Assembly (NCBI GenBank): GCA_029559475.1
Contig: JAKQBN010000055.1
Location: 7,089-71,088 of the forward strand
Reading direction: 5' to 3'
DNA: 64,000 nucleotides
DNA from: a bacterium
GTDB lineage: Bacteria; UBA4055
Shown here: positions 1-64,000 of the stretch, piece by piece
How positions within the stretch are numbered: the first letter of the stretch is position 1
How the letters are laid out: the number at the start of each line of letters is the position of its first letter
The notes under the pieces: generated by a model
Databases searched by the model: none
What the model saw: only the letters and a program-made list of their open reading frames with translations
Told to the model about the DNA's origin: nothing
Made by a program: the position numbers and the translations under genes

Positions 1-279
1 GAGGTCAATGCTTAGCCGGAAGGCTTAATACTTATTACCGGGCGTAGTTTCTTCTTCCTTTCCGATAAATTAACGAATAACAGACAGGAGCAATCATGCC
101 GCAGGTAGTAGAACACATAGACAGGATCGCAAGACAAAGAAAACAGGCTGTACTTTTTGCAGAACAAACACCATGATGATCCCGAATACGGGGAGGATTT
201 CTAAGATAAAATTTATTAAGAATTGTTTTGATTTAACGTTTAATATAGGATAAATTTACAGAACTTAGGAGATAAAAAA

Positions 280-1068
280 ATGTCGATCCAATTATTAAAA
301 GAGCTTAACGGGAACAATACAGGAATATTCAGTCAATTTATCAATACGCAGAAAACATGCCCGAGGATCGCTTGGTACCCATCTGCAGGGTCAGATTTCC
401 GAGCACTTCTTTTTTTAAGCCCGTTATACGCAAAAGCGAATCCTGCAAATTCACCAGAGCCTTCAAGCCCAGATTTATTCCTTTTTACGGATTATTTTCC
501 TTGGGAAAATTCAAAATTTCTTGACACAGCAATTATACATGACGATGGCAGATCAAAAGTAACAGTCGAGGAAATAGAAGAACTCCCAAAGATTGATCTA
601 CCTTTACACAAAGAGATCGTAGATTTTTCGAAAATCAAGATAACAACAAACAGAGTTGTTTTTATGAATGTCCGGATTGAAAGTAAAAGCCTCGGTACTT
701 TCAAATTTCCGATTGTTTATATATTTTCTGAAAATGAAGCTTTCTTCTGCGAAAAAATGCTCCCCGCTAAAGCAAAAATCAGCCATATAATACATATCAG
801 GTACGGCGGTGGCCTTGGAGGTGGAGGAAAAGCAAGGGGCGGCTGGATATCCCGAATTCTAAAACAAGTCGGTTGCGAAGTCCTTGTTTCAGATGGTCGT
901 CATAACGAAATGGGATCAGGCGATGAATTCATGCTGAATTACTGCAAAGAAGCAAATGCTGATGACAAATTCAGCCTGAACATTATCAGAACTGTAAAAA
1001 GCGAATCATGGTCTAACTATGGCAATGTGAACTGGAATGTAGTAGCCAAATCTCAACAAACAAGTTGA
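280..1068 (+). CDS. hypothetical protein (no domain recognised)
   Basis: Intact 262-aa ORF with ggag-type RBS (ttaggagataaaaaaATG). Gly-rich loop GGGLGGGGKARGG. No family recognised by eye. Confidence 0.5.
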   Translation: MSIQLLKELNGNNTGIFSQFINTQKTCPRIAWYPSAGSDFRALLFLSPLYAKANPANSPEPSSPDLFLFTDYFPWENSKFLDTAIIHDDGRSKVTVEEIEELPKIDLPLHKEIVDFSKIKITTNRVVFMNVRIESKSLGTFKFPIVYIFSENEAFFCEKMLPAKAKISHIIHIRYGGGLGGGGKARGGWISRILKQVGCEVLVSDGRHNEMGSGDEFMLNYCKEANADDKFSLNIIRTVKSESWSNYGNVNWNVVAKSQQTS

Positions 1069-1111
1069 TATTAATAATAGTGGATAATTGAAATTATTTT
1101 AATTTAGGAGA

Positions 1112-4100
1112 ATGGTAATGTTTAAGAATTATTTGAATGCAATAAAAGATCAGATAATTTCTGGGAATGTGCTTGAGAGAAATTTAAGAGCAGCAATTAA
1201 TAATTTATTAAATGAAATAATAAAAGAAAATAATCTGAAGCTATTATTAACTGAAGAGCCTGAAAAAAAAGAAATATTTGGCACTCCTGATTTTAAAATA
1301 ACATCGTCCCATAATATTATTGGCTATATAGAAACAAAAAAAATCGGTGAAGATTTAGATAAAATAATCAAATCCGATCAAATAAAAAAGTATCAAGAAC
1401 TGTCAGATAATATTTTATTGACTAACTATCTTGAGTGGGTATGGATAAAGGATAAAACTGTAAATAATAGGGCTGTGTTGTGTGATTTCTCAGACTTGGA
1501 GAAATCAAAATACAAACTAGAATCAAGTAAAATTGAAGCTGTAAGTAATATTATTAGTAATTTTTTTTCACAACCACCAATAGGGATTTCAGATTCAAAG
1601 AAACTTGCAAATGTACTTGCAATTAGAGCTAAATATCTTAAAGCATTTATTTTGGAGGAATTAGAAAATGAAGACAAAAAATCTGAGACGAGTAAATTAT
1701 CTGGACTTTATTCGACATTTCGTGACTTTGTTTTTGACCAGCTTAGTTTAAGCGAGTTCGCAGATGCTTTCTCCCAAACTCTAGTCTATGGTCTTTTTTT
1801 AGCTAAGCTAAATGCTGAAACAAACAAAATTGATCTATATAACGCAAAGAAATTTATTCCACAATCTTTTATTTTAATTAAAGAACTTGTGAATTTTCTC
1901 GATGAACTTGATAATGAGGAATATAAGCCTATTCGTTGGATTGTTGAAGAAGTTTTGACTGTTGTTAACAATTTGGATTTAGAATCAATTTATAGCGGTT
2001 TATCTTTCAAAACCAGAAAGAAGGACCAAGATGATTTTACAATTAAAGACCCATATGTTTATTTCTATGAAGATTTTCTGGGAGCTTACGATTCCAATTT
2101 AAGAAAATCAAAAGGTGTGTACTTTACCCCACCAGCGATAGTCAATTTTATTATCGATAGTATAGATGAAATAATAAGAAAAATGTTTGAAGTAAAGGAA
2201 GGTCTTGCGGACCATAAAAAAATTACTGTATTAGATTTCTCCACAGGAACAGGTACATTTTTAGTGGAAATAATTCAGAAAATTTTTGAAACTTTACCTA
2301 AAGGTTCAGGTAAGCGCAAACTTTTAATTAAAGAACATATTTTAAAAAATCTTTATGGGTTCGAATATATGATTGCGCCTTACACTATCAGTCATCTTAA
2401 ATTGTCACAGTATTTAAAAGATGAAGGTTACGACTTACAAGCCGATGAACGCTTTCAAATATACCTAACTAATACACTTGTACCAATGGATGGGCAATTA
2501 AAAATTCCTCTATTGCCCGCCTTATCAAAGGAAATTGAATCTGCACAAAAAGTGAAGGATTTCCCAGTTTTAGTAATAACTGGTAATCCACCGTATAGTA
2601 TAAAGTCAAAAAATACTGGTGACTGGATAACGCAACTTTTAAAAGGTATTGATATCTCTTCAGATGGGAAAAAAGACCATCAATTAAGCTATTATATGGT
2701 AGATGGGAAGCCCTTAAATGAGAGGCAAAATTGGTTAAGAGATGATTATGTGAAATTTATTAGTTTTGCGCAATGGAAGATGCAGAAAGTAGAGAATGGT
2801 ATTATTGGCATAATTACAAATCATACATTTTTGGATGGTATTACTTTTGGAGGGATGAGACAAAGTTTATTAAATAGTTTCGATCAAATGTTTTTTTTAG
2901 ACCTTCACGGAAGTGCTAAGAAAGAAGAAAATGTTCCTGACGGCATAAGGAATGATCCGGTATTCGATATAGGGCAGGGTGTTTCTATTTCTTTTTTTAT
3001 AAAAAAAAGAGGATTAGATAAAAAGGTGTATCATGCAGATATGTGGGGCAGTCGTGTTGAAAAATATAAGCAATGCTTTGAGAACTCAATATTTACATTA
3101 GACTGGAAAGAAATAAATCCTGTGTCTCCATATTATTTTTTTGTGCCTCGTACTGGTAATTTCAAAGAAAAATACGATACTTACTGGTCTGTTACTAAGA
3201 TATTTAAGGAATTCAGCCTACCAATAATGACTGGAAATGATCAAATAGCTATACAATTTAGGAAAGATGAAATTGAAGTCATTGTAAATGATGTAAAATC
3301 GATTACAGAAGATGAATTAAAAAATAAATATAAAATGAATGATAAAAAAATGTCTTGGATAGTCAATTCAAAAAAAGAAATTACAATGTCAAATTTTGAT
3401 GCATCTTTTTTTCAGATCGTTTCTTATCGCCCATTCGATAAAAGGATAACATATTTTACTGGCAAAAGCAATGGTTTTCATAGCCGTCCTGGTACAATTA
3501 CTAAGCATATGTTGTATGAAAACATAGGAATGCTTCTTCCAAGGCAGTTGGCAAGCAAATCTTTCCAGCATGTTTTCTGCACAGGAACTATTCCTGATTA
3601 TAACTGTATATCAACATCACAAAAAGAAGCAAATCAACTTTTTCCGTTGTACATTTATTACGAGGATATTATTGGAGATAAATGGCAAACAACTCGAAAA
3701 TCAAATTTTACTGACGAATTTAACAAATTCATCAGTACTAAATATAAAAGTGAATTTAAGCCTGAGCAAATATTTGGATATATCTATGCCGTGTTACATA
3801 GCGAAACATACAGAGAGAAATATTTTGAATTTTTAAAAGATGAATTCGCAAAAATACCATTTGTTTCTAAAATTGATGATTTTAGAATTATATCTGAAAA
3901 AGGAACAGAATTAGTAAATGCACATTTGTTAAAATCATTTACAAAGTCAGGATTTGGTATTTTTATGGGTGAAGGTTCTAATGTTGTTGATAAGATTGAG
4001 TACAATGAGATGTCAAAAACAATATCAATGAACAAAAGTCAATGTTTTGAAAATGTACCAGTTGAAGTTTATAATTTTAAAATCGGTGGATTTAAGCCCA

Positions 4101-4246
4101 TTTATCAATTTCTAAAAAGTAGAAAAGGTCGGTCATATCCTTTGACTTTAGATGAAATTGAGACTGTAGAGAACATAATAAATGTTATTGCTTTTACTAT
4201 TGAGAAAATGGAAGAGATAGAGGAATTAACAAAAGATTGGATATAA
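1112..4246 (+). CDS. single-polypeptide Type IIG/IIL-like restriction-modification enzyme (PD-ExK nuclease + N6-adenine methyltransferase + target-recognition region)
   Basis: 1044-aa ORF. N-terminal PDF...GYIETKK (PD-ExK-like). MTase motif I LDFSTGTGTF and motif IV GNPPY. Long C-terminal region with an FPLY motif typical of Type IIG/ISP-type specificity domains. RBS aggag (1106-1110) is better spaced for the second ATG at 1118. Confidence 0.8.
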   Translation: MVMFKNYLNAIKDQIISGNVLERNLRAAINNLLNEIIKENNLKLLLTEEPEKKEIFGTPDFKITSSHNIIGYIETKKIGEDLDKIIKSDQIKKYQELSDNILLTNYLEWVWIKDKTVNNRAVLCDFSDLEKSKYKLESSKIEAVSNIISNFFSQPPIGISDSKKLANVLAIRAKYLKAFILEELENEDKKSETSKLSGLYSTFRDFVFDQLSLSEFADAFSQTLVYGLFLAKLNAETNKIDLYNAKKFIPQSFILIKELVNFLDELDNEEYKPIRWIVEEVLTVVNNLDLESIYSGLSFKTRKKDQDDFTIKDPYVYFYEDFLGAYDSNLRKSKGVYFTPPAIVNFIIDSIDEIIRKMFEVKEGLADHKKITVLDFSTGTGTFLVEIIQKIFETLPKGSGKRKLLIKEHILKNLYGFEYMIAPYTISHLKLSQYLKDEGYDLQADERFQIYLTNTLVPMDGQLKIPLLPALSKEIESAQKVKDFPVLVITGNPPYSIKSKNTGDWITQLLKGIDISSDGKKDHQLSYYMVDGKPLNERQNWLRDDYVKFISFAQWKMQKVENGIIGIITNHTFLDGITFGGMRQSLLNSFDQMFFLDLHGSAKKEENVPDGIRNDPVFDIGQGVSISFFIKKRGLDKKVYHADMWGSRVEKYKQCFENSIFTLDWKEINPVSPYYFFVPRTGNFKEKYDTYWSVTKIFKEFSLPIMTGNDQIAIQFRKDEIEVIVNDVKSITEDELKNKYKMNDKKMSWIVNSKKEITMSNFDASFFQIVSYRPFDKRITYFTGKSNGFHSRPGTITKHMLYENIGMLLPRQLASKSFQHVFCTGTIPDYNCISTSQKEANQLFPLYIYYEDIIGDKWQTTRKSNFTDEFNKFISTKYKSEFKPEQIFGYIYAVLHSETYREKYFEFLKDEFAKIPFVSKIDDFRIISEKGTELVNAHLLKSFTKSGFGIFMGEGSNVVDKIEYNEMSKTISMNKSQCFENVPVEVYNFKIGGFKPIYQFLKSRKGRSYPLTLDEIETVENIINVIAFTIEKMEEIEELTKDWI

Positions 4247-4267
4247 TGAACTGGAATCTATAAAATC

Positions 4268-4714
4268 ATGATAGAAAAAATTGGTAATATAAAATGTACC
4301 GGAATCGATAATATTGAGCGTGATTTTATTTTGTCCAAAGAAAATGATAATTATAAAAACATAATTACATTCTATGTTTCATTACTGCCCATTATTGATA
4401 TTCAACCTAATTTTTACATGGTTGTAGAAAAAGTATTCAAGCCTAACAACGCTTATAAAGTTACGATGATAAATTGTAACAATGATGAAAAATTTTGTAA
4501 AAAAGGAATTCCGGATTCTTTGTTGCCAAGAGTAGCTGATTATTTGCAAACGGAAATTATTTCAAGCTCAGGTATAAAAGAGTTTAAAAGTACTGTCGGT
4601 GAGACAAGATATCCCGAAGCGACTACGATGTGGGAAAGATTAAGACAAAAAGGAATTGCTACATATTCGAAAAGAGAGGATATTTATACCATTGATTATA
4701 AGCTACTAAATTAA
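4268..4714 (+). CDS. hypothetical protein
   Basis: Intact 148-aa ORF 21 nt after the RM gene on the same strand. No domain recognised. Confidence 0.5.
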   Translation: MIEKIGNIKCTGIDNIERDFILSKENDNYKNIITFYVSLLPIIDIQPNFYMVVEKVFKPNNAYKVTMINCNNDEKFCKKGIPDSLLPRVADYLQTEIISSSGIKEFKSTVGETRYPEATTMWERLRQKGIATYSKREDIYTIDYKLLN

Positions 4715-4744
4715 AAAAATCGAGGCACAAAAGAGTCAGGATAA

Positions 4745-5326
4745 ATGAAGAAAAAAGATAAGTTGAAAATTATGGTATCATCCACTGTTTACGGCAGGGA
4801 GTATGAACTTGAACAAATTTACGCTATACTTACAGGCTATGGTTACGAAGTTATCATGTCTAAGGAAGGTTCGGTTTATCTGCCTGCCGGGGCTTCTATT
4901 CCTGAGTCTTGTCTAAAGGCTGTAGAGGACTGTGATTTGTTTTTGGGTATAATATTCCCTCGTTATGGTTCAGGAATTACTCATCAGGAATTTAAAAAAG
5001 CGATTGAATTGGGTAAACCAAGATGGTTTATTGCTCATCAATATGTGAATTTTGCCAAAAATATATTGGACCAGTATATGTTTAAAAAAGACGGCACTTT
5101 GAACATATCGTTTAAATTTAAAGAAACTTCTATGTTGGATAGTGCCGATATTGTGCACATGTACAATGATGCAGTATTGAATCATTTGAAGCCTGAAGAG
5201 AGAAGATCTAACTGGGTGCATCATTTCTTTAAAACGGATGAGATATTCACTTTTTTGAAGACGCAATTTGAACCTATCGAATCGAGGTGTGCTGAGATAG
5301 AAAAAATAAAGGGAACAAGAAAATGA
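4745..5326 (+). CDS. DUF4062-like protein (TIR / nucleoside deoxyribosyltransferase-like fold)
   Basis: N-terminal pattern KIMVSSTVYG..E...IY..L...GYEV...CL.AVEDCDLFLGII.PRYGSGITHQEF..A.ELGKP resembles the DUF4062 signature. Its stop overlaps the next start (ATGA at 5323-5326). Confidence 0.55.
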   Translation: MKKKDKLKIMVSSTVYGREYELEQIYAILTGYGYEVIMSKEGSVYLPAGASIPESCLKAVEDCDLFLGIIFPRYGSGITHQEFKKAIELGKPRWFIAHQYVNFAKNILDQYMFKKDGTLNISFKFKETSMLDSADIVHMYNDAVLNHLKPEERRSNWVHHFFKTDEIFTFLKTQFEPIESRCAEIEKIKGTRK

Positions 5327-6774
5327 AAGAAAATCAAATAATCCAAAACTTGATTGCCGATGGAGAAAATGAACAGCTTGGATTCAAATCGGATGTTCTC
5401 AAAGATTCAATTGCTAAAATTATTTGCAGTTTTTTGAATTCAAAGGGCGGTACGGTTCTTATCGGTATTGATGATAAAAAAAATATTGTCGGTGTGAAAA
5501 ATGCCGATAAACTTAAAGCTGACCTCGAAAATTATCTTGTTGCTGCCATTGTACCTGAAGCCCCAGTAACAGTTTCTATAGAAAAAATTAACGGTAAAAA
5601 ATTATTGCTATTAAAAGTTTGGGGCGGTTCTAAGCAGCCGTACATTTTTAACGGTAGCATTTATTATCGAAGAGGAAATATTACTCAGAAAGCTACCTCA
5701 AAAGAGATTTCAGACCTGATCCACAACAGATCAATTTCTGAAAAGAACTGGGAAAGGCAGGTATTTACAGAAGTAAGCTTGGAAGATCTTGACAGTAAAT
5801 TAATTATAGAAACGATTAAAGAATCGCATAAGAACAATAAGACTAATTTCACCGGTGATGACATTTTAAAATTCCTTATTCACTACGGGCTGTATGAAAA
5901 CGGTGCTTTTACAAAGGCTTGTGTAGTTCTATTCGCAAAAAATCCTGTAAGGTTTTTACCGCAGATCAGAGTAAGGCTGACCGAATACCCCGAATCTAAA
6001 ACAGATAAAGCATTAATTAGAGACAAGTATTTTGAAGGTAATCTTTTTAGAATAAGAGAAGATATTGAGAAATATATAAATGGCTTAGGAACAAGAAGCG
6101 TTTTTGACAAGAATCAATGGAAACGCATTGATTTTTCTTTCCCGAAAAAAGCTTTGCAGGAAGGCGTGATAAATGCTTTAATACATCGTGATTATTCCAG
6201 CTCGACAAGCGGAGTGGCAATAAGCGTATATCCCGATACTTTTGTTATTTCAAACAGCGGTAAGTTTCCTGATGATATTCAGATAAAAGATTTAAAAAGA
6301 AACCACAGGTCGCATCCTGTTAATCCTGATATTGCCCACATAGTTTATTTGCGGGGATTCATTGATAAACTTGGCAGAGGTACGGTAAAGTTAGTTGAAG
6401 AATGCCGTAGTGCCGGATTGAAGGAACCGGTTTGGAAAGAAACTTCAGAAGGTGTGACTTTGACTTTTCATGGCCCAAAAGCACTTTCAGAGAGAAAGCA
6501 GCAAAATGAGGCTGTAAATGAGGCTGTAAATGAGGCTGTAAAAATAAGATTATGTAAGGAACTTGTTACTATTTATGTTGAAAAAGGAATAGGATTAAAG
6601 GAACTTATGATTAAATTCAATATGTCAAGAGCTACATTGCAGAGAGATATTGCAGTTTTAAAAGAATATAATTTAATAATATTTGCCGGTTCAGCTAAGA
6701 CAGGTGTTTATAAATTAACCGAAGAACTGAAAGGGAAACTTGACAGTGTTCCAGCAGCGGGAAATAAAAGTTAG
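5323..6774 (+). CDS. AlbA_2 (Schlafen-type) / HATPase_c_4 / C-terminal wHTH protein, putative regulator or sensor
   Basis: The N-terminus EQLGFKSD...ICSFLNSKGGTVLIGIDD..NIVGV is typical of AlbA_2 (divergent AAA_4). The central ALQEGVINALIHRDYSS..GVAISVY resembles the RecG-like HATPase_c_4 region. The C-terminal SRATLQRDIAVLKEYNLI is HTH-like. Confidence 0.7.
   Translation: MKENQIIQNLIADGENEQLGFKSDVLKDSIAKIICSFLNSKGGTVLIGIDDKKNIVGVKNADKLKADLENYLVAAIVPEAPVTVSIEKINGKKLLLLKVWGGSKQPYIFNGSIYYRRGNITQKATSKEISDLIHNRSISEKNWERQVFTEVSLEDLDSKLIIETIKESHKNNKTNFTGDDILKFLIHYGLYENGAFTKACVVLFAKNPVRFLPQIRVRLTEYPESKTDKALIRDKYFEGNLFRIREDIEKYINGLGTRSVFDKNQWKRIDFSFPKKALQEGVINALIHRDYSSSTSGVAISVYPDTFVISNSGKFPDDIQIKDLKRNHRSHPVNPDIAHIVYLRGFIDKLGRGTVKLVEECRSAGLKEPVWKETSEGVTLTFHGPKALSERKQQNEAVNEAVNEAVKIRLCKELVTIYVEKGIGLKELMIKFNMSRATLQRDIAVLKEYNLIIFAGSAKTGVYKLTEELKGKLDSVPAAGNKS
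6505..6540 (+). repeat. perfect 12-bp x3 in-frame tandem repeat (aatgaggctgta, encodes NEAV x3)
   Basis: Read directly: 6505-6516, 6517-6528 and 6529-6540 are identical. It lies in the linker before the C-terminal HTH of the 5323-6774 protein. Confidence 0.95.
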
Positions 6775-6783
6775 ACAGGAAGA

Positions 6784-7215
6784 TTAGACGGGTTGAAGTC
6801 CAGTTGTACAGACAGTAAGGTCGTAAAAAGTGGTCTGTTCTTCGCCGGATTCTGTCTTTACCGTTACGCTGTAGCCCGCGTTGATTTTGTCGGCGGACAT
6901 TTTCTTCGAGAATTCCGATAAGATGCGTTTAATGCTCTCGGTTATCTCATTGGTCTGTATAGTAAAAGAAAAGTCTTTTTTCCTTCTCACGCGCACCCAT
7001 CCCTTAGCGAACAGGCTCTTCATGATTTCTTCTCTGGCTTTTCCTTCCCAGCCGTATTTCTCATGATACTTATCGAAAGCGTCTCTGACCTCATCAGCAC
7101 CAAAACCGAAATATTCCGGATCTGCGAGTATGGCAGATATGTGCTTGTTTTCGACCGGAGTGACTTTTCCGTCAGGGCTGATCCAGTATGCTTCTTTTGC
7201 AGTTTCGAATTCCAT
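6784..7215 (-). CDS. hypothetical protein
   Basis: Intact 143-aa ORF, convergent with 5323-6774. No domain recognised. Confidence 0.5.
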   Translation of the reverse strand: MEFETAKEAYWISPDGKVTPVENKHISAILADPEYFGFGADEVRDAFDKYHEKYGWEGKAREEIMKSLFAKGWVRVRRKKDFSFTIQTNEITESIKRILSEFSKKMSADKINAGYSVTVKTESGEEQTTFYDLTVCTTGLQPV

Positions 7216-7263
7216 GCATTAAATTTAACCGAAAAAAGAAATAAAGTCAAAAAGTTTTGAGAC

Positions 7264-7339
7264 CGCCATTATTTGGCGTTATCACTGTATTATATTACAT
7301 CCGGTATCAAAAGTTGTCTAAACTTAACCGGAGGAAAAA
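7264..7339 (+). promoter_or_regulatory. conserved leader copy A (hairpin cgcca-ttatt-tggcg + tatatt box + RBS)
   Basis: The 17-mer cgccattatttggcgtt (7264-7280) is identical to 11346-11362. Downstream blocks ttatatt / ccgg(t)at / taaact occur in the same order in both copies. It ends in ggagg RBS + ATG 7340. Confidence 0.5.
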
Positions 7340-7612
7340 ATGGAAGATCAGGTAAAAAAAATTGACAGAAGCGTGACTTCACACGCATACATTGAGATCA
7401 GAGACCTGAGGCGGTTCGCGCTTAAAGGGAACAAAATATCGGTATTTGACAACGAAGTGCTTAAGGCTGAATACGAGTTCCAGCTGGAATTCGAGGCCGG
7501 CGGGGCATATCAGAAGATAAATTATGTAATGGCGTGCGGAGGCAAAAGCCTGATAATCAAGCTGACTACAGAAATACCAGACCTCGAGATCGAGGAGTTT
7601 CATATAACATAG
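7340..7612 (+). CDS. hypothetical small protein (first gene of MoxR-VWA module)
   Basis: 90-aa ORF with ggagg RBS, 21 nt upstream of the next ORF on the same strand. Confidence 0.5.
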   Translation: MEDQVKKIDRSVTSHAYIEIRDLRRFALKGNKISVFDNEVLKAEYEFQLEFEAGGAYQKINYVMACGGKSLIIKLTTEIPDLEIEEFHIT

Positions 7613-7633
7613 AAAGCGAGGGAATAACAGAAT

Positions 7634-7927
7634 ATGAAAGTATTACAAAACATTATAGATTATCTTCTGCAGGAGAACAAAATCAAGCAGGATGATTATA
7701 ATTACCTTCAGCAGAAGGGTTTTTATGTCTTAGATTATGATGATCTGGATTTTTATGATGACGGATACTGGCGCATAGTTGAACAGGAAAATGAAGATTA
7801 TTGGAAGTATTATGAGGAAGATTATAATGATATTGAATTTGAGCCTTCTTTAGCAGATAAAAGAAGAAGAAAACAGGGTAGAAGAGCCCGTTTTGAAGGA
7901 CCGAAAAGAATCCGGCGGGCAGCATAA
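7634..7927 (+). CDS. hypothetical small protein, D/E/Y-rich core with basic tail
   Basis: 97-aa ORF. The central DYDDLDFYDDGYWRIVEQENEDYWKYYEEDYNDIEFE is followed by KRRRKQGRRARFEGPKRIRR. Confidence 0.5.
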   Translation: MKVLQNIIDYLLQENKIKQDDYNYLQQKGFYVLDYDDLDFYDDGYWRIVEQENEDYWKYYEEDYNDIEFEPSLADKRRRKQGRRARFEGPKRIRRAA

Positions 7928-7947
7928 ATAAGACTGGAGATAAATTT

Positions 7948-8961
7948 ATGATGGAAACGATCACTTTGAACCAGGCTAAGTCGCTGATCAAGGCTCTGGC
8001 AGCTAAAGAAAGTATATTATTGCTGTCAGCTCCCGGAGTAGGAAAATCAGATATCGTGAGGCAGGCAGCAACTGAAGCGGGTCTTGAATGCCGTTCGCTG
8101 CTCGGAACTCAGATCGCTCCGGAAGATGTGAGCGGAATACCCCGTATAGTAAATGAACGCTCCGTATTTTGTCCTCCTCGGATCTTGTTGCCGGAAGATC
8201 CCAAGCCATTCTGTCTGTTCCTTGATGAATTTCCCGCTGCCGCACCGGATGTCCAGAAAGCACTGTACGCTTTACTTCTTGAACGCCGTCTCGGTGAACA
8301 TTTACTGCCTGAAGGTACATGGGTAGTCGCCGCGGGTAACAGGCAGGAGGACAGAGCGCTTGTACGGCAGATGAGCAGCGCGCTTGTGAACAGGACTTTT
8401 GTCATGCAGGTAAGGGTGGATGTGAAGGAATGGATGATATGGGCGCAAAAGAACAAGGTCAGGCAGGAGATTTTATCGTTTATAGCATTTTTGCCCGAAG
8501 CATTGATGCGTCAGGTACCGGCAGAATCAGTTCCGTTCTCTACACCGAGAGCTTGGGCGTCTTTGTCAAATGCTCTTGATCTTGCGGAAAAAGCCGGAAT
8601 TCTCGACGATGAATTGTTTCGAGCCCTTTGTTTCGGGAGAGTATCGCCTGCCGATGCCGCTATTTTTTGTTCAATCAAAGAAATGAAAATAGATCAGTTC
8701 CTTCCGGCTGAAAAATATGTACTCGATCCTGATATGTTGCCAAAAGAGCATACTTCGCTCTGGTTCCTGCTGAACCTTATACGCAGCAGACTGTTGAAAA
8801 AAACAATTGAATTTGAGCCTGTAGTGATAAATAAGTTTCTTATGAGCCTGCCTCAGGAACAAAGATTTGCGATGTTTGCGGACTCTGTAAAAGAATGGGG
8901 AGAGCTTGGAGCTCAGGAAGCTTTACTTGAATCGCTAAAAGAAATAACGGTGTTATCATAA
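7948..8961 (+). CDS. MoxR-like AAA+ ATPase (AAA_5 type)
   Basis: Walker A LSAPGVGKS, Walker B CLFLDEF, sensor region VVAAGNRQEDRA. The size (337 aa) is typical of the MoxR family. Confidence 0.85.
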   Translation: MMETITLNQAKSLIKALAAKESILLLSAPGVGKSDIVRQAATEAGLECRSLLGTQIAPEDVSGIPRIVNERSVFCPPRILLPEDPKPFCLFLDEFPAAAPDVQKALYALLLERRLGEHLLPEGTWVVAAGNRQEDRALVRQMSSALVNRTFVMQVRVDVKEWMIWAQKNKVRQEILSFIAFLPEALMRQVPAESVPFSTPRAWASLSNALDLAEKAGILDDELFRALCFGRVSPADAAIFCSIKEMKIDQFLPAEKYVLDPDMLPKEHTSLWFLLNLIRSRLLKKTIEFEPVVINKFLMSLPQEQRFAMFADSVKEWGELGAQEALLESLKEITVLS

Positions 8962-8963
8962 AT

Positions 8964-10163
8964 ATTAATGAAAACATACTTCAAGAAGCAAAACAGGCAC
9001 TGCATATTGTCCGCATAACCGTTCCGTATCTTGCCGAACTTGCCGATGCTGTAGAACTTATACCGGATGACAGGATCGAAACCGCAGGTATATTTGCTTC
9101 GGGAAGGCTGATATTTAATCCTGAGTGGTTTGCAAAACTTTCATTAAGAGACAGATCGTTTGTCATTGCGCATGAAATTATGCATCTCGCGCTTAGAACT
9201 CATCACCGGACACTCATTCAGGACAGAGAACTGTTTAATATCACACATGATTTTATAATTAATGAATATCTAAAAGAGTCGTTTGGTCTGACTGAAACTC
9301 CGGCGGACGGCCTTGACTGGCAGACTGAATTCGGACGATATTACGATATAAAAGACAAACCGGCAGAAGAACTTATGAAGTTTATAAAAGACTCTTTCGG
9401 TAAGGAGCTTGATCGAAAAAGGATATACAGGCTGGTTTGCGATGTGTTTTCTGATGAGCTGGAATTAAAATTATTTCCCGGTCTGTCAATTCAAGATCTA
9501 ACTGCAAGAAAAGCAGACATAAATAGCAGATCGTTCAAGGCTATCAGCACCAAACTCATAATTGATAAAGCTGATTTAATCTTCGGAAAGGGTACAACTA
9601 CCGGCGATAATTCAAGTACTTATGATATGATTAGATCATTATATAAACCGCCGTGGGAGGCGGCTTTACAGAGCTGGATTGATTTCGCCATTCGGACAGG
9701 CCATACCTATTCACGCCCGAGCCGAAGAGGACAGAGCGCAGATTATGTTTTGCCCGGATATAAAAGGGAAGGCCATACACTGCATATTCTTGTTGACACA
9801 AGCGGTTCAATGTCAGGCGCACTAGGAATAGTACTGGGCGTAATAGCATCTTTCTGTGATGATCTGCAGGTTGAAAACATTCACATAATTCAATGTGATG
9901 CAGGTGTAAGCGACGACAACTGGTTTACGCCAGATCAATTAAACAGATTTAAGGTAAAAGGGCTCGGAGGAAGCGATATGTCTCCCGGAATGTATCGCCT
10001 GCAAAATGACCCTGAAGTCCAATATGCCCTGATAATTACCGACGGTTATATTGATTATCCGACGATCTCTATGCCATATCAGGTTCTCTGGGTATTGACG
10101 GAACAAAATTGCAGCTTTAAACCGGATTACGGTCAAATCATCAGTTTGCCTGCGTTGAAATAA
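8964..10163 (+). CDS. putative metallopeptidase (DUF2201_N-like, HExxH) + VWA domain protein; start codon unresolved
   Basis: The frame is open from 8931. Translation gives ...PYLAELA...FNPEWF...FVIAHEIMHLALRTHH (HExxH) and a C-terminal VWA MIDAS motif LVDTSGSMSG. No in-frame ATG/GTG/TTG occurs before 9180. The start here is set at ATT 8964 as a placeholder (see finding). Confidence 0.7.
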   Translation: MNENILQEAKQALHIVRITVPYLAELADAVELIPDDRIETAGIFASGRLIFNPEWFAKLSLRDRSFVIAHEIMHLALRTHHRTLIQDRELFNITHDFIINEYLKESFGLTETPADGLDWQTEFGRYYDIKDKPAEELMKFIKDSFGKELDRKRIYRLVCDVFSDELELKLFPGLSIQDLTARKADINSRSFKAISTKLIIDKADLIFGKGTTTGDNSSTYDMIRSLYKPPWEAALQSWIDFAIRTGHTYSRPSRRGQSADYVLPGYKREGHTLHILVDTSGSMSGALGIVLGVIASFCDDLQVENIHIIQCDAGVSDDNWFTPDQLNRFKVKGLGGSDMSPGMYRLQNDPEVQYALIITDGYIDYPTISMPYQVLWVLTEQNCSFKPDYGQIISLPALK

Positions 10164-10166
10164 TTG

Positions 10167-10292
10167 ATGTTGGTGATGACGGCACTGTTCTTCTGCACAG
10201 GCGTTTATGCGTGGAGTTATATCAAGGATTATTCGTCGGGCAAGCGGTTGTATGAGTTCGACGGCGAGTATATCAAAGACTATTCGTCATAA
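10167..10292 (+). CDS. 41-aa ORF with internal YIKDYSS repeat (possible 4-fold beta-flower-like fragment)
   Basis: MLVMTALFFCTGVYAWSYIKDYSSGKRLYEFDGEYIKDYSS. Hydrophobic N-terminus, and YIKDYSS occurs twice. Too short to be confident. Confidence 0.25.
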   Translation: MLVMTALFFCTGVYAWSYIKDYSSGKRLYEFDGEYIKDYSS

Positions 10293-10439
10293 TTCCCAGA
10301 GTTATCGTCGCGCTGATCGTGCTGCAGGGATTGTAAGCTACTCATTAAATTTCAGATAAAAAATATCATATTTAGATAAGAGTGTCATTAGATGAACGTC
10401 ATCGTTTCGTATATTGCGGGTAAGTAAGCGGAGATTTTT

Positions 10440-11333
10440 ATGAATACGCATGAATTAGAAAAGTTTGATGAAGATATCATCAGGGACAAGATCTATTCGA
10501 TCCGGGGATTTCAGGTAATGCTGGATTCTGATCTGGCAGAATTGTATGGTGTTGGGACTAAGATACTTAATAAAGCAGTGAAAAGAAATAGCGCTAGATT
10601 CCCTGCGGAATTTATGATGAAATTAACTCAGGATGAATACGAATGTATTTCAAACTTGAGGTTCCAAAATGGAACCTCAAGTTGGGGTGGTACAAGATAT
10701 CTTCCTTTTGTTTTCACTGAGCAGGGAGTTGCAATGCTCGCAGGAATTTTAACTAGTGAGACAGCTATAATAATCAGTATTAAGATTATCAAAGCTTTTG
10801 TCGAGATGCGTAAATTCATTCAATCAAATGCGCAGGTGTTTCAAAGACTTGATAGAGTAGAAATCAAGCTGATAGAAAATGATGTTAAATTCGATAAATT
10901 GTTTACCGCTCTTGAGAATAAAAAATTCCAGCCTAAGCAGGGAATATTTTATGACGGGCAGGTTTTCGATGCGTATAAGTTCGTGTCAGACCTGTTCAGG
11001 AGCACGAAAAGTTCCATTCTTATAATAGATAATTATATTGACGATTCGGTTCTGATTCATCTGACAGTGGTTTCAAAAAGCGTAAAGGTTAAGATACTCA
11101 CGAAATCTATATCGGATAAGCTTGTTTTGGATATAAAAAAGTTCAGCGAACAGTATTATCCTATTGAGGCTAAAGTATTCACTCTCGCGCATGATAGGTT
11201 CATTATTATTGACGATAAAGATGTTTATCACTTTGGAGCATCATTGAAAGACTTGGGAAAAAAATGGTTCGTGTTCTCGAAGATAGAGAAGTCTGATATG
11301 GAATTATTAAGCAGGCTGGAGAAAGTGAAATAA
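10440..11333 (+). CDS. ORF6N (KilA-N-like) domain DNA-binding protein
   Basis: IYSIRGFQVMLDSDLAELYGVGTKILNKAVKRNSARFPAEFMMKLT is the classic ORF6N signature. Confidence 0.8.
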   Translation: MNTHELEKFDEDIIRDKIYSIRGFQVMLDSDLAELYGVGTKILNKAVKRNSARFPAEFMMKLTQDEYECISNLRFQNGTSSWGGTRYLPFVFTEQGVAMLAGILTSETAIIISIKIIKAFVEMRKFIQSNAQVFQRLDRVEIKLIENDVKFDKLFTALENKKFQPKQGIFYDGQVFDAYKFVSDLFRSTKSSILIIDNYIDDSVLIHLTVVSKSVKVKILTKSISDKLVLDIKKFSEQYYPIEAKVFTLAHDRFIIIDDKDVYHFGASLKDLGKKWFVFSKIEKSDMELLSRLEKVK

Positions 11334-11345
11334 TTTTTATCCAAG

Positions 11346-11417
11346 CGCCATTATTTGGCGTTGTTCCAATGTTATATTCCGGATATGAATGTTAAACTCA
11401 GAAAAAGGAGAAAAAAT
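11346..11417 (+). promoter_or_regulatory. conserved leader copy B (same hairpin + tatatt box + RBS)
   Basis: Carries the 17-mer identical to 7264-7280 and collinear downstream blocks. It ends in aggag RBS + ATG 11418. The ORF-track start at 11355 falls inside this element. Confidence 0.5.
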
Positions 11418-13064
11418 ATGAAGGGACCGGTACACATAAAACTGATAGAAATAGCATCTGATGAGATGAACCTGACGAGACAGGTAAATACGGACGAGAT
11501 AAAAATGCTTATGAACGATTACGGTCTTACGAACAGCGAGGCCGTAATTTTCGCTTTTCTTTTAAAATATTCCATGGAAAGAACTCACCTCGAACTTGAA
11601 AAATTCGACAATCAGATCGTACGCAAAGGCGATGAAAATTATATAAGAATATACAGAGACCTTAAAAGCATGCAGAAGAAAGGTGTCATCGCGTTGAACG
11701 CGGAAGGCAGAAGGAGAAGGGGGGACGACCTTTTTAATCCCGCTATATCAATAGATGAAGCCGTTTTTTCAAGATTAGTCCTCGGAGAGGATATGTTCGC
11801 CGATACCGATTTTTCCTGCCCGTACTCTATACTCGAAACCGCGGATGAAGTAATAGACTCTAGGCTGGCTGAAAAGATATCCGGCGAGCAGTTCGAAAAA
11901 AGGATCGATATGCTAATGTCCAAAGCCGATCATAGCCTTGAATTAGTAAAAGTCCTGAAAAAATATGAAATAATAGAAAAAGCGCTGATCTTCAGAGCCT
12001 GCCTGAACGAAATAAAAGGCGACAGCGACGATACGATCAACGGATTCATATCAAATTTCGTATCATCCCTTTCGGAATCCGGAAGGATAATGAAGAAAAT
12101 ATATGAAAAGCGTATGAAATGCTTTAACGACAAGGTACTTGAGCTTAAAGACGGCCGCGGGATATTCGGGCTTATGGGTAATCCGGTTTTCATTATAACG
12201 GAAAAATATTTCGAGAAGATGTTCGATACGAAAACAAAGATCAAGATAAAAGAATTCACTCCGCGCTATACAGAACTTGTTAAGCACAAGGATATGAAAA
12301 AAGAACTTTTTTTCGAGCCGGGATTGAAAAAGGAAATAGATACGATCGCTTCCGCGCTCGAAGCAAAAAGATTTAAAGAAGTCTCGAAAAAGCTTAAAAG
12401 CAACGGGTTCCCTCAGGGTATAGTATCTATATTATACGGGTATCCCGGTACAGGGAAGACAGCGAGCGTTCACGAGATCGCAAGAGTTACGGGACGCAAC
12501 ATACTTCAGGTCGATATATCGAACATAAAGGATATGTACGTCGGCGAAAGCGAAAAGAGACTGAAGGATGTTTTTAAGGAATACAAAAAAGCGAAGAACA
12601 TTTTTAAAAAAGCTCCTATCCTTCTTTTCAACGAGGCTGACGCCATAATAGGTAAAAGGATCAATGTGTCCGACAGCGTGGACCAGATGTATAACAATAT
12701 GCAGAACATAATTTTGGAGGAGCTTGAAAAATTCGAGGGTATATTCTTCGCCACGACTAACATGATAAACAACATAGATGACGCTTTCGACAGAAGATTT
12801 TTATTCAAGGTGGAATTCGGAAAACCTTCACCCGAGATCAGAAAAAGGATATGGTCGTCCAAAATGAAAGATATTCCTGAGGAGTGGACAGATATCCTTT
12901 CGGTCTATGAGCTTACCGGAGGCCAAATAGACAACATAGTAAGAAAATACATGATCGACAGCGTGTTGAAAGATGTAAAAGGTATCGACGGGCTCAAAAA
13001 GTTTTGTTATGCGGAAACTGCTTTTAAAAAGGAAGGAACCCGCATTATCGGTTTCGGAAGATAA
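11418..13064 (+). CDS. AAA+ ATPase (classic AAA clade) with ~330-aa N-terminal non-ATPase region
   Basis: Walker A GYPGTGKT, Walker B ILLFNEAD, sensor-1 FFATTN, Arg-finger region DDAFDRRF. The start was moved to MKGPV (aggag 7 nt upstream). Confidence 0.8.
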   Translation: MKGPVHIKLIEIASDEMNLTRQVNTDEIKMLMNDYGLTNSEAVIFAFLLKYSMERTHLELEKFDNQIVRKGDENYIRIYRDLKSMQKKGVIALNAEGRRRRGDDLFNPAISIDEAVFSRLVLGEDMFADTDFSCPYSILETADEVIDSRLAEKISGEQFEKRIDMLMSKADHSLELVKVLKKYEIIEKALIFRACLNEIKGDSDDTINGFISNFVSSLSESGRIMKKIYEKRMKCFNDKVLELKDGRGIFGLMGNPVFIITEKYFEKMFDTKTKIKIKEFTPRYTELVKHKDMKKELFFEPGLKKEIDTIASALEAKRFKEVSKKLKSNGFPQGIVSILYGYPGTGKTASVHEIARVTGRNILQVDISNIKDMYVGESEKRLKDVFKEYKKAKNIFKKAPILLFNEADAIIGKRINVSDSVDQMYNNMQNIILEELEKFEGIFFATTNMINNIDDAFDRRFLFKVEFGKPSPEIRKRIWSSKMKDIPEEWTDILSVYELTGGQIDNIVRKYMIDSVLKDVKGIDGLKKFCYAETAFKKEGTRIIGFGR

Positions 13065-13065
13065 G

Positions 13066-13090
13066 AAAAAAGCGGGAATATCCCGCTTTC
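13066..13090. terminator. bidirectional intrinsic terminator between convergent genes
   Basis: Stem agcggga (13071-77) / tcccgct (13081-87), loop ata, flanked by an A-run and a T-run. Confidence 0.6.
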
Positions 13091-13091
13091 T

Positions 13092-14309
13092 TCATCTCTC
13101 TTTGCAGAGGCATGTGCCCTGAGGGACAGAGTTTATCACGAATCCCCTTTTAGCCGAAGCCAGAAATTCTTTATTGCCTATTATCGAAGCCAGCTTTCCG
13201 TCGTGAGAACACAAAAGCACTTTTCCGACATTCGCATTCTGAACATGGAATAAACATTTCGAGTTACCTTCTATTATATTGTTTCTCATCCAGTTCTCGA
13301 ACCTGCTTCTGTTGTTCGGGCCTACGGGAAGGATGATATCGCTTATCACTTTCCAGCCTTTCTGCGGAACTGAAGGCTCGTTATTATCGATAAAAAGATA
13401 CGAATAGTTAAGCTGTCTGTGATCGATCCCGGTTATCCTGTCTATGAAGGTGACGCCTTCAGGGACGTACCATGTGTTCTTGAACCAGCACCAGTCTGTC
13501 CTTTCGCTCTCTGAAGACAACGGGCATTCAAGAGTGTGAAGGCAGGGCGAAAGTACGCGGAACTTCCCGTGCATCTCTTTTAAAAGGGCGTTCCTTAAAG
13601 AACCGAGGGATCTCGAATGAACGTCCTGCCCGGGCTCGATGATAAGGAGGTTCCCTTTCATTACATTGATCAGGGATTCAAGCGTGACCAGCCTGTGTTT
13701 TTCAGGAATCTCGTTAAACACGTTAGCGCACAGTATGATGTCCGCATTTTCGGGAACTTTCAGCGCGGAGCTGTAATTATTATGTTCGATTTCAAGTGAC
13801 GGAAAAGCGGCTTTCAGAAGTTCAAACCCGGCATTGAGCATATTTGACGATCTTTCAACCGACATTATCTTTATCTTCTTTCCGGTCAGATCGATCCCCG
13901 CGAAATCCAGCGAGATCAGAAAGCCGGCGGTCGCGCTCAGCGGTCCCGCTCCAAAATCAAGTATCACAAGTTCGTCCTGACATTTGCAGATATTTTTTAA
14001 AAGATGCGCGTTCTGCCTGTTGGTCAGGATAGCGAAAGTCCTCTGAATGTTCGGCATGTAAAAAGATGATATGTAGGCGGCGACGAATTTCTTTTCATCT
14101 GAATACTTTTTCGTAAATTCGTCCCTGTTCTCATTGAATGACTTCCATAATGTCTTGATCCTGTCCCTGAGCCTGTCGCTCTCAGATCTTTTCTTATCTC
14201 CTTCGAGGGTGGAAAAGTCTTCCGTACCGATTATCATCTTCTGCCAGGATGAATAGAAAGCATTCCAGTCGAAGTGCCTGTATTTCAAATACGAGTTGAA
14301 TGAGCTCAT
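13092..14309 (-). CDS. Rsm22-like SAM-dependent methyltransferase (putative ribosomal small-subunit associated)
   Basis: SAM-binding LDFGAGPLSA. C-terminal Cys/His cluster CLHTLECP...WCWF as in bacterial Rsm22-family proteins. Start set at MSSFNS (aaggaaaacaATG). Confidence 0.6.
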   Translation of the reverse strand: MSSFNSYLKYRHFDWNAFYSSWQKMIIGTEDFSTLEGDKKRSESDRLRDRIKTLWKSFNENRDEFTKKYSDEKKFVAAYISSFYMPNIQRTFAILTNRQNAHLLKNICKCQDELVILDFGAGPLSATAGFLISLDFAGIDLTGKKIKIMSVERSSNMLNAGFELLKAAFPSLEIEHNNYSSALKVPENADIILCANVFNEIPEKHRLVTLESLINVMKGNLLIIEPGQDVHSRSLGSLRNALLKEMHGKFRVLSPCLHTLECPLSSESERTDWCWFKNTWYVPEGVTFIDRITGIDHRQLNYSYLFIDNNEPSVPQKGWKVISDIILPVGPNNRSRFENWMRNNIIEGNSKCLFHVQNANVGKVLLCSHDGKLASIIGNKEFLASAKRGFVINSVPQGTCLCKER

Positions 14310-14398
14310 TGTTTTCCTTTGTTTTAAAATCCGCCCAAATATAACAGAATCTTCAGATAAAAGACAGAAATATTTTTTATTAATTTGTTTTAAATTGC

Positions 14399-14427
14399 TT
14401 GACTTTATGCTCAAAAATTTTTATCAT
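14399..14427 (+). promoter_or_regulatory. sigma70-type promoter for the kdsD-...-hppA operon
   Basis: TTGACT (14399-14404), 17-nt spacer, TATCAT (14422-14427), about 55 nt upstream of ATG 14482. Confidence 0.4.
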
Positions 14428-14481
14428 TCGTCAGAATCATAATTAATCACCAAAATACTACCGGAAGATCCAGGTAAAATC

Positions 14482-15456
14482 ATGAAAAAAATGTCAGAAA
14501 AGAAGATAATTCAATTAGCAAAAAACGTATTTGAGACCGAGATAAAAGAGCTTGTCAGGGTTTCAGAGAAGATAGACGGAAGTTTTTATAAAGCCGTTAA
14601 ACTTATTCTCGAATGTAAAGGAAAATTGATAGTATCCGGAATGGGAAAATCGGGTCTTATCGGCAGAAAGATAGCCGCGACTTTATGTTCGACAGGTACG
14701 CTGGCGATATATATGCATCCGGCTGAAGGGCTTCACGGCGATCTCGGTGTTGCTGAAGATAACGATGTAGTGATAATGATCGGCAAAAGCGGCGAATCGG
14801 ATGAGATAGTTTCTATGCTTCCAGTGCTCAAAAAGATCGGCTGTAAAATAATAGCTATTACCGGAAACATAAATTCCACGCTTGCAAAGAACTCGGATGT
14901 CATACTCAATTCATACGTGGAAAAAGAGGCATGCAGCCTTAATCTCGCACCGACTTCAAGCACGACGGCCGCGCTCGTTATAGGAGATGCCATAGCCGCC
15001 GTACTTTCGCAGCTCAAGAATTTCAAAGAGGAGGATTTCGCTCTTTTCCATCCGGGCGGAACCTTAGGCAAAAGGCTTCTTTTAAAAGTCTCGGATTTCG
15101 TTCATCCTCTGTCTGAAACTGCAGTTTGCACAGAAGATACAAAATTCAGGGATGTTCTTATCAGAATGAGCGAAAGAAATCTCGGAGCCGCTTTAATAAT
15201 CGAAGACGGGAAACTTAAGGGAATAATCAGTGATGGCGATATAAAAAGGATACTTACAAAATTCACAAACGCGGATAACCTTACCGCCAAAGAGATGATG
15301 ACTCCTAATCCCAAGACGATCGAGTATGATATGATGGCGTATGATGCGTTGAAGATCATGAGATCGAGCGGAAGTTTCAGCGTAATGCCCGTTCTTCAGA
15401 ATGACGGACCCGCAGGCCTGATCAAACTTCACGACCTGCTGAAATCAGGTTTATAA
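14482..15456 (+). CDS. kdsD: KpsF/GutQ-family arabinose-5-phosphate isomerase (SIS + tandem CBS)
   Basis: SIS motif VSGMGKSGLIGRKIAATL...GESDE, then two CBS-like repeats at the C-terminus. Confidence 0.85.
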   Translation: MKKMSEKKIIQLAKNVFETEIKELVRVSEKIDGSFYKAVKLILECKGKLIVSGMGKSGLIGRKIAATLCSTGTLAIYMHPAEGLHGDLGVAEDNDVVIMIGKSGESDEIVSMLPVLKKIGCKIIAITGNINSTLAKNSDVILNSYVEKEACSLNLAPTSSTTAALVIGDAIAAVLSQLKNFKEEDFALFHPGGTLGKRLLLKVSDFVHPLSETAVCTEDTKFRDVLIRMSERNLGAALIIEDGKLKGIISDGDIKRILTKFTNADNLTAKEMMTPNPKTIEYDMMAYDALKIMRSSGSFSVMPVLQNDGPAGLIKLHDLLKSGL

Positions 15457-15469
15457 TCATAAAACGATA

Positions 15470-18076
15470 ATGAAAAAAGACAACTCAGACAGCCTTACCC
15501 CGATGATGAAACAATACCAGGAAATAAAAAGCAGAAATCCTGAACATATTTTATTTTACAGGCTGGGTGACTTCTATGAGATGTTTTTTGATGATGCAAA
15601 GACCGCAAGTAAAGTTCTGAACCTTACGCTTACCACCCGGGGTAAACATCTCGGCATAGAAATACCTCTGGCAGGTTTTCCTCACCATCAGATAAACAAT
15701 TACCTTTCTAAAATGATCAGGGCGGGCTATAAGGTCGCGGTCTGCGATCAGGCCGAGAACCCGAAATACGCAAAAGGGATCGTAAAAAGGGAGATAACAG
15801 ACATCGTTACCGCAGGAACCGCGCTTTCGGATGAAATGATCCGGGGCGATTCCAATAATTATATCGTATGCGTATTCACCGATGAAAAACACGGAACCGG
15901 ATTCGCGGCGGCGGATATTTCTACCGGAGAATTCACCGCATACAGCCCCGAAACAGCGGCAGAACTTAAAGAGACGGTATCTCTTTTCGATCCTTCGGAA
16001 ATACTTATTCCTTCAACCTGGTCGGAGATCGTTTTCGACGACAAAAGGACGCTGACAAAGATTGAAGACTATAAATTCTGCGGAACTGCGGCATCGGAAA
16101 AGCTCAAAGAATATTTTAAAATATCATCGGTCTCTTCACTCGGATTTACAGATGATGAGCCGGCAGTTATATGCGCCGGAGTACTTCTGGAATATCTGTC
16201 TGAAAATCTCAAATCGGGATTTTCCCATCTTGAAAAACCGAAAAAATACAGCGATAAGAATATCTGCGCGATAGATTACAGGACGAGAAAGAACCTTGAG
16301 ATCCTGGAGCCTGTAAATTCAGACGGCGACAAAAACGCCACTCTTTACGGCGTAATGAACAGGACGAAAACTCCTATGGGCGCAAGGCTTTTACGAAAAT
16401 GGCTGACAATGCCGTTAAGAGACAAAGAAGAGATAAACAAAAGACTGGAGATAACGGAAAAGCTGCTTTTAGAGACCGCCAGGAGAAGAAAGATAACTTC
16501 TATCTTATCGGATATGGCGGATATAGAAAGGCTTTCCGGAAAGATCAGCGCGAAAAAGATCAGGCCGGATGAGCTTTTAAGGCTTAAAAACTCGTTGAAT
16601 CTGCTGCCTGAAATAGCAGAACAGCTGAAAGGAACGGGATCTGAATTTATTGACGGGCTTATTTCAGATTTAGCGCCTGATGAAGGAATTATCAGCCTGA
16701 TCGACAATTCGATAAACGAGCCTGAAGGAATAGGCATAAAAGAGAAAAGGTTCATAAAAAAAGGCAGATCGAAAGAGCTTGATGAGCTTTACGATATAAT
16801 GGATAACGGAAAAGATAAGATCCTCGCCCTGTCCGATACTATCAAAAGCGAACTGAACATACCGACCTTAAGAACCGGCTACAACAAGGTATTCGGTTAT
16901 TATTTCGAGGTAACGAAAAAGTATTCGGAAATGATACCTGCGGGATTTATCAGAAAGCAGACTCTTGTAAATACGGAAAGGTTCATAAATCAGGAACTGA
17001 AGGAGTTCGAGGAGAAGATATTAAACGCGGACGAAAAGATAGAAGAGCTCGAAAAGGAAGTTTACGCCGGAGTTCTTAAAGAGGCTGAAAAGCACATTGA
17101 AAGCATAAAGCGAAATTCAGCCGTCATAGCCCGTCTCGACTGTTTAAATTCGTTCGCCGCATCGGCGGAGGCCGAAGGCTACATAAGGCCTGTCTTTACG
17201 GACAAGAACGAGATCATTATAAAGAACGGCAGGCATCCGGTAGTGGAGAAGATGCTGAAGCACGGGCAGGATTTTATACCTAACGACCTTACGGTAACTG
17301 AAGACAGGAACCTGCTTATAATAACCGGACCGAACATGTCCGGAAAATCGACATTTTTGAGGCAGACCGCGCTTATAGTCATAATGGCGCAGGCGGGAAG
17401 CTTCGTTCCAGCAGATAATGCCGTTATAGGCATGACGGACAGGATATTCACGCGGGTCGGAGCTTCAGACAACCTGAGCGGAGGAGAAAGCACGTTCCTC
17501 GTAGAAATGAACGAAACGGCCAATATCCTGAACAACGCTACAAAGGACAGCCTGATAATCTTCGACGAGGTCGGCAGAGGGACAGCCACTTTCGACGGAC
17601 TGAGCCTGGCCTGGGCGATACTAGAGTACATTCACGATGAACCGCGTCTGATGTCAAGAACACTTTTCGCGACCCATTATCACGAGCTGACCGACATCGA
17701 AAGGATCTGCCCGAGAGCTAAAAATTTCCATGCCAGCGTAAGAGAGCATAAAGACGAAGTGATATTTATGCGCAAGATCATCGAGGGCGGCGCGGACAAC
17801 AGCTACGGAATTTATGTGGCCAAGCTGGCGGGAATACCGGAAAAAGTCCTTTCGAGGGCGAAAGTCATACTCGGGAATCTCGAGGAGAACGAACTTACTC
17901 CCGATTCGAAACCGGTTATCGCGAAAGACAGGGATAAAAAGATCGTTGCTGACCAGCTGAGCCTGTTCATCTTCGATAATGATGGATTAAGGGAAAGACT
18001 GAGAGAGACCGATCTCAACAACATCACGCCGCTGCAGGCTTTCGACAAGCTGAAAGAACTGAAAGAAATGATTTAA
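15470..18076 (+). CDS. mutS: DNA mismatch repair protein MutS
   Basis: TPMMKQY...FYRLGDFYEMFFDDA N-terminus, Walker A GPNMSGKST, STFLVEM, DEVGRGT. Confidence 0.95.
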   Translation: MKKDNSDSLTPMMKQYQEIKSRNPEHILFYRLGDFYEMFFDDAKTASKVLNLTLTTRGKHLGIEIPLAGFPHHQINNYLSKMIRAGYKVAVCDQAENPKYAKGIVKREITDIVTAGTALSDEMIRGDSNNYIVCVFTDEKHGTGFAAADISTGEFTAYSPETAAELKETVSLFDPSEILIPSTWSEIVFDDKRTLTKIEDYKFCGTAASEKLKEYFKISSVSSLGFTDDEPAVICAGVLLEYLSENLKSGFSHLEKPKKYSDKNICAIDYRTRKNLEILEPVNSDGDKNATLYGVMNRTKTPMGARLLRKWLTMPLRDKEEINKRLEITEKLLLETARRRKITSILSDMADIERLSGKISAKKIRPDELLRLKNSLNLLPEIAEQLKGTGSEFIDGLISDLAPDEGIISLIDNSINEPEGIGIKEKRFIKKGRSKELDELYDIMDNGKDKILALSDTIKSELNIPTLRTGYNKVFGYYFEVTKKYSEMIPAGFIRKQTLVNTERFINQELKEFEEKILNADEKIEELEKEVYAGVLKEAEKHIESIKRNSAVIARLDCLNSFAASAEAEGYIRPVFTDKNEIIIKNGRHPVVEKMLKHGQDFIPNDLTVTEDRNLLIITGPNMSGKSTFLRQTALIVIMAQAGSFVPADNAVIGMTDRIFTRVGASDNLSGGESTFLVEMNETANILNNATKDSLIIFDEVGRGTATFDGLSLAWAILEYIHDEPRLMSRTLFATHYHELTDIERICPRAKNFHASVREHKDEVIFMRKIIEGGADNSYGIYVAKLAGIPEKVLSRAKVILGNLEENELTPDSKPVIAKDRDKKIVADQLSLFIFDNDGLRERLRETDLNNITPLQAFDKLKELKEMI

Positions 18077-18085
18077 ATAAATTAA

Positions 18086-19714
<1,629 letters not shown>

Positions 19715-19716
19715 GC

Positions 19717-20985
19717 ATGATGGTAAAAGAAGAGATCCAATATCTGTTCGACCGCGGGATGTTCGGAATGAAGCTCGGTCTGAAAAACATAACTGATCTT
19801 TTAGAATTCGGTTCTGTCGATCTTAAAAAGCTGCCGGCTGTTCATATTGCAGGAACTAACGGCAAAGGCTCTACATCTAATATCATAGCTCAGGTAATGA
19901 CAGCTAACGGATACAGGACAGGTCTCTTCACATCACCTCATCTGCAGAGGTTCAACGAAAGAATAAAGATAGACAACTTAGAAATATCGGATGATGAATT
20001 GTCTGAATACATTAAATTTTTCAGGCCTGCGATAGAAAAATTCAACTGCACGTTCTTCGAGGCCAATACAGCGATAGCGTTTAAATATTTTACTGATAAA
20101 AAGGTCGATCTGGCCGTGATAGAGACAGGGCTGGGCGGAAGCCTCGATTCCACTAATGTGATCACTCCGCTTTTATCGGTTATCACGGGAATAGATTTCG
20201 ACCACCAGAAACAGCTGGGATCATCGGTTGTTCAGATCGCCCGCGAAAAGGCGGGGATCTTCAAAAAAAGTGCGCCTGCCGTAGTTAATTTCAGAAGAGA
20301 AGCAGCAGGGAAGGTTCTTAGGTCATACGCAAAAAAGACAGGATCGAAGTTCCATATAGTCGATAAGCACAAAATCATGTTCAGAAATACTGACGGGAAA
20401 AAGACCCTTGAGTTCTATCTTAACGGAAAACGCGTTACCGCGACGGTAAATCTGAAAGGAAAATATCAGGAAGACAATCTTAGAACCGCTCTTACAGCTC
20501 TCAGGTTCATATCGAAAAAGTTTAGTCTCGATCCTGAAAAGACAGCCGAAGCTCTGTCAGATATCAGGATAAAAGGAAGGATGGAGACTTTATCACAAGA
20601 TCCGTTTTTTATGATCGACGCGGCGCATAATACAGAGGGGCTTACTTTTTTAAAGAACGAACTTGAAAAAGGAGCGTATAAAACGGTGCATCTGATAATC
20701 GGTATGGTAAAGGATAAGGATTTCGAGAAAGCACTAAAGCTTATCTCGGAAATCAAAGCTGAAAAATACTTCACACAGGCTGACAATAAAAGAATGCTCG
20801 ACATAGAAACGATAAAAAACTGCAAATATTTAAAAAGAAGCGGCGCTGCGGGATTTTTCGAAAAGCCTTCTGAAGCTTTCGATGAAGCCGCAAAGAGGTA
20901 TAAAAAAGGCGACATAATAGTCGCATCGGGTTCGCATTATATGCTCGGCGACCTTTTAAACGGAATAGAAAACAAATTAAAATAA
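19717..20985 (+). CDS. folC: bifunctional folylpolyglutamate synthase / dihydrofolate synthase
   Basis: P-loop [11 protein letters not shown], Mur-ligase-like layout, 422 aa. Confidence 0.9.
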
Positions 20986-20999
20986 AAAAGGAAAAGATC

Positions 21000-22298
21000 A
21001 TGGACGAACTGCAGAAGTACGATCTCAAAACATTAAAAAGCATGACGGTCAGGGAACTGACTGAGATAGCCATTAAGCTTGGCATCGAAGATTACGCGAC
21101 TCTTTTAAAGCAGGAGCTTATTTTCAAGATCCTGGAAGGCAACACGCAAGAAGAAGAGGGACTTGAGGGTGACGGTCTTTTAGAGATAATCGCGCTCGAT
21201 AAGGATAATAAATATGGATTTTTGAGATCCCCGAACACGAACTATCAGCAGGGCAAGAACGACATTTACGTTTCTCCCGCTCAGATAAAGAAATTCGGAT
21301 TAAGGACAGGCCACTATGTATCAGGCCAGATCAGAGCGCCCAAGGAAGGGGAGAAGTATTTCGCTCTTTTAAAGGTGGACAGCGTGAACGACATGGATCC
21401 CGATTACATCAAGAAGATCATTATGTTCGAGAACCTGACGCCGTTACACCCTAACGACAGATTCAAGCTCGAAAATAAAAAATTCGGCGTCGAGAATGAA
21501 ACTTTAAGGATACTCGATCTGTTCTCGCCTTTGGGAAAAGGGCAGAGAGCGCTGATCGTATCTCCGCCGAAAGCCGGAAAAACGACTATCATGAGACAGA
21601 TAGCCAACGCGATAGCGGAAAATCATCCTCAGGCCAAGATAATGATGCTTCTTGTAGACGAAAGGCCAGAAGAGGTCACAGAGATGCAGAGAAGCATTAA
21701 AGGCGAGGTCATCAGCTCCACATTCGACGAAAAACCCGAAAAGCATATTTCAGTAGCCAGAATGGTTCTCGATAAGGCTAAAAGAGAAGTCGAGTACGGA
21801 AAGGACGTTGTTATACTTCTCGACAGCATCACAAGGCTGGCAAGAGCCTATAACGCGGCGGCTCCCCACAGCGGAAGGATCCTTTCGGGAGGTGTGGACG
21901 CGAACGCTCTCTATGAACCGAAAAGATTTTACGGAGCTGCAAGGAACCTGGAGGAAGGCGGAAGCCTGACGATAATAGCCACCGCTCTGATCGATACGGG
22001 AAGCCGTATGGACGAAGTAATCTTCGAGGAGTTCAAGGGAACAGGCAACCTCGAGCTTGTTCTGGACAGAAGGCTCGCCGAAATGAGGATCTATCCGGCT
22101 ATAGATATAAATAAATCAGGCACGAGGAAAGAAGAGCTGCTGCTCGAGACCTCAACCCTGAATAAAATATGGATATTGAGAAAAATGCTCGCACCGATGT
22201 CGAATATCGAATCAATGAAATTCATGAAAGAGAAGATCGTACAGACAGAGAACAATACAGAGCTCTTCAAGATGATGACTAGCGGTTCGTCCTTTTAA
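21000..22298 (+). CDS. rho: transcription termination factor Rho
   Basis: Rho N-terminal and RNA-binding region (GFLR...DIYVSP.QI..F.LRTG), Walker [34 protein letters not shown]. Confidence 0.95.
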
Positions 22299-22317
22299 AA
22301 ATATTTAAGGAATCAAT

Positions 22318-24696
22318 TTGGATAAATTCAAACGATATACTCCCTATCTGATATTTCTTACGGTAACAGTTATTCTTTTCGGAGAATTTTTGTTTACGAA
22401 CGGAGTTCTTTTCAGCTCTGATCAGCTTGAGAGCGGTATTTTCTTTAGAAAATTCTATACAGATTTCGTAAAGGAATTCGGTGAAATGCCGATGTGGGAC
22501 AGATATATTTCTTGCGGCCTGCCTTTCGTAGACGCTACGCACGGCGATACTTTCTATCCGGCGGCTCTTTTACAGTTCTTCATTCCGCTGCATAAGGCAC
22601 TCGGATTAAAGCTCGTTCTGCATGTATTTCTCGCCGGCGTTTTTATGTTCGTTTTTCTCAAGAATTACGGTCTGAGAAAAATATCCTCTTTTGCAGGAGC
22701 TTTAGCTTATATGACGGCTCCGATGCTTGTTACCCTCGTTTATCCCGGCCACGATGCGAAAATGTATGTCGCGGCGCTTTTTCCTCTCGGCATGAACTTT
22801 TTGTATAAAGGCATCGAAGGCAAAGGGAATAAAAATTATGCATTCTTCGGCGCAACATTAGGATTTATGATCCTTTCATCTCATCTTCAGACTACCTATT
22901 TCGCTATGTGGTTCTATTTCTTCTACGCTCTCTACAGAGCCGTCAAAGATTATACAGTTTCAAAAAAGCTGATAAAGCCCGTATCGGGATTCGGCCTTTT
23001 CTGGGCAGGGATCATACTCGCCGTCTTCATAGGCGCGGTCCAGCTCGTGCCTCCTTATATGTACACGAAGGAATTCTCGATAAGGGGGACCGAAGCTAAA
23101 ACATCTTACGAGCACGCCATTTCCTGGGGAATTCATCCCGAAGAGGCGATGTCGCTTGTCGTGCCTGAATTCTGCGGCGAGAACAGGACTTCCCACGTTC
23201 AGAGCTACGAGGAACAGCAGGAAGTAATAAAAGACGGCGGAAATTCTTACTGGGGAAGGAACTCGTTCAAACTGAACAGCGAATATTCCGGCGTGATCCT
23301 GATACTTTTGACGATACTAGCACTTTTCATTTACAGAGGCAAACATTTCGGCGATGTCGTTTTCTTTTTCTGCTTCGGCGTGTTCACTCTTTTATATTCG
23401 CTGGGTGACCATACACCTCTTTTCAGGCTGGTTTACCATATCGTTCCCGGAGTGAAAATGTTCAGAGGCCAGGGAATGATACTCTTCTTGTTAACTTTCG
23501 TCCTTGCAGCCTGCGCGTCTGTGATCCTCGATCACATCATAAGCCTGAAAGAAGACGGAAAAGCTGAAAAGTATGTTAAGCCTTTAATGATCGCTGCAGG
23601 CGTAATATTGGCTGCGGGATTAATAAAGGCGGCCGCTGCGGGCAGTATGATGGAAATTTATCAGACGTTCTTTACGCCCGAAAGAATGCCGTCTGAAGAA
23701 TACTTAGGGACCATAAGTAAAGGGATAATATTATCAAGCCTGCTGATGTCGGGCACACTTATATTAATCTGGCTATATCTGAAAAACAAGATGAGCGCGA
23801 TAGTATTTATCAGCCTGATCTCCGTACTTATATTTGCCGACACATACAGAGTCGACCGGAAATTTATCCGTACGGTTTCAAAGGATGGTCTCGGTATAAA
23901 ATTCACCGATATCGATATCACAAAGCAGCTAAGGCAGCTTGAATCTGATGAAGGATATTTCAGAGTTTTGGATCTGAATATGTTCGGAGCTAACCAGCTT
24001 CCTATACACAAAGTCACAACCGTAACGGGATTCCATGACAACGAGCTTAAATGGTTCAGAAAATTCAGAGGCGTAAATATAGACGGTGTGAATACGGATG
24101 AAAATTTTACGTATAATTTAAATGAGTATTACAATAATAATTTTTTAAAACTTTCCGGCGCCAGATTCATTTTGTACAGGCCTGAAGGCTCGCAGGGAGA
24201 GATAATCCCCAACCAGAACTATCTTCCGAGAGCTTACACAGTAAGCAGTTGCGTAGTTATACCTGAAGAAGATAAGATCGCTGGAAGGCTGAAAACGGAT
24301 TTCGATCCTGCAGCGGTCGTGATATTAGAAAAGGAACCGTCCATAAAACCTGTAAACGATTCTATCCCGCCGGGAAATGTTACAGGCTACAAATATCTTG
24401 GCAACGAGATAGAACTCACGGCTGTGATGAACAGGGACGGTTTTGTTGTAATGACTGACAATTATTTCCCGTACTGGCACGCATTCGATGAAAGCGGCAA
24501 AGAGATCGAAATATACAAGGCTGATCTCACTTTCAGATCTATCGAACTGAAAAAAGGTGAACACAGGATCACCTTCAAATATGTTTCAAAGCCGTATGCA
24601 GTCGGAAAATCTGCAACAATATTAGGGTTGATTTTTTTATCCGTTATTATTATTTTTGAAAGTTTTATACGGAATAAGCGTAGAAAATTAAAATAA
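22318..24696 (+). CDS. YfhO-like polytopic membrane protein (putative glycosyltransferase)
   Basis: 792 aa with many hydrophobic segments. C-terminal NYFPYWHAFDESGKEIEIYKADLTFRSIELKKGEHRITFKY resembles the YfhO family. TTG start. Confidence 0.65.
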   Translation: MDKFKRYTPYLIFLTVTVILFGEFLFTNGVLFSSDQLESGIFFRKFYTDFVKEFGEMPMWDRYISCGLPFVDATHGDTFYPAALLQFFIPLHKALGLKLVLHVFLAGVFMFVFLKNYGLRKISSFAGALAYMTAPMLVTLVYPGHDAKMYVAALFPLGMNFLYKGIEGKGNKNYAFFGATLGFMILSSHLQTTYFAMWFYFFYALYRAVKDYTVSKKLIKPVSGFGLFWAGIILAVFIGAVQLVPPYMYTKEFSIRGTEAKTSYEHAISWGIHPEEAMSLVVPEFCGENRTSHVQSYEEQQEVIKDGGNSYWGRNSFKLNSEYSGVILILLTILALFIYRGKHFGDVVFFFCFGVFTLLYSLGDHTPLFRLVYHIVPGVKMFRGQGMILFLLTFVLAACASVILDHIISLKEDGKAEKYVKPLMIAAGVILAAGLIKAAAAGSMMEIYQTFFTPERMPSEEYLGTISKGIILSSLLMSGTLILIWLYLKNKMSAIVFISLISVLIFADTYRVDRKFIRTVSKDGLGIKFTDIDITKQLRQLESDEGYFRVLDLNMFGANQLPIHKVTTVTGFHDNELKWFRKFRGVNIDGVNTDENFTYNLNEYYNNNFLKLSGARFILYRPEGSQGEIIPNQNYLPRAYTVSSCVVIPEEDKIAGRLKTDFDPAAVVILEKEPSIKPVNDSIPPGNVTGYKYLGNEIELTAVMNRDGFVVMTDNYFPYWHAFDESGKEIEIYKADLTFRSIELKKGEHRITFKYVSKPYAVGKSATILGLIFLSVIIIFESFIRNKRRKLK

Positions 24697-24709
24697 AGAG
24701 GGAGTGTTT

Positions 24710-26917
24710 ATGATCAACAATCTGTTCTGGCTGGCGCCGATAGGCTCTGTAATAGCGCTTATCTTCGCTTTCTACTTTTACAAAAAACTTCTGAAAGAAG
24801 ACGAAGGCACGGACAAAATGAAAAAGATAGCCGCGCATGTAAGAGTGGGAGCGATGGCATACTTAAAACAGCAGTACAAAGTAGTGACGATAGTGTTTGT
24901 CATTATAGCTGTGCTTTTCGCGATTATGGCTTATGTTCTTAAGATCCAGAACGAATGGGTATGGTTCGCGTTTTTAACAGGCGGATTCTTTTCGGGGTTG
25001 TCGGGATTCTTCGGAATGAAAACGGCGACTTACGCTTCAGCAAGGACTGCTTTCGCCGCTCAGAAATCATTAAACGACGGTCTAAGGGTAGCTTTCCGTT
25101 CCGGAGCAGTTATGGGTCTTGTAGTAGTCGGACTGGGGCTATTGGACATTTCGTTATGGTTCCTTATCATGAATTACTTCTATCCTTTCGGCGAAGCGAA
25201 TAATGCGATAATCATTACGACTACTATGCTTACATTCGGCATGGGAGCTTCGACTCAGGCTCTGTTCGCAAGAGTCGGCGGAGGTATATTTACTAAAGCC
25301 GCTGACGTGGGAGCTGATCTTGTCGGAAAAGTCGAAGCGGGAATTCCCGAGGACGATCCCAGGAATCCGGCCGTTATAGCTGATAACGTAGGAGATAACG
25401 TTGGCGATGTTGCAGGTATGGGCGCTGACCTTTATGAATCTTACTGCGGATCGATACTGGCTACCGCATCATTGGGAGCCGCTATATTCGTAGGAAAAGC
25501 TGATACGTTGATGCAGTTCAATTTCGTTATTGCACCGATGCTAATCGCGGCTGTTGGTATAGTTCTTTCGCTTATCGGTATTTTTATGGTAAAAACAAAA
25601 GAAGGCGCTTCGCAGAAAGATCTTCTCGCATCTCTGGCTACCGGAGTTAATATCAGCTCTGTGCTGATAGCTGTTGCTTCTTTTATGATCATGAAATACC
25701 TTGATATGGATAATTATCTCGGAATTTGGGGATCTGTCGTTACCGGACTTTTGACAGGCATAATAATAGGTAAAACTACAGAATACTATACATCACATTC
25801 GTTCAAACCTACTCAGTCAGTCGCTGATAATGCTAAGACGGGACATGCGACCGTGATTATCGCCGGTCTCGGACTCGGAATGCTTTCAACGGCTATACCG
25901 GTGATAACAGTTGTTGTAGGTACAATACTCTCTTTTCTTTTCGCATCGGGAGGAGATTTGTCTCATGTATCAATGGGATTATACGGGATCGGGATCGCTG
26001 CCGTAGGGATGCTTTCGACACTCGGAATAACATTAGCTACCGATGCATACGGACCGATAGCTGATAACGCGGGCGGTAACGCAGAAATGAGCGGGCTGGA
26101 CAAGGAAGTCAGAAAAAGAACTGATGCTCTGGATGCTCTGGGAAACACCACGGCTGCAACAGGAAAAGGGTTCGCAATAGGTTCAGCAGCTTTAACAGCG
26201 CTTGCTCTTTTAGCTTCTTATGTTGACGAGATCAAGATAGCGCTCGAAAGAGCAGGACAGACTACTCTTGAAGTTGCCGGAGGGGCTATAGTAGCTGTTA
26301 ATGAAGCATCGCTCAATGATTTCATGTCGGCATTCAATATCACGCTCATGAATCCGTTCGTTCTGGTCGGAATATTTCTGGGATCTATGATGGCGTTCAT
26401 GTTCTCCGGATTGTCGATGCTGGCAGTCGGAAAGGCAGCAGGAAAGATGGTGGAAGAGGTAAGAAGACAGTTCAGAGAGATCAAAGGCATTATGGAAGGT
26501 AAAGCCGAACCTGATTACGCAAGATGCGTAGAGATATCCACGAAAGGCGCTCAGAGAGCGATGATGCTTCCTTCGCTTCTTGCTATAATAGTTCCGATAG
26601 TAACAGGAATAATATTCGGAGTTCCCGGAGTCATGGGACTTCTGATCGGCGGAACATCTACGGGATTCGTACTCGCGATATTTATGGCGAATGCCGGCGG
26701 AGCATGGGATAACGCGAAGAAATACATCGAGGAAGGACATCACGGCGGAAAGGGCTCGGACGCGCACAAAGCGGCAGTTACGGGTGATACAGTCGGCGAT
26801 CCTTTCAAGGATACCGCAGGACCCAGCCTCAATATTCTGATCAAGTTAATGAGCATGGTATCGATCGTTATGGCCGGTCTGACCGTAAGCTTCAATATGC
26901 TTAATCTTTTCAAATAG
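24710..26917 (+). CDS. hppA: membrane-bound K+/Na+ or H+-translocating pyrophosphatase
   Basis: [67 protein letters not shown] 24710 is preferred (gagggag RBS). Confidence 0.95.
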
Positions 26918-26933
26918 ATAATTATATCGTAAT

Positions 26934-26964
26934 AAAAAACCCCGGCTTAGTTCCGGGGTTTTTT
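26934..26964. terminator. bidirectional intrinsic terminator
   Basis: aaaaaaCCCCGGcttagttCCGGGGtttttt between convergent hppA and mscS-like genes. Confidence 0.8.
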
Positions 26965-26978
26965 AATTTCAATATATT

Positions 26979-28031
26979 TTATTTCTTGTATATCGTCTGC
27001 GTCGGGTAAGCGAACTCCAGCCCGTTCTCATTGAATCTTTTTAATACCTCAAGATTGATCTTTGATTGTGCTTTTAGAATGTCGGCCTCTTTTCTTATGT
27101 AATAAATAAAGAGAATACCCAGCGAGAATTCACCCCAGCTGTTGAAAGACACGAGGCAGTCTTCGCTAACGATCTCATTATTGTTCTTTATAATATCTTT
27201 TAAAATATTCATGGCTGCGTCCATCTTCTCCGGAGAAGTGTCGTAAACAAGGCCGAGATTAACAACAACTTTCCTTGTCGGCTCGGCAGAATTGTTAGTT
27301 ACGCTGGATTCCGCGAATTTAGAATTCGGCACAGTTACGAGCCTGCCTTCGAGAGTTCTGATTCTTGTGCTTCTTATGCCGACTTCTTCAACAATTCCGT
27401 TGTCGCCGCCTATTACTACCCAGTCTCCAAGCTGGAAAGGCTTGTCGATGAAGATCATTACCCCACCGAAAATATTCTTCACAGTATCCTGGGCTGCAAG
27501 GGCAAGAGCGAGACCTCCGATACCGAGACCTGCGATTAGAGCCATAATATCGAATCCCGCATTATCGAGCGCAACGATCAGGCCGATGATCCAGAGCAGG
27601 ACTTTTACTCCTGTTCTTAGGATAGGTACTATCTGGTCGTCAAAAGTATTCTCTGATTTCTCTGCTAAAGGTATAAGTATCTCGCCTATAAGAGCGTCGA
27701 TAGCCCTTACTATGAGCCATGTGATGTTAAAAATCAGCACGAACATCAGCGCTCTGTGCATAAAATTCTCGAATCCTTCAGGAAAGGTCAGCCTGTTGAA
27801 TCCCATCCACATACCTGTCAGAACTATGCCGTAAACGACTGGTTTTTCGATCGCGCCGATAAGAGCGTCGTCAATGTTCGTTTTTGTTTTCGCGGTAAGT
27901 TTTTTTACTACTTCCTTGATCACCCAGTAGATGGCCTTGGAAAACAATATACCTCCGAGAACGAACAGAAGAGAATAGAACCACTGTTCAACGGTATTTC
28001 CGTAAAATGTCTTTGAGAAAAATTCATCCAT
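26979..28031 (-). CDS. mechanosensitive ion channel (MscS family)
   Basis: N-terminal TM helices, then GLGIGGLALALAAQDTVKNIFGG..I..DKPFQLGDWV and the beta-domain. Confidence 0.85.
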   Translation of the reverse strand: MDEFFSKTFYGNTVEQWFYSLLFVLGGILFSKAIYWVIKEVVKKLTAKTKTNIDDALIGAIEKPVVYGIVLTGMWMGFNRLTFPEGFENFMHRALMFVLIFNITWLIVRAIDALIGEILIPLAEKSENTFDDQIVPILRTGVKVLLWIIGLIVALDNAGFDIMALIAGLGIGGLALALAAQDTVKNIFGGVMIFIDKPFQLGDWVVIGGDNGIVEEVGIRSTRIRTLEGRLVTVPNSKFAESSVTNNSAEPTRKVVVNLGLVYDTSPEKMDAAMNILKDIIKNNNEIVSEDCLVSFNSWGEFSLGILFIYYIRKEADILKAQSKINLEVLKRFNENGLEFAYPTQTIYKK

Positions 28032-28059
28032 ATTTCAACCTCATGTTAATTTTTTCGCA

Positions 28060-28089
28060 AATATAACAATAGCTGTAAGGATTAGTCAA
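28060..28089 (-). promoter_or_regulatory. sigma70-type promoter for the MscS-family gene
   Basis: Minus strand: TTGACT (28084-28089), 18-nt spacer, TATATT (28060-28065). RBS gaggt precedes ATG 28031. Confidence 0.35.
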
Positions 28090-28118
28090 TATATAAATAG
28101 AATATTCGGACGCGTTTA

Positions 28119-28865
28119 TTATACTTTTCCCACAGGCGCGAGATATACGACGAACTCATCTTTTCCGTCAGCCTTAACGAATGAATCACACTTTTTCTGG
28201 TCATATGCGCCTATTCCGCATGTTCCGCAGCTGACAGCCTCGCAGGCCAGATAAAGATTCTGGCACAGATGTCCGGCGTCAAGAGCAACAAGTTTAGCTG
28301 ATGCGGAGCTGTAGCGCCATTCGGTCCTGTAGGGTATAGCTGTCCAGATAAAGTAAACGGCGGGATCCCAGAACTGCTCAAGCGTGGCTTCGTGAAGATC
28401 TTTTACCATATCTCTTTTATATTCGCGTTCGGGATAAAGCATATGAGCTATCGGGAGGTATCTGTAAATTCCTTTTTCCAGTCCTGTCACGTTCCAAACG
28501 AACAGGTAGGTTTCGAAAGGGTGTCTTGCTCCGCCTGAAGGTACTGTTCTGAAAGTATACTTTTCAGTAAATTTTCTTACTCCCTGGGTCGCATAAAGCA
28601 GGAATGAAAGTTCTTCTATTGTCAGAGGTTCTTTTGAGTATTTTCTTCTGCTCTGCCTGTTCAGAATTGCCTGTTCAAGTGTAACCGGTTTGATCTTCCA
28701 TTCATCTTTTTTAACGAGCGGTATCAGCTGTCGTGTCCTGTCTATGGGCTTTTCCATAGCCGGAAGAGGTTTTTTCAAAGCCTGATCAGAAACTTCAAGA
28801 TCCAATACGTCCCAGTTCGATCTTAAATACTCTCTGTTTTTTAAGAGTTTCTCGTTACTCTGCAT
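28119..28865 (-). CDS. SagB/ThcOx-type nitroreductase-family dehydrogenase
   Basis: RQSRRKY...LSFLLYATQG...RTVPSGGARHPFETY...GIYRY pattern. Confidence 0.7.
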   Translation of the reverse strand: MQSNEKLLKNREYLRSNWDVLDLEVSDQALKKPLPAMEKPIDRTRQLIPLVKKDEWKIKPVTLEQAILNRQSRRKYSKEPLTIEELSFLLYATQGVRKFTEKYTFRTVPSGGARHPFETYLFVWNVTGLEKGIYRYLPIAHMLYPEREYKRDMVKDLHEATLEQFWDPAVYFIWTAIPYRTEWRYSSASAKLVALDAGHLCQNLYLACEAVSCGTCGIGAYDQKKCDSFVKADGKDEFVVYLAPVGKV

Positions 28866-28874
28866 ATTTCCTCC

Positions 28875-29249
28875 CTAAAAAATCTTTGGTATAAAAATTA
28901 TCAGTCCTGTAACTACCGATACTATAGCGGCAACCAGAACCATTGCTGAACAAAGGTCTTTCGTTATGCCGACGATCATATTGTGCTCGGGAGATACGAA
29001 ATCGGCGATCCTTTCCACGGCTGCGTTAAAAATTTCGGACACAAGCACTAATCCTATGACAACTGAAATCATGATCCATTCTATGGCTGAGATATTAAAA
29101 ATGATCCCGAAGGCGACAGTTACCGATGCCGCGATAATGTGTATCCTGAAATTGGGTTCTTCATAAAACATAATAGCAACGCCCTTGAATGCGTATCTGA
29201 AACTGTGTATCCTGTTCCTGACTGAAAAACCAAGGCTGTTTTTGCTCAT
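28875..29249 (-). CDS. dgkA: diacylglycerol kinase (prokaryotic DAGK family)
   Basis: 124 aa, three TM segments, FRYAFKG...EPNFRIH...E.FN.A.E motif. Confidence 0.8.
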   Translation of the reverse strand: MSKNSLGFSVRNRIHSFRYAFKGVAIMFYEEPNFRIHIIAASVTVAFGIIFNISAIEWIMISVVIGLVLVSEIFNAAVERIADFVSPEHNMIVGITKDLCSAMVLVAAIVSVVTGLIIFIPKIF

Positions 29250-29262
29250 CGACCTGTCTCCT

Positions 29263-30015
29263 TTAAAAAACTGCCGTTATCTTTATTCCGTAAGTTCCGA
29301 CATCGAAGTCGGGAATTATACCTATTAATTTATCATTTAGATCTGTATTGCCACTTCTTTTGAACGGTTCGAAACGGTAAACAAGATCCGCGCAAAGCAT
29401 TCCGATACCTGCTCCAGCGAGAACATCTCCTGTCCAGTGCTTATTGTTAAGTATTCTAAGAGCACCCGTTGCAGTTGCGAAAGCGAATCCGCTATAAGCG
29501 ATAAAGCTGTTCGAATTTTTATATTCGTGAAAAAGAATCGATGCGTTGGTAAAAGCGATATTCGTGTGATTGGAGGGGAAAGATTCACGATCATCTCCGT
29601 CCGGTCTCAGCTTGTCAGTTGTATATTTCAGGATCTGAACGATTATCTGCGATGAAAGATTAGCCAGAAATACGTTTTTCGATCTTTCATAAAATCTGTT
29701 TTCTGCCTTTATTCCCATAAGATCAAAAATATATATTTCAGCCATGGGAACGTGGACTATGTAATCGTCGGCTTTAAGACTGAAGTCTTCTCCTGCCGCT
29801 TGTCTTATATCCGCCTGCAAATCTTTTTCAAACCCGCTTCCGCTTATAGCGCAACCGGCCGTTATAATCGTGATGGGCAGAATATATGGCAGAAAGGGGT
29901 TCTGATTACTTGTATTAAAACTGTCCTGCGCCTGAAGTGCCAATAAGATCGTCAGAATCAATAAAATGACCGTATGCCTGAAATTCGCTGCCAACAGATA
30001 CCCCGTGTAAGACAA
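29263..30015 (-). CDS. PAP2-family phosphatase
   Basis: KYTTDKLRPDG / SFPSNHT / HWTGDVLAG match the three PAP2 motifs. TTG start. Confidence 0.8.
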   Translation of the reverse strand: MSYTGYLLAANFRHTVILLILTILLALQAQDSFNTSNQNPFLPYILPITIITAGCAISGSGFEKDLQADIRQAAGEDFSLKADDYIVHVPMAEIYIFDLMGIKAENRFYERSKNVFLANLSSQIIVQILKYTTDKLRPDGDDRESFPSNHTNIAFTNASILFHEYKNSNSFIAYSGFAFATATGALRILNNKHWTGDVLAGAGIGMLCADLVYRFEPFKRSGNTDLNDKLIGIIPDFDVGTYGIKITAVF

Positions 30016-30053
30016 TGAAAATTAGTTCATATATTGCGTGAAATCAAGGTAAA

Positions 30054-31424
30054 TCAAACAGAATTGTATTTAGGTTTACGTCTGTATTCAACGGTTTTGG
30101 GCTCTTTGATTTCTGCCGGTTTATGCTTGAATCTGTCGGGAGACCGGTGCGCAGGCCTTTTATTCTGAACTGATTCTGAAAGTTTACGTTCAGCGACCTT
30201 TCTGGGCAGTTCCTTTGCGGAAACCGGGACCGGAGTGACGCCGGTGAACGGATAGGGGTGATCTTCGACTACCGGGATCTTTTTCGAGATAAGTTTCTCG
30301 ATATCACGCAGGTAAGGTCTTTCTTCAATGTCGCAGAATGAATAGGATGTGCCTCTTGCTCCGGCTCTTCCTGTCCTGCCGATCCGGTGAACGTACATCT
30401 CCGCGATATTGGAAATTTCGTAATTAATTACATATTCAAGATCGTTCACGTCTATTCCTCTTGCGGCTATATCGGTAGCTACAAGAACTCGGGTCGACTG
30501 ATCTTTGAAATTATTAAGAGCTCTCTGTCTGGCATTCTGAGCTTTGTTACCGTGTATCGCCTCTGCCGTAATATTGTTTTTCTGAAGAATCTTAACAACT
30601 TTATCCGCGCCGTGTTTTGTGCGTGTGAAAACCAGAGCTGTTTTAATTTCTTTGTTCTTGAGAATATCAATAAGAAGCGCCGACTTGTTCGCTTTATCCA
30701 CGAAGTAAACGTACTGATCGATCGTATCTACAGTAGAAGATATTGGAGTCACTGAAACATGAGAAGGATCATTAAGGATCGTTCCCGCCAGTTTTATGAT
30801 CTCATCCGGCATTGTTGCGGAAAAGAAAAGCGACTGTCTTTTTTTCGGAAGAACGGCAAGAACTTTTCTGATATCGTGAATGAATCCCATATCGAGCATT
30901 CTGTCAGCTTCGTCAAGAACGAATATCTCAATATCCTGGAGGCTTATAAATTTCTGGTTCATCAGATCTAAAAGCCTTCCGGGAGTGGCGATAAGTATAT
31001 CTATCCCGTCCTTTAATATCTGTGTCTGCGGATACTGATTAACTCCGCCGAAGATCACGGCGGTCTTTAGTTTTGTGTATCTTCCGTAGGCTTTGAAGCT
31101 GTCGCCGATCTGAATCGCAAGTTCTCTTGTCGGAGTAAGTATCAGGCTTCTTATCTTTCTTTTTCCTTCGTGTTTTCTTTCGCTGAGCAGTTGAAGGATA
31201 GGCACTGCGAAAGCGGCAGTCTTACCTGTGCCTGTCTGTGCGCACCCGAGAAGGTCGCGGCCTTTCAGGCAGACCGGTATGGATCGTACCTGTATCGGCG
31301 TCGGAGTCTTGTAGCCTTCGACAGCAATAGCTCTCAAGATCGGTTCGATTATATTTAATTGTTTGAACGGTGAATTTTCGTTCAAAGGTGAAACTTCAGA
31401 TTTTATCGTATTCGTCAAAATCAT
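30054..31424 (-). CDS. DEAD-box ATP-dependent RNA helicase
   Basis: Q-motif region, [25 protein letters not shown], basic C-terminal tail. Confidence 0.9.
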
Positions 31425-31545
31425 TCCTTAATTTTCTATTATTTGCGGATTATTCCGGTAATTGATTCAATACTCTATCGTTTGTTTGTTCTATGTTACA
31501 TACCTGATCAAACTTGATATCGTATCTTATTTGAAACGGTGACCG

Positions 31546-31574
31546 AATATAATCAATATTTTATATTAAATCAA
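31546..31574 (-). promoter_or_regulatory. sigma70-type promoter for the DEAD-box helicase gene (long 5' UTR)
   Basis: Minus strand: gccTTGATT (31569-31574), 17-nt spacer, TATATT (31546-31551), about 115 nt upstream of the ATG. Confidence 0.35.
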
Positions 31575-31592
31575 GGCAATTAAAAGTTCTGC

Positions 31593-32408
31593 CTATTTAC
31601 CCACTCCGTACATCGGCGTAATACCCTGTCCGAGGATGATCGAAACATTCTGCTTTTCTCTGACCAGCTCGATCTTTTCTTTCTCGATCTCGAGTGCACG
31701 GAGCTGCAGATATTCCTGGATTGACATAGACATCTGATTCTGATAGGCTTTATCAGCAATAGCTTTATTAACCTCGGCTTCCTTTCTGGAAACCTCAGCC
31801 TTAGATCTTGCTTCCTGTGTAAGTATGCTCTGATTCTGAGCTGCGGTCCTTTTTGTTTCCTCGAGAACTTCCTGCGGTGGAGTAACGGCACCGACCACTA
31901 CCTGCAGAATTTCAACAGGAATATCTATCTTTTTGCAGTAATCAGTAATAAGCGTGAAAGTTTCGCTCTGGATCTCCGCAAGTACCTGTCGGTTCCCCGC
32001 AAGATCGAACATTTTGTAAGAAGAGGCTTTATCCCTTATCATAGTTCTGAAAGTTTCCTGAATCGACATCGCATACCAGTTCTGACCGAATTTTTCATAA
32101 AGTTTAGGCGTTTGGCCTTTTATGATCTGAAGTTTCAGATATGCGTTGAAGTCCACCGGAATGTTGTCGTCGGTTATCATATCATCGAACGGTTCTGTGA
32201 TCGTCAGAGGCGTAACTTTAAAAAAAATCGCGCTTGTTGTCGGTGCCACCCAGACTAGACCCGGCTTTACAGCATCCTGATCAACTCCTCCATGTCCGAA
32301 AACCCAGGGCTGCATAAGAAGTACAGCTTCTTCATCCCCGTTCGGAGATACGGAGCAACCGGCAAGAAAAATTAACGAGGTTAATAGGAGATATTTTACA
32401 TACTTCAT
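31593..32408 (-). CDS. SPFH/Band-7 (prohibitin-like) lipoprotein
   Basis: Signal peptide with lipobox LAGCS. Prohibitin-like core and C-terminal coiled coil. Confidence 0.7.
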   Translation of the reverse strand: MKYVKYLLLTSLIFLAGCSVSPNGDEEAVLLMQPWVFGHGGVDQDAVKPGLVWVAPTTSAIFFKVTPLTITEPFDDMITDDNIPVDFNAYLKLQIIKGQTPKLYEKFGQNWYAMSIQETFRTMIRDKASSYKMFDLAGNRQVLAEIQSETFTLITDYCKKIDIPVEILQVVVGAVTPPQEVLEETKRTAAQNQSILTQEARSKAEVSRKEAEVNKAIADKAYQNQMSMSIQEYLQLRALEIEKEKIELVREKQNVSIILGQGITPMYGVGK

Positions 32409-32421
32409 TTGATCCTCCTGT

Positions 32422-33354
32422 TTAGTTTTGTCTTATATTATGTTCGGCGAGTCCGTAACATTCGTTCTTTTCGTGATTCTCGTGATGCCCCATCGGTTCT
32501 ATATGAACCACGATGTCGTAAACGTTCGGGATCTCTGATCTAATTTTATCTTCAAGCGCCATTACGAGATCGTGGGCATCAGATACTTTAATATTCCCGT
32601 CAACTTCCACGTCCATGTCGATAGTGTAAAGCACTCCGAGCTTAGTTATTCTAACGCGGTGCGGATTACCCACTCCGTCAGATTTTCTTACGACCTCGAA
32701 AATCTTATTGTATAGTTCCTGATCAACTTCTCCTTCCATCAGTTCCGTTAGGGTTCCCATGAATATCCTGACTGCGGAGAACATTATCCATACGCTTATT
32801 ATTATTGCAATTATCCTGTCTATTACAGGCATGTGAAAGTAAAAAGCGCAACATAGACCCATAAGTACACCGGTTGAAGTGACAACATCGTTGAGCATAT
32901 TTCTGCAGTTAGCTTTAAGCATTTCGCTGCGGGATTTTTTACCGAGAGCGTACTGGCTGTACGATAAAAGTATTTTTCCGAATATCGAGAAAACGGTCAC
33001 GTAGACGGCCCATATTCCCGGCATTTCTATAACAGGATGATTCGCGAGCTTATCTATCGTCGTCATAGCGAGCTGGCCGCCTATGAAGAACATTATAAAT
33101 GAAAGAACCGCAGTAGCTATTGTTTCAGCTCTGAAATGGCCGTACGGGTGTTTAGCGTCCGGAGGAGTATCAATTATCTTAGCCACGAACAGAGTGATTA
33201 TAGATATAAAAATATCGGTCATGCTGTCGATACCGTCGCTGACTACGGACATACTTCCTGACATCAGACCTATTATGATCTTGGATGCCGAAAGCACTGC
33301 ATTACCCGCGATGCTTATGATTGAAGCTGTTCTTATTATTCTGTTCCTGTCCAT
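32422..33354 (-). CDS. cation diffusion facilitator (CDF) family metal transporter
   Basis: Six TM segments with SMSVVSDGIDSMTD and HPYGH motifs. Cytoplasmic C-terminal domain. Confidence 0.85.
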   Translation of the reverse strand: MDRNRIIRTASIISIAGNAVLSASKIIIGLMSGSMSVVSDGIDSMTDIFISIITLFVAKIIDTPPDAKHPYGHFRAETIATAVLSFIMFFIGGQLAMTTIDKLANHPVIEMPGIWAVYVTVFSIFGKILLSYSQYALGKKSRSEMLKANCRNMLNDVVTSTGVLMGLCCAFYFHMPVIDRIIAIIISVWIMFSAVRIFMGTLTELMEGEVDQELYNKIFEVVRKSDGVGNPHRVRITKLGVLYTIDMDVEVDGNIKVSDAHDLVMALEDKIRSEIPNVYDIVVHIEPMGHHENHEKNECYGLAEHNIRQN

Positions 33355-33363
33355 AAGAATAGA

Positions 33364-33392
33364 ATATTATGAAATAAAAAAATCTAAATCAA
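33364..33392 (-). promoter_or_regulatory. sigma70-type promoter for the CDF gene, near-leaderless geometry
   Basis: Minus strand: accTTGATT (33387-33392), 17-nt spacer, TAATAT (33364-33369). Only 9 nt separate the -10 box from ATG 33354. Confidence 0.4.
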
Positions 33393-33478
33393 GGTAAATA
33401 AAAAGTCTGATCGTTTATTACTTGAAATATGATTATATTTTGTTTAATATATCATCAGTATAATCTTAGGGAGGGTCT

Positions 33479-35005
33479 ATGACTTTATCAAAATCAAAAA
33501 TGCTGTTTAATTCGATATTACTGATCTGTACCGTTGTTTCATCACAGACAATAGTTCAGTGGTACACATCAATGGGGAATTTTAAAGGCCAGATGAGAGA
33601 GGATCTCGTTCCTATCACAGCTAATAATTTTATCGATCTTACAAACGCGGGTTTTTATGACGGTCTGATATTTCACAGAGTGATACAGGGTTTTGTCATA
33701 CAGGACGGCGACCCGCTGGGTACAGGCACCGGAGGACCGGGATATACGATACCTGATGAATTTCATCCTGATCTCAACCACAATTCCGCGGGAGTGCTCT
33801 CTATGGCAAATGCGGGGCCTAATACAGGGGGCTCACAGTATTTCATAACGCTGGATTCTTATCCTCATCTTAACGATAGCTATTCGGTCTTCGGTAAGAT
33901 AGTCGAGGGGATGGATGTTGTTTTCAATATCAGTTATGTTCCGGTAGATGATTCAGACAAACCGGTAACTCCTGTAAGAATAGACAGTATCAGAGTCGTA
34001 TATTCACCTCCTGCAGATGGAGTTTATCTAAGCGGTTATATCGAAGGCAGGACGCTTGTTTATGACGAAATATCCCTTGTCAATGTTAATGACCTGTTCT
34101 CGGATCGCGGCGGTGCGGACATTATGCTGAGTATTGAAGGCAATAGCAACCCTGAGATTCTTTCGTGTGCTCTGAACGATTCAGTCCTGACTCTAACGGC
34201 AGGAAATACTTCCGAAGGCTCATCTATAGTTACACTTAAAGGTACCGCGGGTGATTCATCAGAGACTTTTGATATTAAAGTATCTGTAATTGACTATAGC
34301 ATGACAGTGGAAGATTTTGAATCTGGAAGTATAGTCAGATTCCCGTGGCAGACAGGAATATACGGCTGGTCAGCTCAGAATACCGATCCGCAGGAAGGGG
34401 TCTACAGCCTGCAGTCCGACGCGATCGGGCATAGCCAGACCACGGAAATATTCATTGATACATATTATGAAAACGACGGTGAAATAAGCTTCTGGTACAA
34501 AGTTTCGTCCCAGGAAGATTATGATTATCTGGAGTTTTGGATCAACAGGATTAAAAAGATGTCCGTAAGCGGAGAGACACCCTGGAGAAAGATCGCTTTT
34601 CCAGTATCGTCCGGCAACCGCACTTTTAAATGGTATTATAAAAAAAGTGCTTCGGGGGTCTCCGGCGAGGACTGCGCAAGGATCGACAGGATAGAATTCA
34701 GAGGCGGTTCACCGGTATCGATAGAGCCTCAGATCACGCCTGTTCAGGTAGAGCTTTATAAGAATTATCCGAATCCGTTCAATCCAAGCACAGAAATAAC
34801 TTTTTCAATAGACAGAGCTCAACCTGTCAGGCTGTCGGTTTATAATCTTTCAGGCCAATTGGTCTCAGATCTCGTCAACAGGAAGCTGGAAAAAGGTTTT
34901 CATCAAATCAATTTTGATGCTTCAAACCTAAACAGCGGGATTTACTTTTATAAATTGGAATGCGAAGGTTTTACCGGGACGAATAAAATGCTGCTTATCA
35001 AATAG
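33479..35005 (+). CDS. secreted cyclophilin-type peptidyl-prolyl isomerase with extra beta-rich domains and T9SS C-terminal sorting domain
   Basis: FHRVIQGFVIQDGDP, SMANAGPNTGGSQYFIT. The C-terminal YPNPFNPSTEITFSI...SGIYFYKL is a T9SS type-A sorting domain. Confidence 0.85.
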   Translation: MTLSKSKMLFNSILLICTVVSSQTIVQWYTSMGNFKGQMREDLVPITANNFIDLTNAGFYDGLIFHRVIQGFVIQDGDPLGTGTGGPGYTIPDEFHPDLNHNSAGVLSMANAGPNTGGSQYFITLDSYPHLNDSYSVFGKIVEGMDVVFNISYVPVDDSDKPVTPVRIDSIRVVYSPPADGVYLSGYIEGRTLVYDEISLVNVNDLFSDRGGADIMLSIEGNSNPEILSCALNDSVLTLTAGNTSEGSSIVTLKGTAGDSSETFDIKVSVIDYSMTVEDFESGSIVRFPWQTGIYGWSAQNTDPQEGVYSLQSDAIGHSQTTEIFIDTYYENDGEISFWYKVSSQEDYDYLEFWINRIKKMSVSGETPWRKIAFPVSSGNRTFKWYYKKSASGVSGEDCARIDRIEFRGGSPVSIEPQITPVQVELYKNYPNPFNPSTEITFSIDRAQPVRLSVYNLSGQLVSDLVNRKLEKGFHQINFDASNLNSGIYFYKLECEGFTGTNKMLLIK

Positions 35006-35020
35006 CGGCAGTTTCGGAAT

Positions 35021-35539
35021 TTATTCAACTTCGATATCGAAAGATTTTAATAGTGATATTGCTTCCGGGATCGAAAATTTTGCTTTCTTGTGAATATTCT
35101 GGTTCAGATTTATTTCATAATTGACCGCATTGACGAATGAGGCAGAACTGAGGTCGCAATTCTTAAACCTGCTGTTTTGTAGGTCTGAATTGTCAAAAAC
35201 AGCTTTAGTCAGGTTAGTTCTATAAAAATCGCAATCGTGAATTTTGCAGCTGTCAAATATAATATTCTTCAGATCCATTTCAGAAAACACGCACAAGGTT
35301 ATCTGACAGTCTTTGCAGTTAAAGCTGAATGTGAAAGTATCGCAGTTTGAAAAATTCAGCCCCAGCATTTTGCAGTTATTGAACGAAACATTTATAAGCC
35401 TGGTTTTAGTCAGATCTACATTCGACAGATTGCAGTTTTCAAAGCGGCAGTCTGTGAAGGCTGTTCTCTTAAAAGATAGGCCGGTGAAATTTATATTTTC
35501 AAAGGTTTCAGATTCAAATTCATTATTTTCGTATTCCAT
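35021..35539 (-). CDS. pentapeptide-repeat protein
   Basis: Repeated A(D/N)LxX-type units throughout (FENCNLSNVDLTKTRLINVSFNNCKM...). Confidence 0.85.
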   Translation of the reverse strand: MEYENNEFESETFENINFTGLSFKRTAFTDCRFENCNLSNVDLTKTRLINVSFNNCKMLGLNFSNCDTFTFSFNCKDCQITLCVFSEMDLKNIIFDSCKIHDCDFYRTNLTKAVFDNSDLQNSRFKNCDLSSASFVNAVNYEINLNQNIHKKAKFSIPEAISLLKSFDIEVE

Positions 35540-35565
35540 AGCTATATCTTTTCCAGATAAGGTTA

Positions 35566-35590
35566 GACTTTTTTGCGACGAATAAATTTA
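35566..35590 (+). repeat. junction repeat M1 (gacttttttgcgacgaataaattta)
   Basis: 22/25 identical to M2 at 37321-37345. It overlaps the RhuM stop codon. Confidence 0.85.
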
Positions 35591-36637
35591 TTTTAATTTC
35601 TTTACATCTATTTTTTTGATATCTGTTTCAAGCTCTTTCAGGCTATTTTCTCTTTCTGCAAGCCTCTGGTTCTCAATGAATTTCTCATATTCGGCTTCTG
35701 ACTTCTCAAGAGCTGCCTGATGACTTATTTTTCCTGCGTGTGTGAGTAATTCTCTCTTGTTCATTTTTAAAATATCGTCAAGCTTTTCTATCCAGTCTTT
35801 CATATACATCGGAATATGCTGATTCGCCATTGTCTCAGCGAACGCGAGATACTGCTCCACAAGAAGCCCGAGAAGGCTCATTTCGTTCTCATTCAGATAA
35901 TTTTTTGCTGTCGAAACTTCGCTTTTTGTAATTCGTGTGCCGGAATCTTTATCGTAAGACTGCATGCCCATCAAAGGCATTTTTGCATCAGCTCTTCGAT
36001 AAATCAGCTCAGCTGCGGTCTGCTTACTTATAGCCCATAATAGTTTATTCTGAACGATCTTGAAGAATTCGATAGTTTTTTCATCTTTGGGATTATAATC
36101 TATGCTTGTTGTATAAATATCTTTGATCTTCTGATAAAAGAACCGTTCTGAGATCCTTATCTCGCGAAGTCGTGCCTGAAGTTCGTTAAAATAATTCATC
36201 GAATTACCCTTTTTGAACCTCTCATCGTTCAGAGTGAAGCCTTTAACGATATATTCCTTAAGCCTCTGAGTAGCCCATTTTCTGAATTGGGTACCCTGGA
36301 GTGATTTTACACGATATCCGACAGAAATTATAGCATCGAGATTATAATAATTAACTTCCGTTTCTTGAGTTTTACCTTCAATTGCACCGTGCTGAGTGGT
36401 TTGTCGGAATTTCCGACATACCATATGTTCATCCAATTCGCACTCTTTAAAAATATTTCTAATATGTTCAGTTATTGTCGTTCTGCCTTTCCCGAAAAGC
36501 TGAGCTATCTGATTTTGATTCAGCCATACGGTTTCACTTTCCAGGATCACATCGATCTTTACTTTGCCGTCATCAGCTTCGTAAACAAGGAATTGGCTGC
36601 TCTTCGAATCATGTATTGTGATATCATTTTTTGCCAT
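35588..36637 (-). CDS. RhuM-family protein
   Basis: N-terminal FLVYEADDGKVKIDVILESETVWLNQNQIAQLFGKGRTTITEHIRNIF and the central region are typical of RhuM. Confidence 0.8.
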   Translation of the reverse strand: MAKNDITIHDSKSSQFLVYEADDGKVKIDVILESETVWLNQNQIAQLFGKGRTTITEHIRNIFKECELDEHMVCRKFRQTTQHGAIEGKTQETEVNYYNLDAIISVGYRVKSLQGTQFRKWATQRLKEYIVKGFTLNDERFKKGNSMNYFNELQARLREIRISERFFYQKIKDIYTTSIDYNPKDEKTIEFFKIVQNKLLWAISKQTAAELIYRRADAKMPLMGMQSYDKDSGTRITKSEVSTAKNYLNENEMSLLGLLVEQYLAFAETMANQHIPMYMKDWIEKLDDILKMNKRELLTHAGKISHQAALEKSEAEYEKFIENQRLAERENSLKELETDIKKIDVKKLK

Positions 36638-36695
36638 ATATTCTCCTCAGTAACTTCATAGGCAATTTAAGAAAAAATTCAAAGATATTCTATAT

Positions 36696-36733
36696 TTACC
36701 TGAATTATTTACATGAACCTTATTATTGACGAT
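36696..36733 (+). repeat. junction repeat N1 (ttacctgaattattta...ccttattattga)
   Basis: 32/38 identical to N2 at 38022-38059, including an exact 16-mer. Contains ACCTGAAT, also present in R1/R2. Confidence 0.85.
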
Positions 36734-36784
36734 TTGATTTAATCGGAAAAATTCGTATATTACGGATAAGAAAACGGAGTAAGA

Positions 36785-37033
36785 ATGCCTGTAATATCAA
36801 GATTCTATGGCATAATAATTAAGATGTACTTCAATGAGCACGGAATTCCTCATTTTCATGCTATTTATAATGAGTATAACGGAGTTTTCAGCATATCTGA
36901 TCTGATAATGATAGAAGGGGATTTGCCTTCAAAAGCACAGACACTTGTAAAGGAGTGGGCATTTAAATATAAAGATGAACTTGAAAAGATGTGGGCAACG
37001 AAAGACATAATTACTCTTCCGGGGTTGGAATAA
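36785..37033 (+). CDS. DUF4160-family protein
   Basis: MPVISRFYGIIIKMYFNEHGIPHFHA is the DUF4160 signature. Confidence 0.8.
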   Translation: MPVISRFYGIIIKMYFNEHGIPHFHAIYNEYNGVFSISDLIMIEGDLPSKAQTLVKEWAFKYKDELEKMWATKDIITLPGLE

Positions 37034-37320
37034 TGAATTTCCATAGAATTAAAAATATAGAGGTTTTGAATAATTATCAGCTCAAAGTTGAATTTATAAC
37101 CGGCGAAATAAAAATATACGATTGCAAACCACTGCTTGAGAAAGATGTTTTCAAAGCTCTGGAAAATGAGAATTTATTCAGGAAAGTAAAGGTTGATATT
37201 GGAGGCTACGGTATTATCTGGAACGATGAAATTGATATTTCTGAATCTGAATTATGGATAAACGGCAAAAATATTAACTCCCAAGTCGCTGAAGACAAAG
37301 CAGATTACAATTCAAAATAA
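37033..37320 (+). CDS. DUF2442-family protein (usual partner of DUF4160)
   Basis: The ATG overlaps the upstream stop (taATG). IKNIEVLNNYQLKVEFITGEIKIYD resembles DUF2442. Confidence 0.75.
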   Translation: MNFHRIKNIEVLNNYQLKVEFITGEIKIYDCKPLLEKDVFKALENENLFRKVKVDIGGYGIIWNDEIDISESELWINGKNINSQVAEDKADYNSK

Positions 37321-37345
37321 GACTTTTTTATAACGAATAAATTTA
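37321..37345 (+). repeat. junction repeat M2 (gacttttttataacgaataaattta)
   Basis: Starts immediately after the DUF2442 stop codon. 22/25 identical to M1. Confidence 0.85.
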
Positions 37346-37350
37346 CTCGA

Positions 37351-37899
37351 TTACGGCAGGCGGCCGAGCAGAAGGTTTAAACTCAGGCCCGCAAAGCTTT
37401 TCTCCGCATTGATATTCCCGAAAGCCGAAAGACTTAATCCGAAAGGACGCGCTCTGTTCAGATCAAGCTGAATTTCCAAAGGAAACCCGAATGTCTGAAA
37501 ATTGTTCATTTCGTATCTTGGTGAAGGATCGTTCTCAATAAAATATTTTTTACCTTCATATTCACCGGTTGTAACACTAATACCGCAAAGATATGATAAA
37601 TGAATATTCCCGAAAGATCGTCCGTATCCGTAAAGCAAACCATAATCCCAGGCTGAACCGCCATTATAAGGCTCACACGAAATAGTGCTACCTCCCGCAA
37701 TTCTCAACTTGATAACGTGCGTGTATTTTGAAAAATTGATTGAAACATTACCGCCTGTTAAGCCTGTATCCTCTGTAACAACTGCGCCTAATCCTGCGCT
37801 GAACCAGAGATGGTAGGGGAAAGGTCCGGTGCGTTCCTTGAAATTTATCGCGTTCAGGCATGAGGCGGTGAAGATCAGGAACAATAAAAAATACTTCAT
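37351..37899 (-). CDS. putative secreted or outer-membrane beta-rich protein
   Basis: N-terminal signal peptide (MKYFLLFLIFTASCLNA). Gly/aromatic-rich alternating pattern. No family recognised. Confidence 0.45.
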   Translation of the reverse strand: MKYFLLFLIFTASCLNAINFKERTGPFPYHLWFSAGLGAVVTEDTGLTGGNVSINFSKYTHVIKLRIAGGSTISCEPYNGGSAWDYGLLYGYGRSFGNIHLSYLCGISVTTGEYEGKKYFIENDPSPRYEMNNFQTFGFPLEIQLDLNRARPFGLSLSAFGNINAEKSFAGLSLNLLLGRLP

Positions 37900-38021
37900 T
37901 TTGACCTCAGTTTTGCAGTCGAATTACACTTTCTGATAATTTAGGAACACTTGAGACTTTTTGCAAGGTAATATTATCGTTTTGCTGTCCTCAGCAAAAT
38001 GATCGGAACTCACATTTCCGC

Positions 38022-38059
38022 TTACCTGAATTATTTATAAAAGCCTTATTATTGAAGAG
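38022..38059 (+). repeat. junction repeat N2
   Basis: 32/38 identical to N1. Its last 11 nt overlap the stop and last codons of the DUF4143 ATPase gene. Confidence 0.85.
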
Positions 38060-39254
38060 TTGGTTTAGACAGAAAATCAAACAGATTTATATGTTTTACG
38101 CCTGACTTTCTTTTAAAAACGACCGGATCCATTGAAATAACATACTTCGGATGGTTGTCCCTGACAGCCTCAAGGGCTGAAAACTCTCTTTCTGCTGTTT
38201 CCTGATTCTGCATCAGATATGATACCTGAATATAGATTTTTTCTTCTTCCTTTTCCGCTATAAAATCAATTTCCTTGTCTCCTATTCTGCCGAATGATAC
38301 TTTATAATCCCTTCTGTAAAGCTCAAGGCAGACTATGTTCTCCAGTATTCCGCCGATATCTTCATCTCTGAATCCCAGTACCGCGTGTCTTAAACCCAGG
38401 TCGCCGGCGTAATATTTTGCGTTCGTGTCAAGATATTCTTTTCCTTTTAAGTCGTATTGCCTGATCTTATGTGTGATCATTACATCGTTCAGGTTGTGTA
38501 TAAGGCTCAGAATAGTCGGAACACTGGTTTTTATGTGCTGGTTCTTCATATATTTTACGACGCTGCTTGCGTTGAACTGATTACCTATGTTATCGAAAAC
38601 AAAGCTCACTACGTCCTCCAGCAGGCTCACATTCCTTACATTGAATTTCTTAACTATATCTTTGAGAAGTATCGTCTGGTAGATAGCATCAAGGAACTGA
38701 AATGTTGCGGAAGCTTGAAAATCCAGATGAAAAAGTCCCGGCAGCCCTCCGAATCTGATATATTTTCTGAATACTTCCTCCTTCGGCTTACTTTCAAAAC
38801 CTCCGAGCTCGGTAAATTCATTGAAGCTGAAAGTATATATTTTGAACTCGACATATCTGCCTGAGATCAAAGTGGCAAGATCAGATGAGAGAAGATGCGA
38901 GTTCGATCCTGTGATATAAACATCCATGCCTTCAGCCAGAAAAGAGTTCACCGACCGTTCCCATTCCTTTATTTCCTGTACTTCATCAATAAGGATAACC
39001 GAACCGGACTTTCCTCCCGATTCGTCTATATAGCTATTCAATACTTTATAGTCAGTTATAAAATCGAACTGACGAAGCTCTTTATTTATTGAAATGACTT
39101 TCTTTTTCGGTTCGTTATGTTTTATCTCAGCTTCGATCTGCTTCAGCAGTTCACTTTTTCCCACCCTTCTCATACCGCTCAGGATCTTTATGACCGGTTT
39201 ACCCATAAAAGGCCTGATCTTTTTTAAATATGTTTCCCTTATTATAGTTTTCAT
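38049..39254 (-). CDS. AAA_14 + DUF4143 ATPase
   Basis: Walker A SGMRRVGKS, Walker B VILIDEVQ. C-terminal DUF4143-like region (GRIGDKEIDFI...). Confidence 0.8.
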   Translation of the reverse strand: MKTIIRETYLKKIRPFMGKPVIKILSGMRRVGKSELLKQIEAEIKHNEPKKKVISINKELRQFDFITDYKVLNSYIDESGGKSGSVILIDEVQEIKEWERSVNSFLAEGMDVYITGSNSHLLSSDLATLISGRYVEFKIYTFSFNEFTELGGFESKPKEEVFRKYIRFGGLPGLFHLDFQASATFQFLDAIYQTILLKDIVKKFNVRNVSLLEDVVSFVFDNIGNQFNASSVVKYMKNQHIKTSVPTILSLIHNLNDVMITHKIRQYDLKGKEYLDTNAKYYAGDLGLRHAVLGFRDEDIGGILENIVCLELYRRDYKVSFGRIGDKEIDFIAEKEEEKIYIQVSYLMQNQETAEREFSALEAVRDNHPKYVISMDPVVFKRKSGVKHINLFDFLSKPTLQ

Positions 39255-39409
39255 GTTTTAATTCCTATTTTAAATTCCTGACAAAATAAAGGAAATTTAA
39301 TATATACTTTAGATAAATGCAAGTTTTTAATTAATTTAAAATGTAAAATTATTTAAATATTAAAGCTGCGGCTTCATACTGCGTAGAAGTATCATTTATT
39401 TCTGACCAC

Positions 39410-39497
39410 TTTTGGCTGTTTTACAAGGATAATAAATAACATTAATGGACAAAAGGAAAGGTTATTTTAACAATATTTTGGCTATTTTACAAGGATA
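39410..39497 (+). repeat. two 22-nt direct repeats (ttttggctRttttacaaggata) 66 nt apart
   Basis: 39410-39431 and 39476-39497 differ at one position. They lie in the 336-nt AT-rich gap upstream of the DUF4143 ATPase gene. Confidence 0.85.
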
Positions 39498-39590
39498 CTT
39501 TATTTTGAACGATTAATTAACAGGCATATAGGGTAAGTTTCAAATCAACGATACAAGATAAAATTCCCAAATATTCTATAACTACCTTCA

Positions 39591-40094
39591 CTACCCCAGC
39601 CCCAGCACCAATTCCGGAATAAACTTATTCCTTGCGTCAGGATAGATCTTCTTTCTAAAGTTCTCTACCGCAATTTTCTCATATAAGTATAAAGACCCTC
39701 CGTCTCCGGCTATTGAATATTTAGGCATAATAATATCACCCAGCTTAATATCCGCTTTCAAAGCACCTGCCGCGCCTATGAATATCACTTTTTTGCATTT
39801 CGATCCGCCCAGAGTCAAACATGAATCGATCGTATTGGCCGCACCCGCCGCTACCTGAATATAGCCGAAACTTTTACCTTCAAATTCTACGGTATAACCG
39901 CAATAATACGGACCTTTTTTTTCTACTCTGACCACAGGATTGTATGCCGAAAAAATAATTTCAGGATTCCACGAAGGAGCCACGATTACCGCATCGTATT
40001 CAAAATCGGGATCTAACCCGTAGATATCTTTCAGCAGATTATCACAGGCGTTATACTTATGCAGGGATGATTTAAATTTTTCGTAGAGGGTCAT
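39591..40094 (-). CDS. nucleoside phosphorylase-family (PNP_UDP_1-like) protein, apparently C-terminally truncated
   Basis: VIFIGAAGALKADIKLGDIIMPKYSIAGDGGS resembles the phosphorylase core. At 167 aa it is short for the family. Confidence 0.45.
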   Translation of the reverse strand: MTLYEKFKSSLHKYNACDNLLKDIYGLDPDFEYDAVIVAPSWNPEIIFSAYNPVVRVEKKGPYYCGYTVEFEGKSFGYIQVAAGAANTIDSCLTLGGSKCKKVIFIGAAGALKADIKLGDIIMPKYSIAGDGGSLYLYEKIAVENFRKKIYPDARNKFIPELVLGLG

Positions 40095-40179
40095 CTATTC
40101 GAACTCCTTTGAGCATTTGAGCCTGAAGCATTCAGATACTTATAACTTTTTTTTGTCGTCAATCTAAGAGGGAATAGTA

Positions 40180-40731
40180 TCATTTTTCAAGAAATTGAAT
40201 AGCTTTATATATATTTGAGTATGATCCTCCTTTAAGTTCTAATTCTGAAGCGTATTGAACGGCTTTATACTGTCCTGAAATTAATTTTTCAACCCACTCT
40301 CTATTTTTTAGAAATTTCTCAGTTTTATCATAGCTCTCAATATATTTCAGTAACTCTTTTTTCAATTCGCCATAACTAGAGTATCGCTTATTGCGCTGAA
40401 CAAAATGGATAAGGAACCAGAATTCTATTGAAGGCAGGCTGTCGCAAATCAGCACGTTTTTATTGTCTTTGTATCTTTTTCTAAACTTTTCCAGTTTATC
40501 CTTCTCAACGTCATTTCTTTGTGATACATCAGCATCGAATACGCATATCGCTACAGCATCGGCTTCTAAAATTTCCTTTACTTTTTTCTCTATCTTCGAG
40601 ATGCAGGTATTACTGTCGCAAAATCTTGGACTCACACTATATTTATAATCTTTAAGAATTTTCAGGTGTTTAAAGTAATATTTTTCTGTTACACCTTCTC
40701 CGATTATATGTATTGCTTGCTTTAATTTCAT
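40180..40731 (-). CDS. RloB/AbiLii-like protein
   Basis: The N-terminal IHIIGEGVTEKYYFKHLK matches the RloB signature (cEGe.TE..Yf). It sits 7 nt downstream of the ATPase partner. Confidence 0.75.
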   Translation of the reverse strand: MKLKQAIHIIGEGVTEKYYFKHLKILKDYKYSVSPRFCDSNTCISKIEKKVKEILEADAVAICVFDADVSQRNDVEKDKLEKFRKRYKDNKNVLICDSLPSIEFWFLIHFVQRNKRYSSYGELKKELLKYIESYDKTEKFLKNREWVEKLISGQYKAVQYASELELKGGSYSNIYKAIQFLEK

Positions 40732-40738
40732 TATAATC

Positions 40739-42034
40739 TTAATCTATATTAGGCACTGCTCCGAATTTTCCGTATTTATATGCTTTCTGCAGAGATGAGA
40801 TTCTGTTAAGACCGTTGAAACCTGTAAGGGGATAAAGCTTTGTCGAGCCGTCTTCTCTTTTTTCCGTGAACCAGAAATTATCCTTTCTAAGAAGATCTGT
40901 TTCGTCGAATAAATTGTCATAGTGAGTCGCAACAAGCACCTGAGCTTGGTCTGAATTACGTAGAAAATGCTCAAGAACATATTCAATAAGCCTTGGATGC
41001 AGCTTTGATTCTATCTCATCTATCGTAATGAATGCGTTATCCTCAATCGATTTAATAATTGCTCCGAACAAACCGAATATTCTTTTTGTACCCTCTGATT
41101 GCCATTCTATAGGCAGTCCGTAAATTTCTTTTCTACCATCGCTGACGACAGTATGCTTGAATTCAGTTACAGGATATTTAAAACTCTTATCTTTTTTTAA
41201 ATCTTCAATAACAGATGCGCGAATACTTAAAAAATTACCTATTGTCTGAGCCTGTTTTATAAAATCATCATCAACACTCTGAACGAATTCTTTGACATTT
41301 ATATCAGAAATATTAAAATCAGCCTCTTTCAGGCACTCAAGCATTTTTAATTTATGGCTAGGGTTTGTTTTAATTAATTCCTCTGAAAAATGCTGTAAAG
41401 GATCGTTAGGCACGATTGAATTGAAAACATGATCAAATAGCCATTTTGTAACATCGCTCAAGCCGTTCAGATAAGCATTTATCTTTCTCAATGCCGCCAG
41501 GACAGACATATTTTTCAAACATTTTACATTTAGTTCATCTTGAGTGATCTTGCTGATATTGTTTTTTCCTTTAAAAACTATTTTGGAAACGTCCGACTTC
41601 TCGTCATAATTTCTTTCAAAAAGAGTAGCAGGCTGAGTACCCGGATACATATCAAGCTTTTCATAAAGGACAGCTTTCTGATCGACCTCTAAATAATAAA
41701 CATATTTGATCCCATCTTTATAAAAAACAAGCTTAAACACGCTCGGGTGGTTTCTGCTTGTTTTATCGAGAAGAAAAGGTATTGCATTGGTGCCGGAATA
41801 CTTATTGTCGGTTCCTATAAACCAGAAATTTATAAGGAACTGAAAAGCAGCTATAAGATTAGACTTTCCGGACGCATTGGAACCATATAAAATGCCCAAC
41901 TTTAACAGGCGGACCCCTTTTGCGGCCTCTACAACATGATGATCTTCAAAAGTCCTGTCTTTCGAAGCTTCGAAAGAATATGTAACTTCATCTCTGAACG
42001 AGAGAAAATTCTTGATTGTAAGTGAATGTATCAT
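40739..42034 (-). CDS. AAA_21/ABC-type ATPase, AbiLi-like partner of RloB
   Basis: Walker A YGSNASGKSN, Walker B/D-loop FITIDEIESKLHP. Confidence 0.8.
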   Translation of the reverse strand: MIHSLTIKNFLSFRDEVTYSFEASKDRTFEDHHVVEAAKGVRLLKLGILYGSNASGKSNLIAAFQFLINFWFIGTDNKYSGTNAIPFLLDKTSRNHPSVFKLVFYKDGIKYVYYLEVDQKAVLYEKLDMYPGTQPATLFERNYDEKSDVSKIVFKGKNNISKITQDELNVKCLKNMSVLAALRKINAYLNGLSDVTKWLFDHVFNSIVPNDPLQHFSEELIKTNPSHKLKMLECLKEADFNISDINVKEFVQSVDDDFIKQAQTIGNFLSIRASVIEDLKKDKSFKYPVTEFKHTVVSDGRKEIYGLPIEWQSEGTKRIFGLFGAIIKSIEDNAFITIDEIESKLHPRLIEYVLEHFLRNSDQAQVLVATHYDNLFDETDLLRKDNFWFTEKREDGSTKLYPLTGFNGLNRISSLQKAYKYGKFGAVPNID

Positions 42035-42371
42035 TTTTCCGGTTCCGGCAGATTAAACATTGTCAGAAATGTAAAACAAAACACTTAATTTGTCAAGTGA
42101 GTTTATGAAAATAGCAGAAAAATTGCAAAAACATAAAATAAGGTTGTTGTATAAATATAATTATCCTATTTGTTGTGTTAACTTTAAAAAATTACTAACT
42201 TATCTATACGCCAATAATATTTTTTCTAATTTCATAATATAATTTTAATTTAAAAATTACTTTGGATTATTATTATTAATGGGATAGATTTAGTTTATAT
42301 TTGTATCGTAAAGTGAAAAGTCAGGGAACTACGGGAGAGTCCAAATGAGTGAGCCTGTAAACGAAAGAAAC

Positions 42372-42439
42372 ATTGTCGTATCGACAAAACGACAATTAAC
42401 AATAATGCAAGGTTAGATGCATGGAAAAAGATTCCATGC
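42372..42439 (+). other. two hairpins in the leader of the DUF5131 gene
   Basis: attgtcg (42372-78) / cgacaat (42390-96) with an 11-nt loop. gcatgga (42419-25) / tccatgc (42433-39) with a 7-nt loop. The second ends 36 nt before ATG 42475. Confidence 0.4.
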
Positions 42440-42474
42440 GAGTAAATCTGTAATTAGAGAAAAGTAAAACGCAA

Positions 42475-43209
42475 ATGGCAACGACTAAGATAGAATGGAC
42501 AGAATCAACATGGAATCCGATCACCGGATGCACAAAATTATCCGCAGGCTGCAAATTCTGTTATGCCGAAGTAATGGCGAGAAGGCTCAAAGCTATGGGA
42601 CAGCCGAAATACAAAGACGGTTTCAAGCTTACGCTCCATCCCGACACGCTGACAGAACCTTACACTTGGAAGAAGCCTAAAATGATCTTCGTGAACTCAA
42701 TGAGCGATCTCTTCCATAAAGATGTCCCCGTTGATTACATACAAAAAATATTCAAAGTCATCAAAGACAATCCTCAGCATGTATTTCAGATACTAACAAA
42801 AAGAGCCGACATATTAAGATACTACGACAGTGAAGGCTGGCTTGACTGGCCGCATAACCTTTGGATGGGCGTGACAGTGGAAGATTCAACCGTAACATCA
42901 AGAATTGACTGCCTGAGAAAAACAAAAGCAAGAGTAAAATTCCTCTCCTGCGAACCGCTCCTAAGCTCATTACCCGAACTCAACCTACAAGCAATAGACT
43001 GGGTCATCGTAGGCGGAGAAAGCGGAAGAACACCGCGCCCGATCAAAGAAGAATGGATAATCGAAATAAAAGAACAATGTGAAAAAGCCGGAACAGCATT
43101 CTACTTTAAACAGTGGGGCGGCACCAACAAAAAAGAAGCAGGCAGGCTGTTACAAGGCAAAAGGTACGATCAAATGCCTGAAATGGTCGAGCAAGAAACT
43201 CTAATATAA
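42475..43209 (+). CDS. DUF5131 (phage Gp37/Gp68) family protein
   Basis: MATTKIEWTESTWNPITGCTKLSAGCKFCYA, with three Cys, is the family N-terminus. Also GGESG...FFKQWG. Confidence 0.85.
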   Translation: MATTKIEWTESTWNPITGCTKLSAGCKFCYAEVMARRLKAMGQPKYKDGFKLTLHPDTLTEPYTWKKPKMIFVNSMSDLFHKDVPVDYIQKIFKVIKDNPQHVFQILTKRADILRYYDSEGWLDWPHNLWMGVTVEDSTVTSRIDCLRKTKARVKFLSCEPLLSSLPELNLQAIDWVIVGGESGRTPRPIKEEWIIEIKEQCEKAGTAFYFKQWGGTNKKEAGRLLQGKRYDQMPEMVEQETLI

Positions 43210-43234
43210 AACTTTTTGTTACGAATAAATCTTA
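43210..43234 (+). repeat. junction repeat M3 (aactttttgttacgaataaatctta)
   Basis: Starts right after the DUF5131 stop. Shares acttttt + acgaataaat with M1/M2 at the same spacing (one T fewer). Confidence 0.6.
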
Positions 43235-43279
43235 TGCTGTCCGGTCAGTAGACTATCTTTTCTTTACTTCAAATGCGTT

Positions 43280-44647
43280 CTAATTCTTAAATATTTTATC
43301 GTATTTTGTGTAATCGAAATTTGGTCCTAGAATTTTACTTGATTTATCTTTTAATTGTTTTGTTATACGATATATTTCATTGTTGTTATAGAATTCCCCA
43401 TTCTCATTGATTAACTTAAATAATAACTCAAAATCACTATTGTCAAAATCGTTTAAAATTTTGCTAATGATATTATCATACGTGCTTAAAGCAGAATAAT
43501 AAGTAAACGATTTTCCACAATAATTTATCAAGAATGTCTTAACTTGAATTTGAGATAAAACAATTTTTGATCTATTATAAAGCTGCATCAGAGCATCTTC
43601 CTGTATACAGTCGTATAGATTTACATTTACATAGCCATTAGGCTCAATAAGTATTTTATCATGTATTTCTTCGATTTTAGATATATGCGCCTCAATGCTA
43701 TTACTTAGAAAATATGCTACTGTAAATAAAGAAATATTTTTGTTAGCTTCGATTTGTATATAATTTTTTACTGTCGAATCTAGGACATTATATATTTCTG
43801 GATATTTGCTAATATATGATGTAAGAGCAGTAATTCGAGAACTACCTTGATTTATAGCCTTATCGTTTATGCTACAAGAAAAATTACTGGGTTTAATATT
43901 GTTGAATTTTTGTGAATTTTGCTTGATTAAATTTATAAAATCTTCAAGATGTTTTTCTGTAAGTGTCTTAATACAAAATACATTCAGATAACGGTTTTTT
44001 TCGCATTCAGAATTATCAAGAATAAATGTAAGTTTCCATAAAGATTCGAATAGTTTTTCTCTCACTGGTTTGTTAATTCTCGAGTAGTATCGTACATTTA
44101 GGAAATCTTCTAATCCCTCAGTACGGACTCTTTCAAAATAATCTGTAGTATTTTTTAAAAATTCATCAATTATCTTTTTACATAATAACGCTTCTTTCTC
44201 AAAGACAATTTCAAACATATTTCTCATGTGGTTTCTAACATTTTCCGGTGTCGGATTTATTAATCTATTTCCATTGTCAATTAATGGATGAGCAGCTATG
44301 TTTCGTTCTTTAACAAGTTCATTTATTCTATGAAATTCTACATCATTAATTAATTCAGTACTATCTTTTATTTCTTGTAACAATGTTTTTTCCCAGTCTG
44401 AAGATGTAGGTTTTAGCTTTTGTTCGTTCTTGATTTTATCAATTATTCTTTTTGCGTTATTATCAGAATATATTTCATCGAGCAAAATCAATTTGTTCAT
44501 TAAATCATAGACTACTACTGAATACAAAACGACTATTGCAGAACGATAATTACCGTTATGATAACTTGATAAGACTTCTTTTAAGTATTCTTTAGTTTGT
44601 ATGTTTGGAATTTTCTTTATCTCATCTTCAATAATAAATTCATCCAT
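43280..44647 (-). CDS. HEPN-like (Rx4H) N-terminal domain protein with unknown C-terminal region
   Basis: Helical N-terminus (NYRSAIVVLYSVVVYDLMNKL) followed by VKERNIAAHP (R-x4-H). aaggtg RBS. Last gene of the six-gene operon. Confidence 0.5.
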   Translation of the reverse strand: MDEFIIEDEIKKIPNIQTKEYLKEVLSSYHNGNYRSAIVVLYSVVVYDLMNKLILLDEIYSDNNAKRIIDKIKNEQKLKPTSSDWEKTLLQEIKDSTELINDVEFHRINELVKERNIAAHPLIDNGNRLINPTPENVRNHMRNMFEIVFEKEALLCKKIIDEFLKNTTDYFERVRTEGLEDFLNVRYYSRINKPVREKLFESLWKLTFILDNSECEKNRYLNVFCIKTLTEKHLEDFINLIKQNSQKFNNIKPSNFSCSINDKAINQGSSRITALTSYISKYPEIYNVLDSTVKNYIQIEANKNISLFTVAYFLSNSIEAHISKIEEIHDKILIEPNGYVNVNLYDCIQEDALMQLYNRSKIVLSQIQVKTFLINYCGKSFTYYSALSTYDNIISKILNDFDNSDFELLFKLINENGEFYNNNEIYRITKQLKDKSSKILGPNFDYTKYDKIFKN

Positions 44648-44679
44648 TCTTCACCTTCTTTTTTTTATTACAATATTAT

Positions 44680-45639
44680 TTAAGAAAATTTATTTAAAAG
44701 AGTTAAAATCTTTTTAATTTCATATTTTATTTCAGGGCTATCATTGATAGAATCAGCGAATTCAGAATCAGTAATGAGCTCTCGAAATGCTCTCATCTTT
44801 TTATAGATACTATCTATTTTTCCAGTATCTTTAACCTGTTCGAAACCATTATAAATATCTTTTTGCCCCGATGCTATCTCAGCGAGAACTTTTTTCGCTT
44901 TTTTATCAGGACACTTAGCTATTTCACCTACCTTTCTGATGTCAGAAGCCTGTTGTATTTCTTTGTTTTTTATTTGCAAAACGAGAGTATTAACTAATTC
45001 AGGATGAGATTTGGTTGCATTATTTATAGATTTGTTCTTGAGCAACTCGTCATAATAACTCCAATTTGTCGGTTCCAAGTCTTTAGTCTCAATCATAAAA
45101 GAGAAGACTTTTAAATATCTTTGAGCATCTCCTTTTTTTATACCTAACTCTTTAGCCATTATGTCAACAGATAGCTTTGATTCTTTACTTCGTCTGTACA
45201 AATATCCAGCCTGCTCGTATGGACTCCAGTCTTTTCTTCCTATAATGTGATATTGCCCAAGAAGAGTAAAAATAGATGATTCATCAATGTCTGAAGGTAA
45301 AATTAAACATTTAACTTTACCCCATGAAATAGGATCTTTTTGACATAAAATTCGATATGCCGCTAATCGGCTATTTCCTTCAAGTACAACTAAATCACCA
45401 TCACGCACAATTAAAGGATCAATTAGACCGCCATTACTTTCAATGGAAAGCCTAAGTTGCTTCACATGCTCCATCGAAATCATCAATTTTTCAATGTTAC
45501 TTTGATCGGGCTTGATGTCATCAGAAACTCTTAGGGCACTATAGACTCGAGGATTATCGACATAGAACTTAAGAGAAGCTTGGAGGATTTCCTCTTCTTT
45601 TACTTGAAACTCTTTTTTGCCAATTGTCAATGTATTCAT
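44680..45639 (-). CDS. ParB/Srx-fold N-terminal domain protein (paralogue 2)
   Basis: DNPR, NGGLIDPLIVRDGDLVVLEGNSRLAAY, GRKDWSPYEQAGYLY. Its start overlaps the SNF2 stop (ATGA). Confidence 0.7.
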   Translation of the reverse strand: MNTLTIGKKEFQVKEEEILQASLKFYVDNPRVYSALRVSDDIKPDQSNIEKLMISMEHVKQLRLSIESNGGLIDPLIVRDGDLVVLEGNSRLAAYRILCQKDPISWGKVKCLILPSDIDESSIFTLLGQYHIIGRKDWSPYEQAGYLYRRSKESKLSVDIMAKELGIKKGDAQRYLKVFSFMIETKDLEPTNWSYYDELLKNKSINNATKSHPELVNTLVLQIKNKEIQQASDIRKVGEIAKCPDKKAKKVLAEIASGQKDIYNGFEQVKDTGKIDSIYKKMRAFRELITDSEFADSINDSPEIKYEIKKILTLLNKFS

Positions 45640-47120
45640 GTTTCACTCTCACTATTTTCATTTAAAATATCTTTAACAAGCTCACCAAAACTATAATCCG
45701 CAACATTTTGGTATTTCTTCAAAACATAATCTCCTTGAGCTAAAAAAGCTGCATTCTGTTTGGCTTTGAGTAAAAGGTCAATCCAAATGTCAATACTATC
45801 TTTAACCATCAAATTATAGATGTTGCAAGTTTTTGTTTGTGAAATACGATGAATTCTATCTTGTGCCTGCAAATAATCATCAAGATTAAAACCGCGATCG
45901 TAAAAAATGACATTGTTCGCAACTGTCAGTGTAAGTCCTTCTTTCGCGGATTGAGGCGTAGCAAATAATACTTTAGCATCTCCATTTTTAAACTCACGTA
46001 CAGAATGTATTCTTTCTTCAATTTTCATTTTTCCGGTAATTTTTACTGCATTAAGGTACTTATACTTTTTACAGAAATGATCAACATTGTCAATAAAAAT
46101 TGACCAAACTATAATCTTTTCATCTCTATTGATTATTTCTTTGATTAATTCATCTAGTTTAGCTTCCTTACCTGAAAAACAGCAGTATAAGTCATCTAAT
46201 AATCTAGGATTTGATGTAATCTGTACCAGTCTTAACAATCTTTTTATTGAATCAGAAGATTCATCAAGTATAGCCACATCATCCCGTTGCAATAATAGTT
46301 GCATCTCTGTTCTAACTTTATCATACATCATGTATTGGGTCTTTTCAAAATCGACAAACACATCATAATACACTTTGTTTGGAAGTGTTATAATTCCGCT
46401 GCTCTTAGTCTCACGTACAGTAAAATCTTTAATTCTCGTAAAAATATTAGATACAGATGATTCAAACACATCTCTTTTTACTTTGTTATTGGACAAATCA
46501 TTAGTAAGATTTGTTGTCGATTTGAACTCAGAGAAATTAGTTCCCAGGCTCTTCCCGTTATCGAGGAAATAAATCTGAGCCCAAATATCATATGGTCTAT
46601 TAGCCACAGGTGTGCCTGTCATTATAACCCGAATCTTAAATAAACTAGAAATCTCGAAAAAATCTTGTGTTAGTCTAGAATCGGGATTTTTTAGTTTCGT
46701 AGATTCATCGATAATAATGGCAACATTCCTAGTCTTTAGAAAAAGCTTGAATCTCACTAACTCACCAGATATAGTTTCAAAATTCGTAATTATTACTCTA
46801 GTAGCGCTATTAAATACATAGTAATTTTCTGTCCGTTTACTTGTTAGGATTCTAGGTGTAATATTAGTATGTATTTCAAACTCGCCACGCCAATTTTCAA
46901 CTAATTGCTTTTTTGTGACAATAAGTACGGTATCAATTTCCAAAAATTCTAACCAATATAAAAGAAGATCAATTGCTATTTTCGTTTTACCTAGTCCTTG
47001 CTCATGAAAGATTGCTGCATATGGCAAATTTTTCATTGCTTCAAAAGCTTCGTATTGATATGGGAATGCATTTAGCTTCGCTGTTAGATTTTGTCCGGGT
47101 AAATTGATTATTTTTCTCAT
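45636..47120 (-). CDS. compact SNF2-family helicase/translocase
   Basis: Motif I HEQGLGKT, motif II IIDESTKLKN, motif VI QAQDRIHRISQTK. 494 aa with no accessory domains. Confidence 0.9.
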   Translation of the reverse strand: MRKIINLPGQNLTAKLNAFPYQYEAFEAMKNLPYAAIFHEQGLGKTKIAIDLLLYWLEFLEIDTVLIVTKKQLVENWRGEFEIHTNITPRILTSKRTENYYVFNSATRVIITNFETISGELVRFKLFLKTRNVAIIIDESTKLKNPDSRLTQDFFEISSLFKIRVIMTGTPVANRPYDIWAQIYFLDNGKSLGTNFSEFKSTTNLTNDLSNNKVKRDVFESSVSNIFTRIKDFTVRETKSSGIITLPNKVYYDVFVDFEKTQYMMYDKVRTEMQLLLQRDDVAILDESSDSIKRLLRLVQITSNPRLLDDLYCCFSGKEAKLDELIKEIINRDEKIIVWSIFIDNVDHFCKKYKYLNAVKITGKMKIEERIHSVREFKNGDAKVLFATPQSAKEGLTLTVANNVIFYDRGFNLDDYLQAQDRIHRISQTKTCNIYNLMVKDSIDIWIDLLLKAKQNAAFLAQGDYVLKKYQNVADYSFGELVKDILNENSESET

Positions 47121-47530
47121 ACGATACTTACGCTCCCGATGTCGTTTAAAATATGAAGCTTGACCGATGAATTTTGTTCCGCTTTGATTCTTTTAGCCAT
47201 GTTTTTTATTCTTGCGTATGAATAAATTGATGTACAAATAATAATATGGCTTTCTTCATCAAATAATGAGGCTTCTCTAATATATGATCTATACTGTTCA
47301 ATACTGTGTTTACGGTCAATATCATTCTCAGTTTTAGCTTCTCCAATTATCAAACGACGAGTATCTTTGTAATATAGGTCAGGTATAAAATTACCAATCG
47401 TTCTTTCTGGTCTTCTGTTACTATCGGGTAAATCTACTAGCACAAGTGCCCTTGCGTCGAAAGGTAATAATAAAAATACATAATTAGCAATTTGGCGAAC
47501 ATAATTTATATGTTCAATAGATTCAGCCAT
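47117..47530 (-). CDS. small PD-(D/E)xK-like nuclease-fold protein
   Basis: FIPDLYYKDTRRLIIGEAKT gives D...ExK with 14-residue spacing. 137 aa. Its stop overlaps the SNF2 start (ATGA). Confidence 0.5.
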   Translation of the reverse strand: MAESIEHINYVRQIANYVFLLLPFDARALVLVDLPDSNRRPERTIGNFIPDLYYKDTRRLIIGEAKTENDIDRKHSIEQYRSYIREASLFDEESHIIICTSIYSYARIKNMAKRIKAEQNSSVKLHILNDIGSVSIV

Positions 47531-47534
47531 AAAA

Positions 47535-48545
47535 TTAATCTTCAGGTTGTATGTCTTTCAATATTTCTTGGAGACCTTCAAAAATATCAAGGAGCATTGT
47601 TTTCTTTTTTTCGTATTCGGGATCACTACCTAAATTTTTTACTTCTTTGTATTCTAGCCTGTTAAGCGCTTCTAAGAATTTTGTACCAAGAACATCATAT
47701 GTAAACTTATCTAGCTCATTATGTGTATTCTCAGTTATAGCTATCTTTTTTACAGCTTCTGAGATATTTCTTCTTAAAAAAACTTTTAACGCTTCTGGTT
47801 CCTTCAGTACTGCGGGTAATTGACGCACATTTTGCGCTGTATCGATGTTATCATCGACAACCCATTTTGCAAAATCATTTTTTGTAAAACCTTTATTGGT
47901 TAGTGCATAAGTTATTGTTGACCGTTGAAGCTCAACAAATTTTGAAAATTCTCTTATATCAAAATCATCACCTTTTTCTTTTACTGCTTTGGCATAATAT
48001 ACTTGCATGTCGCGGTATGCACTTATAAGCTTATTTATTTCTGAAGTATTACCACCGCACATGGATATGATATTTGCCATTGGCAAGCGTTCAATTTCAC
48101 TCAGTTGATGTAGATATTTAGCTTTTGAATACGGATCCCAATCACGAGGACCAACTAAATGTGACTGTAATCTAATGGAATGTTTTTCTGAGTCAGTTAA
48201 GCATTCGTAAATAATGGAACTGATTTTACTCCAAGGGCCTGTTGGATTTAACGCTAGAAATTCTTTATAAATTTGAAGTCTCGTATTCCCTTCGATTACG
48301 ATTAAACGTCCATCCGGTTCTTTACTGACTATAATTGGATGAATAATTCCTCCACTGACCTTAATAGACTCCTTTAGAGTATTATAAGATGTAGATGAAT
48401 CACCGTTACCTGGGTTTGTTAATGCAAGTGCAATAGCTTCACTTGTTATTTCACCCGGATAAATCTCAAGATATTGCTTGATTCTTGGATTGTCGAGGTC
48501 AAGATGAATTTCGCTAATGTCCAATTCAATGTATTTAGGTTCCAT
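47535..48545 (-). CDS. ParB/Srx-fold N-terminal domain protein (paralogue 1)
   Basis: LDLDNPR, SGGIIHPIIVSKEPDGRLIVIEGNTRLQIY, GPRDWDPYSKAKYLH. agaggg RBS. Confidence 0.7.
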   Translation of the reverse strand: MEPKYIELDISEIHLDLDNPRIKQYLEIYPGEITSEAIALALTNPGNGDSSTSYNTLKESIKVSGGIIHPIIVSKEPDGRLIVIEGNTRLQIYKEFLALNPTGPWSKISSIIYECLTDSEKHSIRLQSHLVGPRDWDPYSKAKYLHQLSEIERLPMANIISMCGGNTSEINKLISAYRDMQVYYAKAVKEKGDDFDIREFSKFVELQRSTITYALTNKGFTKNDFAKWVVDDNIDTAQNVRQLPAVLKEPEALKVFLRRNISEAVKKIAITENTHNELDKFTYDVLGTKFLEALNRLEYKEVKNLGSDPEYEKKKTMLLDIFEGLQEILKDIQPED

Positions 48546-48556
48546 ATTTTACCCTC

Positions 48557-49810
48557 TTATTTAGATTTATACTGATTAATTTCTTCGAATCTTAAATCAT
48601 AATACTTCTTTGCGATTTCAGGAAACTCCATTTCAAAATCAATCATTGCTTTATAACAAGAGCAATATCCTTTTATGATGTTTGTATGGGTCAGGTGGTA
48701 TTCCTCATTTGCTTTACAGTACTGTCTAAAGCTTTTCTTTTTTAAAAAGTTTGGTTGATTACACCATCTTGCCAACTGTATATACATTGATTTATATTTA
48801 GATTCTTTATAATCCTCATATCTCATTATATAAGGCAAACATCCATGTTCCATTATTATTTTAATACGTTCAAAAGTATTCTCAATATCTCGTTCATCCT
48901 GGCTATCGTATCCGGTAAGGACATATAATTTTGTGGATTTTTTGTAATATTTTTTCCAAATCTTCAAGCTGTTGGAAATTTTTTCAGCATCTTCAATATG
49001 GTCAAATGCAAATATAAAATCACCTTTGTATTTAACTTTTGCAAGCCGTTCAGCTTTATCAGCTGTCATTAGTCGTATATCTAGACCCTGTCTAAATTGG
49101 AAAGGCTTCCCAGTAGCTATTAATGCATCAAGAATGGTGTAGAAGTCAGGTGAAGCCATAAAATTGTCATCCCATAAATATATGCCTCGTCTTTTTGGGT
49201 CTAAAAATTCCGAGATTGGAGAGTGTTTAATAACACGGTCATATTTCCTGTTAACACAATAACTACATTTTCTAAAACAACCTCTTGTCGTGAATCCGAT
49301 TGAGTAATTCAAGTAATCTTCATATCTAATAACATTCTTAGTAAAATTATCTGTTTGACTAGAAATAAAGTCTGTATAGAGTTCATAATCAGGCATGTGA
49401 TGTTCTATCTTATCCGGTAGATCTGGACTGTCCATCCCATAGAAACCTGTACCTCCGATAATTATCTCTTTATTATCAATTCTCTTTTGAATAACAGCTG
49501 GAATTTTAGTAAAATTAAAAACTTTAGACATTATTAAAAAATCATAAATATCTTCTTTCAATTTATCTGCAATTTCAGAGTAGTCACATATTAATTTAAC
49601 GCTATGTCTGAACTCTTTGCAATATCCCGATATTTTAAGTAAAGCAAGATTTGGATGCTTTGTGCCTTGGTCAAGAAGGTCGGCATCAATTATTCCAATT
49701 TTAAATTGTTTGTCGTTAGCCTCAATTAATTCACAAAAAATGAATCCTAATTTATTTTCGAGGAGTTTGTAGTAATTATTTTTTTGAAGGTTTTCTTTTT
49801 TACTTAACAT
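48557..49810 (-). CDS. radical SAM protein with N-terminal Rossmann/B12-binding-like extension
   Basis: GFTTRGCFRKCSYCVN gives CxxxCxxC. About 170 aa precede the cluster (IGIIDADLL...LALLKISGY). ATG 49810 is preferred over TTG 49819. Confidence 0.8.
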   Translation of the reverse strand: MLSKKENLQKNNYYKLLENKLGFIFCELIEANDKQFKIGIIDADLLDQGTKHPNLALLKISGYCKEFRHSVKLICDYSEIADKLKEDIYDFLIMSKVFNFTKIPAVIQKRIDNKEIIIGGTGFYGMDSPDLPDKIEHHMPDYELYTDFISSQTDNFTKNVIRYEDYLNYSIGFTTRGCFRKCSYCVNRKYDRVIKHSPISEFLDPKRRGIYLWDDNFMASPDFYTILDALIATGKPFQFRQGLDIRLMTADKAERLAKVKYKGDFIFAFDHIEDAEKISNSLKIWKKYYKKSTKLYVLTGYDSQDERDIENTFERIKIIMEHGCLPYIMRYEDYKESKYKSMYIQLARWCNQPNFLKKKSFRQYCKANEEYHLTHTNIIKGYCSCYKAMIDFEMEFPEIAKKYYDLRFEEINQYKSK

Positions 49811-50030
49811 AATTTCCAAGTTTTAAAGTTACAGAATGCTTAACTGAGAGGAAAGTGAGGACTATTTTTGATAGCAATAGACCACTTTTTGTTTAATAGA
49901 ATGAGATATTTTAATGAACTGCTTCGTTTTATAGCTGCGTTATCGTTTCATTTATGACATTAGGAAAATAAAACCTTATGAATGAATAATCAAGTAAATT
50001 GCTTTAGTATTTTGTCTGATATAATTCGAA

Positions 50031-50087
50031 TTAATTAACTTTCTTATACCTGAATACTGCGTAGTTGGTTACGACTGTGCTGTAATG
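50031..50087 (+). repeat. direct repeat R1: displaced copy of the ABC-2 permease 3' end
   Basis: Aligns to 51835-51892 with 4 mismatches and 1 indel over 58 nt. Its minus strand encodes STVVTNYAVFRYKKVN*, against STVVTAYAVFRYKKVN* in the real gene. Confidence 0.9.
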
Positions 50088-50109
50088 TAAAATATATTAT
50101 ACAAATGTA

Positions 50110-50138
50110 TTGACAAAAATAATTGACATGTGTATATT
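50110..50138 (+). promoter_or_regulatory. near-consensus sigma70 promoter of the XRE-Panacea gene
   Basis: TTGACA (50110-15), 17-nt spacer, TATATT (50133-38). A second TTGACA lies at 50123-28. aggagg RBS before ATG 50165. Confidence 0.55.
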
Positions 50139-50164
50139 GCAGCTACATATTATACAGGAGGTTT

Positions 50165-51022
50165 ATGATGGCGATGAATGAATACATTAGAAAAATGAGA
50201 GAAATGAAAAATATTTCTCAAGAGATCGCCGCAAAAGAACTGGGATATACAAGACAGACATATATACAGATCGAGAGCGGCAGCAGAGATATTACTTTAA
50301 GCGAGTTGAAGAAACTTTCGGCTATGTTTGATATTCCTTTTAATAAATTTGTGACCGAAACAGAACCTGACACATTTAACATAGATTTTGAGGAAAAGGA
50401 AGCGGATATTGAGTCAAAGGAGATAAGGATAAGTGTTCCGCAGAACAGAGTCGGTAAATTCAAGGAGGTTCTGCTTTATATTCTGTCTAAGGCGGGAGCA
50501 AAGCCGAACATTGGTGAGACAGCTATTTATAAACTTTTGTATTTTATTGATTTTGATTATTACGAGAAGTATGAAGAACAGTTGATAGGGGCGAATTATA
50601 TCAAAAATCATTATGGACCGACTCCAGTGATATTTAAAAAACTGACTGAAGAAATGATCGCTGATAATGAGCTTGAAGTGATCGAAAAAACTTATTATGA
50701 ATTCAATCAAAAGAAATATTTACCGAGAAGATGTGCCGATTTAAGTAAAATATCCGCCCGTGAGATTAAGCATATTGACGAGGAACTGGAAAGGCTAAGT
50801 GATAAAAATGCAGCTGAGTTGAGCGAGCTGTCGCATAAAGATGTCCCGTGGATCACAGCGAAGGAAGGTGAAACGATTGAATATGAAGGCGTTTTTTACC
50901 GCACAGGAGATACTTCGGTGAGATATAAAAAATTGAAAGATCGTATGTCCATGGCTGCGGAAGCTTTGTATAACGATTATTGTTCTGATAAAGAGCTCAC
51001 TGCATTTACCGATCTTATTTGA
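50165..51022 (+). CDS. XRE-family HTH fused to Panacea (DUF4065/SocA-like) antitoxin-type domain
   Basis: The HTH is ISQEIAAKELGYTRQTYIQIESG. The Panacea-like core is GETAIYKLLYFIDFDYYEKYEEQLIGANYIKNHYGPTP. The ORF-track start at 50123 is actually a -35 box. Confidence 0.8.
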   Translation: MMAMNEYIRKMREMKNISQEIAAKELGYTRQTYIQIESGSRDITLSELKKLSAMFDIPFNKFVTETEPDTFNIDFEEKEADIESKEIRISVPQNRVGKFKEVLLYILSKAGAKPNIGETAIYKLLYFIDFDYYEKYEEQLIGANYIKNHYGPTPVIFKKLTEEMIADNELEVIEKTYYEFNQKKYLPRRCADLSKISAREIKHIDEELERLSDKNAAELSELSHKDVPWITAKEGETIEYEGVFYRTGDTSVRYKKLKDRMSMAAEALYNDYCSDKELTAFTDLI

Positions 51023-51080
51023 ATAAGTAGGTTTTGAGAACTCAACTATGCGGAGTGTAGTTAGCTTGAGGGATGGTATT

Positions 51081-51497
51081 TTAATTTTTAAAAGGATTTA
51101 TGATTTTAAGAGTGTTTTCAATCAGTTGATTATGCTGCATATCTTCGCTGTATAAAATTGAACATCCCGACTCCAATGCGGAAGCAATTACTAAGCTGTC
51201 CCAATATGAGAATCCATACCGGTCTTTGATTTCCATAGCCTTAATTACATCAAAAGTGCTTATATCGACTACATTAAAATTAGCTATAGTCTCGATAATG
51301 ATATCATTTACTTTGCCTTTTGTATTGATAGCTTTTTTTACTAGTGCTGAATAAAGCTCATTTAAAATTTGCGTACTTATGATAATATTTTCAAAATTTT
51401 CAGTAATTAACTTATCGGCTATATTTTTTTTTGAGATATCTTCGCTGTAATAAAGGTAAACCCATACATTGGTATCAATAAAAACCTTATCTGTCAT
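51081..51497 (-). CDS. PIN-domain toxin (VapC-like)
   Basis: MTDKVFIDTNVWVYLY N-terminus, DSLVIASAL, YSEDM acidic residues. Confidence 0.8.
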   Translation of the reverse strand: MTDKVFIDTNVWVYLYYSEDISKKNIADKLITENFENIIISTQILNELYSALVKKAINTKGKVNDIIIETIANFNVVDISTFDVIKAMEIKDRYGFSYWDSLVIASALESGCSILYSEDMQHNQLIENTLKIINPFKN

Positions 51498-51693
51498 ATA
51501 ATTCTTCCCGGTTGAACTTATAGCCCTTTTCAAATTTCATCTGATATCTTTTAACAAAATCAAGAAAACTTTTCTTTTTGTCGTGTTTTTCATCAATAAT
51601 AATGACTTTAATTTTCTGCCCGTCAACCAACCCGAATTCTTCATCTAAAGTCAGGTTATTGTTATTGTATGTGGCGGTAACTACTTTAAACAT
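51487..51693 (-). CDS. putative antitoxin (DUF104-like)
   Basis: 68 aa. Overlaps the PIN start by 11 nt. ATYNNNNLTLDEEFGLVDGQKIKVIIID resembles the DUF104 pattern. Confidence 0.5.
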   Translation of the reverse strand: MFKVVTATYNNNNLTLDEEFGLVDGQKIKVIIIDEKHDKKKSFLDFVKRYQMKFEKGYKFNREELYDR

Positions 51694-51834
51694 AATAATT
51701 TTCTCCTTTTGCTATTCTGGTTCAATTTAGCAAAAAAAAGGATTAATTCCAAATGAAATATCAAAAAAGGCGGTCAGGGATGTTCTGACGCAGATTTTCA
51801 GAAAAACTGTTAATGAACATTGTGATACTCTTCA

Positions 51835-51892
51835 TTAATTCACTTTCTTATACCTGAATACTGCGTATGCGGTTACGACTGTGCTGTAAATG
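51835..51892 (+). repeat. direct repeat R2 (functional 3' end of the ABC-2 permease gene)
   Basis: Partner of R1. Includes the 16-nt near-palindrome tactgcgtatgcggta. Confidence 0.9.
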
Positions 51893-52962
51893 GTCATTAT
51901 TAAAAAGTGTTTTGAGATGTCTGAGAAGCCTGATCCTTTTAGGAGTACCATGCGCATTGCGTCTATGAAGTATGCTATCGGGTTGAACCATGTTATGCGC
52001 TGCGCCCACATCGGCATGCTTTGTATGGGTGTGAAGAGGCCTGACATGAGCAGGAAGATCACTAGTATGAACCATGAGATGAACATAGCCTGCTGCTGGG
52101 TGTCCGCGAAGGTTGAGATCACGAGTCCGACGGATAGGACTGCCACGAGGTAAACGGCTGCGAAAAAGAATATGAGGGTGAGGCTTCCGTTGAAGGGGAT
52201 GTCGAAAATAAGCTTGGCTATGAATAATCCGAATGTGAGTTCGAAGAGCGCGATGATGAAGAAGGGGGTGAGTTTGCCGATTATGAATTCATATTTTTTT
52301 ATCGGGGTGACATTGATCTGCTCGATCGTGCCTATTTCCTTTTCTTTTACCACGCTCATGGAGGAGAGGAACATTCCGATGAAGGTGACGAGGAGTACGA
52401 GTATGCCCGGTACCATGAAAGTGATGTAATCAAGTTCGGGATTATACCAGTGGAGATATGATACCTGCACCGTTGAAGATTGTACAGGCGTGATGACATT
52501 TATTAGGTTCATGCCTTCATCAATATTAAAATCCCTTACGATGCTCTGGGAATATGCCGCTATTATGCCTGCTGCGCCTCCGTCTATGGCGTTGATCAGG
52601 AATTGGACTTCAGCCTTATTTTCTTTGATGAGATCTCTTTCAAAATTCTTCGGGATGACTATTGTGAGTTTTGAACGGTCTTTTAAGATGCCTTCTTCCG
52701 CATCTTTCTGGCTCTGCGGATAGTCGGTTCTGGTAAAATGGGGAGAGGCTTCAAACTTTGAGGCAAGCCTTGTTGAAAGCGGGCTTCTGTCGAGATCGAG
52801 CACTCCGAAATTTACATTTTTTATTTCAAATGTGGTGGCGTTGGCTAAGATCAGAAGCTGGATGATGGGCATAACGAAGATCATCGGGAGCATTGATCTG
52901 TTCCTGAAAACCTGCCTGAATTCTTTCCTCACTATAAAAAAGATCGTTCTCATTCCGGTCAC
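51835..52962 (-). CDS. ABC-2 type transporter permease (YbhR/YbhS-like)
   Basis: 375 aa. N-terminal TM helix, large periplasmic loop and five C-terminal TM helices, the typical ABC-2 layout. Confidence 0.85.
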   Translation of the reverse strand: MTGMRTIFFIVRKEFRQVFRNRSMLPMIFVMPIIQLLILANATTFEIKNVNFGVLDLDRSPLSTRLASKFEASPHFTRTDYPQSQKDAEEGILKDRSKLTIVIPKNFERDLIKENKAEVQFLINAIDGGAAGIIAAYSQSIVRDFNIDEGMNLINVITPVQSSTVQVSYLHWYNPELDYITFMVPGILVLLVTFIGMFLSSMSVVKEKEIGTIEQINVTPIKKYEFIIGKLTPFFIIALFELTFGLFIAKLIFDIPFNGSLTLIFFFAAVYLVAVLSVGLVISTFADTQQQAMFISWFILVIFLLMSGLFTPIQSMPMWAQRITWFNPIAYFIDAMRMVLLKGSGFSDISKHFLIMTIYSTVVTAYAVFRYKKVN

Positions 52963-54062
52963 AGCCTCGTTTTAAATTTTTTTATACTCAGTCCGAGAAG
53001 AAAGACGGTCATGGATATCAGCACGAGAGTTTCTTTGTAAACATACGAAAAACCCGTACCTTTGAGCATTATGTTCTTTATGATTATCACGAACCATTTA
53101 GCCGGAAGTATGTGCGAGATCCACTGAAGCGGCCACGGCATATTTTCGATCGGGAAAATAAATCCCGAAAGAAGCACGGTGGGCATCATAAGACCGACGA
53201 GGGAGATCATCATGGCTACCTGCATTGAACCTGCGACCGTAGAGATAAGAATTCCCAAGGAAAGCGCGGTCGTTATGAACAGGGCGCATTCGGCAATAAG
53301 AAGGATCATACTGCCTCTGACAGGCATACCGAAAACTGTCATTGAGATCCATAATATCAACGTCAGATTGACAAGGGACAGGAGCAGGTACGGAGCGACT
53401 TTGCCGAGTATTATCTGATACGGCTTAAGGGGAGAGGCCAAGAGGACTTCCATCGTGCCGAATTCTTTCTCCCGTGTGATCGTTATGCTCGTCATCATGG
53501 CCGAGATCAGCATGAGAATCGTCGCCATTATACCGGGGACGAACATGAAAACGCTCTTAAGCTCCTCATTATAAAGCATCTTAATCTCTGGCGTAATGAC
53601 AAATGACCTTTCTTTTCCGGCTGAAAGCGATTGAGAAAAATCCAGAATTATTCCGGTCGTATAAGAAAGCGCGAGATTGGCCATATTAGGCTCCGATGCG
53701 TCTGTGATTATCTGAACTTCGGCTCTGCCTTCTTTCTGAAGTTTTTCCGCGAAACCGCTCTCAAAAACTATAACTTCCTTGACAAGCCCTTTTTTGAATG
53801 CCGCGTCTATCTGACTTTCATCCGTCAGATATTCTTTTAAAATAAAATAATCGGACGACAGGATCTTAGAAGTAAGTTTCTGCGTCATTTCATCCTTCGA
53901 TCTATCAAGAATGCCTATGTTGACCGAATTGAGCTCGTTCCTGATGGCGAATCCGAAAAGTATGACCTGAATTACGGGCATTCCGATAAGAATTATCATC
54001 GTTCTGTAATCTCTTATCAGGTGCAGAAATTCCTTATATACAAATCCTTTGAATTTATTCAT
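52959..54062 (-). CDS. ABC-2 type transporter permease (YbhS/YbhR-like)
   Basis: Paralogue of the downstream permease. Start set at MNKFKGF (ATGAATAA overlap with the upstream stop). Confidence 0.85.
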   Translation of the reverse strand: MNKFKGFVYKEFLHLIRDYRTMIILIGMPVIQVILFGFAIRNELNSVNIGILDRSKDEMTQKLTSKILSSDYFILKEYLTDESQIDAAFKKGLVKEVIVFESGFAEKLQKEGRAEVQIITDASEPNMANLALSYTTGIILDFSQSLSAGKERSFVITPEIKMLYNEELKSVFMFVPGIMATILMLISAMMTSITITREKEFGTMEVLLASPLKPYQIILGKVAPYLLLSLVNLTLILWISMTVFGMPVRGSMILLIAECALFITTALSLGILISTVAGSMQVAMMISLVGLMMPTVLLSGFIFPIENMPWPLQWISHILPAKWFVIIIKNIMLKGTGFSYVYKETLVLISMTVFLLGLSIKKFKTRL

Positions 54063-54789
54063 TTTTACCTCTCGCAAGATGCAGGAACACCTCATACATC
54101 GAACCGACATTATAGCTGCTCTTCAGCTCAGCCGGAGTTCCCATCGCGGCTATTTTCCCGTCGACCATCATGCTTATCCTGCCGCAGTATTCAGCCTCAT
54201 CCATATAATGAGTGGTCACCAGTACGCTGATACCGTCATCCGCCGCTTTATAGATAAGATCCCAGAACTGCCTTCTCGTCACAGGATCGACTCCGCCCGT
54301 AGGTTCATCCAAGAAAACTATCTTGGGGCTGTGAATTACGGCTACCGAAAAAGCCAGTTTCTGCCTCCAGCCGAGGGGAAGCGATCTTATCAGAGAATCC
54401 GCCGATCTTTCAAGCCCGAGCTCGCTGATCAGCAGCTTCGATCTCTCTTTAATTTCTTTCGTGCTCAGCCTGTAAATTCCCGCGTAGAATTCAATATTCT
54501 CCTTAACGGTCAAGTCCTCATAAAGCGAAAATTTCTGGCTCATATAGCCTATATTCAGCTTGATCTTTTCGGTGTCCTTATAAATATCATAACCGCCGAT
54601 AGAAGCTTTACCTGATGTCGGAAGAAGCAGTCCGCAGAGCATCCTGATAGCCGTGGTCTTTCCGGCTCCGTTCGCGCCCAAAAATCCGAATATCTCGCCC
54701 TTTTTCACGCTGAATGAAATCTTGTCGCAGGCTGTGAAGCTTCCGAATTTTTTTGTAAGATCTTCAGTTATTATGATATTTTCGTTCAT
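54055..54789 (-). CDS. ABC transporter ATP-binding protein
   Basis: Walker A GANGAGKTT, Walker B VFLDEPTGGVD, degenerate signature LPLGWRQKL. Confidence 0.9.
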   Translation of the reverse strand: MNENIIITEDLTKKFGSFTACDKISFSVKKGEIFGFLGANGAGKTTAIRMLCGLLLPTSGKASIGGYDIYKDTEKIKLNIGYMSQKFSLYEDLTVKENIEFYAGIYRLSTKEIKERSKLLISELGLERSADSLIRSLPLGWRQKLAFSVAVIHSPKIVFLDEPTGGVDPVTRRQFWDLIYKAADDGISVLVTTHYMDEAEYCGRISMMVDGKIAAMGTPAELKSSYNVGSMYEVFLHLARGKNE

Positions 54790-55703
54790 TTGTTCTCTTC
54801 TTTATTCATCAATTCCATAAAGCAGTCCTCGATAGACGGATGCACAGGGAAAATTTTAATGTCTTTATGATCTCTTGCTTCAAGATAGCTTAAGAGTTTA
54901 TTTCCGTCGGGACAGTTCTTAACATCGGCGTGGATGAATTCACCGAAAATATATGCCGAAGTTATGCCCTCGAACTCTTTCAGATCAAAATTCAATCTGG
55001 ACATATCATTTGATCTTACTGCATAAAGATGTCCTGTGAAAGCCGAAACGATATTCTCAAGAGTGTCAATACGCATTATCCTGCCCCGCTGGATCAGAGC
55101 TATCCTGTCGCAAAGCGCAGCTTCATCCATATACGGCGTTGAAACGAGGATCGTAATTCCTTTCGTTTTCAGTTTCTTCAGCATCTCCCAGAATTCGTGC
55201 CTTGAAACAGGGTCAACTCCTGTCGTAGGCTCGTCCAAAAATAGAACTTTCGGCTGATGGATTAGTGCGCAGCATAAAGCAAGTTTCTGCTTCATACCGC
55301 CTGAAAGTTGACCTGCTCTTCTTTTCCTGAACGGTTCGATCTGAACATAGATATCTCTGATCAGCTCGTAATTATCTTCGACGGTCGTATCGAACACGGT
55401 CGCGAAGAATTTTAAATTCTCTTCGACCGACAGATCCTGATATAATGAAAACCGTCCGGGCATGTAGCCGATAATTTTCCTGATAGCTTTATAATCCTTT
55501 TCGACATCAAAGCCTTCGACAGTCGCGCTTCCGCTGTCTTTTAATAAAAGCGTAGTCAGTATCCTAAAAAGCGTGGTTTTGCCTGCGCCGTCAGGACCGA
55601 TAAGCCCGAAGATCTCGCCTTTATTCACATTAAGGCTGATGTCTTTCAATGCCTGAACTTTCTGATATGATTTATCTATATTTTTAACTTCGATAGAATA
55701 CAT
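54786..55703 (-). CDS. ABC transporter ATP-binding protein
   Basis: Walker A GPDGAGKTT, signature LSGGMKQKL, Walker B LFLDEPTTGVD. Confidence 0.9.
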   Translation of the reverse strand: MYSIEVKNIDKSYQKVQALKDISLNVNKGEIFGLIGPDGAGKTTLFRILTTLLLKDSGSATVEGFDVEKDYKAIRKIIGYMPGRFSLYQDLSVEENLKFFATVFDTTVEDNYELIRDIYVQIEPFRKRRAGQLSGGMKQKLALCCALIHQPKVLFLDEPTTGVDPVSRHEFWEMLKKLKTKGITILVSTPYMDEAALCDRIALIQRGRIMRIDTLENIVSAFTGHLYAVRSNDMSRLNFDLKEFEGITSAYIFGEFIHADVKNCPDGNKLLSYLEARDHKDIKIFPVHPSIEDCFMELMNKEENK

Positions 55704-55705
55704 CT

Positions 55706-56623
55706 TTAATCCTCAAAAGGATGGATCTTGTTAAAGTCCGGCCGGTAATTATTGTGACTGTCAAACTCCTGAACCCAGCCGTTATCAAGTCCGAGCCTGT
55801 TCATTTCTTCGGTAACGCGCAGATAATCAGCTTCTTTGATCTTATGATTGAGCGCTTCACGGTCGAATTTCTTAGGAGCCCAGTACTGGGACATAAGCGA
55901 AATATTTATCTTAGGCGATATTTCTTCCGCGATCGTTTTTAGAACCGCGAGGCTGTTTTCAACCTCTCCGGGCAGGATCAGGTGCCTGATGATTAGACCG
56001 CTCTCAGCGTATCCTGAATCGTTAGTGATCAGCAATGAGCCTTTCTGACGATACATTTCCTTTATAGCTTTATAAGCAATTTCAGGATAGTCAGGCGCAT
56101 CTGAAAGTTCTTTTGAAAGAACGGGATCGCTGTACTTGAAGTCAGGCAGATAGACATCAACGATGCTTTCGAGCTCCTTCAAAGTCTCAACTCTATCGTA
56201 CCCGTTTGAATTATATACTATGGTCGGCTTGTAAGATCTTTTATGAAGCTCTTCAATGATAGAGAGCATCTGCGGGATCTGATGCGACGGAGAAACAAAA
56301 CCCAGCACCTGAATGCCTTTATCGAGGATATCTATGATTTTATTTACGGCTGCTTCAAGCGTCATTTCATACCTGTCAGCTGCGAATTTATTATCGCTGA
56401 TCTGATAATTCTGGCAGTAAACGCACTGAAGATTACAGTGCGCAAAGAACACATTGCAGATCCCGTGCGGGCCGCTTACCGGAGGCTCTTCACCCTTATG
56501 AATGCAAATCGAGGAGATATATATCTTATCATCGAGCCCGCACCAGCCCTTTTCTCCCTTTGTGCGGTCAATTCCGCAATTCCTCGGACACAATGTGCAG
56601 TGTTTTAATCTATCTGACAACAT
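55706..56623 (-). CDS. PflX-like (COG1313-type) radical SAM protein
   Basis: CTLCPRNCGIDRTKGEKGWCG, HKGEEPPVSG, FFAHCNLQCVYCQNYQIS (CxxxCxxC). Confidence 0.75.
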   Translation of the reverse strand: MLSDRLKHCTLCPRNCGIDRTKGEKGWCGLDDKIYISSICIHKGEEPPVSGPHGICNVFFAHCNLQCVYCQNYQISDNKFAADRYEMTLEAAVNKIIDILDKGIQVLGFVSPSHQIPQMLSIIEELHKRSYKPTIVYNSNGYDRVETLKELESIVDVYLPDFKYSDPVLSKELSDAPDYPEIAYKAIKEMYRQKGSLLITNDSGYAESGLIIRHLILPGEVENSLAVLKTIAEEISPKINISLMSQYWAPKKFDREALNHKIKEADYLRVTEEMNRLGLDNGWVQEFDSHNNYRPDFNKIHPFED

Positions 56624-57509
56624 TAAAATTCGCCTCGCCGGGCATACCGATTTTCAGGCTGCCGTCGTTTTTAACTTTTATCTTCACGGCGTAAACCAGA
56701 TTCACTCTTTCAGCCTTGGTCTGAATGATCTTCGGCGTGAATTCAGCCTTATCGGATATCCAGGTGACCGTACCTTCATGCTTCTTCATTTCGCCTGACT
56801 GAGTATCCGTCAGAACTTCCGCTTTACCGTTCAGCTTTAAGGAAGATATCTGATCGCCGGAAACATATACTTTCAGATAGATATCCGACAATCCGGCGAT
56901 TTTATACAGCGGCTTGCCAAAAGCGGTGATCTCGCCGGCATTCGCGTACTTCGTCAGAACGGTTCCGCCGATCGGATTGACCACATAGCATTTCCGGATC
57001 TGATCATTGATCTGATCGATCTGAATATCTATTGATTTCAGCTCGTCGCCGATGGAAGTTCCCTGCGTGGAAATGCTCTGCATCTGCCTGTCGAACACCT
57101 TGATCTGGGCTGAAATATCATCAAGCTGTTTCTGCGTGGCGGCGTCATCCTTTAAAAGCTTTTCAAATCTGTCGAGTTCGCGCACTGCATTAGCTTTCTG
57201 CTCTTTCACGACTTCGATCTGCGCATAAATATTTTTATTTCGAGCTCTGACTATATCCTTTTGCGTCACAAGCTGCGCTTTTTTCAGGCTCAGCTGAATT
57301 GTATCAATTACAGCCGTGATCTCATTTGCAGCCGCTTCATCGCCTTCGCTGATATTAAAAAATCCTATCATTCCGTTAGCCTGCGATGAAACTATGATCT
57401 CATCAGCCTCAAAATTACCGTAGGCGTCGCTTTTCTGCTCATTCGCCGTGCATGAAGCGAGGATAAAAGTAATTGATATTATCAGAGCGTATAAAATTCT
57501 GTTCTTCAT
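56610..57509 (-). CDS. HlyD-family periplasmic adaptor (YbhG-like)
   Basis: Lipoprotein-like N-terminus (LASCT), coiled-coil hairpin region, beta-barrel C-terminus. Confidence 0.8.
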   Translation of the reverse strand: MKNRILYALIISITFILASCTANEQKSDAYGNFEADEIIVSSQANGMIGFFNISEGDEAAANEITAVIDTIQLSLKKAQLVTQKDIVRARNKNIYAQIEVVKEQKANAVRELDRFEKLLKDDAATQKQLDDISAQIKVFDRQMQSISTQGTSIGDELKSIDIQIDQINDQIRKCYVVNPIGGTVLTKYANAGEITAFGKPLYKIAGLSDIYLKVYVSGDQISSLKLNGKAEVLTDTQSGEMKKHEGTVTWISDKAEFTPKIIQTKAERVNLVYAVKIKVKNDGSLKIGMPGEANFNVVR

Positions 57510-57512
57510 GAT

Positions 57513-58787
57513 CTATTCCTGATTGTTTAATAAATTGTTGTAATTGACCTTAGCCTGAACAAGCATAATTTCGTGCGATCTCAAAGACTGCCTCGATAGG
57601 TTCAGTGCGCTTGAATATCCGATATAATCGTTCACGGTTATCGTACCGTGCGCAAGCTGTTTATCCGCAGTCTCAAGAATACTTTCTCTGATGGTGATTA
57701 TCTCTTTATCTTTTTCCAGCAGGCTTTTATAATTCTCAATATCTGCTAATGTCTTATTAAGCTGGATGTCGAGCGTTTTATTGAAAGCTTCCTTCTGCTT
57801 TTCGATGATATGTTTCGTATTTGTAAGAATGTCTTTCTCGCGTGAATTCGTATAAAGACCCGAAATGTCATATTCAGCCCTGACACCCACTATACCGTAG
57901 GTATCGAATTCATTGCTGAACATATTCAGCCCGGGTTTTGAATAACCCGTCTGCGCGAATCCGTAAAGCTTTGGCATCAGCTTTGATTCAACCGTCCTTA
58001 TCGTGTTATCGAGCTTCAGTCTTTCATTCTTGAAAGATTCAAGCTCGAGCCGTTTTGAATTCTTAGAAACTTCAGCCGCTTCCGGAATGACAAATTCCGT
58101 ATCAGAGCTTATTTCTCTGCTCATCAGATCAGAGAGCATATCAATGTTCGCTTTCTTAAGAACATCTGTCTCTGATACCTGCTGTTCAAGGTTAAGGATC
58201 TCCGCTTTCAGGATCAGTGAGCTTGTCTGAAGCATCACGCCGTTCTTCACTCCGGATTCAACCGTTCTCATCTTGGAACTAAGATCATTCAGGCTGATCT
58301 CAAGCGCTGCTTTTTTCTCCTGAAGGAGAAGGACGGCGAAATATAGACTGTTTACTGTCTCATTTAATTTATAAAGTTCAGACTCAACTTTAAGGCTGTC
58401 GCCGAGATAGATCGTTTTTTCAGTATTTATCTGACTTTTCACTAACCCGCCGTCCCAGATAAGCTGTTTTACATCAAGCTGGAACTGATATCTGTCTTTA
58501 TCCGGAGATTCAGGCGATTCGATCGTGAAAAGGGGAGAGGAAGGGAATTTGATCGGGAATTCAGTCACATCGCTCTGATAAGTTGCCTGAGCTGACAGCG
58601 TCAACTTAGGATAATAGTTCGTGAAGAGGTTTTTACTCTTCATCCTGAACGAACTCTTCAGATATTCCTTATTCTGATATGTCGGAAAGTTCTTTCTGAC
58701 CTCTGATCTGCATTCCTCAAGCGTAAGCTTCGTCTGCGCGAACAAAGCAGAAACAGCGAGAAGGAAAATTAATAATTTCATCTTCAT
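57513..58787 (-). CDS. TolC-family outer-membrane efflux protein
   Basis: Signal peptide and two repeats of the TolC/OEP coiled-coil + beta pattern. 424 aa. Confidence 0.8.
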   Translation of the reverse strand: MKMKLLIFLLAVSALFAQTKLTLEECRSEVRKNFPTYQNKEYLKSSFRMKSKNLFTNYYPKLTLSAQATYQSDVTEFPIKFPSSPLFTIESPESPDKDRYQFQLDVKQLIWDGGLVKSQINTEKTIYLGDSLKVESELYKLNETVNSLYFAVLLLQEKKAALEISLNDLSSKMRTVESGVKNGVMLQTSSLILKAEILNLEQQVSETDVLKKANIDMLSDLMSREISSDTEFVIPEAAEVSKNSKRLELESFKNERLKLDNTIRTVESKLMPKLYGFAQTGYSKPGLNMFSNEFDTYGIVGVRAEYDISGLYTNSREKDILTNTKHIIEKQKEAFNKTLDIQLNKTLADIENYKSLLEKDKEIITIRESILETADKQLAHGTITVNDYIGYSSALNLSRQSLRSHEIMLVQAKVNYNNLLNNQE

Positions 58788-59416
58788 TTTATCACTATCG
58801 AGTTAATTATTGTTTCGGTCACTATCTTTTTTCTGTCCTGAATGAATTTATTGAATTCGGCTTCATCCATCCTGAATAAGCCCTTAACCAGAGGTTTGGC
58901 GGCAAAAGGAAAAACATTCATTGAAATGAGGTTTATCATTACCTGCCTCAGGTCAACATCCTTCAGCCTGCCTGCTTTTTTCTCTTTTTCGATCTGGGCA
59001 AGGATCTTTTTAAGCCTGTCATCCTTTTCATATAACTTAGAAAAAATATTCACGAACATCTCGGGACGCCTGTTCACTTCATTTACGATAAAAAGGGGCA
59101 GATGCCTGTTCTTGCTCAAAAAATCCGCGTGCTTATCAACGAATACGGTGATTTTGTCCTCAAGGCTCATGTCCGCATTAAATAGGAAATCCATTTCTTT
59201 CGCAAGCCTGTTGAAAGCCATCGCGAAAATCATCTCGAACAGCTTATCCTTCGAGCGGAAATAATAATGTAAAAGAGCCTTGTTGATCCCTGCTTTATCG
59301 GCGATCTCCTGCATCTTGGCGCCGTCATAACCTTTCTTCTCGAAGATCTCATTTGCGGCAGTGATTATTTTCTCTTCGGTATTCTCATTTTTATCTTCAG
59401 CCATTTTAAAATCCAT
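58784..59416 (-). CDS. TetR/AcrR-family transcriptional regulator
   Basis: The HTH is MQEIADKAGINKALLHYYFRSKDKLF. Its stop overlaps the TolC start (ATGA). Start set at MDFKMAEDK (59404 is also possible). Confidence 0.85.
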   Translation of the reverse strand: MDFKMAEDKNENTEEKIITAANEIFEKKGYDGAKMQEIADKAGINKALLHYYFRSKDKLFEMIFAMAFNRLAKEMDFLFNADMSLEDKITVFVDKHADFLSKNRHLPLFIVNEVNRRPEMFVNIFSKLYEKDDRLKKILAQIEKEKKAGRLKDVDLRQVMINLISMNVFPFAAKPLVKGLFRMDEAEFNKFIQDRKKIVTETIINSIVIK

Positions 59417-59693
59417 TTTGTTAACTTTATGATTTAACTGTTTGGTTATACCGAATGGTAAGATAACACAATGAAAAGGTTTTGTCAAGAAGCAGACAAA
59501 GAAATATCATTTGTGTTTCAAGAATACTGGCGTTAAATTACTAACTAAAATTTTTATTGAAACAAAAGTATGTAACCGCAAGAGGCAATGTTGAAATAGC
59601 ACAGGCTGATATGTAACTACAATTCAGCAATAAATTTTCGCAGAAAATGAGACGAGTTGAAAATAAAAATTTGAAAAATTGGAGAAGTTATAT

Positions 59694-59819
59694 ATGGAAT
59701 GGTTAAATAAACTTTTCGGCAGGAAAGAAAATTCGGTAACTTCCGCGCCTAGCCAAAATCAAATATGCAGCGTCTGTGAACAAGAATATAAGATCGAAGT
59801 AGATTCTGTTGCCGTTTGA
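59694..59819 (+). CDS. 41-aa ORF with a single CxxC
   Basis: ggaga RBS 8 nt upstream. MEWLNKLFGRKENSVTSAPSQNQICSVCEQEYKIEVDSVAV. Possibly a truncated zinc-ribbon remnant. Confidence 0.25.
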   Translation: MEWLNKLFGRKENSVTSAPSQNQICSVCEQEYKIEVDSVAV

Positions 59820-59887
59820 CTTGAGTTTACATACACAAAAAGCTTGATATTCTGCTAAAAACAATCTAAATTACTTGAAAAGGAGTT

Positions 59888-60589
59888 GTGATGTCAACAA
59901 CACTAAAGAATTCCACAAAGGAAACTAGTACCAATGCTGATAGTCCTGTAGAAGGACTTGTGTCATTGTCAGCCATAGAAAATCCGGAAAATTATATTGG
60001 ACAAACAGCATTTGATCCAGGTAATGGACATTATCTCGGAAAATTAGTCAGTATAGAAAAAGAGAATGGGAAATGCTTGGTCAAAACCGACTTTGGTAAA
60101 GAAATAAGCCGGGATGTAAATCAAGTGATCGTGACAAATGCTTCGGAGAATACTCAATCCTCTGAAATGAGTTTTAAGGAGGTTAAGAAACTGTATTATA
60201 TATCACGGAGATTTTTGCTTGTTCCCTTTATACTGGGGCTGGGCATTCTTTATTTTGCCTATGGATTGGCTGGAATTTTTGAAAACTATAGTATTTGGAT
60301 AGAAGAGAAGGTTAAGTTTGCTATTGTTGTGGTTATTCTTACTTCAATAATTATATTCCTGTTCATCACCTATGTTGGTAGCATTAAAAGGACAAGTTGG
60401 GGTAGAGTTATGATGATGATTGTGTTTTATGTGTTTATTATTATCAAAATACCGTTCTTCATTTCCCCTATTTTCGCAATTATTGGATTCTTCGAATTTC
60501 GTAAGTCTAAAGCGTTGTTTGGTGAAAATCGGATTACTCATACCGCTATTAAAAAGGAATTTAAATCCCGTAAGGTATTAGGAAAATGA
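59888..60589 (+). CDS. hypothetical membrane protein
   Basis: 233 aa. Soluble N-terminal ~100 aa, then 3-4 hydrophobic helices. Its stop overlaps the next start. Confidence 0.5.
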   Translation: MMSTTLKNSTKETSTNADSPVEGLVSLSAIENPENYIGQTAFDPGNGHYLGKLVSIEKENGKCLVKTDFGKEISRDVNQVIVTNASENTQSSEMSFKEVKKLYYISRRFLLVPFILGLGILYFAYGLAGIFENYSIWIEEKVKFAIVVVILTSIIIFLFITYVGSIKRTSWGRVMMMIVFYVFIIIKIPFFISPIFAIIGFFEFRKSKALFGENRITHTAIKKEFKSRKVLGK

Positions 60590-60999
60590 GGAATTGGTTA
60601 AACAACATGAAAGGAGATCTTGAAATGAATTACCAATCAGGAATCTGCATGGACTTACGGTGTCACCGCAGACAGCAAGCGTTTATTTATTATGCGTTGA
60701 TCGCTTTTGTTGTCGGCATCGTCCTTGGAGGATGTTCCCATAGTGAGACTAAGTGGAAAGAAACTCAAGAACAGTATACGATTGAAGCCTACATATCTTA
60801 CATGAAAGAGTTACCGGATAGCCCTCATGTAAACGAGGCGAAAGCTCGAATCGAAGAGCTTGAGTGGGAAGCAGCTTTTAAGGCCAAAGACGAGCAGCTA
60901 ATACGTGTCCTTTTAAAGAAGTACCCATCCGACAAGAACCGGATCCGAGCTGAAGAAGTTTTGTGGTCAATCAAGTGGCCAACCGTTAGGCAATCATAA
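60586..60999 (+). CDS. hypothetical lipoprotein with one TPR-like unit
   Basis: Lipobox VLGGCS. YTIEAYISYMKELPDSPHVNEAKARIEELEW resembles the repeat units of the next gene. The true start is uncertain. Confidence 0.45.
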   Translation: MRNWLNNMKGDLEMNYQSGICMDLRCHRRQQAFIYYALIAFVVGIVLGGCSHSETKWKETQEQYTIEAYISYMKELPDSPHVNEAKARIEELEWEAAFKAKDEQLIRVLLKKYPSDKNRIRAEEVLWSIKWPTVRQS

Positions 61000-61018
61000 T
61001 AAGGAACAGTATATACTT

Positions 61019-63076
61019 ATGAAACTTTTAGGAAATATTATCGCTTTGCTGATTGTTGTAGTAATACTTGCAGGATGCGTAAGCACTGCGTATAAGACCG
61101 CAACTATTGCGAATACGATTGCATCTTACGATCAATTCCTTAGAAATCATCCTGGCAGTCAATTTGAATCTGATGCCCGGAGTCGGCTCGACTCGCTGTA
61201 CTTTCAGAGTACCGAGTGGGAAGGTTCGATCCAGGCGTATGAGAACTTCCTTCAAGTGCACAAGAACTCTCCCTATATAGCAGAAGCCCGGAGTCGGCTC
61301 GACTCGCTGTACTTTCAGAGTACCGAGCGGGAAGGTTCGATCTATGCGTATGAGAACTTCCTTCAAGTGCACAAGAACTCTCCCTATATAGCAGAAACCC
61401 GGAGCCGGCTCGACTCGCTGTACTTTCAGAATACCGAGAAGTACTGGGCAGCTGCGCAAGAGACCGACAATATCGAAGGATATGTGGCATTCCTTGATGA
61501 ACATCCCGGGTCGTCTCGTACAAAGGAGGCAACAGCACGAAAAGAATTGCTCGAAAAACACTTGGACGAATGGAAAGATGTCATGCGTAATCCTACCAGG
61601 CAGAGTCTCATGCTTTACTGCGACCGGAATTCGGATAGCCCTTACCTCACAAAAGCAAGGGTTGTAATTCAGGACATGGAAGGACGCGACATCGTCGATC
61701 TCCTGAATGAAAAAAAAGTCGAGATTGAGACCAATGGCAGTGGAATTCAGGAGATAAGAGCCCGTATCCGGAAGCTTGTAGATTATCCTATAAGGGTTCT
61801 TTTTCCTATTGGTAGCTACTTTGTCTCCTCCAGGCTGTCGGCGCAGAACATGGTATCGACAGCAGAGACGAGCATGCATCTTACAGGCAGCGAATGGAAA
61901 TCGGTTTCGATATCGGCAGCATGCGCTAATAGACTAAAGCATATTCCTGGTTCAGAAGACACGTTCACTGTTCAGCGATTATATTTGGAGGAACTGGCTA
62001 GAATTATGCCTGTTCTTGATAAGGCAGGTGTGAGTTACGAAACACGCCAAGCAGCAGTATGGATTGTGACGGACAATGCCGATTACAATGATCTTGGAAT
62101 CCTTGTCCAAGACGACAGAAGTCGAGAAATAAACGAACTTGAAGCGGCGCGTGCCATGAAGATTTGCGTCGAAGCTGGTATTGATATCCGGCTGAAGAGA
62201 ATCTGGAGCGACTGGCAGGAGATTATTACTGGATTGCATGACGCTGAATTGAAGACATGGTTCGCTATTTACGGAGCACATTTTCTTGATTCAGATAAAA
62301 AAAGTGCTAAAGATCGAAATAACAAAAAGGTACAGAAAAATATTGAAGCAATCCCTGAAATGGTATTTGTGGAGGGTGGTACGTTTCAGATGGGAAGTAC
62401 TAGCGGAGATCAAGATGAAAAGCCTGTTCATAATGTAACACTTTCTGATTTTTACATCGGCAAGACTGAGGTGACACAGGCGCAGTACCAGGCTGTCATT
62501 GGCGAAAATCCGTGTTGTTTTAAAGACGATAATTTACCGATAGTAAATGTGTCTTGGTACGATGCAGTTAATTTCTGCAATAGGCTTAGTGAAATGGAGG
62601 GACTGGATATTTGTTACAGTGAAAACGATTTTAAAATTACCTGTAATTTCAAAGCCAAAGGGTACAGGCTCCCGACTGAGGCTGAATGGGAGTATGCAGC
62701 AAGAGGGGGGAATAATAGCAAAGGATACAAGTATTCCGGAAGCAACAATGCAGATGATGTTGCCTCAGAGTATGGTTCGAATCCATATTCTGTAGCAGCA
62801 AAACAGCCTAATGAAATTGGTATATATGATATGAGTGGAAATGTCTGGGAGTGGTGCTTTGATTGGTACCGCAGTTACATGAACAGTCCAAGTAATAATC
62901 CAACAGGGCCAAGTTCGGGCTATAATATAATCTGCAGTGGCATCTGGGACCACTTTGTCGGGTTCTGCCGCGTCCTACGGGGCGGCGACTGGAAATACCG
63001 GTGTGTTGATCGATACTACTATCCCCCATGGCGCAGAATCAACCGCGTCGGCTTTCGTGTCGCAAGGACGCCTTGA
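61019..63076 (+). CDS. lipoprotein with TPR-like repeats and C-terminal FGE-sulfatase (SUMF1/EgtB/PvdO-type) domain
   Basis: Lipobox LAGCVS. The C-terminus carries GGTFQMGS...DEKPVHNVTLSDFYIGKTEVT, YRLPTEAEWEYAARGG, NVWEWCFDWY, RVLRGGDW and GFRVARTP. Confidence 0.85.
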   Translation: MKLLGNIIALLIVVVILAGCVSTAYKTATIANTIASYDQFLRNHPGSQFESDARSRLDSLYFQSTEWEGSIQAYENFLQVHKNSPYIAEARSRLDSLYFQSTEREGSIYAYENFLQVHKNSPYIAETRSRLDSLYFQNTEKYWAAAQETDNIEGYVAFLDEHPGSSRTKEATARKELLEKHLDEWKDVMRNPTRQSLMLYCDRNSDSPYLTKARVVIQDMEGRDIVDLLNEKKVEIETNGSGIQEIRARIRKLVDYPIRVLFPIGSYFVSSRLSAQNMVSTAETSMHLTGSEWKSVSISAACANRLKHIPGSEDTFTVQRLYLEELARIMPVLDKAGVSYETRQAAVWIVTDNADYNDLGILVQDDRSREINELEAARAMKICVEAGIDIRLKRIWSDWQEIITGLHDAELKTWFAIYGAHFLDSDKKSAKDRNNKKVQKNIEAIPEMVFVEGGTFQMGSTSGDQDEKPVHNVTLSDFYIGKTEVTQAQYQAVIGENPCCFKDDNLPIVNVSWYDAVNFCNRLSEMEGLDICYSENDFKITCNFKAKGYRLPTEAEWEYAARGGNNSKGYKYSGSNNADDVASEYGSNPYSVAAKQPNEIGIYDMSGNVWEWCFDWYRSYMNSPSNNPTGPSSGYNIICSGIWDHFVGFCRVLRGGDWKYRCVDRYYYPPWRRINRVGFRVARTP
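61175..61440 (+). repeat. 111-bp (37-codon) tandem repeat, about 2.4 copies, inside the lipoprotein gene
   Basis: Copy 1 (61175-61285) and copy 2 (61286-61396) differ at 3 positions. A third partial copy starts at 61397. Confidence 0.9.
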
Positions 63077-63310
63077 TGCATATGGGGGTACTTGCATGCG
63101 GGGGTGGGAATGAGTTACCTTTTAGCCTTCTTACCTTTTTACCTTATTTTTGAATTTGATTTAAACGGGAATATTTTGTATGGTATTTTGGTAAGTCCAT
63201 ATTACAATCGTTGTAAAAGATTGTATTCAGTTGAGAAAGAAAACACTTGCAATAAAACTATTATAGTGTTATATTATAACTAAAATGTAACTACAGAAAG
63301 GAGTAGAGGC

Positions 63311-63496
63311 ATGAATATAACGATAAGAAATATACCGGATGATGTAATTGACAAAATAAAAACAATTTCTAAGATGGAAAAGAGAAGTCTGAATAATGAA
63401 ATTCTCCTTGTCTTAGAACGCGGAATTGAAGATGAATTAAGAAATTCATTCAATATTTACGACGGCAGAACTTTAGGCCGCGAGGTTGAGCTATGA
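63311..63496 (+). CDS. ribbon-helix-helix (Arc/FitA-like) antitoxin
   Basis: MNITIRNIPDDVIDKIKTISKMEKRSLNNEILLVLERG. Its stop overlaps the ATG of the vapC remnant (ATGA). Confidence 0.7.
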   Translation: MNITIRNIPDDVIDKIKTISKMEKRSLNNEILLVLERGIEDELRNSFNIYDGRTLGREVEL

Positions 63497-63696
63497 TCCT
63501 TCTCGATACAGGCATTTGTATTGAAATACTTCGGGGAAACAACTATGCGGTCGAAAGAAGGTAGTCCTACGATGAAAGAGTTACGATCAGTTTCATAGTT
63601 GCCACCGTTTTCACTAAATGTACAAAACTAGTCACCGGCAATACAAAACACTTTGACAGGTTCGAGAATCTTACGATTGAAAACTGGCTGAAATAG
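63493..63696 (+). pseudogene. decayed PIN-domain vapC (N- and C-terminal fragments only)
   Basis: MILLDTGICIEILRGNNYAVERR* (63493-63564) is a PIN N-terminus. ...LVTGNTKHFDRFENLTIENWLK* (ends 63696) is a PIN C-terminus in another frame. The middle ~190 nt expected for a full PIN are missing. Confidence 0.65.
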
Positions 63697-63754
63697 GGTT
63701 ACTGCTCAACTGCCACTTTGTTTATCAAGCAGTATATTATTTTAAAAGAGAATA

Positions 63755-63783
63755 TTGACAATGTATGTCAAATGCCTTATATT
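63755..63783 (+). promoter_or_regulatory. promoter with palindromic operator, leaderless geometry
   Basis: TTGACA-atgta-TGTCAA (63755-63771). 17-nt spacer from the -35 box to TATATT (63778-83). The ATG at 63790 sits where the TSS is expected. Confidence 0.45.
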
Positions 63784-63789
63784 GCTTTT

Positions 63790-64000
63790 ATGAAGATATT
63801 CAAGTGGAATGCAGAGAAAAACGAAACACTTTCAAAAGAAAGAGGCATTACTTTTGAGGAGATCATTCAAAGAATTGAAGCAGGTGCGGCAGTAATAGAA
63901 ACTGATCATCCGAATAAAGAAAAGTATCCCAATCAGAAAATTCTGATCGTTGATGTCGAAGGATACGCATATTTAGTTCCGTGCGTGATCACAGGAGATG
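63790..64000 (+). CDS. BrnT/DUF497-like toxin, partial (runs off the window)
   Basis: MKIFKWNAEKNETLSKERGITFEEI...NQKILIVDVEGYAYLVPCV loosely fits the F.W...K...L...RG.sFEE pattern of BrnT-type toxins. No stop before 64000. Confidence 0.45.
   Translation, partial: MKIFKWNAEKNETLSKERGITFEEIIQRIEAGAAVIETDHPNKEKYPNQKILIVDVEGYAYLVPCVITGD

Follow-up and report, generated by a model that had tools for sequence, protein, structure and literature searches.

A direct repeat in a variable defence island of a Candidatus Delongbacteria genome: a probable scar of recombination

The locus described here raises the question of whether a pair of short direct repeats around a small gene module marks the site of a dedicated recombination machinery or has some other history. 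The repeats, N1 and N2, lie in a 64-kb stretch of DNA (the window) from an uncultured Candidatus Delongbacteria MAG; the source genome was seen only as this window, to which the counts of N and of the M linkers apply. Our reading is that N1 and N2 are probably copies by descent of one junction, made by recombination in a hypervariable defence/toxin-antitoxin island. Nothing in the window or in its relatives marked them as mobile-element sites of a new kind.

The island and its repeat pair

The island, of about 17 kb, is bordered by a cyclophilin-T9SS gene and an ABC-2 permease operon, its flanks being cyclophilin/CsgG/cation-efflux genes at one end and the ABC-2 operon at the other. It has the marks of a defence island or integration hotspot: a fixed position, variable content, atypical GC and an enrichment in defence and toxin-antitoxin genes. 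Matches were found to PD-T7-3, AbiLi/AbiLii, PDC-S01, PDC-S05, a ZorD-like SNF2 helicase, PIN, SocA/Panacea and DUF4160/DUF2442. The island, its main genes and the repeats are as follows.

35006 to 51834, no strand: variable defence/toxin-antitoxin island, low GC (0.28-0.40 versus 0.42-0.47 in the core)
35588 to 36637, minus strand: RhuM-family gene (PADLOC PDC-S05), transcribed away from N1
36696 to 36750, no strand: N1, repeat copy 1, 16-mer core (36696-36711) plus B-part (36712-36750)
36785 to 37320, plus strand: two-gene module of DUF4160 (36785-37033) and DUF2442 (37033-37320)
37351 to 37899, minus strand: the "beta-rich" protein, a signal peptide plus an 8-stranded outer-membrane beta-barrel (OmpX/Ail/OmpA-TM-like)
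38022 to 38076, no strand: N2, repeat copy 2, 16-mer core (38022-38037) plus B-part
38049 to 39254, minus strand: AAA_14/DUF4143 ATPase (PADLOC PDC-S01), native tail in relatives ...DFLCNE*
39555 to 39587, no strand: N3/A3, decayed third copy (core edge plus A-part), past the PNP_UDP_1 3' end

The OmpX-like (OMP) protein family is lineage-specific, with 2-3 tandem paralogues per island. GC skew and gene orientation switch near 27-35 kb and reverse again at 59 kb; because of this second reversal the switch does not place the terminus.

N1 (36696-36733) and N2 (38022-38059) are identical at 32 of 38 positions, as counted in the preliminary description, and the match runs on ungapped to 55 nt (36696-36750 and 38022-38076; 45/55, 82%; blastn E = 9e-9 against the window), with mismatches scattered over the whole repeat. 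The exact 16-mer, TTACCTGAATTATTTA, occurs in the window at N1 and N2 only, the next-best sites carrying 3 mismatches. Direct repeats with an identical core do therefore flank a segment, the 1,271 nt that hold the OMP gene and DUF4160/DUF2442. Among the fetched loci the sole further N match is the orthologous site in the related contig L005. N3/A3 taken alone has an E of 0.04; in L015 the PNP 3' end that adjoins it here is joined directly to A-RhuM. Terminal inverted repeats of the DUF4160/DUF2442 module itself, of about 9 nt (TTATT(A)TTGA), are too weak to count.

Could the repeat be a chance similarity in AT-rich DNA, or the product of a chimeric MAG assembly? The 16-mer by itself is unspecific, with single occurrences in at least 120 unrelated viral contigs of IMG/VR, in unrelated flanks. 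The strength of the 55-nt match within the window effectively refutes this reading, to which we assign next to no probability: the same junction is present in L005 at 93% identity, five contigs have the DUF4160 gene with the same neighbours, and N2 with its flanks is 100% identical in an independent assembly (Logan SRR5168926, L003), so N2 is not an assembly artefact. A phage origin of the sites was also rejected, the IMG/VR matches of the 16-mer being single and due to chance, those of M numbering 2 and those of the R 26-mer none. The preliminary description had allowed for a dispersed REP/MITE; two copies in 64 kb, without structure, do not look like one.

Neither N1 and N2 nor the linkers M1 and M2 fold better than shuffled sequences on either strand (z = -0.07 to +1.0). 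No Rfam match reached the gathering threshold; the lone match, to a snoRNA (E = 0.047), is at chance level, lies clear of N1 and N2, and a known RNA was rejected. A scan of the window found no tRNA, and none of its non-overlapping ORFs contains an integrase or transposase domain (26979-33354 being covered partly via the precomputed contig annotation).

The preliminary description had also connected N with R1 and R2, a second repeat pair, through the octamer ACCTGAAT. All four copies do contain it, but its restriction to these four junctions was an error: there are 8 occurrences in the window, all on the plus strand, matching gene orientation, and the additional ones at 38224, 39853, 53965 and 56307 (4/8) are intragenic. 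In R1 and R2 it belongs to the reading frame of the ABC-2 permease (...FRYKKVN*). Of four orthologous linkers, only that of L051 has it exactly at the site corresponding to N; L005 has ACTGAAT, L046 ACCTTAGT and L049 ACCTTAAT. Since the octamer is found in genes and is poorly conserved in relatives, it is no common functional motif of N and R, and we dropped it as a junction motif linking the two. A search of the island's opposite end gave no third copy of R.

Composition of the repeat in related islands

The locus was found on eleven related contigs, whose modules include those of the window and others, in differing orders (loci compared: L004, L005, L013-L016, L044, L046, L047/L048, L049, L050 and L051, where L047/L048 is one arrangement in two assemblies). 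Both island flanks are on a single contig only in L050, the other related contigs reaching one flank. Shared modules, such as the ATPase module, are 94-98% identical to the window; the adjacent core genes are 74-77% identical. More distant homologues of the ATPase (P0004, P0007; L041-L043) stand in unrelated contexts with no M or N. To follow the parts of N, three further features are needed.

36664 to 36695, minus strand: A-part, upstream/5'-UTR region of RhuM, conserved in relatives
36734 to 36761, plus strand: sigma-70-like candidate promoter of the DUF4160/DUF2442 operon (TTGATT-16-TATATT)
38004 to 38020, minus strand: terminator-like hairpin directly downstream of the ATPase stop and the N2 core

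By comparison with these relatives, N appears to combine, in this lineage only, a promoter segment with what is left of a gene 3' end. The 16-mer core would be a 3'-terminal stub of a type-B OMP paralogue: in L047/L048 the coding sequence of such a gene ends in the core (...KKYHNN*, then GGTAAATATAGAAT). The B-part is most readily taken as upstream DNA of the DUF4160/DUF2442 operon, close to its promoter. The two move separately. Segment 36715-36790 (B) travels with a DUF4160 remnant in L004, L013 and L014, which have B without the core and in which the DUF4160/DUF2442 module is placed differently, beside the 5' side of the ATPase gene, and segment 36640-36710 (core plus A) travels with RhuM or OsmC in L004, L013, L046, L047, L049 and L051, the A-part in relatives sitting upstream of RhuM or of an OsmC-like gene. 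The core without B is seen in L046, L049 and L051, the last of which has AATAATTCAGGTAAATATAGAAT exactly, upstream of RhuM. Only N1, N2 and L005 have the B|core junction, and the 16-mer is unconserved in 3 of the 4 relatives with an equivalent linker.

N1 occupies the 147-nt divergent intergenic region between RhuM (minus strand) and DUF4160 (plus strand). The candidate -35 box of the DUF4160/DUF2442 promoter lies inside its B-part, and the A-part may contribute a -10-like TAGAAT (reverse complement of 36687-36692), with the 16-mer as promoter spacer. Because the core in N1 is followed by the A-part, the putative RhuM promoter, we infer that N1 is the working divergent promoter region of RhuM and DUF4160. 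These promoter assignments are consensus matches in an AT-rich region, where 16 promoter-like sites were found versus 13.6 expected in shuffles. Core genes of the organism have the sigma-70-like TTGACT/TTGACA-17-TATATT upstream, and a Bacteroidota-type promoter (-33 TTTG / -7 TAnnTTTG) was rejected for that reason.

N2 overlaps the 3' end of the ATPase gene, with the stop codon at 38049-38051 and the last 8 codons (the SKPTLQ tail) at 38052-38075. It thus appears to be a truncated copy fused to this gene, which it would supply with its last eight codons and stop. The ATPase homologues are conserved up to ...DFL and variable beyond it: the tail is CNE* in L004, L015 and L050 and is read from the B-part in the window (N2) and in L005. 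The -10 box of the DUF4160 candidate promoter has no counterpart in N2, nor does the other -10 box of N1. The terminator-like hairpin belongs to a 46-nt segment, D (37976-38021), that is present in no relative.

The position of N1 between divergent genes, among promoter-like hexamers, and the hairpin that follows N2 could suggest that N is a functional regulatory element (an operator, or a common promoter or terminator) whose similarity is held by selection and not by history. The fusion of two unrelated segments at B|core is arbitrary, however, and points to copying instead of convergence; N2, moreover, overlaps a coding 3' end with no downstream gene on the plus strand and without the -10 boxes of N1, and the 16-mer varies among equivalent linkers. 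We regard a regulatory origin of the similarity as decidedly improbable.

Module junctions and M linkers

Homology to the relatives breaks at 36710/36715 (in N1), at 37332-37340 (in M2) and at 38065 (the N2 edge). The preliminary description had almost every one- or two-gene module bracketed by a repeat. In the comparison the repeats do lie at the edges of units that relatives keep, lack or carry elsewhere independently of one another; what fails is N as a dedicated, reusable junction site, since outside this genome the complete N turned up in L005 alone, as a single copy that encloses no module. The remaining junctions of these islands are scattered over unrelated positions and share 3-7 nt of microhomology. 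The ATPase|B junction shows the microhomology ATTTT(T)C (38065-76 overlap), and in L015 the start of a pentapeptide gene meets an R fragment at TAT. Stubs of gene 3' ends were left by OsmC (39360-39377), by DUF5131 in L005 and L047, and by PNP in L015 and L047. Such imprecise microhomology junctions, leaving stubs, are what scars of short-homology or illegitimate recombination look like.

Other features of the junctions are more regular. An insert with flanking direct repeats is found three times at the locus, R2..R1 (56 nt), N2..N1 (55 nt) and A3..A1 (33 nt), and a fourth time in a relative (PNP..PNP' in L015). The left edge of the ATPase module is constant within 6 nt across four different contexts.

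These patterns are also what might be expected if N1 and N2 were repeats of the attL/attR type, produced when a small circular element (OMP plus DUF4160/DUF2442) integrated at a specific site, with the 16-mer as crossover core and a tyrosine or serine recombinase acting in trans, as for cis-mobilisable elements, tycheposon-like accretion or satellites. The exact 16-nt block is at one edge of the direct repeats, the gene-proximal copy N2 completes the 3' end of a gene, L005 has a single-copy "empty" state, R1/R2 at the 3' end of the ABC-2 permease have the same architecture, and the modules are horizontally transferred. Against this, no recombinase is present in the element, the island or the window, and the copies are just 82% identical, with mismatches throughout. 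B|core is a lineage-specific patchwork, with no conserved attB in relatives that have no element: some have the core without B (L046, L049, L051), L004 has B without the core, and in L047 the core closes the coding sequence of an OMP paralogue. The ATPase tail read from N2 is not the native one, and DUF4160/DUF2442 has moved alone in L004, with other breakpoints. We consider site-specific integration unlikely.

The M linkers were examined in the same way; the features are:

35565 to 35590, minus strand: M1 linker, consensus TTATTCGTTGCAAAAAGTCT on the minus strand, between the RhuM stop and a pentapeptide-repeat gene
37320 to 37345, minus strand: M2 linker, degenerate, between the stop codons of the OMP gene and DUF2442
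37954 to 37973, minus strand: M-type linker holding the -35 box of the OMP-gene promoter (TTGCAA-17-TAAATT)

An alternation of the two repeats (M1, N1, M2, N2) had been proposed. It is approximately present, and is broken by extra M-type copies at 37954-37973 (50 nt from N2), 39410-39431, 39476-39497 and 43208-43233. A sigma-54 promoter in M was rejected by eye: the GG-GC spacing is wrong in one candidate copy, and the rest have no GG at the needed distance.

The layout of M might argue for a cassette system, integron-like or Xer/dif-like, that builds the island from one- and two-gene cassettes beside a surface-protein gene array. M (TTATTCGTTGCAAAAAGTNT, about 22 nt, directional) and N would then be sites of a hairpin-less, Delongbacteria-specific cassette exchange with a recombinase in trans. 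Every M copy (about 20-26 nt) has the same direction along the island, irrespective of gene orientation, and within the window none lies outside it. The copies lie 0-13 nt from stop codons on both sides, and a 21-nt spacer in L047 consists entirely of M. In L004, L047 and L051, M is also seen as tandem pairs, always at a 32-nt period, and the insert-plus-direct-repeat patterns and tidy module edges could be footprints of such a system.

A Xer/dif site spans 28 nt, in which XerC and XerD arms of 11 nt each (the XerD arm TTATGTWAA-like) enclose a 6-nt centre, and it is conserved between copies. Read as its reverse complement, N1 is ATCGTCAATAA-TAAGGT-TCATGTAAATA, which loosely resembles this 11-6-11 arrangement, and homology to L004 breaks at its central region. 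It matches ATAA-N6-TTATGTWAA with 1 mismatch, which is not above chance (15 found versus 10.5 expected). N2 and L005 have TTTTATAAA and TCTTATAAA at this position instead, without an XerD-arm-like ATGTAAA, and the likeness of N1 to a dif/Xer site appears superficial.

An integron attC site is an imperfect inverted repeat of 57-141 nt, which folds in single-stranded form and carries R'' (RYYYAAC) and R' (GTTRRRY) boxes. In the islands we found no hairpin or attC-like structure, and spacers go down to 21-30 nt, too short for attC. Two observations further weaken the case for cassettes. In the compact, ancestral-like L050, M is the native promoter region (TTGCAA-17-TAAATT) that leads from the ATPase to the tandem OMP paralogues, and descent from a co-oriented tandem gene array accounts for both the multiplicity and the single orientation of M. 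In addition, many junctions lie outside M and N, with short stubs and microhomology that indicate imprecise joining. Should M serve a dedicated cassette system after all, this would be gene-cassette machinery of a new kind; we think such a system very unlikely.

Origin of the repeat and comparison with known systems

The reading we prefer, descent of both copies from one recombination junction, would run as follows. To judge from the relatives, the ancestral order was ABC-2 permease, AAA_14 ATPase, tandem OmpX-like genes, (pentapeptide gene) and cyclophilin. Foreign modules (RhuM, DUF4160/DUF2442, AbiL, PD-T7-3, VapBC, SocA and others) would have been inserted, moved and deleted, leaving promoter pieces and gene-3'-end stubs as linkers. 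N2 would have arisen when a truncated B|core copy was joined to the ATPase gene just past DFL, by illegitimate recombination at ATTTT(T)C. The direct repeat could in turn mediate loss of the 1.3-kb OMP plus DUF4160/DUF2442 segment, and L005 carries the single-N state. As to the exact order and enzymology of these events, we infer RecA-type short-homology or homology-facilitated illegitimate recombination between variants of the island that strains exchange. More than one route could have brought two B|core junctions together in one genome. Deletion in cis, in its simple form, would destroy the parental copy, and exchange between genomes or a circular intermediate would therefore be needed.

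Two features sit less easily with a recombination scar. The insert-plus-direct-repeat cases also resemble, by analogy, Campbell-type or integrase-mediated integration, and the constant left edge of the ATPase module and the closeness of M to stop codons are tidier than random illegitimate joining predicts.

If the preferred reading is correct, the locus offers a base-level example of how a defence hotspot is assembled and reshuffled in an uncultured phylum with no visible integrase. Decayed tandem genes would leave promoter and 3'-end stubs, which later act as linkers and provide short homologies for new exchanges; a stub may even give a neighbouring gene a new C-terminal tail and stop codon. 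The case also cautions those who scan sequence alone that direct repeats around small modules are not necessarily att sites.

Several known systems invite comparison. An integron has an intI integrase with attI and Pc next to its array, all of which may be missing in CALINs. Integron arrays and CALINs, like the pdif modules of Acinetobacter, share with this island one- and two-gene modules, toxin-antitoxin pairs among them, and short recurrent separators. Unlike integrons, the island has no attC hairpins, no visible R''/R' motifs, a promoter of its own for each gene and linkers down to 21 nt; no integron integrase domain (intI) was found in the non-overlapping ORFs of the window. Unlike pdif sites, those here are direct and not alternating, and there is no convincing XerC/XerD 11-6-11 site.

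The CIMEs of streptococcal ICEs and the tycheposons of Prochlorococcus are similar in carrying small cargo between direct repeats that copy a resident gene's 3' end, with single-copy "empty" states in relatives. They differ in that an integrase and a tRNA target are both missing here, the repeat is a composite confined to this lineage instead of a conserved att site, and the breakpoints are scattered.

Homology-facilitated illegitimate recombination and short-homology deletion-duplication, reportedly the work of de Vries and Wackernagel and of Prudhomme et al., resemble the present case in their 3-7 nt of microhomology, in the stubs of recipient 3' ends left beside an insert, which yield imperfect direct repeats, and in needing no dedicated site or enzyme. 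The module edges here (the left edge of the ATPase, M at stop codons) are more regular than purely random joins usually are.

Defence islands, said to have been described by Makarova et al., and the chromosomal hotspots reportedly analysed by Oliveira et al. share with this locus a low-GC, fixed site between core genes, a variable content of toxin-antitoxin and anti-phage genes (here AbiL, PD-T7-3, RhuM/PDC-S05, AAA_14/PDC-S01, VapBC and SocA/Panacea, with AbiE in relatives), and modules far more similar between strains than their flanks. The present island differs from such hotspots in being without an integrase, tRNA or other usual hotspot marker, and its scaffold appears to be a decaying tandem array of OmpX-like genes, whose promoters and 3' stubs persist as linkers.

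The N1/N2 repeat and its island

N1 and N2 are copies of a direct repeat placed as follows.

36696-36733: N1, in the 147-nt divergent spacer between the RhuM start (36637, minus) and the DUF4160 start (36785, plus)
38022-38059: N2, overlapping the 3' end of the ATPase gene (38049-39254, minus)
38020-38004, minus strand: terminator-like hairpin after N2

Reading of 35000-40000 bore out the preliminary description on the identity of the copies at 32 of 38 positions. The repeat is real and does mark module boundaries. The gap-free match reaches 55 nt at 82% identity (36696-36750 and 38022-38076; repeat finder and self-BLAST), with E = 9e-9 in self-BLAST against the 64-kb window. By exact count over this window the 16-mer core, TTACCTGAATTATTTA, is found in N1 and N2 only, every further match having at least three mismatches. 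The octamer ACCTGAAT was said to be confined to four junctions; the window in fact holds 8 copies (2.4 expected), all on the plus strand, and 4 are intragenic (38224, 39853, 53965, 56307). The octamer's tie between N and R1/R2, a second direct-repeat pair near the ABC-2 permease, is a coincidence. N2 and its flanks are 100% identical in an independent Logan assembly (SRR5168926) and the DUF4160 gene has the same neighbours in five contigs, so the arrangement is not an assembly artefact; chance or artefact is a highly improbable account of the pair.

The window corresponds to contig DAOMLF010000006.1 of MAG GCA_035422465.1, and Candidatus Delongbacteria MAGs are its closest relatives. Both repeats lie within a 17-kb low-GC island (about 35.0-51.8 kb; GC 0.28-0.40 versus 0.42-0.47 around it).

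33479-35005: flank, cyclophilin gene with T9SS sorting domain
51835-59488: flank, TetR-OEP-HlyD-radical SAM-ABC-ABC-ABC2-ABC2 operon
Island: pentapeptide-repeat protein
Island: RhuM (PADLOC PDC-S05)
Island: DUF4160/DUF2442 pair
Island: 'beta-rich' protein
Island: AAA_14/DUF4143 ATPase (PDC-S01)
Island: PNP_UDP_1 fragment
Island: RloB and AAA_21 (AbiLii/AbiLi)
Island: DUF5131
Island: PD-T7-3
Island: ZorD-like SNF2 helicase, with partners of unknown kind
Island: HTH-SocA/Panacea protein
Island: AF2212-like/PIN pair

Defence-type genes form a block at 43280-49819, including PD-T7-3 (455 aa) and the ZorD/DpdE-like SNF2 helicase (494 aa); these are flanked by four proteins with no Pfam match, two of which (319 and 336 aa) weakly match PDC-M38A and PD-Lambda-5_A. 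Another defence island probably lies at 1000-7000, a second low-GC stretch (GC 0.29-0.35) whose products are a Type ISP-like restriction-modification protein (1044 aa), a DUF4062 protein and a Schlafen/AlbA_2-HATPase protein. At about 27000-35000 the genes change strand and the GC skew changes sign, from plus genes and positive skew on the left to minus genes and negative skew on the right; both revert near 59 kb. The switch could stem from gene orientation locally or from nearness to a replication terminus.

Composition and inferred function of N1 and N2

N is probably a lineage-specific recombination scar in which a piece of promoter is joined to the stub of a gene end, within a defence-island hotspot. 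We see in it neither a recognisable recombination site nor a motif common to the junctions. Alignments of the window to its relatives break off within N1, between 36710 and 36715. The left unit (36640-36710) comprises the A-part (36664-36695, beside the core) and 15 nt of the 16-mer. It stands upstream of RhuM in L004, L013, L046, L049 and L051 (L015 has the A-part alone); in L005 and L047 an OsmC-like gene, or what remains of it, takes the place of RhuM. In L047/L048, a single arrangement in two assemblies, the 'core' is the actual coding end of a type-B paralogue of the OMP (OmpX-like outer-membrane) gene family (...AAAAAGTATCATAATAACTAA GGTAAATATAGAAT...), and L051 has the exact string AATAATTCAGGTAAATATAGAAT, without the B-part, 3' of an OMP gene and 5' of RhuM. 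These two cases indicate that the 16-mer is a 3'-end stub of an OMP paralogue. Judged from its sequence, the A-part would be the promoter/5'-UTR region formerly 3' of such a paralogue.

The right unit (36715-36790) consists of the DUF4160 leader and the B-part. It moves with the DUF4160/DUF2442 module, which adjoins the 5' side of the ATPase in L004, L013 and L014. Fusion of B-part to core is seen in N1, N2 and L005 only, which argues that N2 descends by copying from an arbitrary junction, and against a site conserved independently.

Upstream of core genes in this organism stand sigma-70-like sites such as TTGACT-17-TATATT and TTGACA-17-TATATT. Two elements were predicted at N1.

36734-36761: promoter for DUF4160 (TTGATT-16-TATATT; promoter scan), its -35 box within the B-part
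36687-36692: RhuM -10 box, TAGAAT on the reverse complement, with the 16-mer as spacer and a position that fits RhuM

The TAGAAT box is kept wherever the A-part is present, and we infer that N1 may be a working divergent promoter region. N2 has neither -10 box, and its sole evident role would be to supply the ATPase tail and stop codon (38049-38051), the last eight codons (...DFL-SKPTLQ-stop) being encoded by its B-part. ATPase homologues are conserved to ...DFL and then end in variable tails of 3-10 residues (CNE-stop or its read-through in L004, L015 and L050), so the tail swap was evidently tolerated. The native end of the ATPase and the B-part both align over 38065-38076 (ATTTT(T)C), a microhomology junction. 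On both strands N1 and N2 fold no better than shuffled sequence (z -0.07 to +0.29), as do M1 and M2, two copies of the linker described below. The predicted promoter at N1 notwithstanding, a regulatory repeat maintained by selection is improbable.

The 46-nt stretch at 37976-38021, which separates the N2 core from the OMP promoter, has no counterpart in any relative and contains two hairpins (CGGAAATGTGAGTTCCG; TTTTGCTG-AGGA-CAGCAAAA).

Junctions and module exchange among relatives

Eleven related contigs (L004, L005, L013-L016, L044, L046, L047/L048, L049, L050, L051) were gathered by scanning genomes and metagenomes and by contig look-ups, the ATPase and the 'beta-rich' protein serving as queries. 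Every one that reaches a core flank occupies the same chromosomal position; module order and content vary. L050 is compact (ABC-2 permease, ATPase, OMP-194, OMP-185, KilA-N, OMP-177, cyclophilin), and the ATPase directly follows the ABC-2 permease in L016 too, a layout that appears close to ancestral. The ATPase module of L014 and L016 is 94-98% identical to that of the window versus 74-77% for adjoining core genes, which argues that island pieces were exchanged between diverged lineages. When the module (38065-39351) was compared with L004, L013, L014, L015 and L016, its left edge (tacattttaaattaatt) was constant to within 6 nt across four different contexts.

M is a linker of about 20-26 nt.

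35565-35590, minus: M1
37320-37345, minus: M2
37954-37973, minus: M copy
39410-39431, minus: M copy
39476-39497, minus: M copy
43208-43233, minus: M copy

Its consensus on the island's main coding strand is TTATTCGTTGCAAAAAGTNT (also given as TTATYCGTTGCAAAAAGT), with a variant TATCCTTGTAAAATAGCC. Within the window it is confined to the island, and it keeps a single orientation there and in relatives. Copies lie 0-13 nt from stop codons, and L004, L047 and L051 have tandem M-M pairs with a 32-nt period. M natively separates an ATPase or OMP gene from the next OMP paralogue in L050, L015 and L005, where it provides a predicted promoter (TTGCAA-17-TAAATT). M copies with no OMP gene after them are most easily explained as remnants of paralogues since lost.

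Gene-end stubs were found at other junctions.

39360-39377, minus: 18-nt OsmC 3' end just upstream of the ATPase module
L015: 15 nt of the ABC-2 3' end (an R fragment) before the ATPase module, with a TAT join to the pentapeptide start
L005, L015, L047: stubs of DUF5131 and PNP

The OsmC stub is identical to the 3' end of the L005 OsmC-like gene (ATGAAGCCGCAGCTTTAA) and is preceded by CTACGCAGTAT, present in R as well. Such idiosyncratic, stub-bearing junctions are the signature of imprecise short-homology recombination; a single enzyme acting at one site would not be expected to leave them. A dedicated cassette system is improbable, slightly more so than the regulatory repeat.

In L005, ATPase, B-part, core and A-part are contiguous; as far as the end of the core the sequence matches N2 at 93% identity, and beyond that it is N1-like. 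This is a single-N state without the 1.27-kb OMP and DUF4160/DUF2442 segment. The two states could be linked by N2-N1 deletion within the 16-mer or by single-crossover insertion of a circular or foreign fragment. An insert with an imperfect direct repeat is seen in three further cases.

50030-50085 and 51834-51889: R1 and R2, 56-nt direct repeat, 93%
A3..A1: 33-nt repeat, A3 (39555-39587) being a decayed copy of the core edge and A-part after the PNP_UDP_1 gene
PNP..PNP': repeat in L015

R2 comprises the ABC-2 permease's last 18 codons with its stop, R1 being a displaced pseudo-copy; they enclose 1.75 kb with the AF2212-like/PIN pair and the HTH-SocA/Panacea gene. For these patterns the most economical cause would be illegitimate recombination, anchored by homology, among island variants that had been exchanged, because a recipient gene stub is then left next to the DNA that enters. 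Campbell-type or integrase-mediated events might also, less probably, lie behind them. The window contains no tRNA and no Rfam family, and its non-overlapping ORFs (64 kb) yielded no domain of an integrase, transposase or other recombinase. That N1/N2 arose as an integrase-type att duplication is unlikely, though the least so of the alternatives to a recombination scar.

The outer-membrane protein family

The 'beta-rich' protein (37351-37899, minus) belongs to a small lineage-specific family with 18 members in a collection of 5.8 billion proteins. Islands carry 2-3 tandem OMP paralogues of two types, type A ending in ...LLGRLP and a stop, type B in ...GLTGTTHFKKYHNN and a stop. Tandem arrays of diverged OmpX/Ail-like 8-stranded barrels, some of them pseudogenes, occur in every relative (noted at 37351-37899 of the window and in L044, L046, L047, L049, L050 and L051). 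Turnover of these genes beside defence genes could be linked to phage receptors. The AlphaFold model (pLDDT 82) shows eight long strands besides a signal helix, and in the PDB it most resembles OmpX, Ail, NspA and the OmpA transmembrane domain.

Follow-up and report, generated by a model that had tools for sequence, protein, structure and literature searches.

Five adjacent minus-strand genes (g1 to g5) in a 64-kb stretch of bacterial DNA, hereafter the window, likely represent a widespread restriction-type defense operon which, as far as open-access papers and preprints show, is undescribed. The conserved order is radical SAM enzyme, ParB-like protein 1, PD-(D/E)xK nuclease, SNF2 ATPase and ParB-like protein 2. 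We favor, with a probability of roughly 60%, a reading of the operon as a modification-dependent restriction system, in which g1, a radical SAM enzyme rather than a DNA methylase, would write a self-mark on DNA and g2 to g5 would restrict DNA that lacks it. Gene content, folds, conserved motifs, synteny, the exchange of partners and the phage contexts are observed; from sequence and context we infer that DNA is the substrate, that it carries a self-mark, and how g2 to g5 share the work. An earlier analysis of the window (the sequence-only reading) had combined these five genes with a sixth, g6, into a single system; however, only g1 to g5 stay together elsewhere and g6 never joins them, being, by homology and gene neighborhood, an independent DARNA abortive-infection gene in the position of another gene, c3.

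The six open reading frames are g1 (48557..49819, 420 aa; radical SAM enzyme of the uncharacterized family phrog_9298), g2 (47535..48545, 336 aa; ParB/Srx-like, paralogue 1), g3 (47117..47530, 137 aa; minimal PD-(D/E)xK nuclease with a restriction-endonuclease fold), g4 (45636..47120, 494 aa; SNF2-family ATPase/translocase), g5 (44680..45639, 319 aa; ParB/Srx-like, paralogue 2) and g6 (43280..44647, 455 aa; DARNA, formerly PD-T7-3, by homology a HEPN tRNA anticodon nuclease), all on the minus strand. Their coordinates and the junctions from g1 to g6 (11 nt, 4 nt, -4, -4 and 32 nt) are exactly as the sequence-only reading gave them, and all the motifs it listed were found and are conserved. No minus-strand terminator was predicted inside the g1 to g6 block. 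The intergenic region on the 5' side of g1 (49820..50122) is common to g1 and a divergent HTH-SocA gene, and includes a promoter-like site upstream of g1 (50116-50089, minus strand) and the direct repeat copy D1 (50030-50085), both of them consensus matches only. At the low-coordinate edge of the block lies the third copy, of 26 nt, of the direct repeat D3 (43208..43233), whose other copies are at 35565 and 37320 of the window. The label repeat-bounded holds only in part: direct repeats flank the block on both sides, but the two are of different repeat families. The block had also been judged AT-richer than the core and placed next to an AbiL pair and toxin-antitoxin genes, and both points are borne out: GC is 0.28-0.34 over 43-50 kb versus 0.40-0.47 in the flanks, and the operon is set in a low-GC island with defense and toxin-antitoxin genes.

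In other genomes, g1 to g5 hold together as a strongly syntenic unit that is not recognized as a system by PADLOC-DB v2, Pfam or NCBIfam. Of 80 species loci anchored on g1, 20 have the five genes side by side, and more than 500 matches to the operon were found in metagenomes. When metagenome loci are anchored on ParB1 instead and those with room on both sides are counted, 32 of 33 include g1. The gene order is kept across phyla, in chromosomal defense and toxin-antitoxin contexts. The usual sixth gene is c3, which encodes a protein of ~225 aa with conserved HTH-like motifs. Many genomes have it as a fusion with g1, and among the 42 ParB-type loci long enough to include it, 38 do. Since c3 is this frequent and yet found nowhere in the 64 kb of the window, the copy of the operon studied here may be impaired for want of it. 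The missing canonical c3 was not visible to the reader of the sequence alone.

The g1 protein consists of an N-terminal Rossmann/B12-like domain followed by a radical SAM core with the CxxxCxxC motif and the corresponding partial TIM-barrel fold; within CFRKCSYC, residues C181, C185 and C188 are invariant among 47 homologues. Translation probably begins at the ATG at 49810, the database protein having 417 aa. The family comprises 1,677 clusters at 50% identity and has no model in Pfam, NCBIfam or PADLOC; g1 gave no match at E <= 0.01 to Pfam, including Radical_SAM (PF04055), or to NCBIfam, and the family is too divergent for the curated radical SAM models of these two databases. The best structural matches are B12-type radical SAM methylases and methylthiotransferases, and the nearest folds to the Rossmann-type N-domain plus core are MgmA, CysS, TsrM and TokK, although AprD4, which has the same N-domain and does not use B12, scores as high. 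These four cobalamin-dependent methyltransferases and the methylthiotransferases RimO and MiaB share the two-domain plan of g1; however, identity to them is only 10-14%, no match exists at the sequence level, and cobalamin binding by g1 is putative. The three-Cys auxiliary cluster found in the N-domain of MiaB, RimO and MtaB is missing in g1 (no conserved Cys in residues 1-170), and Pfam detected no TRAM domain. Four further Cys of g1, in its C-terminal part, are conserved (C327, C353, C368 and C386). Whereas the substrates of MgmA, CysS, TsrM, TokK, RimO and MiaB are proteins, tRNA and small molecules, the context of g1 points to DNA. One precedent for a DNA-modifying radical SAM enzyme has been reported, the isomerase gp53 of phage M6, which takes part in thymidine hypermodification and resembles the proposed g1 in its post-replicative DNA modification and phage anti-restriction setting (PMC8989533). 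On the other hand, gp53 is a relative of spore photoproduct lyase, and its substrate is a 5-hmdU intermediate decorated with an amino acid, while g1 is found without 5-hmdU pathway genes.

Both the restriction-endonuclease fold and the D...(D/E)xK triad are present in g3, where E3, D51, E64, K66 and Q79 are conserved and D51, E64 and K66 invariant. In g4, motifs I (GLGKT, 42-46), II (DEST, from 138) and VI (QAQDR, from 418) are intact and invariant in 18 orthologues, and the Pfam scores are 85.6 bits for SNF2-rel_dom (cut-off 24.9) and 70.4 for Helicase_C (cut-off 23.5). Its top PHROG match is phrog_62, a phage SNF2 helicase family (7e-91), while the PADLOC matches (ZorD, DpdE and DrmD) concern helicase parts only. 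An SNF2 plus PD-(D/E)xK pair as the DNA-targeting arm, proposed previously, is plausible. The two remaining proteins, g2 and g5, are full-length paralogues (hhalign probability 99.8%), each with the Box I (xNPR) and Box II (GxxR arginine patch) motifs of ParB/Srx N-domains. The invariant residues are D16/N19/P20/R21 (DNPR, Box I-like) and E85/G86/N87/T88/R89 (EGNTR, Box II-like) in g2, and N29/P30/R31 (NPR) and E87/G88/N89/R91 (EGNSR) in g5. The HMM scores behind this predicted ParB assignment are weak to moderate. Pfam ParBc matched neither protein, and the PDB structures of Noc, ParB and SbnI were matched weakly (E 0.03-0.5), the g2 alignment spanning the correct motifs; the ParB-like family phrog_4715 was matched at 1e-4 by g2 and at 4e-12 by g5, which also matched phrog_620 (9e-5). 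In PADLOC, the N-terminal regions matched PDC-M38A (4e-7 for g2, 3e-10 for g5) and, for g2, PD-Lambda-5_A (1e-6).

The partners of g1 vary among genomes and are alternative nuclease/helicase modules, each the restriction side of a modification-based system. In other loci, g1(+c3) is found beside PbeA and CxC-ABC (30 loci), PDDEXK_11 (6 loci), DndFGH (4 loci), GmrSD/SspE-like genes (4 loci) or DISARM DrmA and DrmB (2 loci); in L080, g1 adjoins DrmA and DrmB at the spot where DISARM keeps its methylase. A second recurrent modification gene was not found in these partner-module loci, and gene neighborhoods indicate that g1(+c3) is the constant element, in the position that known systems give to the DNA-modification module. 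The sole ParB-module locus without g1 (L115) has a D12 N6-adenine methyltransferase and an N6_N4 methyltransferase abutting ParB1 instead, a replacement seen at this one locus, and even there g2 to g5 travel together, as they always do. For CxC/Dnd-type systems without PT genes, a prediction of "entirely different modifications" has been published (PMC10853773). Since DndFGH and CxC systems have also been argued to be able to act as standalone defenses, adjacency to them is not proof of a writer role for g1 (PMC10853773). Relatives were also found on viral contigs (182 in total). There, g1 stands alone in 76 of 80 loci and the full multi-gene version occurs in only two. A methyltransferase lies no more than three genes from g1 in 39 of these 80 loci, with the upstream one usually overlapping g1 by 20-47 nt; phage g1 also has an amidoligase and a SAM-synthetase-like gene nearby, with the terminase following directly downstream, and recurrently adjoins ParB-N-methyltransferase fusions or ParB-like genes. 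The sequence-only reading had the radical SAM enzyme produce either a DNA self-mark or a small-molecule signal; the former is now the best-supported reading, and the phage and partner-swap contexts disfavor the latter.

In the favored modification-dependent system, g1 would most likely modify host DNA covalently to mark it as self, with C-methylation, methylthiolation or another reaction as candidate chemistry, and would be helped by c3 in most relatives. The g2 and g5 pair would serve as NTP-gated clamps on DNA or as readers, separating marked from unmarked DNA, a role with an analogue in the ParB-superfamily DUF262 domain of SspE/GmrSD, themselves alternative partners of g1 elsewhere. The SNF2 ATPase would translocate along DNA, the small nuclease would cut it, and phages carrying a lone g1 may mimic the host mark. 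This overall logic would be like that of restriction-modification, Dnd, Ssp and DISARM. Dnd (DndABCDE-DndFGH), Ssp (SspABCD-SspE) and Pbe/CxC-ABC combine a modification module with interchangeable restriction modules, as proposed for g1 and its partners, and ParB-superfamily members take part in Dnd and Ssp (DndB; DUF262 of SspE). However, none of the modification genes DndA/C/D/E and SspA-D is in the operon, and the Dnd/Ssp writer is a PP-loop sulfurtransferase with a cysteine desulfurase, whereas in the operon a radical SAM enzyme is presumed to fill this role. The restriction module (two ParB paralogues, a minimal PD-(D/E)xK protein and SNF2) likewise differs from DndFGH, SspE and PbeABCD. 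No PADLOC model of Dnd, Ssp or Pbe matched the operon proteins, the link being through gene neighborhoods in other genomes only. DISARM and Dpd are, like the operon, multi-gene systems with an SNF2-type helicase and a DNA-modification function, and Dpd has the ParB-like DpdB, but DrmA/B/C and the methylase, as well as the DpdA transglycosylase and preQ0 pathway genes, are missing from the window. Three known systems were rejected with PADLOC: for DISARM, DrmA, DrmB (DUF1998) and the methylase were unmatched in the ten proteins scanned, and the resemblance to DrmD is confined to the C-terminal helicase lobe of g4 (1.6e-17); for Dpd, DpdA/B/C were unmatched and only DpdE helicase models hit g4; for Zorya, no ZorA/B was found among the neighbors scanned and g4, which is without the Mrr nuclease domain, aligns with ZorD solely over the helicase portion (residues 443-879 of 908). 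The earlier statement that the genes match no named architecture stands for g1 to g5 and fails for g6.

The g6 protein matches the PADLOC model PD-T7-3 (PDLC04108) over its full length (5e-104, residues 1-452 versus model positions 1-428 of 432). It has 455 aa versus 456 in the characterized DARNA/PD-T7-3 protein, and the N-terminal HEPN Rx4H motif (RNIAAH, R115/H120) is at residues 115-120 versus 117-122 (bioRxiv 10.64898/2026.02.22.705581). DARNA works alone in E. coli, with ssDNA-activated tRNA anticodon cleavage described for the E. coli protein only (bioRxiv 10.64898/2026.02.22.705581). DARNA is a single-gene abortive-infection system, whereas g6 is appended to another operon via the 32-nt spacer, after which it has its own RBS. 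A system of all six genes, with HEPN as a built-in RNase abortive arm, would agree with the shared repeat-flanked block and with the lack of a predicted terminator in the spacer, which makes co-transcription likely; g6 is probably co-transcribed with g1 to g5. Nevertheless, besides acting by itself in E. coli, this kind of gene is missing from all 160 related cellular loci (0/80 anchored on g1 and 0/80 anchored on ParB1), DNA colinearity with the nearest relatives stops at 44707, just before the g5 stop codon, and g6 occupies the slot where these relatives have c3. By such comparisons the six-gene model appears largely refuted, and we regard it as very improbable.

The other alternatives concern g1 to g5. 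The modification-restriction logic could be the same with one or both ParB-like proteins loading or activating g1 on double-stranded DNA, which would leave SNF2 and PD-(D/E)xK as the only restriction arm. This is how DpdB serves DpdA, and phage ParB-like proteins serve thymine dioxygenases. ParB-like activators of dsDNA-modifying enzymes are documented (PMC13229309), so the split between writer and restriction module is uncertain. This variant also agrees with the position of g2 directly after g1 and with the ParB-like neighbors of phage g1, but g1 occurs without a ParB-like gene in Pbe, DndFGH and PDDEXK_11 loci and in most phage loci. Moreover, because g2 to g5 remain inseparable even where methyltransferases take the place of g1, the ParB pair would belong to the restriction module, and we consider the variant unlikely. 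Production by g1 of a small molecule, be it a signal or a modified nucleotide of the viperin type, that blocks phage replication or activates the ParB, SNF2 and nuclease effectors has radical SAM precedent in prokaryotic viperins and perhaps in Ophion, and would agree with nucleotide binding by ParB/Srx domains. It seems improbable in view of the fusions of g1 to c3 with its HTH-like motifs, of the methyltransferases standing in for g1 in L115, and of the phages, where a lone g1 translationally coupled to DNA methyltransferases and beside a SAM-synthetase-like gene fits an antiviral product poorly. Finally, the block could be a domesticated or remnant phage or mobile-element module (anti-restriction DNA modification plus SNF2/ParB replication-partition) instead of host defense, as the phage-family matches of g4 and g5, the relatives on viral contigs and the proximity of SNF2 helicase, ParB-like genes and g1 in viral genomes might suggest. 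Against this quite improbable origin stand the dedicated restriction-fold nuclease, the order conserved across phyla in chromosomal contexts, the rarity of the full version in viral loci, and the fact that neither the block nor its flanks encode phage structural proteins, an integrase or a replication initiator.

Extending the preferred reading of g1 as a writer of a DNA self-mark, it is conceivable, at somewhat below even odds, that the g1 family is an unrecognized class of DNA-modifying radical SAM enzymes. Its chemically new mark (for example a C-methyl or methylthio group carried by a base, or a change to the backbone) would serve as a self signal for at least six restriction modules (ParB-SNF2, Pbe/CxC, DndFGH, SspE/GmrSD-like, DISARM-like and PDDEXK_11) in bacteria and archaea, and phages would copy it to evade restriction.

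The six open reading frames that the sequence-only reading had taken for one candidate defence or modification-restriction system were confirmed at exactly the positions it had given, all on the minus strand: a radical SAM protein (g1, 49819..48557, 420 aa), a ParB/Srx-like protein (g2 or ParB1, 48545..47535, 336 aa), a PD-(D/E)xK protein (g3, 47530..47117, 137 aa), an SNF2 protein (g4, 47120..45636, 494 aa), a second ParB/Srx-like protein (g5 or ParB2, 45639..44680, 319 aa) and a HEPN protein (g6, 44647..43280, 455 aa). All the motifs listed for them earlier are present and are conserved across homologues. From g1 to g6 the junctions measure 11 nt, 4 nt, two overlaps of 4 nt each and 32 nt, no minus-strand terminator was predicted inside the block, and g6 has a Shine-Dalgarno sequence of its own (GAAGGTGA) 3' of the AT-rich 32-nt spacer.

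An alignment of the g1 family was used to scan one genome per species (185,579 species); 272 of them yielded a relative, from which 80 loci were retained. All five genes g1-g5 were found side by side in 20 of these 80 g1-anchored loci, most commonly in the order g1-g2-g3-g4-g5; the order g2-g3-g4-g5-g1 was found in three loci, and in a Methanomethylophilaceae archaeon g2-g5 lie on the strand opposite g1. In the reciprocal test, a metagenome search anchored on g2 that returned more than 519 relatives, g1 was found in 32 of 33 loci whose flanks were long enough on either side, and in 38 of 42 loci that extend far enough to hold it, g5 is followed by the gene for a protein of ~225 aa (c3). By both counts, co-occurrence across genomes bears out the grouping of g1-g5, and the nearest relatives of the window (Bacteroidota, g1 78-81% identical) all carry g1-ParB1-g3-SNF2-ParB2-c3. 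The unit is g1-g5 with c3 as its canonical sixth gene, and c3 is missing in the window, where neither tblastn nor an HMM search found it across the full 64 kb; a weak c3-HMM match (E = 0.008) in the cluster around a second radical SAM gene was judged spurious.

No relatives of c3 were found in Pfam, PADLOC or the PDB, and Pfam searches with 20 members gave only scattered, insignificant HTH/winged-helix matches; its conserved motifs (IPQFS, RKYGENHxK and LSxSTxxRR) look, at the sequence level, like tandem HTH units. Many genomes encode c3 as a C-terminal extension of g1, in a fusion protein of 600-640 aa, and some ParB-type operons have its domain at the N-terminus of a 780-800-aa protein (L009, 15184-17595; L013, 15196-17532; L016, 15148-17547) whose remainder has no Pfam or PADLOC match. 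c3 may be dispensable, since it is missing also from a few other complete loci (L010, L078, L113 and L135); the c3-less copy of g1-g5 in the window may be impaired.

At the c3 position in the window sits g6, a full-length match to the PADLOC model PD-T7-3 (E = 5e-104; residues 1-452 aligned with model positions 1-428 of 432). PD-T7-3 is now named DARNA, a single-gene abortive-infection system whose characterised protein (456 aa, N-terminal HEPN domain, R117x4H122) forms a dodecamer and cuts tRNA anticodon loops once activated by phage-SSB-bound ssDNA (bioRxiv 10.64898/2026.02.22.705581); g6 has R115x4H120. The possibility of g6 being a divergent c3 was rejected, as similarity was undetectable. 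No g6 relatives were found in the 80 g1-anchored species-level loci or in 80 g2-anchored metagenome loci, and the DNA of the window is colinear with its nearest relatives from 49761 to 44707 (77-80% identity), ending ~27 nt short of the g5 stop codon. Since g6 is absent in relatives and colinearity ends at g5, the supposed six-gene operon is a five-gene conserved unit with an appended DARNA, and the earlier picture of one system with a HEPN arm has to be corrected, the HEPN gene being an ordinary DARNA. g1-g5 and DARNA are probably co-transcribed, and any functional link between them is hypothetical.

The low G+C content proposed for the block was recovered (28-34%, against 40-47% in the flanking core), as was its neighbourhood: the AbiL pair, a DUF5131 gene, an HTH-SocA/Panacea gene and a PIN gene adjoin it, with RhuM, DUF2442/DUF4160 and AAA_14-DUF4143 genes farther left, and the block lies in an island of defence and toxin-antitoxin genes. 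The DUF5131 gene (42475-43209, plus strand; Pfam 9e-99) is convergent with the DARNA gene, and its product hits two candidate-system models of PADLOC, PDC-M41B and PDC-M30B (~1e-124), and, weakly, the NCBIfam 'radical SAM mobile pair protein A'; no partner gene adjoining it was identified. A 56-nt direct repeat (50030-50085 and 51834-51889, 93% identical) brackets the HTH-SocA/Panacea and PIN genes, its second copy overlapping the 3' end of an ABC-2 permease gene (51835..52962), and the pair looks like a target duplication from insertion at the end of that gene. Two further direct-repeat families, D3 (35565, 37320, 43208) and D2 (36696, 38022), split the island into cassettes. The second radical SAM gene (55706-56623, minus strand; Pfam Radical_SAM and Fer4_12) is unrelated to g1 and lies in a cluster at ~51.8-58.8 kb with two ABC ATPases, two ABC-2 permeases and an outer-membrane efflux protein, which could serve peptide maturation/export. 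The gene at 33479-35005 (plus strand) encodes a peptidyl-prolyl isomerase whose sorting domain, Por_Secre_tail, belongs to type IX secretion; it suggests a Bacteroidota/FCB host, despite the Clostridiales label on the source MAG (GCA_035422465.1), and Bacteroidota MAGs are likewise where the closest relatives of the operon were found. In unrelated genomes, AbiH, Stk2, AIPR/Mrr-like and AbiEii genes adjoin g1 systems (L010, 8578-10275; L025, 8005-9504; L056, 11931-13775; L083, 10962-11747), which fits a defence-island location of these systems generally.

g1 has no match in Pfam, NCBIfam or PADLOC and no relative in the PDB by sequence-profile search; in PHROGs its family corresponds to phrog_9298, 'radical SAM domain protein' (5e-52). 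The family is large and well conserved, with more than 5,400 homologues scored, and an exhaustive search gave 1,677 50%-identity clusters at E <= 1e-3 (145 at E <= 1e-30); it is widely distributed among anaerobes, and their viruses, in gut, rumen and digester communities. Together with the ParB module (g2-g5), it was also seen in methanogen-related archaea and their viruses (L249, Caudoviricetes sp. vir335 with a Methanomassiliicoccales host; L070 and L078, Thermoplasmata archaea), which points to exchange between domains of life in the gut and rumen. C181, C185 and C188 are invariant across homologues, C327, C353 and C368 are invariant too and C386 is almost so; these four C-terminal cysteines could form a second cluster or a zinc site. 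The AlphaFold model is confident (pLDDT 87.4, pTM 0.84), and its fold neighbours are cobalamin-dependent radical SAM methyltransferases, a B12-domain dehydratase and methylthiotransferases (scores: MgmA, 15.7; AprD4, 15.0; RimO, 15.0; MiaB, 13.3; CysS, 12.9; TsrM, 11.4; TokK, 9.5). Judged from these neighbours, C-methylation or methylthiolation is a possible chemistry of g1. Methylthiotransferases have a three-Cys auxiliary site in their N-terminal domain that is lacking in that of g1.

g2 and g5 are paralogous over their full length (hhalign probability 99.8%, E = 3e-29) and have invariant NPR and EGN[TS]R motifs, the counterparts of ParB Box I and Box II. Both match Noc/ParB/SbnI structures weakly (E 0.03-0.5), phrog_4715 more clearly for g5 (4e-12) than for g2 (1e-4), and the N-terminal regions of the PADLOC models PDC-M38A and PD-Lambda-5_A weakly to moderately. 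For g3, only 22 homologues were found among 5.8 billion proteins, and Pfam, NCBIfam and PADLOC models and a PDB sequence-profile search gave no informative match; D51, E64 and K66 are invariant across the homologues. Its fold was settled by a very confident predicted structure (pLDDT 92.9), and a relationship to PDDEXK_11 was rejected by profile-profile comparison. g4 is a bona fide SNF2 ATPase with invariant motifs I, II and VI, and its matches to ZorD, DpdE and DrmD are confined to the helicase parts.

In other g1-anchored loci, different nuclease/helicase modules take the place of the ParB module beside g1, with or without c3. The most frequent (30 loci) combines PbeA (HKD nuclease-helicase; PADLOC 4e-208), a CxC-type ABC ATPase (PbeC/DndD-like; 2e-67) and a 145-aa gene at the PbeD/DndE position; the others are PDDEXK_11 nucleases (6 loci), DndF/DndG/DndH (4 loci; E 1e-116 to 0), GmrSD/SspE-like DUF262-DUF1524 proteins (4 loci), and a 788-aa protein without assignment followed by DISARM DrmA (5e-170) and DrmB (9e-59; 2 loci). 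Just 6 of the 76 untruncated loci have no such partner, and no other recurrent candidate modification gene was found in the g1-anchored set. The two DrmA/DrmB loci (L080, 8475-18293, and L081; Paludibacter and Bacteroidales MAGs) start with g1 and have no methylase in view; they represent a DISARM-like system, with the radical SAM enzyme as its possible writer. In known systems, the slot equivalent to that of g1 holds the DNA-modification module: DndABCDE in Dnd, SspABCD in Ssp, DrmM in DISARM, and cytosine methylases with MTaX1 in CxC. A 2024 reappraisal of Dnd noted that CxC/DndD-centred systems without phosphorothioation genes may 'mediate entirely different modifications' and left a radical SAM partner unmentioned (PMC10853773). 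The sole ParB-module locus without g1 (L115, 1-11630, metagenome contig UMJX01010879.1) has two DNA methyltransferases directly adjoining ParB1, one of the D12 class specific for N6-adenine (8e-65) and one of the N6_N4 type (6e-67), so that, in this one locus, methyltransferases can replace g1; a DpnII-family restriction endonuclease occupies its c3 slot. ParB1-g3-SNF2-ParB2 lies there inside an apparent DpnII-type R-M cassette, with both methyltransferases upstream, the endonuclease downstream and then a TPR-PIN (PIN-TPR-GreABC) protein.

Relatives of g1 were found on 182 viral contigs in IMG/VR. In 76 of the 80 viral loci examined, g1 (~365 aa) has neither c3 nor a restriction-like partner, and terminase or portal genes in 38 loci mark real phage genomes, in which g1 belongs to a DNA-modification cassette immediately upstream of the packaging genes. 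Directly 5' of it lies a ParB-N/N6_N4 DNA methyltransferase (phrog_498; the family is present in 42 loci), a C5-cytosine methylase commonly follows (19 loci), and a SAM-synthetase-like gene (21 loci) and an amidoligase (23 loci) are found one gene farther out; the alignment of the phage ParB-methyltransferase protein was heterogeneous and was left out of the analysis. In 39 of the 80 loci a methyltransferase is no more than three genes away from g1, and one that is its immediate upstream neighbour shares 20-47 nt with it in 16 of 17 cases. Clostridium phage phiCT453B and Oscillospiraceae phage NatCom_21982 (XTK83330.1) are examples of solo carriage of g1. Deposited genomes agree with this picture: Oscillospiraceae phage NatCom_21982 has the order DNA methyltransferase, radical SAM and, farther downstream, terminase, and a Methanomassiliicoccales virus has SNF2 helicase, radical SAM and ParB-like genes.

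To be carried alone beside orphan methyltransferases is a defining trait of protective DNA-modifying enzymes, and a role of g1 as an antiviral small-molecule synthase is hard to reconcile with viruses carrying it alone in such company. From the directly observed gene content, folds, conserved catalytic motifs, synteny, partner swapping and phage context, we infer DNA as the substrate, a self-mark logic and a split of roles among g2-g5, and we give a probability of roughly 0.6 to a model of writer and restriction. Here, g1 would covalently mark the host DNA, with the help of c3 where present, and g2-g5 would restrict DNA without the mark, the SNF2 protein g4 acting as motor, g3 as nuclease, and g2 and g5 as NTP-gated clamps or readers. 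Their analogue would be the DUF262 domain of SspE/GmrSD, which belongs to the ParB superfamily and stands in for them in other loci. In a competing reading that is still live, the ParB-like proteins would not take part in restriction but assist the writer on dsDNA, as recently reported for phage thymine dioxygenases that depend on ParB-like proteins (PMC13229309); however, g2-g5 remain together where methyltransferases replace g1, and g1 usually operates without any ParB-like gene. The writer-restriction model thus retains the modification-restriction idea of the sequence-only reading, now much better founded, and gives up its six-gene unit.

This logic of writer and restriction module is common to g1-g5 and R-M, Dnd, Ssp, DISARM and Dpd. 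The assertion that the genes match no named architecture holds for g1-g5, for which R-M, DISARM, Dpd, Zorya, Dnd and Ssp were rejected, their defining genes being missing, and fails for g6. A full-text search of open-access papers and preprints returned no description of the g1 family or the g1-g5 operon, and no radical SAM enzyme reported with Pbe, DndFGH, ParB or SNF2; Ophion (radical SAM, PHP and PRTase) and a Thermus-phage radical SAM/DUF483 module are different, unrelated systems. To our knowledge, spore photoproduct lyase and phage M6 gp53 are the only radical SAM enzymes reported to act on DNA. The latter is the one precedent reported for a radical SAM enzyme installing a DNA modification, and belongs to a spore-photoproduct-lyase-like subgroup different from that of g1 (PMC8989533). 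The ParB-nuclease-SNF2-ParB module would itself be a new restriction architecture, and the putative writer chemistry of g1 is probably new. If g1 marks DNA, it would represent a new enzymatic route to DNA modification. It would also give a writer to many Pbe/CxC, DndFGH-adjacent, SspE-like and DISARM-like loci without phosphorothioation or methylase genes, a question left open by the 2024 Dnd reappraisal (PMC10853773). Such a mark could confound or enrich nanopore and SMRT epigenome calls and, as the g1 family is widespread in anaerobes and viruses, could shape phage-host and gene-transfer barriers in microbiomes.

Follow-up and report, generated by a model that had tools for sequence, protein, structure and literature searches.

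Paralogous ParB-like proteins bracket a predicted nuclease and an SNF2 ATPase in a widespread cassette of bacterial defence islands

Introduction

Why would a bacterium keep two diverged ParB-like genes on either side of a nuclease gene and a helicase gene? We met this arrangement in a 64,000-nucleotide stretch of bacterial DNA (contig JAKQBN010000055.1; here called the window). Recent work has recognised ParB-type proteins as DNA clamps gated by CTP, and ParB/Srx domains recur as sensors in defence systems, including Dnd, Dpd, Ssp, GmrSD, and Menshen. An earlier note on this DNA had proposed that the two genes arose by an old duplication and that their products form a heteromer that loads on or senses DNA. 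Here, we describe the genes, their relatives, and what the pair might do.

Results

ParB1 and ParB2 are ancient paralogues

ParB1 (47535..48545, minus strand) is a 336-aa protein with a ParB/Srx N-domain, a helix-turn-helix (HTH), and a helical C-terminal region. Its paralogue, ParB2 (44680..45639, minus strand), has 319 aa. These coordinates and lengths agree with those in the earlier note, and all four sequence blocks that it claimed for the pair are in both proteins. The first block is box I, DNPR (48483-48494, aa 18-21, in ParB1; 45547-45558, aa 28-31, in ParB2). The second reads SGGIIHPIIV in ParB1 and NGGLIDPLIV in ParB2. The third (VIEGNTRLQIY and VLEGNSRLAAY) holds box II, which is EGNTR at 48279-48293 and EGNSR at 45367-45381. 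The fourth (GPRDWDPY..A.YL and GRKDWSPY..A.YL) holds box III at 48129-48152 (GPRDWDPY) and 45217-45240 (GRKDWSPY). In both proteins, conservation is highest at boxes II and III.

The pairwise alignment that the earlier note had called for supported paralogy (BLASTP E=1e-18; 29% identity over 167 aa), and so did a comparison of the two family profiles (hhalign probability 99.9%, E=4.6e-31, 247 columns). At the sequence level, this similarity is far above chance. The C-terminal halves had been described as highly diverged, but they can still be recognised as related, and only the last ~45 to 60 residues cannot be aligned. The profile alignment runs from residues 9-274 of ParB1 to 29-284 of ParB2 and therefore extends through the HTH into the greater part of the helical region. 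Furthermore, 81 ParB1 and 77 ParB2 sequences form reciprocally monophyletic clades, which indicates one ancient duplication, in line with the earlier proposal. Identity is only 16 to 25% between ParB1 and ParB2 within a locus, compared with 44 to 47% between orthologues. NPR, EGN[TS]R, and [RK]DW are invariant in both families, and neither protein is a degenerate copy.

A ParB fold with an altered nucleotide site

AlphaFold models of ParB1 and ParB2 best match ParB/Noc/KorB structures, which bears out the fold assigned to both. For the ParB1 model (pLDDT 80.7), the top 23 Foldseek matches are all ParB, Noc, or KorB. The pair has the N-terminal alpha/beta ParB/Srx fold followed by a ParB-type HTH, and Foldseek aligns 235 to 290 columns to ParB/Noc/KorB constructs made of the N-domain and HTH. 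In Pfam searches, PF02195 (ParB_N) matched ParB1 below its gathering cutoff (E=0.016; 15.7 bits against 26.3) and did not match ParB2, and precomputed PF02195 matches are present on some orthologues. A PDB sequence search with the ParB family profiles returned matches to ParB, Noc, and SbnI only, all of them sub-significant.

Whether the CTP-binding box is conserved was another check proposed for the pair, and the answer is mixed. Noc GERR aligns with GNTR in ParB1 and GNSR in ParB2, so that both paralogues retain the Gly and the last Arg but have other residues in place of the catalytic Glu and the first Arg. Box I is NPR in both paralogues, not QPR, and the GERR plus QPR combination of ParB clamps is therefore absent. 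With the Gln of QPR also replaced, CTP hydrolysis by the ParB mechanism is doubtful. An invariant Glu precedes the Gly of box II, which creates a [DE]GxxR nucleotide-phosphate motif (EGNTR in ParB1 and EGNSR in ParB2) resembling that of SbnI, Srx, and DUF262. The E, G, N, and R of this motif are invariant in sets of 20, 34, and 28 sequences. Judged from these residues, the analogy to CTP clamps is weakened by box II.

A repeat search of positions 43200-50200 found no convincing parS-like or operator-like palindromes or arrays, although such a site could be elsewhere or on foreign DNA.

The pair encloses a predicted nuclease and an SNF2 ATPase in an invariant core

The gene after ParB1 encodes a 137-aa predicted PD-(D/E)xK nuclease (47117..47530, minus strand), a label that comes from motifs only. 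Its PD...GEAK motif is at 47333-47383. In 32 orthologues, E3, H7, D51, E64, K66, and Q79 vary little or not at all, and E3, D51, E64, and K66 would supply the catalytic D...(D/E)xK, expected on a beta-hairpin, and the Glu of the N-terminal helix. Pfam and PDB sequence searches with this family found no match. The next gene encodes a minimal SNF2-family ATPase of 494 aa (45636..47120, minus strand), with motif I (GLGKT) at 46983-46997, a DEST motif at 46698-46709, and motif VI (QAQDRIHR) at 45846-45869. Pfam assigned it SNF2-rel_dom (4e-24) and Helicase_C (2e-19), and its best PADLOC matches are ZorD and DpdE. Across 77 orthologues, conservation reaches at least 95% in motifs I, II, III, V, and VI.

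The four core genes are separated by 4-nt overlaps or gaps. The earlier note had described a fixed pair around the nuclease and SNF2 genes, and this is true of every complete locus examined. The order ParB1, 137-aa PD-(D/E)xK protein, SNF2, ParB2 is constant in ~80 GTDB species loci from more than 10 phyla. Carriers include Bacteroidota, Bacillota, Planctomycetota, Chloroflexota, Alphaproteobacteria, Desulfobacterota, Spirochaetota, and Saccharibacteria. The same order occurs in three viral contigs and in rhizobial and Roseomonas plasmids. Overall, the cassette was present in 3 of 2.9 million viral contigs and in 7 of 72,556 plasmids, and a search of phage records found no match. Cultured carriers are Clostridium paridis (YIM B02565), Sphaerochaeta pleomorpha (Grapes), Blautia aquisgranensis, and Rhizobium leguminosarum WSM1325 (on plasmid pR132505). 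The cassette has spread by horizontal transfer, and the motifs are intact in all five proteins, meaning the core four and the radical-SAM-like protein described below. We found one nuclease-SNF2 fusion (P0421). A 432-aa protein with a nuclease match (P0476) was considered as a ParB-nuclease fusion and rejected, as it is probably a chimeric ORF.

Partner modules are interchangeable between loci

The first gene of the operon, directly upstream of ParB1, encodes a divergent radical-SAM-like protein of 417-420 aa (48557..49819, minus strand). Its CxxxCxxC motif is at 49256-49279, and the cysteines expected to hold a [4Fe-4S] cluster (C181, C185, and C188) do not vary among 22 sequences. Pfam PF04055 scored 15.5 to 23.7 bits on the radical-SAM proteins, below its cutoff of 29.5, and a PDB sequence search with the family profile found no match. 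The assignment is putative and rests on the CxxxCxxC motif and the weak Pfam matches. Neither this upstream gene nor the two-module architecture resembling restriction-modification (R-M) was in the earlier note.

The radical-SAM gene adjoins the core in ~68 of 84 loci. In the window, the radical-SAM protein makes up the partner module by itself. In a second variant, it is accompanied by a 222-aa protein, F6, which is encoded separately or, in many genomes, fused to it. Long radical-SAM forms carry a C-terminal extension that is homologous to F6 (hhalign 99.96%, E=3.9e-39), and F6 itself was never found without radical SAM; tblastn and HMM searches of all six frames detected no F6 in the window. 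One weak match led us to suspect that F6 is linked to Pfam DUF7226, a type II restriction endonuclease C-terminal domain, but we dropped this idea because only 1 of 25 F6 members matches. In a third variant, radical SAM comes with a GHKL ATPase and, in some cases, also a DndB-like protein; the module of all three occurs as a separate operon in either orientation.

Where radical SAM is missing, the core is found within Dam-type R-M cassettes, arranged as DpnM-DpnA-[core]-R.DpnII, M-[core]-R, or M-R-[core]. Both ParB genes are kept there, and therefore the pair belongs to the SNF2/nuclease core. All of these loci belong to a single group of uncultured Bacilli and may therefore record no more than one or two evolutionary events. 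In a few other loci (L073 and L080), no partner of the core could be recognised.

The cassette is located in defence islands

Downstream of ParB2 in the window is a homologue of PD-T7-3/DARNA, a HEPN tRNase (43280..44647, minus strand; PADLOC 5e-104), with RNIAAH at 44288-44305. DARNA has been described (bioRxiv 10.64898/2026.02.22.705581). The gene begins 32 nt past the ParB2 stop, has a ribosome-binding site, and occupies the slot of the 222-aa F6 gene in the nearest relatives. We rejected it as a regular cassette member because other loci have no homologue. A promoter scan was uninformative (44 promoter-like sites against 38.5 expected), and a terminator scan found no minus-strand terminator.

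Neighbours of the cassette include Hachiman, ToxN, PLD-helicase, OLD, DARNA, R-M systems, and PADLOC PDC candidates. A PADLOC census of 125 neighbour proteins, which lists families and not per-protein counts, turned up a large number of R-M and candidate-system families. The cassette itself corresponds to no PADLOC model, and a search of full-text literature on ParB, SNF2, radical SAM, and defence found no description of it. The cassette is so far undescribed, widespread, and located in defence islands.

Discussion

Several known systems share parts with this cassette. ParB/Noc/KorB clamps have the same succession of ParB/Srx N-domain, HTH, and helical C-terminal region, the Gly and last Arg of box II, and recognisable boxes I and III (NPR; [RK]DW.P). 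However, the cassette has GN[TS]R for GERR and NPR for QPR, has no ParA and no parS-like sites that we could find, and encodes a fixed paralogue pair with a nuclease and an SNF2 ATPase rather than one homodimer.

DpdB is a ParB/Srx ATPase that helps to insert a modified base, and Dpd resembles the cassette in combining a ParB-like protein with an SNF2-type helicase (DpdE) and radical-SAM chemistry. However, Dpd is made up of DpdA (TGT) with DpdB and DpdC, plus DpdD-K, whereas the cassette has neither a TGT nor DpdC, and its SNF2 protein matches DpdE models through the helicase core only, far below the NCBIfam cutoff. More broadly, DndB (Dnd), DpdB (Dpd), and NsnA/DUF262 (Menshen, GmrSD, and SspE) have ParB-superfamily NTP-binding and DNA-binding domains, and such ParB/Srx modules sense or regulate in the company of nucleases, helicases, and a DNA-modification module (PMC12065111, PMC12839542, PMC10853773). 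The ParB motifs of the DUF262/GmrSD/SspE/NsnA type are QRxxxW, DGxQR, and FxxxN (PMC12065111). The ParB1 and ParB2 families have neither QRxxxW nor FxxxN and no DUF262 Pfam match, and they resemble this type only in the position of motif II (EGN[TS]R). Unlike the Dnd, Dpd, and DUF262 systems, the cassette has no DGQHR or DGxQR, no DndACDE, and no DUF1524/HNH, and its effector genes lie between two paralogous ParB genes. Some variants do have a true DndB-like protein, but solely in their partner module.

ZorD of type I Zorya and other SNF2-nuclease effectors also join an SNF2 ATPase to a PD-(D/E)xK (Mrr-like) nuclease. ZorD is the best PADLOC match of the cassette SNF2 protein (E=8.7e-43), and the single nuclease-SNF2 fusion adds to the likeness. 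However, the score is far below NCBIfam equivalog cutoffs, the nuclease is normally a separate 137-aa protein, and ZorABC is absent. The only PADLOC models that the ParB genes matched were PD-lambda-5, a compact RM+Abi system (Vassallo et al., PMC9519451), and PDC-M38. These matches cover the N-terminal ParB-like part and are weak and partial (E 1e-6 to 3e-10). The proteins of those systems are 450- to 715-aa fusions, and the other cassette genes match none of their partner models.

We propose that the cassette probably works like an R-M system, with a restriction core and a modification module. The partner module, in which the radical-SAM protein may be the modification enzyme, would put a mark on host DNA. 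ParB1 and ParB2 would bind or load onto unmarked DNA, probably in the form of a heteromer in which nucleotide binding makes the N-domains engage. Once loaded, they would license translocation by SNF2 and cleavage by the nuclease. Our confidence is evenly balanced for the broader claim, that the invariant ParB1-nuclease-SNF2-ParB2 core and its interchangeable DNA-modification-type partner constitute an undescribed, horizontally transferred defence-island cassette that would act in defence by sensing such a mark. The specific claim is tentative, and we give it a limited chance: an asymmetric, nucleotide-gated ParB1/ParB2 clamp that senses DNA without the radical-SAM or Dam-type mark and licenses SNF2 and the nuclease, as a new and widespread R-M-like class of immunity.

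Other explanations place the ParB-like proteins differently. They might be enzymes, or cofactors of enzymes, in DNA modification or nicking chemistry rather than clamps or sensors. Members of the ParB/Srx superfamily include NTPase/nickases (Osa and RK2 ParB) and kinases (SbnI, a free serine kinase, and Srx), as well as the DpdB ATPase mentioned above. However, both proteins have a ParB-type HTH and align with the clamps over the N-domain and HTH together, and both genes stay beside those for SNF2 and the nuclease in loci that lack the radical-SAM module. Therefore, they are not specific to radical-SAM chemistry, and we regard an enzymatic role as possible but doubtful. A somewhat less likely arrangement is that ParB1 and ParB2 homodimerise separately, for example with one as a KorB-like operon repressor and the other recruiting SNF2 and the nuclease. 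In its favour, ParB, Noc, and KorB all form homodimers, the repressor KorB is one of the structural matches, and conservation of the HTH differs (0.53 in ParB1 and 0.43 in ParB2), which hints at different partners. Against this, both genes are in every locus, their nucleotide-site motifs are identical, they share the whole history of the system, and the cassette has no evident operator-like palindromes or arrays.

Finally, ParB-family proteins classically act in partition, and the cassette is on some large plasmids and in low-GC islands, so instead of an immune system it could be a module that serves a mobile element for maintenance, partition, or silencing. We consider this very improbable. 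There is no ParA partner, an intact nuclease and SNF2 motor are always linked to the pair, and the copies are mostly chromosomal with defence-gene neighbours. Only the three viral contigs and seven plasmids counted above carry it, and phage records do not.

If the clamp proposal is correct, then immunity would for the first time be seen to use a heterodimeric ParB-type clamp, and the mark might be a new DNA modification made by a radical-SAM enzyme. For an immune system, a fixed pair of paralogues flanking a motor and a nuclease would be a natural way to build an asymmetric ParB-type clamp. The radical-SAM family to which the cassette is coupled is uncharacterised, has at least 5,000 members, and might write a new DNA mark, and the cultured carriers make the cassette directly testable.

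Organization of the cassette and relationship of the two ParB-like proteins

All genes of the cassette lie on the minus strand of the window. A radical-SAM-like protein of 420 aa (48557-49819) is followed by ParB1 (336 aa, 47535-48545), a small protein of 137 aa (47117-47530), an SNF2 ATPase (494 aa, 45636-47120), and ParB2 (319 aa, 44680-45639). These five genes are tightly packed, with gaps or overlaps of 4-11 nt. A sixth gene (43280-44647), encoding a 455-aa PD-T7-3/DARNA homologue with the HEPN motif RNIAAH at 44288-44305, starts 32 nt past ParB2 and is preceded by a ribosome-binding site. A terminator scan of the minus strand at the operon found none.

The earlier note described ParB1 and ParB2 as diverged paralogues sharing four sequence blocks. 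Each block was found where it had been placed, and pairwise alignment showed the proteins to be clearly homologous (BLASTP, 29% identity over 167 residues, E=1e-18). Comparison of the profiles of the two orthologue families aligned 247 columns (probability 99.9%, E=4.6e-31). This alignment takes in the helix-turn-helix (HTH) and the greater part of the helical region, so the C-terminal halves, which the note called highly diverged, are indeed diverged but not unrelated.

Pfam ParB_N matched ParB1 with an E value of 0.016, under the cutoff, and did not match ParB2. Some family members are publicly annotated as "ParB N-terminal domain-containing protein." Searches of PDB sequences with the family profiles gave only sub-significant matches, all of them to Noc, ParB, or SbnI. 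AlphaFold2 models built from orthologue alignments were good, with a pLDDT of 80.7 for ParB1 and of 89.2 for ParB2 (pTM 0.78). Therefore, neither protein was placed outside the ParB/Srx fold, an outcome that the note had named as refuting its proposal.

The predicted nucleotide site

Three motifs are invariant in both ParB families: NPR (box I), E-G-N-[T/S]-R (box II), and a basic residue with D-W..P (box III). Boxes II and III are conservation peaks in ParB1 and ParB2 alike, so neither is a dead copy. In an HMM alignment to Noc, its GERR stands opposite GNTR in ParB1 and GNSR in ParB2. The Gly and last Arg of the CTP box are kept, but the catalytic Glu is replaced by Asn and the first Arg by Thr or Ser. 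Box I of both families also has Asn at the position of the ParB catalytic Gln. As judged from these alignments, the canonical catalytic residues are absent, which gives no support to a ParB-type mechanism of CTP hydrolysis. With the invariant Glu ahead of the box II Gly, the motif reads [DE]GxxR. It resembles DGVHR of SbnI and the DGxQR carried by DUF262 proteins (PMC12065111). Nucleotide binding by ParB1 and ParB2 is plausible.

The predicted nuclease and SNF2 genes

Across 77 SNF2 orthologues, motifs I, II, III, V, and VI show conservation of at least 95%. The 137-aa protein, a putative nuclease, has invariant D51, E64, K66, H7, and Q79 and a nearly invariant E3, spaced in the classic PD-(D/E)xK pattern; searches of Pfam and the PDB gave no match. 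An exhaustive search returned 295 clusters, nearly all of stand-alone proteins of about 135 aa. Among the 150 best representatives, just one, the truncated 250-aa metagenomic protein P0421, appears to have the small PD-(D/E)xK protein joined to the SNF2 N terminus.

Conservation of the core and age of the duplication

ParB1 had 1,628 matches, most of 330-340 aa and 52-58% identity. A GTDB scan with one genome per species found 176 relatives, and the best 80 of these 176 loci span Bacteroidota, Bacillota, Planctomycetota, Chloroflexota, Alphaproteobacteria, Desulfobacterota, Spirochaetota, Saccharibacteria, and other phyla. The proposal that the pair is fixed around the nuclease and SNF2 genes was upheld: the order ParB1, small protein, SNF2, ParB2 occurs in every locus uncut by a contig end. 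It is identical in three viral contigs and on rhizobial and Roseomonas plasmids. A search of a phage collection for the cassette returned no matching records.

A neighbor-joining tree of 158 sequences split cleanly into 81 ParB1 and 77 ParB2 proteins. Within a locus, ParB1 and ParB2 are 16-25% identical, whereas orthologues share on average 47% (ParB1) or 44% (ParB2) identity. The tree and these identities bear out the old duplication, and the sequences fit a single event older than the spread of the cassette.

Partner modules

The radical-SAM family of the upstream gene in the window is large and uncharacterized (at least 5,115 matches), with an invariant CxxxCxxC motif. By iterated profile, about 68 of the 84 loci have a member adjoining the core. 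In type A modules, the gene upstream of ParB1 encodes a radical-SAM protein (about 400 aa), and the one directly after ParB2 encodes the 222-aa partner protein F6. Other genomes carry a fusion of the two (about 630 aa), placed after ParB2; F6 is homologous to the C-terminal extension of the long radical-SAM forms (hhalign 99.96%, E=3.9e-39). Among the 84 fetched loci, 35 had the split form, 5 the fused form, 29 radical SAM only, and 15 neither; F6 without radical SAM was found in none. In L022 (8074-9771), an F6 domain is followed by an S24 (LexA-like) peptidase at the C terminus. F6 proteins of 380-1018 aa in other loci have C-terminal domains that match no assigned family, and F6 genes form tandem pairs in L023, L034, and L036.

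Type B modules (at least 21 loci) encode a longer radical-SAM protein and then a GHKL (HATPase_c_3) ATPase in a separate operon of either orientation. In Proteobacteria and some others, there is an extra DndB-like DGQHR protein, a third ParB/Srx-superfamily member in the proteobacterial/planctomycete variant. Separate three-gene modules of this composition are seen in L090/L091 (Rhizobium leguminosarum pR132505), L092 (Roseomonas mucosa p2-AD3), L081, and L078.

Nine uncultured-Bacilli loci (type C) have no radical SAM and carry the core within Dam-type restriction-modification (R-M) cassettes: HTH-DpnM-DpnA-[core]-R.DpnII in L040 (7815-18035), M-[core]-R in L055, and M-R-[core] in L060 (7773-14877). 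Start and stop codons overlap at these insertions (dpnM-dpnA-[core]-dpnB). These loci may represent just one or two evolutionary events. Since both ParB genes are kept in them, the pair goes with the SNF2 and nuclease genes and not with radical SAM. Dnd, Dpd, Ssp, and BREX-like systems likewise combine an invariant effector core with exchangeable partners of a DNA-marking kind, which suggests a parallel.

The version in the window and its island

The window cassette is of type A but lacks F6. Its nearest relatives (L005, L007, and L026) resemble it in nucleotide sequence (76-79% identity) between 49705 and 44707, a stretch that stops within the ParB2 gene, very close to its 3' end. Their F6 slot is occupied in the window by the full-length PD-T7-3 homologue (PADLOC, 5e-104). 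PD-T7-3 has been renamed DARNA, a stand-alone ssDNA-activated HEPN tRNase (bioRxiv 10.64898/2026.02.22.705581). Because the SNF2-nuclease might make the activating ssDNA, a functional link between DARNA and the cassette is conceivable.

The cassette lies within a low-GC (31-37%) defense island of about 16 kb (35500-51600), together with RhuM, AAA_14/DUF4143, PNP_UDP_1, RloB and AAA_15, DUF5131, DARNA, HTH-SocA/Panacea, and PIN genes. ABC-transporter genes and one Por_Secre_tail gene flank the island. The DUF5131 gene (42475-43209, plus strand; phage Gp37/Gp68, radical-SAM-related) is an orphan with no obvious partner gene adjoining, and it matches PADLOC candidates PDC-M41B and PDC-M30B (about 3e-124). 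Elsewhere in the window, at 16000-22000, an AT skew of about +0.2 is sustained over several large plus-strand ORFs.

The window sequence matches contig DAOMLF010000006.1 of MAG GCA_035422465.1, which NCBI labels "Clostridiales bacterium," yet a Por_Secre_tail (T9SS) protein is encoded on this contig. Paludibacter, Bacteroidetes, Chitinophagales, and Kapaibacterium MAGs carry the cassettes closest to this one (76-84% identity). The label may be wrong.

Novelty and a possible role in defense

The cassette corresponds to no model in PADLOC v2. Against that collection, the ParB genes matched PDC-M38A and PD-Lambda-5_A alone, weakly and just in the N-terminal part, SNF2 matched the generic ZorD and DpdE helicase cores, and the radical-SAM and nuclease genes matched nothing. 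No NCBIfam family scored above its own cutoff for the cassette proteins, and a literature search found no description of the system. In other genomes, its neighbors include Hachiman, ToxN, PLD-helicase, OLD nucleases, R-M genes, and PADLOC candidate systems.

The observation in the earlier note is confirmed, and its interpretation is partly supported: the analysis bears out the fold, the age of the duplication, and the fixed pairing, while the obligate heteromer and CTP clamping are putative. Our overall reading, which we hold with evenly balanced confidence, is that ParB1 and ParB2 would form a nucleotide-gated DNA sensor or loader that directs the SNF2 motor and the nuclease, housed in an R-M-like defense cassette whose marking module would usually be a radical-SAM enzyme.
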